A stretch of 26,372 bases of DNA, taken from assembly GCA_043776185.1 (NCBI GenBank), contig JAYVRS010000328.1:1-26372 (forward strand). Direction: 5' to 3'. This DNA comes from Bryobacteraceae bacterium (lineage in GTDB: Bacteria > Acidobacteriota > Terriglobia > Bryobacterales > Bryobacteraceae). Position numbers and translations under genes: made by a program. This document shows, one piece after another, positions 1 to 26,372 of the stretch. Below the pieces are notes generated by a model that was given only the letters and a program-made list of their open reading frames with translations, did no database searches and was not told the origin of the DNA. Numbering within the stretch: the stretch's first letter is position 1; the number at the start of each line of letters is the position of its first letter.

Positions 1-13
1 TGCCTCCCGATTT

Positions 14-54
14 TGTTGCCCGTCATGTCTCAGTTCGACGGGTAACACTTTCTT
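14..54 (+). terminator. Possible intrinsic terminator or IS-end hairpin
   Basis: TGTTGCCCGTC (14-24) pairs with GACGGGTAACA (37-47) with one G-U pair and a 12-nt loop, followed by CTTTCTT. No upstream gene is visible in the window. Confidence 0.3.
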
Positions 55-99
55 GAGGCAACAGCTCAGCGCTGGTAGCAGAAGTCGCGAGTCAACGCG

Positions 100-810
100 C
101 GACCAACGACAACTACACTCTTGGCAAAGCAGCGCGGGCTGCCTAAACTGGTGCTGACCGGAGCAGAGGGTAAGGCTCTGCAGGGATGCAACCGGAGCGC
201 TGACTCCGGGGCCAGACCAGGTTCGGGGTGGGGTTGACCTGCCCCGGGCCGGCCGCCTGGGATGGCAAGAAAGCGTTAAATCCCGGAGGTCTGGAGGCAG
301 AGCCTCCAGTTTCAGCAAAGCGTTCATTTCTTATTCGTCCTCCGCCTTTTTCTTCTTGGCCTGCTCCATGCGATAGCTGCCGATGTTGAGCTCCAGGATG
401 ACGCTGTGGTGGACGAGCCGGTCGATGGCCGAGGCGGTGGTCATCGGATCCTTGAAGATCACCTCCCATTTCGAGAACGGCAAGTTGGAGGTGATCAGGA
501 CGCTGCCCCGTTCGTAGCGTTCGGCGAGCAGCGTGAAGAGCACCTCCATTTCTTCGCGGCTCTGCTGCACGTAGCCGATGTCGTCGATCACCAACGCGTC
601 ATAGTAGGCCAGTTTCTTGATCGCCTGGCTCAACCGCAGATCCTTCTTGGCCCGCAGCAGATCCTGCACCAAGCGCACGCAAGTGCTGAAAGCCACTCGC
701 CGGCCTTGCCGGATCAGTTCTTGCCCCAACGCCGATAGCAGATGCGTCTTGCCGCTGCCGGGATTGCCAAAGGCCAGCACGTTCTCGCGCCGGTCCAGGC
801 AACTGGACTC
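100..810 (-). mobile_element. IS21-family insertion sequence remnant (3' part of istB plus downstream end region)
   Basis: Contains the istB fragment; no istA in the window. The left boundary is not securely located and may lie beyond the window edge. Confidence 0.55.
331..810 (-). pseudogene. istB: IS21-family helper ATPase IstB, 5'-truncated
   Basis: Walker A GNPGSGKT, Walker B LVIDDIGY, plus LITSNLPFSKW and AIDRLVHH. Similarity begins abruptly at about LDRRENV, so roughly the N-terminal 80-100 aa are missing. Confidence 0.9.
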
Positions 811-1025
811 ATGCCTGGCACCAATTGAGCTGCCCAATTGGGCTCCTCACCGCCACTTCTCCTTGGGTACCGTCTCCTTAGCAAGTGTTTGCGGACCATA
901 CAGGCAGTGTTTAGCACGGTTAGTTATTACGCTTTCGTTGCCCAAAATCCCGTCAGTGCATCTTTCTGGGATCTGTCACTTTTTCTACTCAATCTGCGCT
1001 TCTGTGTCTGAGGAGTAAGATTTTC

Positions 1026-3221
1026 GTGGCACATCCGTTTCTATTTACCCTGATCGCGGCAACTGGTTTAGCGCTCGCGCAGACCAAGCCGCCGGCACCC
1101 GTCTTGATGGGGGAGCCGATTCCGAGAGGCAAATTAATCACCGTACGCATTTCCGGCTTGGCGGACCAAGTGGCGGTGAAAATTTACCGGGACGGCACGG
1201 AGGACAAAGACTTGAAGGCGAGCCCCCCGATGATCTTCGGAGAAGTGGAACTCACCCTGAGCAAGGCGCTGAGCGCTGGGGAAATCGTGACTCTCACTCA
1301 GACGATCGGAGGGCTGGAAAGTCCCCCTTCGGCCGGCTATCGAGTTCCAGCAATTGCTCCCCCGTCCGTCGAAATTCTGTCCGCGCAAGCCTTCTTGGCG
1401 TACAACCTCGTTCCGGTAACCTTTAAGGTCAGCCACGCCGATACGGTGACGTTCAAGATCTTTGGCGGTCCGAACTGTTCCGAGCGACGGGTGACGCAGG
1501 AGGTGTCGGGCGACGAATTGAAGAAGGGGAAGGCTGATATTGCTTTGGCGGGCCCCTTAGATTCCAGCGAAAATTTGTGTTTGACGTATTTAGCTTCGCA
1601 TAAGGGAGCTCTCGATAAAGCGGGCGTATTCAAAGTAGATGTCATTGGGTTAGACTTCCGGTTGGACGGCCCACCCACCGAGGGTCAGCAAGAATTGAAA
1701 GGCAAAGCTGGGTCCTTCATTAAGGGGATGGTAGTGTACGTTTTAGGAGGAGCCTTTCCAGAATCCCGCATTCCGGCCAAAGAACTTAGCCCGACCTTGG
1801 ACAAGCTAAAGACAAACTTCAAGGCGCGTCTGAATATAGAGACCATTCAGCGCGGCCCCGCAACTTCCATTCCTCTCGGTATGTCGTATCTGCAGCTTAA
1901 GAGCCGGCTGAATGAGGTCACTGGGGACCTAAGAGAGGAAGATCCACCAAAACCGAAGAATCAAAAGAAGTCGCTACTTACGCCCAATCAAAAAAGCGAG
2001 GAAGAAAAAGACTATGCAGCGAACGACCTGCGCGACGAAATCTTCCATGACTCCGCCTCGATTGAAAAGGGAGCATTCACGTTTACGCTGAAGCAACGGC
2101 TGGAGGCCGGGCAGCGTTTGGTGATTTGCGCCCTGGTGGAGAATGAACCCGGGTTGAGTCGGCCTTTTTGCGACGAACGGAATCACGTGGTCCAGTCCGT
2201 CGCCATCGATTTCGGTCGTTTGCGCGCCTATTTTTCCGCGGGCACCGTGATTAGTGCCCAAGACGGATCGTTTGGCAAAGCCGCCCCGTACCTTGCGTTC
2301 AATGCTGATTTTGCTTTTGCGAACGCTCTCATTTCGAAGATAGAAAAAAAATCTCTTCCGCTGGTGGCGGGTGATGCTAAACCTGCGGTCGATTCCTGCG
2401 AAGCCCTCGATTGCCTCAAGAATAGGCGTTTTGGCTTCTCTCTGCACGCATTTCTCGACGTCCGTCTGACTCAGGCGGCGACCGATAGCAAGGCGGCGAC
2501 GCCGTTGACTGCCGTAGCGGTTGGCCCCACTCCGCAGCAGGCCGGAGTGGCTCAGATGGGATTCTACTTACCCATGCGGGTCTCGGGAATGGACTGGGTC
2601 TATCGCGGCACCCAGTATTCCGCTTATTTCGCGCCAGTGGGAAAGTTTGGCATTACTCATTTGAAGGATGGCGTCATCCTGAACAGCCAAGACGTGACTA
2701 CGAAGACCACCGTGCAGGATCTGCTGCGGCCCGATGCGGCAGCCAAGGTGACGAACAGCGATCCGGCCACCAAATCGAACGCCACGCAGAACGCCTTACC
2801 TTTTTACGGCTATGGGTTGCGGTTAGGACTGATGCGATACGAACTGATGGGGAGGACGCTAAAGAATCGCCAGATCGCTCCGGACAATTCCGCTTACGTC
2901 GATTTCACTTATGGGCAAAACGGCATTTACCGTCGCAAAGTGGAAGATGCGGCTGTCCAATCGCTTCCGCGGATCACGACCGACAATATGCTCAGGACGA
3001 CGGTTCAGACCACATCGACCAATACTTCCCACCTTCTGGTTCCCGGCTTTAATATCGAGGGCCGGATGAAGCTTCCTTACCTGCCGGCCCAAATCGGCGT
3101 GGATATCTTCTTACATCGGCGGCTGCCAGACCAGAGTGCCTCGTCGGACTTTCGCTTTATTCTGGGCTTCCGTGTGGATGTGGCGAAGGCGCTCAGCCGG
3201 GCGTTTGGCATGGCACCCTAG
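1026..3221 (+). CDS. Large exported protein (731 aa): signal peptide, Ig-like domains, C-terminal beta-strand-rich (beta-barrel-like) region
   Basis: Long ORF, GAGGAG RBS before a GTG start, N-terminal hydrophobic stretch ending ALA-Q. The motif LSKALSAGEIVTL recurs as LKQRLEAGQRLVI. The C-terminal half has alternating hydrophobic strands (AYFSAGTVI, FYGYGLRLGL, FRFILGFRVDV). Confidence 0.8.
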   Translation: MAHPFLFTLIAATGLALAQTKPPAPVLMGEPIPRGKLITVRISGLADQVAVKIYRDGTEDKDLKASPPMIFGEVELTLSKALSAGEIVTLTQTIGGLESPPSAGYRVPAIAPPSVEILSAQAFLAYNLVPVTFKVSHADTVTFKIFGGPNCSERRVTQEVSGDELKKGKADIALAGPLDSSENLCLTYLASHKGALDKAGVFKVDVIGLDFRLDGPPTEGQQELKGKAGSFIKGMVVYVLGGAFPESRIPAKELSPTLDKLKTNFKARLNIETIQRGPATSIPLGMSYLQLKSRLNEVTGDLREEDPPKPKNQKKSLLTPNQKSEEEKDYAANDLRDEIFHDSASIEKGAFTFTLKQRLEAGQRLVICALVENEPGLSRPFCDERNHVVQSVAIDFGRLRAYFSAGTVISAQDGSFGKAAPYLAFNADFAFANALISKIEKKSLPLVAGDAKPAVDSCEALDCLKNRRFGFSLHAFLDVRLTQAATDSKAATPLTAVAVGPTPQQAGVAQMGFYLPMRVSGMDWVYRGTQYSAYFAPVGKFGITHLKDGVILNSQDVTTKTTVQDLLRPDAAAKVTNSDPATKSNATQNALPFYGYGLRLGLMRYELMGRTLKNRQIAPDNSAYVDFTYGQNGIYRRKVEDAAVQSLPRITTDNMLRTTVQTTSTNTSHLLVPGFNIEGRMKLPYLPAQIGVDIFLHRRLPDQSASSDFRFILGFRVDVAKALSRAFGMAP

Positions 3222-3239
3222 TGTTCTGATTGTAAAGCA

Positions 3240-3497
3240 CTAGTAGCCCAGCTTCGCTTCCACGCAGTGCAGCAGCGTGCGGACGCAGTACACCACGAGG
3301 AGCGCTTCGGGCGCTGCGAGGAGGACTTCGTTGGGGGGGGGCGACGCTGGCGCGGTTGCGGATCGGGTTGAGGACGGAGACGATGGCGGTGAGGGAGTTT
3401 GGGGGGGCGAGAGGTCCTCGGCCCTGGCTCCTTTGGCTTGGAACTGGGGGTGCTTTTCGCGGAGGATTTTAAAGGGGCGGGTGAGATCCGGGGGCAA
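3240..3497 (-). CDS. Small hypothetical ORF or gene remnant with Pro/Ser linker
   Basis: Protein-like C-terminus (NEVLLAAPEALLVVYCVRTLLHCVEAKLGY), but only a weak TTG start; contains G9 and G7 tracts. Confidence 0.3.
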   Translation of the reverse strand: MPPDLTRPFKILREKHPQFQAKGARAEDLSPPQTPSPPSSPSSTRSATAPASPPPNEVLLAAPEALLVVYCVRTLLHCVEAKLGY

Positions 3498-3567
3498 GTC
3501 AGCGTATCCACGCGTGTCCCTGGTTTCGCTCCAACTTTTTCCAATTAAATGACTTATCGCCGCCGAG

Positions 3568-3594
3568 ATGCGGTGGAATGACCTTCCACCGCAT
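3568..3594. terminator. Perfect 11-bp hairpin
   Basis: ATGCGGTGGAA-TGACC-TTCCACCGCAT, immediately after the TAA of a small minus-strand ORF (3595-3711). No strong U-tract. Confidence 0.4.
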
Positions 3595-3699
3595 TTACGC
3601 CGCCCGATCCCTCTTCGCCCGCTTGATCCACTTAGCGATCTCGATAGCCGTAGCCCCCATCGACAGGAGGGACCGCATCAGCCTAGTTGGTGCCAAGTA

Positions 3700-3888
3700 C
3701 TCGCCAAGCATTATGCACGTGCCGGCATTGTGGAGTATTGGGTGCTGGACCTAACTGGCAGCCGTCTGATTGTGCATCGGCGTCCGGAGGCGGGCACCTA
3801 CCAGGATGTGATGGCTTACGCCGAGCAAGAGTCAGCGGCTCCGCTGCCGGCGCCGGGTGCGGGGCTGGTGGTGGGTAGTCTTCTATAG
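3700..3888 (+). pseudogene. Uma2-family (DUF820) endonuclease, C-terminal fragment
   Basis: KHYARAGIVEYWVLDLTGSRLIVHRRPEAGTY matches the Uma2 C-terminal signature (YAxxGIxEYWxxD). The upstream sequence is unrelated. Confidence 0.8.
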
Positions 3889-3900
3889 CGAGGAAACTGT

Positions 3901-4812
3901 TTATCGGCGGGCGTTGGCAAGCCGCGCCTGGAATCTTTCGGTGAGCTTAGCCTCCAATCCTGTTGGATCCTCCCAAAAGAGATGCTGGTATTGGCGAACA
4001 TCGAACGAGAGAACTGGTCCTGGGCCCTCTTCCGTCCGGCATGTCCAAAATATCGGTTTGCCAAGCGCCTCGGCAAACCCTGCCTCATAGTAGACGTTTG
4101 GCCGATGGGAGGTTACGTCGACAACGACAAACTGAGAGCGTCGAATGTCTGCCATGACACGGTCGCAGATTTTTTCAGGAAAATGCTGCCGGTCCACGCG
4201 GATGGCCTGGAAACCACAGAACTGAATGGCACGGCTAATCGCCGCATAGGCGTCATCCAGTTCGGGGGCAAAACTCATGGCGATGAAGCCGACGCCAGTC
4301 CCGCCGGAGATCGGTTCGAGGGCGATCCAGGCCTTTGGCGTTAGGCGAAACCCTGTCGGCTGGCCTGGGACGCCTTGGTGTAATTCAACCAAGCCTTCCG
4401 ACATTAGGCCATCAAGAATGCCGCTAACTTCCTCGGCGCTTCGCGCCTGTAGTTCAGCCCAGCAAGTATTAAAGTCCCAACGCACGTGTGCGCCAACAAA
4501 CTTAGAATGCTTCTCCATGAACTCCAGAAGCGTGTGACGTTTTGTGGAGTAGGAAATGCTCTGGTATGCCTGGATCAATTGATCTATGTTCGTCGTATCG
4601 ATATGGAATCGCTGACCAGTTGCTAACTGAGCTTGCGCAGACGCGATAGAAAGGCACCATCTTCGGTCGACGTAGTTTTGTTCGCGGAGTAGATCTTGGG
4701 CTTCCTCTGGTAGGGTGAATTTCTTGCAGGCTTTGCATTCGTACCAGAAAGTCTCAGTATCGCTGCGGTAGCCACCATCACAGGGTTCGCCGCACAGAGG
4801 ACAATTGGGCAT
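3901..4812 (-). CDS. Zn-finger + winged-helix-like + nucleoside 2-deoxyribosyltransferase-like (TIR-like fold) protein, 303 aa
   Basis: CPLC...ECKAC at the N-terminus, a helical middle ending GFRLTPKAW, then FIAMSF...DIRRSQFVVVDVTSHRPNVYYEAGFAEALGKP...FDVRQY. Start moved to ATG 4812 because protein-like sequence begins there. Confidence 0.8.
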   Translation of the reverse strand: MPNCPLCGEPCDGGYRSDTETFWYECKACKKFTLPEEAQDLLREQNYVDRRWCLSIASAQAQLATGQRFHIDTTNIDQLIQAYQSISYSTKRHTLLEFMEKHSKFVGAHVRWDFNTCWAELQARSAEEVSGILDGLMSEGLVELHQGVPGQPTGFRLTPKAWIALEPISGGTGVGFIAMSFAPELDDAYAAISRAIQFCGFQAIRVDRQHFPEKICDRVMADIRRSQFVVVDVTSHRPNVYYEAGFAEALGKPIFWTCRTEEGPGPVLSFDVRQYQHLFWEDPTGLEAKLTERFQARLANARR

Positions 4813-5108
4813 AATCGATTCTAGCGAAATTCGGCTGATAATGCGTGTTGTGTTTCTCGAGTACCGGAATAGAAGTGTGGCTAGACGCTCGGAACCTCCA
4901 CGGCTAAAAGCCCTAGGCAGAGCAATATGTACTGTTCTTGAGAGCCTGGTGTGTAACTTTATTGGCACGTGCTCGGCTTTGTGCAGCGGGCACATAGGTA
5001 ACACTCTAGCCCATCGCGTCAGGGGTGGCGAATGGACTCCAGTTGTACCGACGGTTGCGAATGTTTCGGACGAACAACTGGGGTCCGAAGCGTTAAAATT
5101 TACAGAAT

Positions 5109-6104
5109 TCAGGCCCGCGCCAAGATTCGCCTTCCGCGGGGCAATGGATTTGATTTGTGCCGGAAGCGCCTGGACGCGAGGGGGGGAATGGCCAGCAGAT
5201 CCAGAACTTGCTCCGCGGACGAAGGTCGCAGCGAAGGGTTATCGGAAATCGCCGCTTGGATCGTCGTTAACCAAGATCGGGGCAGGCCGCCGTTGAGGTT
5301 GCAAGGGGCACCCGCCACCATTTCGTTTAGCAGCACTCCCAGTGCGTAGATATCGGTTAGCTCAGTGACCGGCTGACCCTTCAACTGTTCCGGTGCCATA
5401 TAGCCGCGCGTCCCCATGACTCGGCTGAGGCCCGGCGCGCGACGATCGGCTAGTCCGAAATCCATGATGACGGCGCGGCTGGGCGTCAGCATGACGTTTG
5501 ACGGCGTTAGATCCAGATGCACGATACCCATTCGATGAATGGCGGTGAGTCCACGAACTAACTGCTCGACGATGGTTTGCGCTTCAGTTAGGCGAAGGGG
5601 GCCCGTGCGGCGCAGGCGGGCAGCCAAGGATTCACCCTCCACTAATTCCATGGTTAAAAAGGCCACGCCGGTATGGCGGCCGATGTCGAAGAGCCGGCAG
5701 ACATTGGGGTGAGTGACTTGACGCCCGATCTGTAATTCGCGGCGAAAGTTCCCTAGCAAATCCGTATGCATTACTTTAAGCGCAATGGTGCTCTCCGCTT
5801 CGTGATCGAAAGCGGCATAGACCTCGCCCATACCGCCTGCTCCAATTATCTGTAAGATTTGGTACCGGCCAGCGAGACAATCGCCCGGCATGAAACGCGC
5901 CTCGGGCGGTGAGTGTAATTTCTTTACCGCATCCGGTGCGTCTTCGAGAAATTCGCCGGCGTCCTGATCTTGCCGGAGTAACTGCTCCACGTCGGCGGCA
6001 AGGTCCGCTTCGACGCCGGCTAACAGAACGGCGCGGCATTCAGAAGGTTGACTGCGGCACAGTTCAAATAGCTCGAGAATGCGCACCCAACGCTCCGCGG
6101 TCAT
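5109..6104 (-). CDS. ECF-associated Hanks-type Ser/Thr kinase, kinase domain only (no TM or sensor tail)
   Basis: GAGGMGEV, IALK, HLDLTPSN, DFG, GYMAPE, DIYALG. N-terminal extension (ERWVRILELF...VEQLL) typical of kinases paired with TIGR02999-type ECFs. ATGA overlap with the ECF gene. Confidence 0.9.
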   Translation of the reverse strand: MTAERWVRILELFELCRSQPSECRAVLLAGVEADLAADVEQLLRQDQDAGEFLEDAPDAVKKLHSPPEARFMPGDCLAGRYQILQIIGAGGMGEVYAAFDHEAESTIALKVMHTDLLGNFRRELQIGRQVTHPNVCRLFDIGRHTGVAFLTMELVEGESLAARLRRTGPLRLTEAQTIVEQLVRGLTAIHRMGIVHLDLTPSNVMLTPSRAVIMDFGLADRRAPGLSRVMGTRGYMAPEQLKGQPVTELTDIYALGVLLNEMVAGAPCNLNGGLPRSWLTTIQAAISDNPSLRPSSAEQVLDLLAIPPLASRRFRHKSNPLPRGRRILARA

Positions 6105-6721
6105 GTCAGTTCACCGTAGAGCCAGGCCTTGGCGATGGTCCAATCGCGTTTGATGGTACGCGAACAGACTGCTAAGTGGATAGCAACCTCGTCTTCCGTC
6201 ATTCCGCCAAAGAAACGCAATTCTACGACCAATGCTTGGCGCGGGGCGAAAAGGGCGAGCCGGTCCAGCGCCTCATCGAGATTCTGGATTAGTTCACATT
6301 CTCCATCGCCAGCCAATTGGAGATTCTCCAAGTTCAGCTCGATCTGGCCCGCGCCGCGCTTGAGAGCCCGACGCTGGCGCGCATGATCCGTCAAGATGCG
6401 ACGCATGACGGTGGCGGCCATAGCAAAGAAATGCGAACGGTCTTGCCAGTGCGGGGTCTGTTGGCCAGCCAATTTGAGGTAGGCTTCGTGGACGAGGGCC
6501 GTCGGTTGCAAGGTATGGTCCGGCCGCTCGCGGCGAAGGAATCCAGCGGCCAGTCGTTTGAGCTCGGCATAGACACTCGGCACCAGTTCAGCCTCGGCGG
6601 ACTTATCGCCCGCCGCCAAGCGACGTAACAGACTGGTAATTTCGCGTTCCTGATCTAAGCAGTCAGAAATGGCGGGTAGATAGCCAATCGGAGAACGATC
6701 CTCGTCGGCGCGGCGCTTCAT
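6101..6721 (-). CDS. ECF sigma factor, kinase-associated type (TIGR02999 / EcfP-like)
   Basis: EITSLLRRLAAGD, LQPTALVHEAYLKL, WQDRSHFFA, LDEALDRL, VVELRFFGG. GAGGAGG RBS; translationally coupled to the kinase. Confidence 0.93.
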   Translation of the reverse strand: MKRRADEDRSPIGYLPAISDCLDQEREITSLLRRLAAGDKSAEAELVPSVYAELKRLAAGFLRRERPDHTLQPTALVHEAYLKLAGQQTPHWQDRSHFFAMAATVMRRILTDHARQRRALKRGAGQIELNLENLQLAGDGECELIQNLDEALDRLALFAPRQALVVELRFFGGMTEDEVAIHLAVCSRTIKRDWTIAKAWLYGELT

Positions 6722-6809
6722 GACTTATCCTCCTCGATGAGCTTGGTTTGCTTACCAGAAGAAGACGTATCTCATACAGATTTCCCTTTTCGGAGTTACT
6801 CGAACTTAC

Positions 6810-7724
6810 TTACACCATGATCTGGCCGGGCAAGCCAAGGTCAGCGAGGGCCTTGGCCAGGGGCGAGACGACTACGAAATGCGCGACGTTAGTACCGGTG
6901 ATCAGTCCGATGGGATGACCTGCGGCGTCAGCGGTGACGACGAGGCCGCCAGAATTCCCAGGCAGCGCGAATTGAGTGTCATCGGCCTGCACGAGAATAC
7001 TGCCATTGAACTCGACATCGTCCAGAGAGCAGGGAAAGTTGCTCGCGCCCATGGCGACGTGAAAAGTACCCACGCCCGTAACGGTACCGAATGCGTCAAC
7101 GCCGTTGACCGAAACTTTCACCCGCAGATTCACGGTGGGAGTGAACGGGTTCGGGTTAGGAGTCCAACCGGGAGGCCAGGCTGGAACGATTCCAGCGGCG
7201 GGATCGAGCAGGCAAGCCGCGGCGTCCGCTTGGTGGCCGTGAGGCTTTAGCTCGCTGAAAACGATCGTCCGGCTCACCCGCTTGGTACCCAAGTACACGC
7301 CATGGGACGGGTCGGCTAGCGGTAAATGCCGGCCATTGCAGGCCAGGACGTGATTCGCCGAGAGGAGCCAGACGCCGTCCGCATTCCGCGCAAAGGCCCC
7401 GATCGACCCAGGAATTTCACCTTGAGCGCCGCGAACCGAAACCGGCGAACCCATCCTGCCAGCGGGTGAGCCGGCCGCCGCCACAAGGGCTAAAGGCGCA
7501 GCCGGACTCGGCACGGCGGAGAAACGGCACATCGGTACGCGGTGAATCCGCACCGGAAGCAGTCCCAGCGCATCGAAGCCACTGAGAAAACCCACGAAGC
7601 CGGGTGGAAGATAGATCGTCAAATCCCAATGGCCGCCCTCTTGGGTGAGCGAATAGCCCACCCGATTCGATAGCTGGTGCATAATCGGACGAATCCGCTC
7701 AATCAGCTCTTGGTAATCCATCAT
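6810..7724 (-). CDS. Trypsin-fold serine protease with N-terminal pro-region (Nal1-like architecture)
   Basis: Triad candidates LSANHV (His), ADAA (Asp) and PGNSGG (Ser). No signal peptide. Start could be 7724 or 7754. Confidence 0.82.
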   Translation of the reverse strand: MMDYQELIERIRPIMHQLSNRVGYSLTQEGGHWDLTIYLPPGFVGFLSGFDALGLLPVRIHRVPMCRFSAVPSPAAPLALVAAAGSPAGRMGSPVSVRGAQGEIPGSIGAFARNADGVWLLSANHVLACNGRHLPLADPSHGVYLGTKRVSRTIVFSELKPHGHQADAAACLLDPAAGIVPAWPPGWTPNPNPFTPTVNLRVKVSVNGVDAFGTVTGVGTFHVAMGASNFPCSLDDVEFNGSILVQADDTQFALPGNSGGLVVTADAAGHPIGLITGTNVAHFVVVSPLAKALADLGLPGQIMV

Positions 7725-7729
7725 GGCAT

Positions 7730-8626
7730 CTAGGGAGTAAACGACCCGTTGCATGCGGAGCAGCAGGATTTGCAGCCCTCGCCATTGAGGGGCTGGGAGC
7801 TGGAGAAACGAGCTGTCCTCGCGAAATCCACCAGATGGTCCACCAGTTTCGGCCGGCTCTTGAGCGAGCTTAGCTCCAGCGCCGACAGACCAGGAGGCAA
7901 GTCCGGTTGCATCGCCAGATCTTTCGGCGGGCCAGCTAACTGAACTGTCGTCTGGCCGAAGAGGCTAGTCGACAGCGCGAATTCATCTTGCGAATGGCTG
8001 GCGCTCACCGCTTGGTCAGGTGGCGAGTCAATCAGATGAAGGGTAGCCACCTTGGCATGGTTGGGGAACTCCGTGAACGACGAACTCTGCCAGTAGCTCT
8101 GAAGTCCGTCCGGTGAAGTGAGCTCAATGAAATCAAAAGAAGTGGTCACCGCGTATTCGAATACGGTGAGGCCACAAACCTTGGTGGCTGGCGCGATGAG
8201 CTTGGCCGGATTGGTGACGACGGCGTCGCCCAGGCGCAGGTAATGAATCTTTCGCGGGCGCGGCAGAGCGAGGCTAGCCCAGATACGCTCGTCCTTGGCA
8301 TCGGGCAGCGCCGTCACCAGAATGGTGGGCGTGAGGGTAGGGTCGAGTGAATTGGCGGCCGTCTTTGGTGACGTACTAACACCGCGCAAAGTGGCGCTGA
8401 AGCCGCGCGGCACGTCGGTTTCGAGCAGCCAATTGCCGAGCCGGTATTGGTGGTCGCCACCGATGTTGAGGGCGTACGCGTGGAACTCGTCGCCGGGACC
8501 TTCGACCAGCGAGACCAGCCCGTGAAAGGCCACGTAAAAGCGATTGTCCGCCGGTGGCGCGGGGATGGATAGGTCGACGAAAAAGTCGCCATTTTTGTCG
8601 CGAAGTTGGATGATTGTTTCGGCCAT
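7730..8626 (-). CDS. Unknown protein (298 aa), paralog B, Cys-rich C-terminal tail GEGCKSCCSAC
   Basis: Long ORF with AAGGAG RBS; colinear motif identity with 8684..9544. Confidence 0.85.
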   Translation of the reverse strand: MAETIIQLRDKNGDFFVDLSIPAPPADNRFYVAFHGLVSLVEGPGDEFHAYALNIGGDHQYRLGNWLLETDVPRGFSATLRGVSTSPKTAANSLDPTLTPTILVTALPDAKDERIWASLALPRPRKIHYLRLGDAVVTNPAKLIAPATKVCGLTVFEYAVTTSFDFIELTSPDGLQSYWQSSSFTEFPNHAKVATLHLIDSPPDQAVSASHSQDEFALSTSLFGQTTVQLAGPPKDLAMQPDLPPGLSALELSSLKSRPKLVDHLVDFARTARFSSSQPLNGEGCKSCCSACNGSFTP

Positions 8627-8683
8627 TGTGTATCTCCTTGTAAGGGCTCAGGAGTAAGGACGCCTAAGCCCGCACAATCCCTT

Positions 8684-9544
8684 TTAGCCTTCGCTACCGT
8701 CGGCCCCGGAGCAACAAGATTCGCACCCGCCGCCGCTTTTGGCGCGGTAGGTGGAGCTGGCGCTTGTCCCTCCACGCGCCTTATTGGCCAATGACTCCAG
8801 AAATTGCTCGCGCTTGTAGAGAGAGAGTAACTCGGCAGCACAGAGGCCGGGGGGCGGAGTGGAAGGCTTGCCATCCACGGTTTTAGTGCCAATCTTTACG
8901 GCCCGCTCGCCCAGCACCCGGGCGGATAGGTTGAACTCCGCCAATGAATGATTGTCGCTGGTCTCCAGCGGAGGGTTGCTGAAGACGTGTAGGGCGGCAA
9001 TAACGTAGTCGTCGCCCTTGACAGTGACCATGGTGCGCGAGTTCGGCTCCCACAAAATCGAACCGCTTTCGCTCACCAGGTAGCAGCCCGCAAAAGAATT
9101 TAGATTGTAACGGAACACGGTCACGCCGGCATTGAGGCCGACGTGTGGATCGACCAAACATCGGTGACCGTCGCTTAGATTCAGGGCACCGGAATTCCCG
9201 TAGTTTATGTCATCCGGACGCGGAAGCACGATGCGCGCATGAATCGCTTTCTGCGCTTCATCGACCGGTTTCTTCAACTCAATCGTGGGCCGCTTGGAGG
9301 CATCCAGTGCCGCGTTACGGGTGGTCGGGCCAGCCCCAACAACCAACTCGCCGGCGAATCCGGCGAGAATGCCGGCTTCGCGCAACCAGTCGCCATAGAG
9401 ATAGCGATGCTCGTCGCCCATCGACAGAACGTACGCCCGAAATTCATGAGTCGTAGTGTTTTCCACGATCGGCGTGAGACCGTGAAAGACGACATAGACG
9501 ATATTCTTAGTTTTGGCTGGTGACTTTTTCTTAGCCATATCCAT
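8684..9544 (-). CDS. Unknown protein (286 aa), paralog A, Cys-rich C-terminal tail GGGCESCCS
   Basis: Long ORF with AAGGA RBS, 19 nt downstream of the CHAT gene stop; colinear motif identity with 7730..8626. Start 9544 or 9538. Confidence 0.85.
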   Translation of the reverse strand: MDMAKKKSPAKTKNIVYVVFHGLTPIVENTTTHEFRAYVLSMGDEHRYLYGDWLREAGILAGFAGELVVGAGPTTRNAALDASKRPTIELKKPVDEAQKAIHARIVLPRPDDINYGNSGALNLSDGHRCLVDPHVGLNAGVTVFRYNLNSFAGCYLVSESGSILWEPNSRTMVTVKGDDYVIAALHVFSNPPLETSDNHSLAEFNLSARVLGERAVKIGTKTVDGKPSTPPPGLCAAELLSLYKREQFLESLANKARGGTSASSTYRAKSGGGCESCCSGADGSEG

Positions 9545-9563
9545 AGTTTCCTTTCAACACAAA

Positions 9564-12467
9564 TTAAGGCAACCCAAACAACTGAAAGGCCGCCCAAAAA
9601 TAGGGGTGGTGCTGGAGCGGATCCCGCTCGACCGCGAGCGCGGCTTCGCGTAAGGCGGCGGCCGGCGCCATACCTTGCTGCAACCGATCATAAAAACGCT
9701 CCATCATCTGCGCCGTGGCGCGGGAGTCGACATTCCAGCGCGAGGCCAATACCTGGCTCGTCCCGGCGTCCAAAAAGGCTTGCACGAGGCTTTCGACATT
9801 GACGGAGCCGCCATCCTCGCCGGCGCCGGACGAACACGCGGCCAGGGTGGCCAGGCGCAGCGCATGCAGGTCGAGATCGGCGATCTCGGCGGCCGTGATC
9901 AACCGGGTGCCCACCCGCGGTTCGCCGGCCAGAACTAAGGCGCCATTGCCACCGTTAGCCACACCGTGCCCGGCGAAGTGAAAGAGGCGATGGCGAGTGA
10001 GCTGCTGCTGAAGTGCCTCCACGTGCGCGCCCGCTCCAGAGAGGTAAAGATGTTGGGGAAATAGGTGGCGGAGATGTTCCGCTTCGGCTAAGCCGGCGCT
10101 GAGTACGGGGAAGCGTGGACGGTCGCGTGGGTCGACGGCCGGCTCGGCTACTACCAGGGCCGGTTGCCAGTCGAGCGGCACGTCGAGCGACGGACGCGAG
10201 ACCGGCGCTGAGCCCCAGCCAATAGTTTGGACGACGGCGACGCGCGATAGCAACGCGCGTCCCTCACGGTCTCGCAGTGCGCCCCAAGGCAGGACGGCCA
10301 GCGGACCGTCAGGATCCACAATGAGCGTGCGGGCTCCGCCAAAACGCGATTCGAAAGGCAAGATCAGGAGATCGTACAGTTCGCGGCCGCTCTGGTTCAC
10401 CACCGCCAGCGGCGAACCGGAATTAGCGACCAGGGCGGCAAAGCGTTGCGCCAAGCGCGTGAGTTGCGGCTGCGTAATTCGATGCAGGGCCAGGCCTTGG
10501 GCGTCGGCCCACCAGACCACCGGCCCTGAGGGAAGCAGCGCCACGGCTAGCCAGACCTCGCCGGGCGGCGGCGAAAGCCGAATCGGCTGTCCCGGATTGG
10601 CCAGCGTGCGGAAGGTCTGCCACGTGCGCAGCGCCGCGGTGGGCCCTTCCGTATCGAGCTGTGCTTCGGTCAACAAACGCCAAGCTGGACCGATCTCTAG
10701 AGCGGTGGCGTGCCGTTGACGACGGCCGCGCAGCGCGTTCACGATCGCCACCGTCTCCTCCACCAACACGCGATAGTGACGCAACGCTTCCGGGCGATTG
10801 CCTTGCTGCCAGAACGCCCGGCCCATCATGGGCAGCAACATAATGCGGCTGTCGTGATCCAACTTTCGATAAGGGAACTCCGCGCCGTTGGTCACCCGCC
10901 GTAAACGAACCAAGGCCTGGTCGGCGTGCCCGGCGACAATATCCGTCGAGGCTGATTCAATCTCGTTGGTAGTTTCGCCGGGCAGTTTGGCGCTGGGATC
11001 GAGCCGGAAAAAGTCGGAGCGGATGGCGGCTCGAAGCCACTGATTTGGATGGCCCTCCATGACGGCCATCGACTCACGGAAGAGCAGCGCCGCCAGACGG
11101 GAATAGCCGAACGACTCGGCCATCATGCCCAACGGACTATAGAAATTAGTGGCGAAAGGCGCCGGCAGCACGCTGCGCCAATAGGCGGCCAACCCGCGAT
11201 GCGCCAGCTCCCAGGACTCCACCGGCGCCGTGAAGGCGTGGAAAGGCTCCACCAAAGCGCTGGTGGCGCGCAGTTCGAGATCTAAGAAGCCGCTGCCCTC
11301 GATGCGGGCCAGCAGATTTTCACTCTCCGTCAACATGTCGATCACCCGCTGGCGCGACTTGCAGGCGGCCGATTCCTGCTGAGCCCGGAGGTCCACCCAG
11401 CGATAACCGCCGGCCAAGCCGATCTGACGAGACCTTTCGGCGAGCGGCCGGCATTCCGCACTGCGACCGCTGCGGCGAAGGGCGTAACTGGCTTGCACGC
11501 CTGAGACCGCTTGTCCGGCGGCATTCCCAGCGCGAGCGTAAAGTAGGCCCGCCTGAATGCCCGCTTCGGCGGCGGTGGAGTAATCTCCGGCAGCATTCGA
11601 CAGCGAAGCACGGCCCAGGGCTTGGTCGGCCACGATGTTGGTTGGTGCCGTCAACAGATCCTGCAGCACCGGGTCAGCTAACTCAGTACGAAAGTACAAA
11701 GCCAGCCGGCTCAGGTCGGCGCTGAATTCTGTCCGCCGGGGCAGCCATTCGGAGAGCGCGAGTTGCAGGAGCAGTTCGGCGGAGCCTGGGATGTCCCGGG
11801 CTGGCTCTCGCCGTGCCGCCACCCGCGCCACGCGGTCCCGGCGGCGGCGAGCCTCGCTTTCGGCAGCTTGGAGACGCTGGATGAAGGTGGCTTTCCGCGA
11901 ATCATTTACGCTGGCCGCTGCCTTCTTCCAGTAGTCGATCGCGACCTGGGGAGCCGGTAACTGAGCGCTCACCTCCGCCAGATTCGCGAAACCCAGGGCG
12001 GGGAATCCGGGCAGCTCCGAAGCTTCAATCAGCGCGTTGGCCGCTGTCGCCCAATCAATCGCCCGATTCTCCGCAGCGGCGCGAAGGCCCAGACTGACGC
12101 CATAAGCCATTTGAAGGTGGGCATCGTCAGAGTCCAGCAAAGTCGCCAAACGCATCAGCCGAACCGCTTCGGCATGGGCACCTCGAAGGGACGCGAGCCT
12201 GCCCCGCAGGTAGAATGAACGCGGCGTCGGCCCGAGGCGCGCGTCCGTCGATTCAAGGGCTCGGGCGACTTGCGCAAGTGCCGTAGCTTTGGCCGTATCG
12301 CTCAGCACGGGTGGGTCGGCGGATTGACCGGGCCAGTAGAGCGAGTTCGGCGCCGGGAAATTGTTTAAGGCACCTTCGGCGCGCGACAGCTGAAAGTGGG
12401 GCCAGCGCCACCAGCTGATCGCCGCGATCAGGGTGAGAGCCGGTGCGAGCCACCATCGTTTGCGCAT
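9564..12467 (-). CDS. TM/signal-anchored TPR + CHAT (caspase-family) protease, 967 aa
   Basis: N-terminal MRKRWW plus hydrophobic stretch, helical repeats, then CHAT motifs LIVDPDGPLAVLPW, HFAGHG (His at 9966-9968), LAACSSG (Cys at 9834-9836), ASRWNVDS and HPYFWAAF. Confidence 0.92.
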   Translation of the reverse strand: MRKRWWLAPALTLIAAISWWRWPHFQLSRAEGALNNFPAPNSLYWPGQSADPPVLSDTAKATALAQVARALESTDARLGPTPRSFYLRGRLASLRGAHAEAVRLMRLATLLDSDDAHLQMAYGVSLGLRAAAENRAIDWATAANALIEASELPGFPALGFANLAEVSAQLPAPQVAIDYWKKAAASVNDSRKATFIQRLQAAESEARRRRDRVARVAARREPARDIPGSAELLLQLALSEWLPRRTEFSADLSRLALYFRTELADPVLQDLLTAPTNIVADQALGRASLSNAAGDYSTAAEAGIQAGLLYARAGNAAGQAVSGVQASYALRRSGRSAECRPLAERSRQIGLAGGYRWVDLRAQQESAACKSRQRVIDMLTESENLLARIEGSGFLDLELRATSALVEPFHAFTAPVESWELAHRGLAAYWRSVLPAPFATNFYSPLGMMAESFGYSRLAALLFRESMAVMEGHPNQWLRAAIRSDFFRLDPSAKLPGETTNEIESASTDIVAGHADQALVRLRRVTNGAEFPYRKLDHDSRIMLLPMMGRAFWQQGNRPEALRHYRVLVEETVAIVNALRGRRQRHATALEIGPAWRLLTEAQLDTEGPTAALRTWQTFRTLANPGQPIRLSPPPGEVWLAVALLPSGPVVWWADAQGLALHRITQPQLTRLAQRFAALVANSGSPLAVVNQSGRELYDLLILPFESRFGGARTLIVDPDGPLAVLPWGALRDREGRALLSRVAVVQTIGWGSAPVSRPSLDVPLDWQPALVVAEPAVDPRDRPRFPVLSAGLAEAEHLRHLFPQHLYLSGAGAHVEALQQQLTRHRLFHFAGHGVANGGNGALVLAGEPRVGTRLITAAEIADLDLHALRLATLAACSSGAGEDGGSVNVESLVQAFLDAGTSQVLASRWNVDSRATAQMMERFYDRLQQGMAPAAALREAALAVERDPLQHHPYFWAAFQLFGLP

Positions 12468-12474
12468 CGGGTCT

Positions 12475-13374
12475 TCAATGAATCGCTTTGATCCGGTCGC
12501 GAACTTCGCTAGACCAGAGCCGGTCGCCTTCCGATCCTTGGCGAACCCTCAGCAGAGTACGCCAATCCCGACCGGCTTCTTGACCTTGTCCGAGCCGCGC
12601 GTAGGTCAGGCCGCGATTGTATAAGGCCGCCGGGTCGACCGGGCGTTGGGCCAACACTCGGGAAAACTGTGCGAGGGCCCGAGCATAGTCATCGGCGGCA
12701 CCGCCTTCGGCCCTGGCGGCGTAGGCTACGCCTAACAGGCCGGCCACGTCGAGGTCGTTGGGTGCCGACCGGCGCGCCGCTTCCAGGGTCTGTACTGCGG
12801 CATCTACCTTGTGTTCGAGCAATTCGCTCCAAGCCCGCAGACGCATCAATTCAACGCCACTCTCGCCCGCAGCCGACCGTTTCGCGAGTTCCGCTTGTGC
12901 CTCCAAAAGTGCGGCCGGTACAGGCTGATCGGAGCCTCTCTGGGCTTGGGTACGCCCATAGTCGGCGTGAGGCAATCGCCAATCGAAGGGGCGGGCAGTG
13001 GCGGAAGCCTGCGCGAGCAAGCCCGGCACGGGGTCACGCCGGCTAGCCAGGTACCAGGATCCGGCAGCGATGATCACGAGGGCGGCGGCGGCGATACTCC
13101 ACAGGTGCGGCCACTTAGGACGGGTTCGGCTATTCCGGCGAACGGGCCGGGACGGCGGCTGCCGAAGAACCTGCCCGATTAACTCCCGTTCGGTAGGCGA
13201 CAGTTCATGTTCCAGGTCGCGAATGGTTTGGCGTAAAGCCTGGCCGCACACGTCGCACGCAGAGACATGCGCCAAACGAACCTGTGTCTCATCGGCCGGT
13301 AACAGGTCCTCGGCGATTTCAGTAAGCTCCCAAGAAGAGAGGCAGCCAGGTTTCGAAGTGCTCGACGTATTCAT
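12475..13374 (-). CDS. Anti-sigma-like protein: zf-HC2 domain, one TM helix, TPR domain
   Basis: HVSACDVC (HxxxCxxC), TM WSIAAAALVIIAAGSWYL, TPR-like AALYNRGLTYARLG. ATGA overlap with the upstream ECF. Confidence 0.88.
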   Translation of the reverse strand: MNTSSTSKPGCLSSWELTEIAEDLLPADETQVRLAHVSACDVCGQALRQTIRDLEHELSPTERELIGQVLRQPPSRPVRRNSRTRPKWPHLWSIAAAALVIIAAGSWYLASRRDPVPGLLAQASATARPFDWRLPHADYGRTQAQRGSDQPVPAALLEAQAELAKRSAAGESGVELMRLRAWSELLEHKVDAAVQTLEAARRSAPNDLDVAGLLGVAYAARAEGGAADDYARALAQFSRVLAQRPVDPAALYNRGLTYARLGQGQEAGRDWRTLLRVRQGSEGDRLWSSEVRDRIKAIH

Positions 13375-14153
13375 TCCTCTCCCTTAGTAGGACGTGGCGA
13401 CTCGCCAAAACCCTTTTGCTCCGCGGGAGCCAACTCAGCCCGCAAAGTTGCGGTTAGGCGGTAAAGCAGGCTTTCCACCCCCTTCACGGTGAGCCCAACA
13501 GCGGGCAAAGCCGCGATCTCTTTGGCCGTAAAGCCTTGGCGATAATAGAGCCAGAAGACGTTGCGATCCCGCATATGTGATTCTGGCCCGCAGGCCGCCG
13601 CCAATAACCCATCGATCCGCTCAAAGAGCATTTTCCGGTGAAGTTCCGATTCGGCCGGTTCCGCGAGGGCCAGATCATGCTGGAGCACGTCGAGCGAAAC
13701 CGCCTTGCGCGCATCTTTTATCGGATTCCGGAGCGTGCGCAAGTGATCGACGGTGGTGGAATAGGCCACCGCCCGCACCAACGCGTACACGCCGTTGGGA
13801 TGGTCGGAACGCAGGTGGCGCAGGATTTTGCCGTTGTTCGCGCAGAGCTTGAGGTAGACATCCTGCACCAGGTCCTCCACCATGGCGCGGCTGGGTCCAC
13901 TGGAGGTGGATAGGGTGCGAACGACGGTGCTCACAATAAGCTCGTGAAAACGCGCGAGAAAACCATCCCAAGCTTCGATTTTTCCAGCTTGCGAGGAAGC
14001 CAACAAAGTTTTGAATTCATCCGGCGGCAGAACATAAATATAGCACCGGCGACGAGCCAAGGCGGTGGACGTGGGGTCACATTTCTTGGGATTGCTAGCG
14101 AGCGCGAGGTGATGGTCCACACGGGCATGGTCTGGAGAAAACGGATCATTCAC
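13371..14153 (-). CDS. ECF sigma-70 factor (start uncertain)
   Basis: Region 2: AWDGFLARF...VEDLVQDVYLKL...AYSTTVDHLR. Region 4: FWLYYRQGFTAKEIA...VKGVESLLYR. Confidence 0.88.
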   Translation of the reverse strand: MNDPFSPDHARVDHHLALASNPKKCDPTSTALARRRCYIYVLPPDEFKTLLASSQAGKIEAWDGFLARFHELIVSTVVRTLSTSSGPSRAMVEDLVQDVYLKLCANNGKILRHLRSDHPNGVYALVRAVAYSTTVDHLRTLRNPIKDARKAVSLDVLQHDLALAEPAESELHRKMLFERIDGLLAAACGPESHMRDRNVFWLYYRQGFTAKEIAALPAVGLTVKGVESLLYRLTATLRAELAPAEQKGFGESPRPTKGEE

Positions 14154-14419
14154 GGGCTGCCGCCGGGTGGTAGGGCAAAATTATGGCGTCGATTCGAGCG
14201 GCAATGCTTCTCGCTGGGATCGTGCTCGCGAAGCGCAATCAATGTTGATTTCCGTGTCACTTTCCCTGAGCGATCTGCGCTATCTCTGTCAGTGACCCCC
14301 ACCCAGACCCTGCATTATCCTGTGCTGGCCGCCCGTTTGTTGGAGTTTGGTTCATGGGTGATATGCTTTACACCACGCGAAATTGAACGTTTGTTTAACG
14401 AACACTAGGAGAGATTTGG

Positions 14420-16054
14420 ATGCCTACCAGAACAAAGACTCCGATTACTGCGGACGCAGAGATCAAACTTACCATCAAAAAATTCGGCCCTTCCAGCGAA
14501 GAGCTCGTTGCCATTGGCGAGCGAGTCTTCCGGCTCGCGCCGGTGCGAAAATTTTCCGGCGATAGCGCAAGGCTTTTGTATACCGAGCTAGTCGACGATG
14601 ACGGAGACCAGAAACAGGGTAAGCCGACGCCGCCCAACCGTTTCCGCGTGACGATCCGCGACGATGCAGGCCACCGCACCATATACGCGGACGGCCCAGT
14701 GAACGATCCGACAGCCGTGGAGCTAACTGCGTCCGCAATTTCTCCGCATCCATCCACGGCCGAGTTTGCCGCCGCTTTGGCGATCCTGCGGCGAGACTCG
14801 TTTTTCGCAGAGAACCTCGCCGAGAATCGACATCAGCCGTATCAGCCGATTCCCGCGGTCACGCTGACCGAGCTCCCCGATGGAAGGGTGAAGCGCAGTA
14901 TCGCGGTGGGGTTGCTGCCGCGCGAAGCCCAGGCACTCCACGAAATCGTCGCTGTGGATCTAGCAAACGGGATGGTGGAGCGATTCGAAGGCCGTACCCC
15001 TCCCAATGCACGGCCGTCCAACTCCAGTACCTGCGGCGCTCCGGCAGGCGCCAATCAATCGACCGCCGGCAAGGGAACGGCTGGACAAGTATCGGTGAAG
15101 GTCACTCAGGGCTCGCAGACTCTCTGGACGTTCATAGCCGTGCGGCCGGCCGCATCGAGTGGCACGAATGGCTCCGGCATCGAGCTGCGCTACCTAGATT
15201 TCAAAGGGAAACGAGTGCTGTATCGGGGCCACGTGCCGATCCTCAACGTGAAATACAATGGCGACGCCTGTGGACCCTATCGTGACTGGCAATATCAGGA
15301 AGGCATGATCCAAGCCAGTGGCGTCGATGTGGGGCCAGGCTTCCGGCTTTGCAATTCACCCGCCAAAACGATCACGCAAACCGGCTCGGACACGGGCAAT
15401 TTCCTGGGCACGGCGATCTACGTGGACGGCAGTGAGGTGGTGTTGGTGAGCGAGATGGAGGCGGGCTGGTACCGCTACGTTAGCGAGTGGCGTCTCGATG
15501 TTAACGGCACCGTCCGCCCGCGATTCAGTTTTGCGGCGGTGGAGAGCCCTTGCGTTTGCAACGTGCACCACCATCACGTCTATTGGAGGCTTGACTTCGA
15601 CATCCGTTCGGCGGGCAACAATCGCGTTCGTGAGTTCAACGATCCGCCCTTGGTGGGCAACTCTAAGTGGCATAACAAGAGCTTCGAAATCCGGCGCCCG
15701 CGGGACTATGGTCGAAAACGGAAATGGCTGGTGGAAAACACGCGCACAGGCGAAGGCTACGAGATCGTGCCGGGCGCGGCGGACGGCGTGGCTACGCTGA
15801 TGCCTGACTGGCCATTCGGTCGGGGAGATGTGTGGGTTCTGCGGTACCGCGGAAGCGAGATTGACGACGGCGTGGTGGCCACGGGTCCCCCCTACGAGGC
15901 GCAACTCGACAACTGGGTAAACGGCGAGGCGGTGTCCGATCACGACGTGGTGATTTGGTATGCCGGACACTTTACTCATGATCTGAGTCATGAGGATCCG
16001 GCGCAACACGGACACATTGTAGGCCCCGAGTTGCGGCCGGTGAAGTGGGGCTAA
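14420..16054 (+). CDS. Copper amine oxidase-like protein (cytoplasmic, non-canonical cofactor motif)
   Basis: GWYRYVSEW aligns to GNYDYxxxW; HHHHVYWRLDFDI aligns to HxHxFxxRLDxDV; DVVIWY...HDLSHED aligns to DxVxWY...HxPxxED. PYRDW lies at the catalytic Asp position. AGGAGA RBS. Confidence 0.72.
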   Translation: MPTRTKTPITADAEIKLTIKKFGPSSEELVAIGERVFRLAPVRKFSGDSARLLYTELVDDDGDQKQGKPTPPNRFRVTIRDDAGHRTIYADGPVNDPTAVELTASAISPHPSTAEFAAALAILRRDSFFAENLAENRHQPYQPIPAVTLTELPDGRVKRSIAVGLLPREAQALHEIVAVDLANGMVERFEGRTPPNARPSNSSTCGAPAGANQSTAGKGTAGQVSVKVTQGSQTLWTFIAVRPAASSGTNGSGIELRYLDFKGKRVLYRGHVPILNVKYNGDACGPYRDWQYQEGMIQASGVDVGPGFRLCNSPAKTITQTGSDTGNFLGTAIYVDGSEVVLVSEMEAGWYRYVSEWRLDVNGTVRPRFSFAAVESPCVCNVHHHHVYWRLDFDIRSAGNNRVREFNDPPLVGNSKWHNKSFEIRRPRDYGRKRKWLVENTRTGEGYEIVPGAADGVATLMPDWPFGRGDVWVLRYRGSEIDDGVVATGPPYEAQLDNWVNGEAVSDHDVVIWYAGHFTHDLSHEDPAQHGHIVGPELRPVKWG

Positions 16055-16185
16055 CTTAGGTCGCAACCACCGACGGGCGTGAGATTCAATTCCTGGGGCT
16101 TGGCCACACCCACTTCTTCCGGGCCAGAGAAGCTTTGCGGGCGAATTGGCTTTGCTGCGTCAAGCCGTTCTACACTGGAATCTCA

Positions 16186-16935
16186 ATGCGAAAACCAATC
16201 ATGGCCGGCAACTGGAAGATGTTCAAAACGCCCGCCGAAACTACCGCGTTCTTTGAAAAGTTCTTACCCATGGTCGCCGCGGCGGCACACGCCGAAGTGG
16301 CCATCTGCGCTCCTTTTATTGACCTTCCGGCCGCCATCGCCGCTACCCAAGGCTCCGCAGTCGGCATCGGAGGACAGAACCTCCATTGGGCGAAGGACGG
16401 GGCCTTCACGGGCGAAATCTCGGGGCCGATGCTGAAAGCTATCGGCTGCCGCTACGTCATTGTGGGCCACAGCGAACGGCGTCAGTTCTTCGGCGAAACC
16501 GATGAGACCGTCTTGAAACGGACCCTCGCCGCCTTGGACGCCGGCTTGACCCCCATCGTCTGCGTCGGCGAATTGCTGGCGGAACGCGAATCCGGCCGCA
16601 CCAATCAGGTCTTGAAGACCCAGTTTGACGGTGGCATCGGTCCGCTGCCGCCTGACCAATTCGCGCAAATCGTCATTGCCTATGAGCCGGTGTGGGCCAT
16701 CGGCACGGGCAAGGTGGCCACGCCCGAGATCGCCGCCGATGCCCACCGGGCCCTGCGCGGCTTTGTGGAGGCGCGTTTCGGCCGTGAGGCGGCCCAGGCC
16801 GTCCGCATCCTGTATGGCGGCAGCGTGAAGCCCGACAACATCAAAGGCTTGATGGCCCAGCCCGAAATCGATGGCGGCTTAGTCGGCGGCGCGAGCCTCG
16901 AACCCAACTCGTTCGCCGGCGTCGTCAACTTCTAG
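16186..16935 (+). CDS. tpiA: Triosephosphate isomerase
   Basis: MAGNWKM, GAFTGEIS, IVGHSERR, IAYEPVWAIGTG, ILYGGSVKP, LVGGASL. Start moved to ATG 16186. Confidence 0.99.
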   Translation: MRKPIMAGNWKMFKTPAETTAFFEKFLPMVAAAAHAEVAICAPFIDLPAAIAATQGSAVGIGGQNLHWAKDGAFTGEISGPMLKAIGCRYVIVGHSERRQFFGETDETVLKRTLAALDAGLTPIVCVGELLAERESGRTNQVLKTQFDGGIGPLPPDQFAQIVIAYEPVWAIGTGKVATPEIAADAHRALRGFVEARFGREAAQAVRILYGGSVKPDNIKGLMAQPEIDGGLVGGASLEPNSFAGVVNF

Positions 16936-16939
16936 CGCC

Positions 16940-17596
16940 ATGCCCTCGCCCAGCAGTGCGTTGACGCTCTTCTTCGTGGCGCAAGTGCTGTTGCTGGCGG
17001 CATTCTGGATTTGGCTCACCGGTCGGCGTGCCACCGTTGCGCTGGCACTCTGGCTGGGAGCCACGGGCTTCGCGGCATACGCCGGGTGGCTACGCTTTGG
17101 TCCATCGCCGCCGCCCATCGGCTTCGTCATCATCCCGGGGTTGTTGATTACGGTGGCGCTCGGGTTCTCCCGCTGGGGCAGTGCGATCATCAGCCGCGCG
17201 GGAATCGCGGTTTTGATTGGCTATCAGAGCTTTCGCATCCTGGTGGAGTGCTTCCTGTGGTGGGGATCTCGCGAAGGCCTCGTGCCCGCGCAGATGACTT
17301 GGGAGGGGCGCAATTACGACGTCCTGACCGGGTTAGCCGCCTTGCCGCTGGCGTGGTGGGCTTTCGCGGGAAAGCCTTCCCGGATGCTGATCTGGCTTTG
17401 GAACCTGGCCGGTCTGGGCTTGCTGGTCAACATCGTCACGGTCGCCGTGCTTTCGATGCCGAGCCCGTTCCGCTACTTTTCGCCGCCGAATCTGTTTGTG
17501 GCGCAGGCACCATTTATTTGGCTGCCGACGTTTCTGGTGACTTCGGCGCTGCTCGGCCATTTGCTGGTTTTTCGCTGGCTGCGGAAGACGGAGTAG
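16940..17596 (+). CDS. Multi-pass membrane protein of unknown function
   Basis: About 6-7 hydrophobic segments with polar motifs (YQSFRILVE, GRNYDVLTG, PFIWLP). Starts 4 nt after tpiA. Confidence 0.85.
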   Translation: MPSPSSALTLFFVAQVLLLAAFWIWLTGRRATVALALWLGATGFAAYAGWLRFGPSPPPIGFVIIPGLLITVALGFSRWGSAIISRAGIAVLIGYQSFRILVECFLWWGSREGLVPAQMTWEGRNYDVLTGLAALPLAWWAFAGKPSRMLIWLWNLAGLGLLVNIVTVAVLSMPSPFRYFSPPNLFVAQAPFIWLPTFLVTSALLGHLLVFRWLRKTE

Positions 17597-17655
17597 CTAT
17601 TTGCTTTAACCGCTTGATTAGTAACTTCATTGACACTGGCGATCTACCCACGGCT

Positions 17656-17797
17656 AGCCCCCGGCGTCAGCCGGGGGAGTGTTTTTCCGGGGTTACCGTG
17701 TCCGTTTGATGTTTGAGTAAAGTCATTTTTAGTTAAGTGTGCCGGGCTTTTAAAACTTGTTTGAGACGTGGAGACTCCCCCGGCTGAGGCCAGGGCT
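17656..17797. repeat. REP-like inverted doublet, family 1
   Basis: AGCCCCCGGCGTCAGCCGGGGGAGT (17656-17680, internal hairpin) and an inverted near-copy ACTCCCCCGGCTGAGGCCAGGGCT (17774-17797). Confidence 0.7.
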
Positions 17798-17885
17798 GGT
17801 CGGCACGCGCGTCATTGAAGTTACATGCGGTCAGCGTACTATTACGCTGACCGGGTGAAAGATAGTGTTTGTGCACTGCCGCAGG

Positions 17886-17972
17886 ATCCCCTCCCTTTTA
17901 CGGTCGGGGTTCTGTTACTGGTCGCCAATCAATATGGCCATTCTGACGAACCCCGACCGTGAGGAAGGGGAT
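17886..17972. repeat. REP-like inverted doublet, family 2 (copy 1)
   Basis: ATCCCCTCCCTTTTACGGTCGGGGTTC (17886-17912) and GAACCCCGACCGTGAGGAAGGGGAT (17948-17972). The same element recurs at 26222-26279. Confidence 0.8.
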
Positions 17973-18052
17973 GCGAGCGACGACACAAAGAAGATACTAA
18001 TCATGCGGTCGTTGCACGAGCCCCTTGCCGGGGACCAAAGGGGCCGCCTGGG

Positions 18053-18904
18053 CTAGTAACTCCGTAAGTGCTGGAGTAACTCGCTCTCGTGCGCAGTGAC
18101 TGGAGCCGCCTTAAACGCGGGGCTGGGTAGAGTGGCCTCCCAGCGGACGCCCGGCAAGAAGACGGCGACAAAGTCCCATAGGATGCGGCCTTGCACCAAG
18201 CTCGCTTTCCCCCGTACGGGCGTTGTTTCGGCTCGGAGGAGTGGCTGCCAGAAGCTGGCGAGCAAAAGCTGGGGGTCCCAGAAATGGCGCACGCGCGGGT
18301 CGGCGGCGCGGGCCATGGTTTCTAGCGACGGCGCTTCGGTGTCGCTATCCAGCACTGGTTCCCAAACGAGAAACGCCTTCACGTCCCGCTGCGGCAACTG
18401 GTGCAGCACAGATTCGATTGCAGAGGCCCCCTGCAAACAAGTGCTTCAAGTGGGGGAGAGCAGCGCTATTACACGCGTCTCGTTTATCGAAGCGTTGAAG
18501 CTGGTGCGGAGTTGATTGAGGTCAATGAGCGTGCGGAGCGGCAACGCTGATACCCCGCCCTTTACCGCGGATGGCGAGGCTGAGCCCGCCAAACGATTGG
18601 CTGACCATTGCGGAAACGCCCCCAGCGCCACCACGGCGCCCAGCGACAGCCATACCAGGGCCTGAGCCCATAGCGGCCGGGCCATCGCGCAACTGCGCTT
18701 CCGGTACAAAGAATACAACGCATAGCCCACCAGGGCCAGGGACAAGGCCAGCAGATAGGGGCGCGCTTCCGTAAGCCAAACGCCACCAATTGAGAGACCG
18801 CCCGCTAACAGAATCGCGGGCAGCGGCAAGCAACAACTCACCATCGCCACCACACTCGCCAGTGCGGCCAACGCGGATACCGAGGCTCGTTTGGGCTCAT
18901 TCAT
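18053..18904 (-). CDS. Putative selenoprotein: MerT-like membrane domain fused to a thioredoxin-like UxxC domain (283 aa, Sec at residue 153)
   Basis: ORFs 18446..18967 and 18053..18436 are in the same frame, separated only by TGA at 18448-18446: ...VIALLSPT-TGA-STCLQGASA. The N-terminus has MerT-like VSCCLP, RPY and YRKRSC. Start placed at MNEPK (18904). Confidence 0.8.
18405..18445 (-). promoter_or_regulatory. Candidate bacterial SECIS element
   Basis: Directly 3' of the TGA: lower stem AGCAC/GTGCT, upper stem TTGCAG/CTGCAA and a G-rich apical loop (GGGGCCT) 16-22 nt after the UGA. Confidence 0.6.
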
Positions 18905-18966
18905 GTCAGTACTCAGCGTCTCATAACGCCGCGAATCAGGCAAACTAGAGAGAGGAGATCGCATCA

Positions 18967-19347
18967 ATGGAAGCCGGTAAGAAATTTCTTGAAGAGAACG
19001 CCAAAAAGGAAGGTATCCAGACGACGGCGTCTGGCTTGCAGTACGAAGTGCTGCGCGCCGGTGACGGCCCTAAACCCGGTGCCGCGAACACGGTGGAAGT
19101 ACACTACGAAGGGCGTCTCATCGACGGCAAAGTCTTCGACTCGAGCTATCAGCGCAAGCAGACCATTTCCTTCCCCCTCAACCGCGTCATTCCGGGCTGG
19201 ACCGAAGGCCTGCAGTTGATGCCCACCGGCTCCAAGTACCGCCTCTACATTCCGTCGGAGCTCGGCTACGGCGCGCGCGGTGCCGGCGGCGACATTCCGC
19301 CCCATGCCGCGCTGATCTTCGATGTTGAGCTGATCTCGATCCGATAG
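18967..19347 (+). CDS. FKBP-type peptidyl-prolyl isomerase
   Basis: [50 protein letters not shown]. Confidence 0.97.
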
Positions 19348-19363
19348 CTGTCACACTAGAGAG

Positions 19364-20419
19364 ATGAACGCAGCAAATCGGTCAGTAATTGGCATGGACT
19401 TGGCCGAACTTGAGCAAGCGCTCAAGCCCGAACCCGCCTACCGGGCCAAGCAAATCTTCGAGTATGTCTATGCCAAGCGCATCTTGGATTATGAGCAGAT
19501 GACCTCCTTACCCGCCGCCCTGCGCAAGCGCCTGGCGGTGGATCTGCCCATTGGTCTGCCCCACGTCAATCAGCGCTTCGACTCCACCGATGGCACCCGG
19601 CGTTACTTGCTCGACATGGCCGACGGCCGCACCATCGAGACCGTCCTGATGCCGCAGGATAACCGCGACACCATCTGCATCTCCTCGCAAGTGGGCTGTC
19701 CGGTGGATTGTAAGTTCTGCCTCACCGCGCTGATGGGCCTCGAGCGCAATCTGACGGCGGGCGAGATTGTGGCCCAGGTGCTGCTGGTGATGCAGCACAA
19801 CGAACTCTCCCCGACGGACCGGCGGCTGAACCTGGTGCTGATGGGCATGGGCGAGCCCTTGCTCAACCTACCCAATGTGTTGAAGGCCACGCAGTTGCTC
19901 ACCGCCGAAATCGGCATTGCGCCGAAGCGCATTGTGCTCTCCACGTCGGGCATCATTCCGAAGATGGAAGAGTTGGCCAAAGCCGAAGTGCGGCCGCGGC
20001 TGGCGATCTCCCTCAATGCCAGCTACGAAGCCCAACGGCGTGAGATCATGCCGATCACCAAGAAGTATCATCTGGCCGACTTGATGGAGGCCTGCCGCCG
20101 CTATCCGTTGCGCAGCGACGAGCGGCTCACCTTTGAGTACGTGCTGCTCAAAGACGTCAACGACACCGACGAAGACGCGCGCCGCGTGGTGCAGTTGATC
20201 GGCAAGTTGGAGTGCAAAGTGAACCTGATCGCGCTCAACCCCGGCCCCGGCATTCCTTACGGGACGCCTACCGAGGAGCGCGTCGCGTCGTTCCAGCGGA
20301 TCATCCGCGATGCGGTTCCCTGCTACTTACGCAAGCCGCGGGGGCGCGACATCTATGCCGCGTGCGGCCAGTTGAAGCGCATGACGAGCGAAGAATTGGT
20401 CACGGTTAGTGCCAGTTAG
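19364..20419 (+). CDS. rlmN: Dual-specificity RNA methyltransferase RlmN (radical SAM)
   Basis: [15 protein letters not shown] (CxxxCxxC), [22 protein letters not shown]. Confidence 0.98.
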
Positions 20420-20426
20420 CCAATAG

Positions 20427-20456
20427 AAAAAGGCCGCCCCGAGGGACGGCCTTTGC
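20427..20456. terminator. Bidirectional intrinsic terminator between rlmN and jag
   Basis: AAAGGCCG...CGGCCTTT stem flanked by A and T runs, between convergent genes. Confidence 0.75.
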
Positions 20457-20464
20457 AAACTTAA

Positions 20465-21238
20465 CTAACGGCCCCGCGGTGCGCCGCGACCGCCACCCGA
20501 TCCACCGGGACGGCCACCGCCGCCGCTCGATCCACCAGGGCGACCGCCCCCGCGGAATCCACCACCACCACCACGTCCACCGTCACGACCGCCATCGCGC
20601 CCGCCGCGGAAGCCACTGCGGCCACGGTCGTCACGAGCCTCCGCCGGCGGTTCCGGCTTCCAGCCAGGCGTCGCCGTCGCGGCAAAGCCACGAATGGGCG
20701 GCGGACGGAACGCCGGAGCAGGCGGTGCCGCCGGAAGCGGTGCTTCCTTAGGCAATACCACAACCTGCCGTTGCGCTCCCATGCCGATACTCTCGCTGCG
20801 CAGTTCGGTCTCCTCACGAAGCGCCAAATGCAGAATGCGGCGTTCGCGGCTGTTCATCGAAGAGAACAGGAAGGGCTGGCCACTCTTCTTCACCCGCTCC
20901 GCGGCGGAGGCCGCGCTCATGCGCAACTCCTCAATCCGCAGACGGCGATAGTCGTTGGTGTCGAAGCAGATCAGCGAGTGATCCTCGGGCGGCACGCGCA
21001 GCATCTCCATGGTGAGATGCTCCAGAGCCAGCAGCAACTCGGCCTTGTTCTCCAGCAGCATTTCGGCGTCATCACCGATGAAGTCGACCACCAGTTCCGG
21101 ATTCTCGAAGTACTGGATGCTCTGATCAGGATCCGCAAAGTCGGCGTCGAGGTCGAGGCCCATATTGTCGACTGTCTGGTCTAGAAACGCGAGGATCTGC
21201 TCGCGCGCTGTGTCGTTTGCGTATTTTTTCTCGGACAT
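20465..21238 (-). CDS. jag: Jag/EloR/KhpB RNA-binding protein (KH + R3H, Gly/Arg-rich tail)
   Basis: LALEHL...FDTNDYRRLR, MNSRERRILHLAL (R3H). Canonical position after yidC. Confidence 0.9.
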   Translation of the reverse strand: MSEKKYANDTAREQILAFLDQTVDNMGLDLDADFADPDQSIQYFENPELVVDFIGDDAEMLLENKAELLLALEHLTMEMLRVPPEDHSLICFDTNDYRRLRIEELRMSAASAAERVKKSGQPFLFSSMNSRERRILHLALREETELRSESIGMGAQRQVVVLPKEAPLPAAPPAPAFRPPPIRGFAATATPGWKPEPPAEARDDRGRSGFRGGRDGGRDGGRGGGGGFRGGGRPGGSSGGGGRPGGSGGGRGAPRGR

Positions 21239-21268
21239 TGGACCTCGGAACTTTAAGAGTTGAGCGCT

Positions 21269-22999
21269 TTAGAGAAAGCGGTTAAAAACCCATTGCTGGG
21301 CGATCGCCATTATATTGCCAACAAGCCAATATAGTACCAAGCCGCTTGAGGCGCTGTAGAAGAAGAACAGAAACATCAACGGCATAAACATCATCATCTT
21401 GGCCTGCGCCGGGTCCATACCCGGGCTGGCCGGCGTCATTTTTTGCAGCAGAAACTGCGTCCCCACCATCATCAGGGGCAGCAGACGAACCGGAATCGTC
21501 TCGGGCCGCGATAAGTCGGTGACCCACAAAAATTGCGCGCCGCGCATCTGAATTGCCACGTTCAAGACCGTGAGAAACGCGAACAGAAACGGCATTTGAA
21601 TCACCAGCGGAATGCACCCGCCGGCCGGGTTGACGCCATGTTTTTTGTACAGCGCCATCACCTCTTCGTTCTTCTGGGTCATGCGGGGATCTTTCATCCC
21701 GAGCCCTTCGTACTTCTTTTCGATCTTCTTCATCTCCGGCTGAAGGGTCTGCATCTTCTTAGCCGATTTCAAGCTAGTAATCTTCAACGGCAGCATGGCC
21801 ATGTTGATGATCACGGTGACGATCACAATCGCAAAGCCATAAGAGTAGTTAGGCGTAAAGCCCTTCACCCAGTTGTGAACCATCACCAAGCCAGAGAACA
21901 GCGGCTTGGCCAGCCAGCCGAGCCAGGAACCCCAATCGATGATACGTTCCAGCTTAGGGTCGGTGGCGCGCAGAATGTCCACGTCCTTGGGCCCGACGAA
22001 AAGCGTGTAGTCGTTCTGCGCATTGCCGCCGACGGATACGCCCGCATGGGGCTCCTCGGCATTGTCGAGTTGCTTGACCATGTCGGAGTAGGTGCGCAAC
22101 TCCATCACTTGGCCGGATTGCTTGGGGAAGAAGACCGCCGCGAAGTAAGAGTCCTCCACGCCGGCAAACACAAACTGGCCGCGCTCCACCACTTTGCCTT
22201 TGGCCCCCGCCTTGCCGTCGCGCACCAGAATCCGCCCACGCGGATCTTGCACGCTCCCCAGCATTCCCTCGCCCGTGGTCGCATCGGGGCCCGTCATGTG
22301 GAGGGAATGAAGATAGCCGGTGGGCGCATTGACGGTGGCATCGCCAAAACCGCCGCGCCAAGTGAGGTTATGCGGCACGGGTTGCCCGGAAACGTAGGCT
22401 TCGGTGGAAACCTGAACGCGATAATCGCTCTTCTCGAAAACGAATCGCTTCTTCGCCCGCAAGTTGGCGTCGGCGTATTCAAACTCGATCGTTTGAAAGC
22501 CCTCGCTCGGAAAGCGATGAGCGTAGATGACGGCGTTGGGGTCGCTGCCCGGAAACTTGTCGGTGAAAGCCAGCCCCATCGGGTAACCATGGGCGGCCGC
22601 TCCATTGGGCTGCACCAGTTCCAGCGGCTTGCCGTTGGTGTCCTTATACTTCTTCAATTGCCAGGACACCACCACGCCACCTTTGGTGGAAAAGCGCACC
22701 TTGTGCACGTCGGTGTCAATTTCCAGAATCTCTTCTTTCGTGCCAGTGACGGTATTGAGGGGCTTGGCTGCGGCGACGGTCGGCCCGGTTCCGGTCTTCG
22801 TTCCAGCCTTGGTACCGGCGGGAACTGCGGTGGATGGCGTAGGCAGCGTCACTTGAGGTTGCGACATCTCCTTCTTGGCCACCTTCGGAGGAGTGGCCGT
22901 AGGAAACAGCGACGACGAGAAATAAAGGATTCCGCCCGCGATCACGAAAAACAGGAGCAGATTGCGCTCCATCGAAAATTCTTGCTTATTGTCGGCCAT
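21269..22999 (-). CDS. yidC: Membrane protein insertase YidC
   Basis: [42 protein letters not shown]. Confidence 0.98.
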
Positions 23000-23237
23000 G
23001 CAACTCAGTTCTTTGAATCTCAGATTGAGGGGGGACCGGATCGATGCCGCCCGGATGCCACGGATGGCACTTCAGTAGGCGCCGGATACCGTAATAGATG
23101 CCCCGCCCTGCTCCGTGGGTTCCGATTGCGTCGTGCATGTAACAGGAGCAGGTGGGATAAAATCGGCAAGCCGAGGGTAACAGGGGGGAAATCAAGAGTT
23201 TGTAGCCTCGTAGGAGGACAAGGAGTGCCGCGCTAAC
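22986..23237 (-). CDS. yidD: Membrane protein insertion efficiency factor YidD (start codon unresolved)
   Basis: [22 protein letters not shown]...[18 protein letters not shown]. No ATG/GTG/TTG at the expected N-terminus; the nearest in-frame GTG is at 23324. Confidence 0.9.
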
Positions 23238-23590
23238 CGGGCGAAAAGCCGTCCGATCTCTTGCTGCAACTGCAGGGTACTGGCTTGGTCGGCGGCTCGG
23301 CGCGGGTTCACCACGACGCTCCACTGGGCCCCCAGCGATGGCCATTGCAGACGGATCTGTTCCCGGATTCTGCGGCGCAGTCGATTGCGAAAAACGGCTT
23401 TGCCGAGTCCGCGCGGAGTAGTGAAACCCACTTGCGGGCCGTCGCTGCCACCGGGAACCGTCTCCCCAGCCAAGCAAAACGCGGCGAAGTAAGACGACTG
23501 ATGACGGAAACCCTTTTCGTAGACTTGTTTGAATTGAGCCGACCGCAAAATGCGGCATGATTTTGGGAAGCCCCATGAGTCTGGGACCAC
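23192..23590 (-). CDS. rnpA: Ribonuclease P protein component
   Basis: [36 protein letters not shown] (RNR motif). Synteny with rpmH and yidD. Confidence 0.96.
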
Positions 23591-23599
23591 AATCGGGTC

Positions 23600-23776
23600 C
23601 TAGCGGACTTGGCCAGCCCACCGTACATTGCGTTCGTCGCTGACGGTTAGCTTCCAACGGCCGCGTGCCCGGCGGCGGGCAATCACGTTGCGGCCATCCT
23701 TAGTTTCCATACGCTTACGAAATCCGTGGACCTTGGCCCGGCGGCGATTATTGGGCTGAAACGTTCTTTTCGGCAT
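23600..23776 (-). CDS. rpmH: 50S ribosomal protein bL34
   Basis: [23 protein letters not shown]...RRRARGR. AAGGA RBS; start moved to ATG 23776. Confidence 0.98.
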
Positions 23777-23876
23777 TCTATTATTTCCTTCGCGCCGGCT
23801 TGAGTTGCCTTTTCGGGGATCCGGACGCCATACAGGCCGCACAAGGCCAAGAGGACAAAATTGTCCCCAAAACTCA

Positions 23877-23905
23877 AGTATAGGGGCCGGTGAGGGTGCT
23901 GTCAA
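23877..23905 (-). promoter_or_regulatory. Near-consensus sigma70 promoter for the rpmH operon
   Basis: TTGACA (23905-23900), 17-nt spacer, TATACT (23882-23877), about 100 nt upstream of rpmH. Confidence 0.85.
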
Positions 23906-24232
23906 ATCACCCTGGTCGCTGTCCGTCACTGTCCGTCACTGTCGCCCCAGGTTTGAACCATTCCGGCATCTCCTCCGCCAAGCCACTCCTCCGCCAGGCC
24001 CGCGGGCGGCGGTCGTCGCGCAATCCATCATTCACCCCGCAGGATATTCGGCGGACCCTCGTGGAAATGACGCGCGATTCGGCGACGAATCTTCCTCTTC
24101 CCGATCCTCCAAACCGAACGCTTGCGCGCTGCGGCCGGGGCTCTTTTCTTCCCTTCCGCATGCCGGTTTATCCCAGATGGCGGCCATCGCGACATTTGCA
24201 GTGGTAAATGAAGCCCGGTAAGGAGATACTAA

Positions 24233-25408
24233 GTGCTTTCGATGGACCCAATTTACGAAATAATCGAGCTGCAGCAGAAGCTGGCGCGGGTGCAGAGCCT
24301 TTTGGAAGCGTCGCGGCGCGTGCATTCGACGATCCGGCTGGATGACGTGCTCGCCGGGGTGCTGGAGATTGCGGCCAAGGAACTCGAAGCCGACGGGGCG
24401 TTCATTGTGTCGACCGGGCAGCAGTTCGAGGCGCGTACCGGCGTTTATGGTCAAGTGCCCGACGACTGGAGCCGCTGGACGGAGCGCCTCGAGATGCCGG
24501 GCTATGCGAGTGCGCCGATGCCGAATGAGCGCGGCGAAGCGATGGCTCATTTGGTGGTGTACCGGCCGGAAGCCTTGTCGATGGAAGAAGCCGACTTTCT
24601 CGAAGGGTTGGCGCTGCAGTCAGCTTTGGCGGTGGGCAACGCGCAGCACCACGAGCGGACCATCGAATGGGAACGCGTGCAGATGGACCTGGACGCCGCG
24701 CGCACCATCCAGCGCAGCCTTCTGCCCCAAGAGGTGCCGGCGATTGCGGGCTATACGCTCAACTACCGGTCGACGACTTGTTACGAGGTGGGCGGCGACT
24801 ACGTCGACGTGGTGCCCTTGGCCGATGGGCGCCTCATGATGGTGTTGGCCGACGTGGCGGGCAAGGGGCTGGCGTCGGCCATGATTTCGATGACGTTCCG
24901 GTCGAGCTTTCGGGCCATGGCGGGCGCGGGGTTGCCGTTGCACGAGATGGCGGCCCGGATGAATACGCTGCATTGGCAGGAAGGCCTGGAGGCGCGGCGG
25001 CGTTATGTGACGGCCATTCTGCTGTGTTTCGATCCGGCGTCACATACCATCGAAGCCGTTAACGCAGGCCACAACCCGGCGTTTCTCGCCGTCGGCCAAC
25101 AAAGGCTGCAGATTGGGGCCAGCGGACCGCCCTTAGGCATGTTGCCGGGCCGCACTTACGAAACCGAGCACTTTGTGTTCAAGGAAGGAAACCAGATGTT
25201 GCTTTACACGGATGGCTTAACCGAGGTGTTTCGCGGCGAGGAGGAGTTTGGCGAGGAACGGTTGATGGGTTTGTTGAACGACCAACCTGATGACTTTCTG
25301 GACCATGTGTGGACGACCCTCAAGCGCTTTACCGGCCATGCCCGCCAAACCGACGATATGACCGCACTGTACCTGCGCCGCGCGGGGGGAGATAACCATG
25401 GTGAGTGA
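24233..25408 (+). CDS. GAF-like + SpoIIE/RsbU-type PP2C phosphatase
   Basis: GGDYVD, LADVAGKG, NAGHNP, YTDGLTE, DDMTAL. AAGGAG RBS. Confidence 0.95.
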   Translation: MLSMDPIYEIIELQQKLARVQSLLEASRRVHSTIRLDDVLAGVLEIAAKELEADGAFIVSTGQQFEARTGVYGQVPDDWSRWTERLEMPGYASAPMPNERGEAMAHLVVYRPEALSMEEADFLEGLALQSALAVGNAQHHERTIEWERVQMDLDAARTIQRSLLPQEVPAIAGYTLNYRSTTCYEVGGDYVDVVPLADGRLMMVLADVAGKGLASAMISMTFRSSFRAMAGAGLPLHEMAARMNTLHWQEGLEARRRYVTAILLCFDPASHTIEAVNAGHNPAFLAVGQQRLQIGASGPPLGMLPGRTYETEHFVFKEGNQMLLYTDGLTEVFRGEEEFGEERLMGLLNDQPDDFLDHVWTTLKRFTGHARQTDDMTALYLRRAGGDNHGE

Positions 25409-25838
25409 ACCAATCGTGACGGAGTTGAGGCTGCCTTCGCGGCTGGGCTTCGAGAAAGTGGCCATGGGGACGGCAGCCAGCGTCGCCCAGATGATGGGCT
25501 TTTCGGCGGATCGCGTCGAGGACCTCAAAACCGCCGTGGCCGAGGCTTGTATCAACGCGATTGAGCACGGAAACAAACTCAATGACCGTTTGGTAGTGGT
25601 CGTTACGCTATCGATGGATGTGGAGAGCCTGGAAGTGAAGATCGCCGACCATGGAACGGGCGTGCAGCAGGAGTTGCACGTGCCGGACATGGACCGCAAG
25701 ATGTTAGGCGAAGAAGATCCGCGCGGGATGGGAATGTTTCTCATTCAAGCGCTGGTGGATGAAGTGGAATATGTCAGCGCGATGACCGGCAGCTACGCGC
25801 GGCTGGTGATTCATTTGAATAGGAGTCAGGACAAATAA
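25398..25838 (+). CDS. RsbW/SpoIIAB-type anti-sigma kinase (HATPase_c)
   Basis: AVAEACINAIEHGN, IADHGTG, RGMGMFLIQALVDEV. Confidence 0.95.
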   Translation: MVSEPIVTELRLPSRLGFEKVAMGTAASVAQMMGFSADRVEDLKTAVAEACINAIEHGNKLNDRLVVVVTLSMDVESLEVKIADHGTGVQQELHVPDMDRKMLGEEDPRGMGMFLIQALVDEVEYVSAMTGSYARLVIHLNRSQDK

Positions 25839-26182
25839 TGGTAACGCCAACGAAAACGAAGGTCGAACAGAATAGCGGCTTGGCCGTGCTGCGGTTTGAG
25901 GGGGACATTACCAGCACTTCCGAGGAAGCCGTGCTGGGTGAGTATAAAAGCTTGGCCACCGGGACAACGAAGGTCCTGCTGGACTTCACCAAGGTGGGCT
26001 ACTTGAATTCGAGCGGCATCGCGCTAGTAATTCAACTGATGATGGCGGCGAGCAAAATACCGCAGAAAGTCGTTTGTTTTGGATTGTCGGCACACTTTGT
26101 AAAGGTGTTCACGATGCTGGGCTTGGCCAAGTACACGACGCTGCATCCGGACGAGGCGGCGGCGCGGGCGGCGGTGGCTTAA
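25838..26182 (+). CDS. STAS anti-sigma antagonist (RsbV/SpoIIAA-type)
   Basis: VLRFEGDI, LLDFTKVGYLNSSGI (phosphorylatable Ser), VFTMLGL. TAATG overlap with the upstream gene. Confidence 0.95.
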   Translation: MVTPTKTKVEQNSGLAVLRFEGDITSTSEEAVLGEYKSLATGTTKVLLDFTKVGYLNSSGIALVIQLMMAASKIPQKVVCFGLSAHFVKVFTMLGLAKYTTLHPDEAAARAAVA

Positions 26183-26221
26183 GCGGTCGATCGACAACGG
26201 CCAGGGGCATTCGCGCAAACC

Positions 26222-26279
26222 ATCCCCTCCCTGACGGTCGGGGTTCGTATGGCAGAACACGAACCCCGACCGTGAGGGA
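26222..26279. repeat. REP-like inverted doublet, family 2 (copy 2)
   Basis: ATCCCCTCCCTGACGGTCGGGGTTCGT (26222-26248) and ACGAACCCCGACCGTGAGGGA (26259-26279); nearly identical to 17886-17972. Confidence 0.8.
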
Positions 26280-26372
26280 CTGTGAAAAAATCACCTGAGG
26301 CTAAAAGTGGGCCAAATTGGGGGATACAAAACCATTCCCACAACCGCACCAGGGGCTTACAGAGCCTCCTAC

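Follow-up and report, generated by a model that had tools for sequence, protein, structure and literature searches.

The window analysed here is a 26,372-nt stretch of DNA from a Bryobacteraceae bacterium (GCA_043776185.1, contig JAYVRS010000328.1, positions 1 to 26,372, forward strand), and it raises the question of whether a run of genes for sigma factors, proteases and Cys-tailed proteins forms one signalling system, and how such a system would work. The first-pass annotation had described nine co-oriented genes. All nine ORFs were found, on the minus strand, as listed below together with a conserved element upstream of the first gene.

14037..14045, minus strand: extended -10-like TGnTATA[TG]T upstream of ECF1; conserved, putative promoter
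13371..14006, minus strand: ECF1, a divergent ECF-type sigma of 211 aa (TIGR02937; Sigma70_r4_2 weak)
12475..13374, minus strand: anti-sigma with N-terminal zinc-finger, one transmembrane helix and an outer TPR-like domain (profile matches, transmembrane prediction)
9564..12467, minus strand: membrane-anchored helical-repeat/CHAT protease of 967 aa (PF12770, E 2.5e-54)
8684..9544, minus strand: X paralog A (parA), 286 aa, an extra lineage-specific copy
7730..8626, minus strand: X paralog B (parB), 298 aa, orphan fold, tail Cys289
6810..7754, minus strand: S1 (chymotrypsin-fold) serine protease (triad and fold)
6101..6721, minus strand: ECF2, a PF07638/TIGR02999-type sigma (E 1.6e-53 and 3e-62)
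5109..6104, minus strand: short, soluble Ser/Thr kinase (Pkinase E 8e-44), overlapping ECF2 by 4 nt
3901..4812, minus strand: zinc-ribbon and NDT/TIR-like protein, outside the cassette (weak PF05014, PADLOC TIR effector)

The intergenic gaps measured in the window agree with those reported earlier. ECF1 overlaps the anti-sigma gene by 4 nt and ECF2 is likewise joined to the kinase gene by a 4-nt overlap, while the other gaps are 7 nt (anti-sigma/CHAT), 19 nt (CHAT/parA), 57 nt (parA/parB), 88 nt (S1/ECF2) and 296 nt (kinase/NDT, measured from the Met at 4812). S1 either overlaps parB or, with Met12 at 7721 as its probable start, lies 8 nt from it.

When the gene neighbourhoods were compared, a five-gene cassette emerged, consisting of ECF1, a zinc-finger single-pass anti-sigma, a membrane-anchored CHAT protease, X and the S1 serine protease. 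This order was kept in 14 of 14 loci, and it is the same in the farthest-apart loci, whose X proteins share about 30% identity, so the objection that the arrangement might not be conserved elsewhere fails. The cassette is rare, and its hosts are uncultured Acidobacteria of soil and sediment. It is real, conserved and undescribed, and its biological role we infer from the evidence below. The last genes of the run had been regarded as possible separate accretions. That holds for the NDT gene, which was missing from every other cassette locus; it has a patchy distribution that does not follow that of the cassette, the PADLOC TIR-effector model fits it better (1.3e-8) than the weak Pfam match (E 3.8e-4), and by these comparisons it is an unrelated neighbour. 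It does not hold for the ECF2-kinase pair as a casual accretion, since the pair follows S1 in five of the six genus loci and carries the same upstream motif as the cassette; kinase orthologues occur in L001, L002, L014 and L015, and on sequence comparison the pair is a genus-level addition. The window cassette is flanked by the housekeeping genes tpiA, rlmN and yidC. Mobile-element debris and the NDT/TIR-like gene also adjoin it there. No RNA runs were found to contain this DNA.

ECF1 is a borderline sigma-70/ECF protein (42.4 bits against the TIGR02937 cut-off of 42.9), with orthologues in every complete locus. Because of the upstream alignment and the 211-aa length of the orthologues, its start is most likely the TTG at 14006 and not 14153, where the longest ORF reaches. 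The anti-sigma carries the zinc-finger motif H-x3-C-x2-C (H36, C40, C43), with invariant ZAS residues, and a transmembrane helix at residues 91-109; TPR matches are also present. The third gene had been called a TPR-CHAT protease with an intact His/Cys dyad. Its CHAT domain was confirmed (PF12770) and the dyad, His834/Cys878, does not vary among 12 orthologues, whereas the N-terminal TPR part gave only weak matches. In all CHAT orthologues a positively charged N-terminus precedes a hydrophobic anchor, which in the window protein is weakly hydrophobic and Trp-rich; from just hydropathy and the positive-inside rule, CHAT is predicted to sit outside the cytoplasm. The CHAT sequence did not match the PDB chains of DdvA, craspase or separase. 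The outer domain of the anti-sigma is homologous to the membrane-proximal CHAT residues 39-204 (hhalign 98%, E 2.6e-13), and the two proteins together look like a split DdvA.

DdvA is a periplasmic TPR-CHAT dimer with the active site turned towards the linker of the partner; its degradation after domain removal is RseP-dependent and a site-1 role has been proposed (PMC11506125). DdvA and the cassette share an ECF sigma next to a single-pass anti-sigma of the H-x3-C-x2-C type, a His-Cys dyad, a helical-repeat/CHAT part predicted to be extracytoplasmic and a proposed site-1 cut in trans in the membrane-proximal segment of the partner. Unlike DdvA, the cassette CHAT is encoded by a gene of its own and brings its own membrane anchor, and since the anti-sigma keeps only the paralogous TPR-like module, a heterodimer would replace the DdvA homodimer. 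The output is X-S1 (plus ECF2-kinase) instead of CBASS/CRISPR, and the hosts are Acidobacteriota, not Myxococcota. The type III-E Craspase module (Csx29 TPR-CHAT, Csx30, Csx31 and CASP-sigma), as described in PMC10028731, also ties a TPR-CHAT protease to the release of an ECF-type sigma. In that account, however, the CHAT protein is cytoplasmic and RNA-guided via gRAMP and the sigma inhibitor is Csx30, whereas the cassette has a membrane-anchored CHAT and a classical ZAS anti-sigma; cas genes are absent here, in line with the proposed CRISPR-independent system. ECF54 sigmas, whose proposed regulators are carboxypeptidase, subtilase and CHAT proteins encoded beside them (PMC8999054), resemble the cassette in that the ECF gene stays syntenic with genes for CHAT and a serine protease. 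They are actinobacterial, however, and have no anti-sigma, a subtilase instead of S1 and no X family.

Comparison of the upstream regions revealed a two-block promoter-like motif, AAGG[GA]A-N15-CGT[CT], which stands at the head of three units, namely ECF2-kinase, X-S1 and anti-sigma-CHAT. In the window it lies at the following positions.

13391..13415, minus strand: two-block motif, AAGGGT variant with one mismatch, inside the 3' end of ECF1 and just upstream of the anti-sigma gene
8659..8683, minus strand: two-block motif, exact match, directly upstream of parB
6764..6788, minus strand: two-block motif, upstream of ECF2

There were 28 matches in the 14 loci against 2.7 in shuffles. The search pattern recovered the anti-sigma-head site in 9 of 11 loci, and a tenth (L020), with one mismatch, was read by eye. 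In the window and 12 of 13 other loci the motif precedes X, and X and S1 lie adjacent under this one head; it is absent upstream of X in L018, where 8 nt separate X from the preceding CHAT gene. Upstream of ECF2 both blocks are invariant in all five genus loci, with a 15-nt spacer of fixed length and variable sequence, and this site is the sole genome-wide match to a stricter form of the motif. In the genus loci the -10-like block is CGTC at all heads; in the distant loci, in whose available sequence no ECF2 was found, both heads have CGTT. Classic ECF promoters have the form GGAAC-N16-17-CGT, and the spacing of the -35-like and -10-like blocks is somewhat below theirs. The conserved motif backs the suggested link to ECF-driven transcription. 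The proposed autoregulation through the ECF was not borne out in its classical form, as the motif precedes the anti-sigma gene and not ECF1. Upstream of ECF1, TGnTATA[TG]T alone is conserved among five genus loci, and conservation begins sharply there; this conserved element is an extended -10 of housekeeping type.

Translation of ECF2 is coupled to that of the kinase gene, and its region 2.2 reads PTAL where canonical ECFs are acidic (DAED-like). In these respects it resembles the ECF43-type sigma/Ser-Thr kinase pairs EcfP-PknT and EcfK-PknS (reviewed in PMC8999054), which also combine a sigma with a Ser/Thr kinase, have no anti-sigma and lack the acidic motif. ECF2 differs in belonging to the PF07638/TIGR02999 family, and its kinase is short and soluble, with no predicted transmembrane helix and no sensor domain. 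The annotated presence of two sigmas of different regulatory type proved correct, ECF1 being paired with a zinc-finger anti-sigma and ECF2 with a kinase. A sigma cascade is suggested by the position of ECF2-kinase behind the same promoter-like motif as X-S1.

The two Cys-tailed genes are indeed paralogs (parA/parB 34% identity, E 1e-40). parA has no two-block motif of its own and is confined to the window, L001, L002/L005 and close metagenome contigs. The X family comprises 148 representative clusters. In X, H59, G64 and P124 are 100% conserved, E69, Y158 and C289 99%, R258 98%, H211 97% and H197 96%; X is probably metal-binding. No fold or family match to X was found in PDB, AlphaFold DB, BFVD, ESM Atlas or Pfam. 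In the AF2 model of parB (pLDDT 92.7) the Gly-rich C-terminal tail, which bears the 99%-conserved Cys, is modelled at high confidence as a docked strand. Neither a signal peptide nor a transmembrane helix was found among about 140 X sequences, and X is predicted to be cytoplasmic. S1 itself had no match in Pfam, NCBIfam or PDB sequences. Its earlier description as a trypsin is nevertheless borne out by the invariant triad His135/Asp177/Ser268 and by a Foldseek similarity to alpha-lytic protease, SGPB and Nal1 (E 7e-11, TM by target 0.75); its homologues match Trypsin, Trypsin_2, Nal1_C and S64. CHAT and S1 are both real proteases, as claimed. S1 also has an alpha/beta domain, about 75 aa long, at its N-terminus; this domain is missing in three genus loci and is therefore not essential. 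In trypsin-MBL modules (bioRxiv 10.1101/2025.09.03.673762) a protease of trypsin fold likewise accompanies a partner that is probably metal-dependent and apparently self-blocked, a pairing which suggests proteolytic activation. X, in contrast, is not of MBL fold, lacks HxHxDH and has no Foldseek match, and the cassette is sigma-controlled whereas trypsin-MBL modules have Hachiman, Argonaute or AVAST sensors as fusion partners.

Cleavage of the Cys-tailed proteins by CHAT, with the tail or body freed as an effector in the manner of gasdermin or Csx30, had been proposed and would fit the constant adjacency of CHAT and X (parA follows CHAT directly in the window), the intact dyad and the precedent of dedicated neighbouring substrates for type III-E TPR-CHAT (PMC10028731) and gasdermin-adjacent proteases. 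We consider it unlikely, because CHAT is predicted to be extracytoplasmic and X cytoplasmic: all CHAT orthologues have a signal-anchor-like N-terminus and the post-membrane module common to the anti-sigma outer domain, neither X nor S1 has an export signal, X has no gasdermin-like fold, and it mostly has its own promoter-like motif and is partnered with a second, cytoplasmic protease. About equally improbable is that the motif is read by ECF2 or another PF07638-type sigma, X-S1 being a kinase-controlled output and ECF1, anti-sigma and CHAT a fellow-travelling sensor. The motif does precede ECF2 itself, the classic position for ECF autoregulation, a similar site lies before another PF07638-type sigma fragment in L002, and beside a very distant homologue of X there is again a kinase gene. 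Against this, the motif heads X and anti-sigma in L013, L019, L020, L022, L025 and L026 with no ECF2 or kinase nearby, only one of the 12 ECF2-like genes in this genome, the local one, has it, and the -10 variant shifts jointly at both heads among cassette lineages.

An anti-phage abortive infection role, in which a CHAT/sigma switch that senses the envelope would turn on a toxic X activated by a protease, is possible though doubtful. DdvS/DdvA driving CBASS/CRISPR is a precedent for it, as is trypsin-MBL, in which a trypsin-like protease unlocks an autoinhibited metal-dependent effector, and the NDT/TIR-like gene and mobile-element debris lie beside the cassette. However, no defence-island context was found, PADLOC models matched none of the cassette proteins except the generic kinase, NDT is missing from the other loci, the flanks are housekeeping genes, and in two genomes of the genus (L001/L002) the cassette keeps a stable position beside gatB and is not in a variable island. 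It is very improbable that X is a RiPP-like precursor whose Gly-Gly-Cys tail is a core peptide freed by S1. The Gly-rich stretch ahead of the tail Cys, the cluster C-x-S-C-C-S in the window's clade and the adjacent protease gene recall such peptides, but the putative leader would have to be a folded domain of 270 aa in which His and Glu residues are near-invariant, no modifying enzyme or exporter was found in any locus, and beyond this clade only a single Cys is conserved.

The reading we prefer, to which we give an even chance, is that of a trans-envelope switch, a 'split DdvA' that brings its own output genes, undescribed until now and found in Acidobacteriota. For its sensor, fold, topology and homology come from the analysis and the action is deduced from them; for transcription, the cis-element was obtained by comparison, and we infer the sigma assignment and, largely, the output. 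The zinc-finger single-pass anti-sigma would keep ECF1 at the membrane, and its outer domain and the anchored CHAT, having paralogous modules, would probably pair outside the cytoplasm. A signal at the envelope would lead the CHAT dyad to cut the anti-sigma in a site-1 role, and intramembrane proteolysis would then free ECF1 to read the AAGG[GA]A-N15-CGT[CT] promoter at three heads: anti-sigma-CHAT(-parA) for feedback and reset, X(parB)-S1 for output and, in this genus only, ECF2-kinase as a second tier that would also require phosphorylation. The tail Cys of X would dock on the X body, and S1, presumably co-transcribed with X, would most likely process it, perhaps cutting off the tail or opening it up, as in protease-activated effectors. 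What the cassette would add to the known systems is the X-S1 output, the three-head motif, the module homology between anti-sigma and CHAT, and the orphan fold of X.

Nine minus-strand ORFs occupy positions 3901-14153 of the window, and the intergenic gaps listed in the first-pass annotation agree with their positions. The cassette compared here has five genes in the order ECF1, anti-sigma, CHAT, X and S1, where X denotes an orphan protein family with two copies in the window, parA (8684..9544, minus strand) and parB (7730..8626, minus strand). The gene contexts of near and far X members were collected, and 13 loci were annotated with profiles built for this analysis and with the window proteins. 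The nine genes had been proposed as one system; for these five, the order was conserved wherever the contig reached, and all five proteins were mutually homologous between loci. Comparison of the loci thus shows a five-gene cassette at the level of predicted genes.

Homologues of parA were very rare, with 10 clusters among 5.8 billion proteins in a word-indexed search, and an exhaustive HMMER search with parB as the query yielded an X family of 148 clusters at 50% identity. Of the seven other genomes that share the window's genus, five gave matches to the parA query; 53 further genomes from the family or order were searched and gave none, and the X family profile found no homologue in a 400-genome phylum-wide sample. 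The cassette is rare and known solely from uncultured Acidobacteriota, with Candidatus Solibacter and Candidatus Angelobacter MAGs as the named relatives that carry it. The window is from a sediment metagenome, and the sequencing runs containing the locus were DNA runs only, from one sediment study.

The number of X genes varied between loci. The window and two relatives had the arrangement X-X-S1, three genus members had a single X, and two Candidatus Angelobacter genomes had X-S1-X (L025, 6417-9250; L026, 8935-11894). Since the second X of the latter genomes lies after S1 and not before it, X was duplicated independently across lineages. The window copies are paralogs of about 290 aa each without a family match (34% identity, E 1e-40). 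A second sigma gene, ECF2 (PF07638/TIGR02999), and a Ser/Thr kinase gene (Pkinase) followed S1 in five of the six loci of the window's genus. A kinase gene was also found near one very distant X; elsewhere among the distant loci, where several contigs stop shortly past S1, the ECF2-kinase pair was not seen.

The features around the cassette in the window were as follows.
331-837, minus strand: fragment of an IS21-type IstB ATPase
1026-3221: 731-aa protein, unannotated and hydrophobic at its N-terminus, between the IstB and Uma2 fragments
3568-3888, plus strand: fragment of a Uma2-family nuclease
3901-4812, minus strand: protein with a zinc ribbon and a C-terminal NDT/TIR-like domain (PADLOC TIR effector, 1.3e-8; PF05014, weak)
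14420-16054, plus strand: copper amine oxidase-like domain protein in divergent orientation (PF01179, E 5.5e-11)

With the IstB and Uma2 fragments on either side of the 731-aa protein, the left flank of the cassette looks variable and scarred by mobile elements, and the NDT gene sits within this flank. The right flank consists of the housekeeping genes tpiA, rlmN, jag and yidC. The copper amine oxidase-like neighbour was not kept beside the cassette in other loci, and a Pfam scan of the ORF at 18446-18967 (minus strand) gave no family. The NDT/TIR-like gene was found in none of the 13 other loci and its own distribution was patchy and independent, which bears out the earlier suggestion that it is a separate accretion. 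Its C-terminal domain reappears behind different N-termini in scattered relatives, and a second copy lies on another contig (C905) of the same genome. The zinc-ribbon protein may be a stand-alone defence-type effector.

The CHAT protein has 967 aa (PF12770, E 2.5e-54). Its catalytic dyad had been described as intact, and His834 and Cys878 were indeed invariant in 12 orthologues. At the start of every CHAT orthologue there are two to four basic residues and then a hydrophobic segment, beyond which the charge is mixed. As a basic start before a hydrophobic segment is the signal-anchor pattern, hydropathy and the positive-inside rule would place the CHAT body outside the cytoplasm. The anti-sigma protein carries an N-terminal zinc-binding H-x3-C-x2-C motif with invariant H36, C40 and C43, a single transmembrane helix with the zinc domain on its inner side, and TPR. 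Its outer domain (residues 128-299) was homologous to CHAT residues 39-204 (profile-profile probability 98%, E 2.6e-13, 166 columns). Pairwise BLASTP between the two was not significant, the shared module being visible only by profile-profile comparison. By this homology, the two predicted proteins have in common a unit made up of a membrane helix and a TPR-like module.

The sigma factor DdvS and its anti-sigma/TPR-CHAT protein DdvA provide a precedent. The solved DdvA-DdvS complex contains two identical anti-sigma/TPR-CHAT chains that dimerise via their repeats in the periplasm, with each CHAT site turned towards the membrane-proximal linker of the partner; its authors propose that a signal induces cleavage in trans and that RseP acts next (PMC11506125). 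As in that system, an ECF sigma factor is encoded here beside a single-pass H-x3-C-x2-C anti-sigma protein, and the His-Cys dyad is kept. In contrast to DdvA, CHAT was a separate gene product at 14 of 14 loci and had only the TPR-like module in common with the anti-sigma protein; the two systems, compared by sequence only, did not match. Searching CHAT against all PDB chains with phmmer gave no match at E <= 0.01, DdvA included; the resemblance is one of architecture and not of family membership. The pair looks like a heterodimeric version of DdvA, in which one chain has the sigma-binding domain and the other the protease.

The gene called a trypsin in the first-pass annotation encodes a real protease as judged by triad and fold, despite the lack of a Pfam, NCBIfam or PDB sequence match for the 314-aa window protein. 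His135, Asp177 and Ser268 of S1 were invariant in 30 homologues, Ser268 lying within G-[DN]-S-G (G-x-S-G in clan PA), and both the catalytic order His-Asp-Ser and the double beta-barrel are those of the chymotrypsin fold (clan PA, S1). The AlphaFold2 (AF2) model had a pLDDT of about 90 across the catalytic part, and Foldseek matched it to alpha-lytic protease, Streptomyces griseus protease B (SGPB) and rice NAL1 (E 7e-11 to 1e-7; TM by target about 0.73-0.75). Pfam matches among the 30 homologues were to Trypsin_2 (5), Nal1_C (3), Trypsin (1), S64 (1) and S32 (1), mostly weak. In the window and in distant loci, S1 also has an alpha/beta domain of some 75 residues at its N-terminus, which is missing in three genus members. 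Across homologues, then, the predicted catalytic residues of both proteases, CHAT and S1, are intact.

Conservation in X was determined from 139 full-length sequences, with residues numbered as in parB. H59, G64 and P124 were invariant, E69, Y158 and C289 were conserved in 99%, and R258, H211, H197, E251 and H35 in 98%, 97%, 96%, 94% and 92%, respectively. Cys289 lies within a Gly-rich, otherwise variable C-terminal tail; the residue four positions beyond it is mostly Asn, Asp or His, and a C-x-S-C-C-S cluster occurs in the window's clade only. These four conserved His, two Glu and the tail Cys point to a putative metal site, which the tail may close. The AF2 model of X was very confident and mostly beta (pLDDT 92.7, pTM 0.92), with the extreme C-terminus modelled as a docked strand. 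No meaningful match to this fold was found in the PDB (Foldseek, VIA-align), AlphaFold DB clusters, Swiss-Prot models, BFVD or the ESM Atlas, the searches returning uncharacterised family members only. VIA-align gave no PDB chain at Z >=2 among 48,161 representatives or among Foldseek's top 996. According to the notes of the tool, even models without a match typically reach a best Z of 7-8. This null is thus unusual and might come from an odd, elongated shape of the model or from a technical failure; we take it as "no match" and do not conclude from it that the fold is new. Pfam on 81 members, a PDB-sequence profile search, a language-model atlas search and PADLOC likewise gave nothing.

Several identities for X were considered and rejected. 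A mu-homology domain had weak 3Di matches with a TM of about 0.1. A gasdermin was discarded because neither PADLOC nor Pfam gave a match and neither Foldseek nor VIA-align matched a PDB chain. The tail was not read as a RiPP precursor, there being no modifying genes, nor as a sorting signal like MYXO-CTERM or GlyGly-CTERM, there being no hydrophobic segment past the Cys.

A two-block motif, AAGG[GA]A-N15-CGT[CT], with a -35-like first and a -10-like second block, was found at up to three gene heads. In five of five genus loci, the 88-nt S1-ECF2 spacer contained invariant AAAGGGA and CGTCTTCT with 15 variable bases between them, and the pattern recurs exactly in the 57-nt parA-parB spacer. The window and 12 of 13 other loci had the motif upstream of X, the CHAT-X gap being 70-270 nt in distant loci. 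At the exceptional locus, L018, this gap is 8 nt and the sole motif copy lies just past S1 at the contig end (9820-9844, plus strand), a hint of another regulated gene beyond it. About 10 of 11 loci also had a copy 15-25 nt before the start of the anti-sigma gene, the window's copy being an AAGGGT variant inside the 3' end of ECF1. Across 14 loci there were 28 matches versus 2.7 in shuffled sequence; the loose pattern occurred 25 times genome-wide, about the chance level by an estimate not derived from shuffles. Only one of the 12 ECF2-like sigma genes in the genome, the local one, had the motif. In genus loci every head had CGTC as its -10-like block, and in distant loci both heads had CGTT. 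Comparison of the loci thus shows a three-headed, promoter-like motif before anti-sigma-CHAT, X-S1 and ECF2-kinase.

ECF1 is a divergent sigma-70/ECF protein (TIGR02937, 42.4 bits; region 4 weak). Its likely start is TTG at 14006, as judged from an upstream alignment of five related genomes, in which a TGnTATA[TG]T element marks the abrupt onset of conservation, and from the product of 211 aa, the same as in the orthologues. Because the motif is kept where ECF2 is absent and ECF1 is the only sigma factor that always accompanies it, the distribution data make ECF1 the most economical reader, and the motif is probably an ECF1 promoter. In a related genome, a motif copy (L002, 352-376, minus strand) precedes a fragment of another PF07638-type sigma gene, so sigmas of this type might read similar promoters. 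No sigma-70 promoter matches were found on the coding strand and no intrinsic terminators at gene ends. Upstream of ECF1 there was a housekeeping-type extended -10 only; ECF1 may therefore be constitutive, with anti-sigma and CHAT induced as feedback.

The ECF2 and kinase genes overlap by 4 nt and have no anti-sigma gene. In gene adjacency, ECF2 beside a Ser/Thr kinase resembles ECF43-like systems, in which a Ser/Thr replaces the acidic DAED motif of region 2.2. Read by eye, region 2.2 of ECF2 has PTAL before VHEAY and appears to lack that motif. Phosphorylation-activated sigmas lack the acidic region-2.2 motif, and ECF54 has conserved synteny with CHAT and a subtilase (PMC8999054).

Taken together, a CHAT/anti-sigma switch acting through ECF1 on its outputs is a picture that we regard as evenly balanced. 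CHAT and the anti-sigma protein would pair outside the cytoplasm, and a signal would cause CHAT to clip the anti-sigma protein, although a site-1 role for CHAT is tentative and falls somewhat short of an even chance. ECF1 would then drive X-S1, ECF2-kinase and the anti-sigma-CHAT unit. ECF2, whose region 2.2 appears to lack the acidic motif as in phosphorylation-activated sigmas, would need the kinase as a second gate. S1 would process X, a step that we consider rather doubtful; the S1-parB complex prediction scored 0.00, which is not evidence either way. The most elaborate version makes X a latent new-fold metalloenzyme whose "cysteine-switch" tail is opened by S1, the conserved Cys and the residue at Cys+4 (Asn, Asp or His) resting on the His/Glu metal site. 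Three proteolytic tiers would follow one another: CHAT, as a periplasmic caspase-like protease acting on its paralogous anti-sigma partner, frees the sigma factor, the sigma factor induces S1, and S1 activates X, so that a signal crosses the membrane and ends in a new effector activity. We think this version unlikely.

In the first-pass annotation, CHAT itself was to cleave the Cys-tailed neighbours. Direct cleavage of X by CHAT is disfavoured by topology, CHAT being predicted outside the cytoplasm and neither X nor S1 having an export signal, and it appears very improbable. The system had also been proposed to be independent of CRISPR, in agreement with the gene lists of the window and related loci: these contain no gRAMP/Cas7-11, Csx30 or Csx31, which separates the cassette loci from the type III-E Craspase. 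The trypsin-MBL module differs in that X lacks an MBL motif and matched no known structure. For the cassette as a whole, a role in defence may be considered but is on balance unlikely. Gene context offers nothing in its favour except the window's unrelated NDT/TIR-like neighbour.

Neither the cassette nor its X family nor the split anti-sigma/CHAT paralogy was described in the literature searched. The type of switch is already known; here it carries an output protein, X, that so far defies classification. With a fold that is confidently predicted but unmatched and with near-invariant His, Glu and Cys residues, the X family would repay structural and enzymological study. If the ECF1 switch model is true, the cassette would be a natural "split" DdvA with the protease and sigma-binding halves as separate proteins, and CHAT as a site-1 protease, an idea that to our knowledge is still unproven, would therefore become directly testable. 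It would also tie such a switch to a defined output with recognisable promoters, where we know of no target genes for most CHAT-associated sigma factors, and would add to it a protein family, X, with an as yet unmatched predicted fold.

Follow-up and report, generated by a model that had tools for sequence, protein, structure and literature searches.

What might a protein do that is encoded between two proteases and ends in a short, cysteine-bearing tail? The question is raised by a 26,372-nucleotide stretch of DNA from a Bryobacteraceae bacterium (hereafter the window), in which two related genes of this kind lie in tandem. The Cys-tail proteins that they encode are members of an uncharacterized family of about 290 amino acids, without a detectable homolog, domain or fold match. 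Because the tail cysteine is invariant and the genes hold a fixed place between those of two proteases, one a caspase-like enzyme anchored in the membrane and the other a small trypsin-like enzyme, we consider that the Cys-tail protein probably does the cytoplasmic work of an unstudied cassette that signals from the envelope to the genes. Our preferred reading, which remains tentative (a probability of about 0.35), takes it for a latent protein of the cytoplasm, an enzyme or a metal protein, in which the cysteine tail caps a His-rich site until it is freed by the partner protease.

A sequence-only reading of this DNA had described two related tandem open reading frames, and their coordinates and minus-strand orientation are borne out (Table 1). 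Paralogs A and B share 34% identity over ~290 residues (BLASTP, E 1e-40), a relationship far beyond chance, and the blocks that had been aligned by eye (FHGL, HxYxxGxW, LPRP, VFxY, LH, HSxxEF and PPGL..E) are real, since they contain residues that are near-invariant across the whole family. In the numbering of P0001 these residues are H35, H59, G64, E69, P122, P124, Y158, W179, H197, H211, F216, E251, R258 and C289, all of which are kept in both paralogs. The two genes are separated by a gap of 57 nt. Paralog A, which falls in clade A of the CxxCC clade, starts 19 nt past the stop of the CHAT gene with no promoter motif in front of it, and is therefore probably co-transcribed with the sensor genes; at the other end, the final 25 nt of paralog B, stop codon included, also form the start of the protease gene.

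Table 1. Features of the Cys-tail cassette and its surroundings, in coordinates of the window
Feature	Position	Strand	Remarks
Cytoplasmic Ser/Thr kinase	5109-6104	-	Accessory pair with second ECF sigma
Second ECF sigma (ECF2), PF07638	6101-6721	-	Accessory pair with kinase
Second copy of ECF-type motif	6762-6788	-	Upstream of second sigma gene
Trypsin-fold serine protease	6810-7754	-	314 aa; H135/D177/S268 invariant; closest solved relative plant NAL1
Paralog B (P0001)	7730-8626	-	298 aa; Cys-tail family member
Paralog B, docked tail (predicted)	7733-7762	-	Invariant Cys289 (codon 7760-7762) to C-terminus; predicted terminal strand 293-295
Paralog B, linker	7763-7813	-	Residues 272-288; Gly/Ser-rich; pLDDT 81-84
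ECF-type promoter motif, AAGGGATT, 13 nt, CGTCCT	8657-8683	-	In A-B gap, ~30 nt ahead of B start codon
Paralog A (P0002)	8684-9544	-	286 aa; Cys-tail family member
Paralog A, tail	8687-8713	-	Family-invariant Cys278 (codon 8711-8713) to C-terminus
TM-anchored TPR-CHAT protease	9564-12467	-	967 aa; N-terminal basic stretch, then hydrophobic helix; Pfam CHAT 2.5e-54
Anti-sigma-like protein	12475-13374	-	N-terminal HxxxCxxC (ZAS); one TM helix; C-terminal TPR
ECF-like sigma factor (sigma1)	13371-14153	-	Weak Sigma70_r4_2 match

The family is larger than could be seen from the window, comprising 332 clusters at 50% identity, all of them unnamed. That no family could be recognized from the letters proves correct, as neither paralog has a match in Pfam, NCBIfam or PADLOC; profile searches against PDB sequences, fold searches, and feature and structure searches of the ESM Atlas likewise gave no match, or no usable one, to the family. 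Literature searches led to DdvA, discussed below, and to nothing on the Cys-tail proteins. With a narrow alignment only five loci were recovered, all in Bryobacterales metagenome-assembled genomes, and a sample of 400 other genomes of the phylum yielded no member, a result that marks the family as rare or patchy. Plasmids and phages gave no match by tblastn.

The tail had been read as a selected functional unit with the form GCxSCCS, set behind a flexible linker. Its positions stand, with GEGCKSCCSAC at residues 282-292 of paralog B (7751-7783) and GGGCESCCS at residues 271-279 of paralog A (8708-8734), and so does selection on it: of 144 diverse full-length members, 142 have the tail cysteine, and in 86 of these it stands at a distance of 8-9 residues from the C-terminus. 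What does not stand is the nature of the unit, which is a single cysteine in a GGxGGxxVCGGANGxV-type motif, with preferences for Gly at -8 to -4, N/D/H at +4, G/A at +5 and a hydrophobic residue at +7. GCxSCCS, or CxSCC, is a derived variant restricted to one clade, and paralog A carries extra cysteines at 274 and 277, just upstream of Cys278. Such additional cysteines cluster near the invariant one in two geometries, CxxCC and CxxxxCxxC, as would be expected for a thiolate ligand or a redox site. The linker is indeed Gly-rich and variable, the distance from R258 to the cysteine ranging from 12 to 81 residues across the family (median 30, 19% Gly), but flexibility does not extend to the tail itself. 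In the AlphaFold2 model of paralog B, computed with a 74-sequence alignment (pLDDT 93.9, pTM 0.93), the last 18 residues have a pLDDT of 84-95 and include a terminal strand at 293-295. Since this deep alignment leads the tail to be placed with confidence, the model predicts a tail docked on the body, not a floppy, floating appendage. Mutual information with APC over 144 sequences, examined for contacts between tail and body, gave only noise and subfamily signal.

The body onto which the tail is predicted to fold is a beta-rich, 270-residue domain with a polar site of four His, two or three Glu, Tyr, Trp and Arg. Conservation of H35, H59, E69, Y158, W179, H197, H211, E251 and R258 is at least 86% among members that share only 22-35% identity, a pattern that is typical of catalytic or metal sites rather than passive substrates. 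A metal at the His-rich site is putative, and against it stands the lack of any recognized type of metal-binding motif in the Cys-tail protein.

The genes around the paralogs are conserved as well. The linkage to CHAT and trypsin-type proteases that the window had suggested holds across the loci compared: a CHAT gene lies immediately upstream of the Cys-tail gene in 15 of 15 loci, and a protease gene lies directly downstream, usually overlapping, in all 14 loci that extend that far, being a NAL1-like trypsin-fold enzyme with an invariant H/D/S triad in 13 of them. Where the loci reach further upstream, a pair of sigma factor and ZAS anti-sigma stands beside CHAT. Homologs of sigma1 lead the cassette in 11 of the 13 loci that include it, the exceptions being L009, where the contig edge cuts it off, and L020, where it lies downstream of the protease. 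As listed, the sigma1 reading frame is probably over-extended at its 5' end, and a conserved extended -10 element lies inside it at 14033-14047. Anti-sigma and TPR-CHAT have a gene each in all 15 loci. While these five genes form a conserved core, the genes further downstream vary, and the ECF2-kinase pair is found only in Bryobacterales versions of the cassette.

The downstream protease of the window belongs to clan PA, as judged from its ordered His/Asp/Ser triad and its match to the PDB, where the family profile finds NAL1 chains at E 5.6e-6. Some members of this protease family match Trypsin, Trypsin_2, Nal1_C or Peptidase_S64 (the Ssy5 type), whereas the window's own copy has no Pfam match; relative to plant NAL1 and S64 it represents a distant bacterial branch. 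No signal peptide was found in the window's protease or in the homolog N-termini that were read. Two loci illustrate how closely the protease and the Cys-tail gene are associated. In L010 the two are duplicated as a unit, and in L004 the protease slot is filled by a papain-like Peptidase_C70 enzyme, with no change in the tail motif. That one position can host either catalytic class is in keeping with a role open to any endopeptidase able to cut the tether. A predicted complex of the protease with paralog B scored 0.00, a value that counts neither for nor against binding.

Which of the two proteases could act on the Cys-tail protein depends on where each resides. In every homologous cassette the CHAT protein has an N-terminal TM anchor preceded by positively charged residues, and because of this basic N-terminus and TM helix its catalytic domain is probably periplasmic, like that of DdvA. 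The absence of a signal peptide from both paralogs, noted earlier, is upheld and can be extended, in that the first core strand is the only hydrophobic segment seen near the N-terminus in any of 170 family members; the Cys-tail proteins are probably cytoplasmic. These compartments are read from sequence features, and if they are right the credible proteolytic partner of the Cys-tail protein is the cytoplasmic trypsin-like protease, not CHAT, since CHAT probably occupies another compartment.

An ECF-type promoter motif may tie the pair to a sigma factor. The pattern has two matches in the window, against 0.12 expected by chance, and it precedes paralog B, not paralog A. It stands directly ahead of a B-type gene in 10 loci, including the window and distant ones, whereas in L011 and L019-L021 the Cys-tail and protease genes are simply co-transcribed with the sensor genes. 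Several loci carry the motif downstream of the protease, before variable genes (for example, the patatins of L019), and for this reason the Cys-tail/protease pair may belong to the signaling core rather than to the output.

The closest known arrangement is that of DdvA and DdvS. The cassette shares with it an ECF sigma factor (here an ECF-like protein with a weak Pfam signal), an HxxxCxxC (ZAS) anti-sigma with one TM helix, and a TPR-CHAT protein with a His/Cys dyad that is predicted to be periplasmic, as the CHAT domain of DdvA was found to be when it was solved. Unlike DdvA, in which these parts are fused in one polypeptide, anti-sigma and TPR-CHAT are separate membrane proteins here, and the DdvA paper describes neither a Cys-tail protein nor a cytoplasmic trypsin-like partner. 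The outputs differ as well, as the DdvS regulon consists of CBASS and CRISPR, while in the window the motif stands ahead of two gene pairs, paralog B/protease and ECF2/kinase.

Taken together in our preferred reading, the ZAS anti-sigma and the periplasmic TPR-CHAT would sense something outside the cell, and the Cys-tail protein and its translationally coupled, cytoplasmic NAL1-like protease would form an obligate pair that serves as the cytoplasmic arm of a split DdvA/DdvS-like switch. The released sigma factor, presumably the one that reads the ECF-type motif, would fire the promoter ahead of paralog B and the protease together with the copy ahead of ECF2 and the kinase, while paralog A would be made constitutively with the sensor genes. 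At rest the tail would fold back as a terminal strand, so that the invariant cysteine, lying within the His-rich site or over it, would ligate or cap it, in a state akin to a cysteine switch. We infer that the protease cuts the exposed tether, which would free the site and turn the Cys-tail protein on. A metal or redox site and a protease-removed autoinhibitory tail had been offered as separate options by the sequence-only reading; the latent-enzyme reading combines them. The link between sigma release and the protease is left unexplained by it in L011 and L019-L021.

Precedents for such latency exist in unrelated proteins. The propeptide motif PRCGxPD makes matrix metalloproteinases cysteine-switch zymogens, and the large subunits of [NiFe]-hydrogenases are processed at their C-termini by a dedicated endopeptidase. 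The resemblance lies in an invariant cysteine that is carried by a mobile or removable segment and would ligate a His-rich site, and in a dedicated protease encoded alongside; the differences are that there is no homology, that the segment is C-terminal in a probably cytoplasmic protein, and that metal binding is putative. A more specific version, in which a His-rich metalloenzyme of new fold is kept latent by a C-terminal cysteine switch and unlocked by the NAL1-like protease within a trans-envelope cascade for defense or stress-triggered growth arrest (periplasmic CHAT, then anti-sigma cleavage, then sigma release, then the pair of protease and zymogen), is speculative, and we regard it as doubtful.

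Much of the same evidence bears on other explanations. It is conceivable, if on the unlikely side, that the tail cysteine is a permanent catalytic, redox or metal-ligand residue on a C-terminal swinging arm and that the protease has another target. An invariant cysteine together with invariant His, Glu, Tyr and Arg would suit this well, as would the auxiliary cysteines that form CxxC beside it in two clades and the constancy of the tail motif when the protease changes class; the tail predicted to dock at high confidence speaks against latency to the extent that it fits a permanent active-site element equally well. C-terminal cysteine arms are known from DsrC/TusE, from the C-terminal CC of MerA and from the GCUG of thioredoxin reductase, and the Cys-tail proteins resemble these in having a flexible C-terminal arm with one invariant cysteine, joined by additional cysteines in some subfamilies. 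The folds are, however, unrelated, the cassette has no partner oxidoreductase, and a permanent role leaves unexplained an obligate protease neighbor that is always next, translationally coupled, co-duplicated and swappable in class. Another explanation would make the Cys-tail protein an inhibitor, scaffold or adaptor regulating the cytoplasmic protease, with the pair completing sigma release, for instance through degradation of the cytoplasmic ZAS fragment that intramembrane cleavage leaves. The DdvA model does require a cytosolic protease for its last step, overlapping genes are common for complexes, and the pair sits in the conserved five-gene core while downstream genes vary. We nevertheless judge this unlikely, as an adaptor or inhibitor needs no four invariant His and a Cys, an inhibitor specific for one catalytic mechanism would not withstand the exchange of a serine protease for a cysteine protease, and a separate ECF-type promoter in 10 loci is what would be expected of an output.

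The remaining alternatives make the tail or the whole protein a product of proteolysis. A protease-substrate role was favored earlier; the form of it in which the Cys-tail protein is a dedicated substrate of the adjacent TPR-CHAT, in the manner of Csx30 or bacterial gasdermins, seems improbable. It draws on the unbroken adjacency of the CHAT gene, on intact dyad motifs (HFAGHG at 830-835 and AACSSG at 876-881), and on an N/D/H-Gly after the tail cysteine that we take to suit the P1 preference of clan CD. Against it, CHAT and the Cys-tail protein are probably in different compartments, and PDB profile and fold searches found no likeness to the Csx30 of type III-E Craspase or to gasdermins. Still less can be said for release of the tail as a small Cys-containing peptide, a signal or RiPP-like core, from a large leader: the Gly-rich stretch before the cysteine recalls a double-glycine site and the L004 protease has a weak Peptidase_C39 match (E 0.0017, below the cut-off), but no modifying enzyme or exporter is conserved near the Cys-tail genes in 15 loci, the tail is predicted to be docked, and instead of the short precursor with unstructured leader that RiPPs have, the "leader" is a folded domain with invariant polar residues. 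A gasdermin-like, latent pore-former of new fold, kept inactive by its C-terminal peptide and released by the protease, deserves as little weight. Bacterial gasdermins are beta-rich proteins of similar size (~250-300 aa) with a short, packed C-terminal segment that can be clipped by a protease encoded alongside, and a beta-rich protein of ~290 aa with a short C-terminal segment apparently packed on its body and an adjacent protease in 14 of 14 loci looks much the same; there is, however, no gasdermin HMM or fold match and no conserved N-terminal Cys, and an invariant tail cysteine with a His/Glu cluster is not expected in a pore-former.

If the latent-enzyme reading holds, a family without known homolog would carry a chemistry-like signature of four His, Glu, Tyr, Arg and one tethered Cys, and could represent a novel enzyme class or a novel mechanism of latency. 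Through the five-gene cassette, a cytoplasmic serine protease would be coupled to a sigma/anti-sigma switch and to a caspase-like protease of the periplasm, providing a second, genetically split version of the still unproven DdvA-type model of sigma-factor activation by a caspase. With its promoter motif conserved and its cytoplasmic read-out defined, the pathway would be directly testable.

Some further candidates were set aside. In C-terminal sorting signals of the MYXO-CTERM or PEP-CTERM kind a TM helix and a basic cluster come after the motif, and the protein has an N-terminal signal peptide; the Cys-tail proteins have 8-9 residues after the cysteine, no signal peptide and no NCBIfam match at E <= 1. 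Thioester or intein-like autoprocessing, a ranthipeptide CxxxD cross-link and a methanobactin-like core all lack the required partner genes or motif geometry.

A terminator scan between the genes gave none that was convincing. The only radical SAM gene in the window, ~10 kb away, is of the RlmN type.

Within the window, a run of co-oriented minus-strand genes encodes a sigma factor, an anti-sigma factor, a TPR-CHAT protein, the paralogous Cys-tail proteins A and B, a protease, a second sigma factor and a kinase. The sigma, anti-sigma and TPR-CHAT genes are a split version of DdvA/DdvS, whose anti-sigma and periplasmic TPR-CHAT are fused in one polypeptide. The whole cassette is a novel form of a switch type already known.

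Features of the minus-strand cassette
Feature	Position	Strand	Remark
ECF-like sigma factor (sigma1)	13371-14153	-	260-aa ORF as listed
TGnTATAnT extended -10-like element	14033-14047	-	inside ORF 13371-14153; conserved in Bryobacterales loci
ZAS-type membrane anti-sigma with TPR repeats	12475-13374	-	HxxxCxxC motif, one TM helix
TPR-CHAT protein, 967 aa	9564-12467	-	Pfam CHAT 2.5e-54
Paralog A, 286 aa	8684-9544	-	
ECF-type motif	8657-8683	-	inside 57-nt A-B gap
Paralog B, 298 aa	7730-8626	-	
Trypsin-fold protease ORF, 314 aa	6810-7754	-	H135, D177, S268 invariant in its family
ECF-type motif	6762-6788	-	upstream of PF07638 second sigma / Ser-Thr kinase pair
PF07638 ECF sigma (ECF2)	6101-6721	-	
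Ser/Thr kinase	5109-6104	-	
367-aa protein after kinase	3901-5004	-	N-terminal Cys pairs; weak nucleoside 2-deoxyribosyltransferase-like C-terminus (E 3.8e-4)

As a sequence-only reading had proposed, A and B match each other over their full lengths (34% identity, E 1e-40), and their tails are where it had placed them (8708-8734 and 7751-7783). That reading had recognised no family and no signal peptide; neither protein has a Pfam, NCBIfam or PADLOC match, and none of 170 members has an N-terminal hydrophobic segment besides the first core strand. A word-indexed search returned only 20 relatives, every one with a CxSCC-type tail; when 1.84 billion representatives were searched exhaustively with a profile, 332 clusters passed E <= 1e-3, and 160 passed E <= 1e-10. 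Pfam domains are lacking in all 74 diverse members checked, and 'hypothetical protein' is the sole name in 10 clusters looked up. The family is rare: the source genome, of an uncultivated Bryobacterales-related acidobacterium from sediment, holds two copies, and 400 further genomes sampled from the phylum hold none.

Across 144 full-length members, 22-35% identical to B, the near-invariant residues (B numbering) are H35, G36, H59, G64, E69, P122, P124, Y158, W179, H197, H211, F216, E251, R258 and C289, every one kept in both A and B. The tail Cys is present in 142 of the 144, and is followed by 8-9 residues in 86 of these 142. Anchored on this Cys, the consensus is Gly-rich from -8 to -4 with V or C at -1, and continues as G/S/A, G/A, A, N/D/H, G/A, any residue, a hydrophobic residue and one or two more before the stop. 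In a maximum-likelihood tree the widespread state is a single Cys; CxxCC tails form a single clade (SH-aLRT 99) comprising clade A, clade B and a third group, and CxxxxCxxC is a second elaboration near the base of the sister clade. The tail itself is therefore conserved, as had been claimed, but the GCxSCCS form is an embellishment, confined to one lineage, of the single-Cys motif shared by the whole family, and A and B are an old pair of paralogs that inherited this form.

The flexible linker of the sequence-only reading holds good as a Gly-rich tether of variable length (12 to 81 residues from R258 to the Cys, 19% Gly), but, by prediction, not as the stalk of a free-floating tail. AlphaFold2 left linker and tail uncertain with 20 close sequences (pLDDT 45-69); with 74 diverse sequences it reached a mean pLDDT of 93.9 (pTM 0.93), with scores of 84 for residues 281-290 and 95 for 291-298 and a terminal strand at 293-295, so that the tail is predicted to dock on the beta-rich body. 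No fold match emerged from Foldseek against the PDB, from a re-check of its top 1000 matches, or from AlphaFold DB Swiss-Prot or the ESM Atlas, and the AFDB clusters search matched uncharacterised relatives only. We conclude that the fold is not recognisable, which falls short of proving it new; the total lack of even weak matches is unusual and perhaps partly technical. Tests for membership of gasdermins, Csx30, RiPP precursors and sorting signals all went against the Cys-tail protein. Given these results and the lack of a detectable homolog or fold match, we rate the family as categorically new, with a putative function.

Profiles from the window's own proteins were used to annotate 15 independent loci, drawn from metagenomes and MAGs across the whole family tree, and the linkage to CHAT and trypsin-like proteases expected from the sequence alone was borne out. 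A CHAT gene lies directly upstream of the family gene in 15/15 loci, preceded by homologous sigma and anti-sigma genes wherever the contig extends that far, except in the permuted locus L020. A trypsin-fold gene follows directly in 13/14, mostly overlapping the family gene's stop codon; some members of this protease family match Trypsin, Trypsin_2, Nal1_C and S64, and its profile scores 5.6e-6 against the solved plant protease NAL1. In locus L004 a papain-like Peptidase_C70 (AvrRpt2-type; 11086-11610; 27.2 bits, cut-off 19) takes its place, with the tail motif of the single-Cys family member unaltered. That gene also gives a weak C39-like signal and is followed by a 218-aa protein of unknown family. 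In locus L010 the family gene and its protease gene have been duplicated together (5986-9778), unlike the window, L014 and L015, where A and B share one protease. The deep-branching L020 retains the CHAT/Cys-tail/protease core, with its sigma gene downstream and a second trypsin-like gene upstream of CHAT (2533-3585).

These data bear on what the tail does. The most favoured reading, to which we give a probability of roughly 0.35, sees the protein as an enzyme or metal protein kept latent: at rest the tail Cys would cap or ligate the His-rich site of the body, and cutting of the tether by the partner protease would free the protein. This would cover most features that call for explanation, namely the body's invariant polar site; the single invariant thiol, variable-length tether and docked end of constrained length; extra Cys residues arranged in two geometries; the adjoining endopeptidase, which is obligate, translationally coupled, swappable in class and co-duplicated with the family gene; the predicted cytoplasmic location; and the sigma-type promoter. 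A permanent catalytic or ligand Cys, to which the protease would be unrelated, is somewhat less likely, and a regulatory partner of the protease, completing sigma release, less likely again.

Cleavage by the CHAT protease, which its linkage in all 15 loci would favour, is improbable. The CHAT proteins of these cassettes all have a basic stretch at the N-terminus and then a single hydrophobic helix, which by the positive-inside rule would place the TPR-CHAT part outside the cytoplasm; Cys-tail proteins lack an export signal (0/170), and the protease N-termini read have no hydrophobic segment. Judged by these features, the Cys-tail protein and CHAT most likely lie on opposite sides of the membrane, which speaks against the CHAT half of the earlier protease-substrate proposal and favours the cytoplasmic protease as partner. 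Very slim chances go to a tail released as a peptide and, equally, to a gasdermin-like pore-former.

The ECF-type motif (AAGGGAWW, 13 nt, CGTCYT) occurs twice in the window, where chance would give 0.12 hits. It also precedes the family gene by 45-110 nt in L001, L002, L004, L009, L010 (second copy), L014 (B), L015 (B), L016 and L018, and was found neither before any A-type copy nor in front of the family gene of L011 and L019-L021. Motif-less family genes begin 8-36 nt past the CHAT stop, except in L010, where the gene overlaps it. The two paralogs are thus wired differently; in L010 likewise, the first pair is co-transcribed with CHAT and the second stands behind the motif. Before the first sigma gene the motif was not found; the -10-like element inside its ORF suggests that the real start is probably downstream, giving about 200 aa; the sensor operon seems to rely on the housekeeping sigma factor and not on autoregulation. 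Sensor genes and A would then be transcribed constitutively, with the cassette's sigma factor driving B and the protease as well as ECF2 and the kinase. Repetition of B's motif before the latter pair suggests a cascade from sigma1 to ECF2, itself then gated by phosphorylation.

Copies of the motif also follow the protease gene in L010, L019 and L021, in L019 preceding an 874-aa gene and genes for patatin-like phospholipases. The corresponding slot in the window holds the 367-aa protein, which is not kept in related cassettes; together with the L019 patatins behind the motif, this is a hint that effector cargo varies. Its N-terminal Cys pairs resemble a zinc ribbon. Near the window start, an IstB-like IS21 ATPase fragment (331-837, minus strand) indicates that a mobile element borders the region.

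What the first reader, a model, noticed from the sequence alone, without database searches (positions are those of the whole stretch)
18053..18904. Hidden selenoprotein: MerT-like transporter fused to a UxxC thioredoxin-like domain
Seen: an in-frame TGA (18448-18446) falls exactly where the first Cys of a thioredoxin CxxC would be (beta-strand VIALLSPT, then U-S-T-C, then helix LQGASAIESVL). The frame continues 130 codons with no good independent start, and a SECIS-like hairpin follows. The N-terminal three TM helices resemble MerT, including the CC pair. Established: bacterial Sec is inserted at UGA with an immediately 3' SECIS, and UxxC is a common selenoprotein motif. Inference: a membrane metal- or thiol-handling selenoprotein with its redox domain probably periplasmic. 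No merR or merA is nearby, so mercury need not be the substrate. Standard annotation would split it into two hypotheticals.
Basis: partly seen in the sequence, partly recalled or inferred. Interest (0 to 1): 0.8.

Follow-up and report, generated by a model that had tools for sequence, protein, structure and literature searches.

The report
Selenoprotein fused to MerT-like transporter
The apparent stop codon inside this gene almost certainly encodes selenocysteine, so the gene makes one membrane protein: a mercury-transporter-like (MerT-like) part joined to an outward-facing, thioredoxin-shaped selenium domain from a family that public annotation cuts in two and no catalogue I checked lists.

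Summary

**Gene.** Window 18904..18053 (-) is one 283-codon gene with an in-frame TGA at codon 153.

**Evidence that the TGA encodes Sec:**
- The same column is TGA in 13 of 16 order-level homologs and in 23 of 29 phylum-level loci examined.
- It is Cys (SPT-C-x-x-C) in about 70 other homologs.
- Protein conservation runs across the codon.
- An 8-9 bp hairpin starts 9 nt after the UGA. It is conserved in 35 Sec-form genes, has compensatory changes at 6 of its 9 pairs, and is lost in three homologs without Sec.
- The genome holds tRNA-Sec, a SelD that is itself Sec-containing, and the SECIS-binding end of SelB. SelA was not found (MAG 77% complete).

**Domains.** The N-terminal three-helix domain, with invariant Cys24-Cys25-x-Pro27, belongs to the MerT/MerC superfamily. 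The C-terminal domain is a confident thioredoxin fold (pLDDT 96-98). Its nearest solved structures are TlpA/ResA/DsbE/CcmG and GPx, and it matches no Pfam or NCBIfam model.

**Function (inferred).** The domain acts as a periplasmic selenol/thiol head working with a MerT-type conduit for a thiophilic metal. MerA is mostly not found in carrier genomes, so classic mercury reduction is unlikely.

**Earlier findings.** The scan has met this family before on other genomes, as two adjacent genes. This window holds the fused form.

The parts
18053..18904 (-). Whole coding sequence: 283 codons plus TAG stop (18055-18053). The start is ATG 18904.
   Evidence: The ATG at 18904 (M-N-E-P-K-R-A-S) lines up with the N-termini of homologs. 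The longer public call from 18964 adds 20 unconserved residues.
18590..18904 (-). MerT/MerC-like membrane domain (residues 1-105), with helices 6-23/28-40 (kinked at C-C-L-P), 45-68 and 78-96.
   Evidence: AF2 model. Pfam MerT 16.7-17.8 bits and MerC 16.7-19 bits, NCBIfam MerTP_fusion 25-28 bits, all below cut-offs. 11 of 23 aligned N-domains hit MerT at E<=0.01, best 2.9e-11.
18830..18835 (-). Vicinal Cys24-Cys25 in the first membrane helix, followed by Pro27.
   Evidence: C24, C25 and P27 are invariant in the alignment of 23 N-domains. Codons were read.
18689..18691 (-). Single Cys72 in the basic loop R-K-R-S-C-A-M-A-R between helices 2 and 3 (predicted cytoplasmic).
   Evidence: The loop carries four Arg/Lys residues (positive-inside inference). 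Classical MerT has two Cys here.
18542..18589 (-). Low-confidence linker (residues 106-121) between the membrane and thioredoxin-like domains.
   Evidence: pLDDT 61-68 for residues 101-120.
18056..18541 (-). Thioredoxin-fold domain (residues 122-283), predicted periplasmic.
   Evidence: pLDDT 96-98. Foldseek and VIA-align give Z 11-12 to DsbE/DsbF/ResA/TlpA/CcmG/DipZ-C and GPx. No Pfam or NCBIfam hit. Stand-alone homologs carry their own signal anchor or a lipobox.
18446..18448 (-). UGA codon 153, read as selenocysteine (first position of U-S-T-C).
18437..18439 (-). Cys156, the partner residue of the UxxC motif.
   Evidence: Cys in 100% of 90 aligned domains.
18416..18438 (-). SECIS-like hairpin: G18438-C18416, then 8 pairs 18436-18429 with 18425-18418, and apical loop G-G-C at 18428-18426. 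It starts 9 nt after the UGA.
   Evidence: RNAalifold finds it unprompted. Pair counts on 13 and on 35 sequences are.

Best explanation
SHOWN. This is one gene for a 283-residue inner-membrane selenoprotein. UGA-153 is decoded as selenocysteine, with a SECIS hairpin 9 nt downstream to recruit SelB. The product has a MerT/MerC-type three-helix membrane domain with a Cys24-Cys25 pair in helix 1 and one Cys in the cytoplasmic loop. Its third helix leads straight into a thioredoxin-fold domain whose active site is Sec153-x-x-Cys156.

INFERRED. That domain lies in the periplasm. It acts as the outward-facing selenol/thiol head of the transporter and sits where MerP or the HMA domain sits in MerT-MerP and MerTP systems. 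It either binds a thiophilic metal species itself and passes it by ligand exchange to the Cys-Cys pair, or keeps the transporter's exposed thiols reduced so that they can bind metal. The metal is not identified. Because MerA is usually not found in carrier genomes, the pathway is not the classic import-and-reduce mercury route.
For: Sec decoding:
- The TGA is in the same column in 13/16 order-level and 23/29 phylum-level loci.
- 46 of 58 phylum matches carry exactly one in-frame TGA.
- Cys replaces it in about 70 site-spanning homologs. Among 90 aligned domains, 35 have U and 55 have C, and Cys156 is present in 100%.
- Public gene calls break at exactly this point: fragments end at residue 152 or begin at 156-158.
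- The SECIS hairpin is 91.4% paired, against 38-59% when slid. 6 of 9 pairs show compensatory changes, and 0/500 shuffles reach the observed score.
- The Gly-Ala codons at the apical loop read GGG GCC in 12 of the 13 order-level Sec genes; this fixed choice and the hairpin are lost in the three non-Sec homologs.
- tRNA-Sec, Sec-containing SelD and the SelB wing domains are present.
- SelB scores over its cut-off in 5/5 Sec-form carriers tested.
- TGA is an ordinary stop for 8 of 27 complete long ORFs in the window.

Architecture and location:
- AF2 mean pLDDT is 87.8, and the fold matches are.
- Separate-gene homologs have a signal anchor or lipobox.
- The fused form recurs in 4 genera searched and in 15 truncated representative clusters.

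Metal theme:
- MerT scores over the Pfam cut-off in fused relatives P0025, P0064 and P0038.
- Single polypeptides exist with MerT + HMA + this domain (P0038, P0077).
- Relatives have Cys-rich linkers and an extra Cys-Cys pair.
- In relatives, a MerR-family regulator with Cys82/Cys117/Cys132 and an HMA gene sit directly upstream of the pair.
Against: - No selenium has been measured, and SelA was not found in this 77%-complete MAG.
- This copy's own MerT score is under the cut-off, and it has one loop Cys rather than two.
- The window holds no metal regulator or partner. The neighbours are housekeeping genes: tpiA, FKBP, rlmN, yidC.
- Outside the order, most phylum-level members of the Trx-like family showed no detectable MerT-like neighbour by BLAST.
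- MerA scores over its cut-off in only 1 of 5 near-complete carriers, and on another contig there. Importing Hg(II) without reducing it would be harmful.
- The nearest solved folds are reductases and peroxidases, not metallochaperones.
- The domain-docking test on a Cys homolog gave no answer.
Confidence: 0.6

Rival explanations
1. A transmembrane reductant relay or envelope antioxidant, unrelated to metal transport. The small Cys-bearing membrane domain would pass reducing equivalents from the cytoplasm to the periplasmic UxxC domain. That is the CcdA/DsbD arrangement, and in M. tuberculosis DipZ a membrane module is fused to a Trx-like domain. The UxxC domain would then reduce disulfides or peroxides in the envelope.
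For: The closest solved structures are extracytoplasmic reductases (DsbE/DsbF, ResA, TlpA, CcmG), the DipZ C-terminal domain and glutathione peroxidases, at Z 10.6-12.3. UxxC is the usual redox motif of thioredoxin-fold selenoproteins (Table 1 of PMC9312934). In one relative a cytoplasmic thioredoxin-like DUF2703 gene sits in the same operon, giving the cytoplasm-membrane-periplasm layout of a relay. MerA is mostly not found in carriers.
Against: The membrane domain is homologous to MerT/MerC, not to CcdA/DsbD. HMA domains are fused into the same polypeptide in relatives. A MerR-type regulator and an HMA gene are neighbours in relatives. Three homologs have lost both U and C yet keep the rest of the signature, which fits a binding or scaffold role as well as a redox one.
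Confidence: 0.27
2. The TGA is a true stop, so the locus is two genes or a gene broken by a nonsense mutation (a pseudogene).
For: Table 11 gives two ORFs, and a TTG 9 nt after the TGA could start the second. The hairpin in this single sequence folds no better than shuffles. SelA was not found.
Against: The TGA column is conserved across dozens of genomes, with conserved residues immediately on both sides and Cys in the other homologs. The hairpin covaries. The candidate TTG start lies inside the hairpin stem, and the second ORF would lack the strand and active site of its own fold.
Confidence: 0.02
3. The organism reads TGA as a standard amino acid (Trp or Gly) throughout, so this is an ordinary sense codon.
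For: One public homolog is recorded with Trp at the site (P0011).
Against: TGA ends 8 of 27 complete long ORFs in this window and ends several homologous genes. The genome carries tRNA-Sec and Sec-specific factors. The aligned residue in other homologs is Cys, not Trp or Gly.
Confidence: 0.01

Closest known systems
MerT-MerP of proteobacterial mer operons, and MerTP fusion proteins (NCBIfam NF033556)
   Same: A three-helix membrane protein with a vicinal Cys-Cys pair followed by Pro in helix 1 and Cys in the cytoplasmic loop. A periplasmic partner or C-terminal domain carries an x-x-spaced thiol pair. In relatives, a MerR-family regulator sits upstream.
   Different: The partner domain is a thioredoxin fold, not the ferredoxin-like HMA fold. 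Its first ligand is Sec. There is only one loop Cys. This copy scores 17-28 bits against cut-offs of 32.9 and 180. There is no merR, merP or merA in the window, and MerA is mostly not found in carrier genomes.
Previously reported MerT-family selenoproteins (a 'putative mercuric transport protein' in Table 1 of PMC9312934; Cys-Sec dipeptide forms in bioRxiv 10.1101/2022.07.06.499078)
   Same: A MerT-related membrane protein that contains selenocysteine.
   Different: The preprint describes those proteins as having a CU motif in a MerT family protein. Here the membrane pair is Cys-Cys, and Sec lies about 130 residues later in a fused thioredoxin-fold domain.
Extracytoplasmic thioredoxin-fold reductases TlpA/ResA/CcmG/DsbE/DsbF and their Sec-containing relatives (the thiol:disulfide interchange, DsbA-like and DsbG-like selenoproteins listed in PMC9312934)
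   Same: Membrane-anchored or exported thioredoxin fold with a U/CxxC at the start of helix 1. VIA-align Z 11-12, rmsd 2.5-3.2 A over about 120-128 residues.
   Different: Sequence identity is only 7-15%. None of their Pfam models hits. The family has its own signature (F136, R144, S-P-T-U/C-x-x-C, W181, D188, D202, R204, W209-D210, W243-D244, W255). It is genetically tied to a MerT-like protein rather than to cytochrome maturation genes.
DipZ of Mycobacterium tuberculosis (membrane thiol-disulfide transporter fused to a C-terminal thioredoxin-like domain)
   Same: An overall design of a Cys-bearing membrane module fused to an outward-facing Trx-like domain. The C-terminal domains superpose at Z 11.2-11.3.
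   Different: The DipZ membrane part is of the CcdA/DsbD type (from my own knowledge, not tested here), not the three-helix MerT type. DipZ has no Sec.
Glutathione peroxidases
   Same: A thioredoxin-derived fold with Sec at the N-terminus of the first helix. Z 10.6-11.3 over up to 142 residues.
   Different: GPx uses U-x-x-T and has no CxxC partner in that position. Identity is 4-9%. Whether the conserved W-D pairs mimic the GPx Trp-Asn is only my reading of the alignment, not a tested superposition.

Membership tests
Bacterial selenoprotein (SelB/SECIS-dependent UGA decoding) | In-frame UGA aligned with Cys in homologs, with conservation on both sides | tested here: met
   among 90 aligned domains 35 have U and 55 have C, with flanking S-P-T and Cys156 conserved.
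Bacterial selenoprotein (SelB/SECIS-dependent UGA decoding) | Stem-loop immediately 3' of the UGA with G in the apical loop | tested here: met
   A 9-pair hairpin starts 9 nt after the UGA, with loop G-G-C. 6/9 pairs are compensatory, and it is 91.4% paired against 38-59% when slid. It is lost in non-Sec homologs. SelB binding itself is not testable here.
Bacterial selenoprotein (SelB/SECIS-dependent UGA decoding) | Genome encodes selA, selB, selC and selD | tested here: inconclusive
   selC was found, selD at 366 bits with its own U, and the SelB wing_2/wing_3 domains on a contig-end fragment. selA was not found (best 25-26 bits), but the MAG is 77% complete.
Bacterial selenoprotein (SelB/SECIS-dependent UGA decoding) | Selenium physically present in the protein | not testable with these tools
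   This needs 75Se labelling or mass spectrometry.
MerT (Pfam PF02411) / Mer transporter superfamily | Profile score at or above the curated cut-off | tested here: not met
   This copy scores 16.7-17.8 bits against 32.9 for MerT and 16.7-19 against 27.6 for MerC. Fused relatives do pass: P0025 40.3, P0064 35.5, P0038 34.9. I therefore file it as MerT-like, not as MerT.
MerT (Pfam PF02411) / Mer transporter superfamily | Three membrane helices with a vicinal Cys-Cys pair in helix 1 | tested here: met
   AF2 helices 6-40 (kinked), 45-68 and 78-96. C24, C25 and P27 are invariant.
MerT (Pfam PF02411) / Mer transporter superfamily | Second Cys pair in the cytoplasmic loop between helices 2 and 3 | tested here: not met
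   This copy and most close relatives have only Cys72. Two loop Cys occur in P0025, P0064, P0038 and P0077.
MerT (Pfam PF02411) / Mer transporter superfamily | Transports Hg(II) and works with MerA | tested here: inconclusive
   Transport is not testable here. No MerA scores over the cut-off in this genome, and in only 1 of 5 near-complete carriers.
Thioredoxin-fold superfamily, TlpA/ResA-like extracytoplasmic branch | Thioredoxin fold with the redox motif at the N-terminus of helix 1 | tested here: met
   pLDDT 96-98. Strand 143-149, then U153-x-x-C156, then helix 154-168. Z 11-12 to family members.
Thioredoxin-fold superfamily, TlpA/ResA-like extracytoplasmic branch | Match to the family's sequence models (Thioredoxin_2/_8, AhpC-TSA, Redoxin) | tested here: not met
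   There is no Pfam or NCBIfam hit for residues 120-283. The nearest Atlas and AFDB clusters are 'hypothetical' or 'uncharacterized'.
Thioredoxin-fold superfamily, TlpA/ResA-like extracytoplasmic branch | Extracytoplasmic location | tested here: inconclusive
   Inferred from the basic loop 68-76, from MerT-type topology, and from the signal anchors or lipobox of stand-alone homologs. No experimental topology is available.

The most novel reading that the evidence does not exclude
Soil and sediment Acidobacteriota use a selenolate-bearing thioredoxin-fold domain as a new kind of periplasmic metallochaperone. It would take the place of MerP on a MerT-type conduit, in a MerA-independent pathway for taking up or sequestering a thiophilic metal. 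That would be a direct, previously unrecognised coupling of selenium use to envelope metal handling.
Probability: 0.3. Interest if true: 0.8.

Novelty: new variant of a known kind. Interest (0 to 1): 0.62.

Why it matters
- Thioredoxin-fold UxxC selenoproteins are a known kind, but this family matches no Pfam or NCBIfam model. It is not recognisable among the 87 families tabulated in the 2022 review (PMC9312934).
- Public data cut the family at the TGA: 15 representative clusters end at L-L-S-P-T, and dozens begin just after it. A widespread acidobacterial selenoprotein is therefore invisible to standard annotation and to selenoproteome counts.
- The fusion in this window works as a Rosetta stone. 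It shows that the MerT-like protein and the selenoprotein act as one unit, and it fixes the selenoprotein's side of the membrane.
- If the metal role holds, this is a reductase-free, selenium-dependent way of handling mercury-like metals in sediments. That bears on metal cycling and on why these bacteria invest in selenium.

Tried and rejected
- **Folding the single-sequence hairpin** gave z 0.67 against shuffles, which is uninformative in G+C-rich DNA. I replaced it with comparative analysis.
I did not resend it by any route.
- **The same question on the natural fused Cys homolog P0004** returned 'no answer' (score 0.02). This is neither support nor evidence against docking.
- **Conserved-neighbour search** over 16 loci found nothing beyond the MerT-like/Trx-like pair; no other family is shared by more than 3 loci.
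- **The promoter/terminator scan** found nothing useful.
- **Rfam** has no family in the window.
- **The search for homologous proteins** (word-indexed) returned only 3 hits, and **search for related loci** only 3 loci. The exhaustive representative search and the genome searches carried the analysis.
- **Sequencing-run search** found no RNA runs that hold the locus, only sediment DNA runs that may be its source, so there is no expression evidence.
- **Testing whether Cys forms are confined to genomes without Sec machinery** failed as an idea: 5/5 Cys-form carriers also have SelB.
- **Literature searches** for a MerT-linked thioredoxin-like selenoprotein found only the CU-type MerT selenoproteins. 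I cannot exclude that the review's 'Redoxin family protein (UxxC, no domain)' or 'OS_HP4' is this family, because their sequences could not be fetched.

Full report
**1. The observation**

- The minus-strand frame from ATG 18904 to TAG 18055-18053 is open for 283 codons, apart from one TGA at 18448-18446 (codon 153) in the context V-I-A-L-L-S-P-T-U-S-T-C-L-Q-G-A-S-A.
- Under table 11 the locus falls into a 173-aa ORF ending at that TGA and a 127-aa ORF starting at a TTG 9 nt later.
- The only public gene call for this DNA is the truncated 172-aa piece.

**2. Is the TGA a selenocysteine codon? Five independent lines say yes.**

(a) Conservation of the codon.
- A six-frame search of 60 relatives found homologs in 20 genomes besides this one. 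In an alignment of 16 of their loci, 13 have TGA in exactly this column, within L-L-S-P-T-U-x-x-C-L-(Q/R)-G-A-S-A.
- In a sample of 250 further genomes of the phylum, 45 carry the domain. 46 of 58 matches contain exactly one in-frame TGA.
- In the 29 loci I read, 23 have S-P-T-U-x-x-C and 6 have S-P-T-C-x-x-C.
- One of these genomes, G084 (locus L058), is unpublished. Without it the count is 22 of 28, and I left it out of alignment A3 and out of the signature.

(b) Cys homologs.
- The exhaustive search of 1.84 billion representatives gave 1087 hits.
- About 70 site-spanning hits carry C-x-x-C at the site.
- In a 90-sequence domain alignment the column is U in 35 and C in 55, and Cys156 is invariant.

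(c) The annotation signature of a hidden selenoprotein.
- Many representatives end at query residue 152 or begin at 156-158.
- 15 of them are MerT-like proteins that stop at ...L-L-S-P-T.

(d) SECIS.
- RNAalifold, unprompted, predicts a hairpin starting 9 nt after the UGA. In the window it is 18438..18416, with apical loop G-G-C at 18428-18426.
- On 35 Sec-form genes, 91.4% of cells pair, against 38-59% when the partner is slid by 1-3 columns. 6 of 9 pairs show compensatory changes, and no shuffle out of 500 reaches the observed covariation.
- One covarying pair links an amino-acid change (CAG Gln / CGG Arg) to a synonymous Ser codon change (TCT / TCC). That is hard to explain by protein selection alone.
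- The three homologs that lack Sec have also lost the hairpin and the otherwise fixed GGG-GCC codons.

(e) Machinery.
- The genome has a tRNA-Sec and a SelD at 366 bits whose active site reads G-U-A-S-K.
- It also has, on a fragment cut off by a contig end, the SelB winged-helix domains 2 and 3 that bind SECIS.
- SelA was not found. The MAG is 77% complete in 1162 contigs, so this is not evidence of absence.
- SelB scores over its cut-off in 5 of 5 Sec-form carriers tested.
- TGA is a normal stop for 8 of 27 complete long ORFs in the window, which excludes a genome-wide recoding.

**3. Anatomy**

- The AlphaFold2 model built on a 135-row alignment has mean pLDDT 87.8, and 96-98 across residues 121-283.
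- Residues 6-40 form a helix kinked at C24-C25-L-P27. Residues 45-68 and 78-96 form two more membrane helices.
- C24, C25, P27 and P98 are invariant in 23 aligned N-domains.
- This copy scores below the curated cut-offs for MerT, MerC and MerTP. However, 11 of the 23 N-domains hit MerT (best E 2.9e-11) and 6 hit MerC. Fused relatives exceed the MerT cut-off. I therefore call the domain MerT-like.
- The loop between helices 2 and 3 (R-K-R-S-C72-A-M-A-R) is strongly basic and has one Cys, whereas classical MerT has two.
- The C-terminal domain is a thioredoxin fold with U153 at the strand-to-helix turn.
  - Foldseek and VIA-align place it level (Z 10.6-12.3) with DsbE/DsbF, ResA, TlpA, CcmG, the DipZ C-terminal domain and glutathione peroxidases, at 4-15% identity.
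  - It hits no Pfam or NCBIfam model.
  - Its nearest ESM Atlas and AlphaFold-DB clusters are unnamed.
- The family signature is F136, N137, R144, S-P-T-U/C-x-x-C, G159, W181, P183, D188, D202, R204, W209-D210, W243-D244, W255, P260.

**4. Location of the domain (inference)**

- The basic N-terminus and the basic 68-76 loop put both on the cytoplasmic side, so the chain leaves helix 3 towards the periplasm.
- Where the thioredoxin-like protein is a separate gene, it starts with its own signal anchor, and in one case a lipobox (L-L-L-S-A-C).
- In the fused forms, helix 3 of the MerT-like part replaces that anchor.

**5. Fusion and context**

- In the order-level relatives the selenoprotein gene always directly follows a MerT-like gene. 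The two are fused in this window, in the same-genus MAG (72% identity, titled 'Bryobacterales bacterium') and in three other genera.
- Fusions with Cys forms are also common (P0004, P0025, P0064).
- Further out in the phylum, most members showed no BLAST-detectable MerT-like neighbour. The link is therefore strong in this clade but not universal.
- No other neighbour is conserved.
- In the window the gene sits among housekeeping genes: tpiA, an unassigned membrane protein, a divergent FKBP isomerase, rlmN, an R3H protein, yidC and yidD.
- In one complete relative the pair is preceded, with overlapping ends, by a MerR-family regulator carrying Cys82, Cys117 and Cys132 and by a DUF2703 thioredoxin-like gene. 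In another relative it is preceded by an HMA-domain gene.
- Some long relatives are MerT + HMA + this domain in one chain.
- Linkers of P0025 and P0064 are Cys-rich, and several homologs have an extra Cys-Cys in the insert before the W-D strand.
- The gene is patchy: it was found in 2 of 8 genomes searched in its genus.

**6. Function**

What is shown is the selenoprotein, its two domains and their genetic coupling. The rest is inference.

- The metal reading rests on three points:
  - the only known role of the MerT/MerC superfamily is metal transport;
  - HMA domains are fused in the same chain, and there are extra Cys motifs;
  - MerR and HMA genes neighbour the pair in relatives.
- The evidence against a classic mercury route is that no MerA scores over the cut-off in this genome. 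Only 1 of 5 near-complete carriers has one, and it lies on another contig.
- The main rival is a DipZ/CcdA-style reductant relay or an envelope peroxidase. The fold neighbours and the UxxC motif support it.
- The two readings overlap, because the domain may keep the transporter's periplasmic thiols reduced. I put about 0.6 on the metal-linked reading and about 0.27 on a metal-independent redox role.

**7. Comparison and novelty**

- The literature describes the known MerT selenoproteins as having a CU motif in a MerT family protein (bioRxiv 10.1101/2022.07.06.499078). The 2022 review lists a 'putative mercuric transport protein' selenoprotein (PMC9312934). Neither describes a Sec in a thioredoxin-fold domain attached to MerT.
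- The review's 87 families include several thioredoxin-fold UxxC entries. None is recognisably this one, but two unnamed entries could not be checked.
- Earlier notes of this scan reported the same family on other genomes as two adjacent genes, sometimes in a MerR-led four-gene operon. I reached the same features independently and saw one such operon.
- What this window adds is the fused form, which ties the two parts together physically and fixes the topology.

**8. Verdict**

- It is a new variant of a known kind: a thioredoxin-fold UxxC selenoprotein from an uncatalogued family, fused to a MerT-like transporter.
- Interest is 0.62. It is high for selenoproteome and metal-handling specialists, and tempered by the unknown substrate and by earlier sightings within this scan.

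Noticed in passing
L021, L028, L029 (relatives G048, G013, G025): Three homologs of the thioredoxin-like domain have lost both the Sec/Cys and the partner Cys (E-K-R-S, R-P-E-S, D-P-Q-A). They keep most of the family signature, so they look like redox-dead paralogs. They have also lost the SECIS hairpin.
   Followed up: partly
L018, L020, L022 and protein P0004: Many homologs carry an extra vicinal Cys-Cys (P-D-C-C / G-C-C) in the insert just before the conserved W-D strand. This is a motif typical of Hg-binding sites. The window's copy lacks it.
   Followed up: no
L041:7174-7614 (-), relative G020: A MerR-family regulator with Cys82, Cys117 and Cys132 heads a four-gene operon with overlapping gene ends: MerR, a DUF2703 thioredoxin-like gene, the MerT-like gene and the Sec thioredoxin-like gene. 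The spacing of the first two Cys matches Hg-type MerR as I recall it, but the third is 6 residues further along.
   Followed up: partly
Protein P0011 (public representative): One public homolog is recorded with Trp at the Sec position (L-S-P-T-W-A-V-C). Its gene call was presumably made under a TGA=Trp code, which is another way this family gets mis-annotated.
   Followed up: no
G000:C261:5394-6317 (+): This genome's selenophosphate synthetase SelD is itself a selenoprotein (G-U-A-S-K), so standard annotation will truncate or split it too.
   Followed up: yes
window:22986-23657 (-): This is a 223-aa ORF upstream of yidC. The YidD domain fills only residues 144-208, and the N-terminal 140 or so residues are unassigned. 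The start may be over-extended, or another small gene may be read in the same frame.
   Followed up: no
window:9564-13374 (-): A 967-aa CHAT-domain protein (caspase-like protease family) sits directly next to a TPR-repeat protein. The pair is unrelated to the finding.
   Followed up: no
window:14420-16054 (+): A 544-aa ORF matches only the C-terminal half of the copper amine oxidase enzyme domain (42 bits).
   Followed up: no
Genus-level genomes G001-G007: The fused gene was found in only 2 of 8 genomes searched in its genus (this one and G004), although the flanking housekeeping genes are shared with G004. It behaves as an accessory gene.
   Followed up: partly
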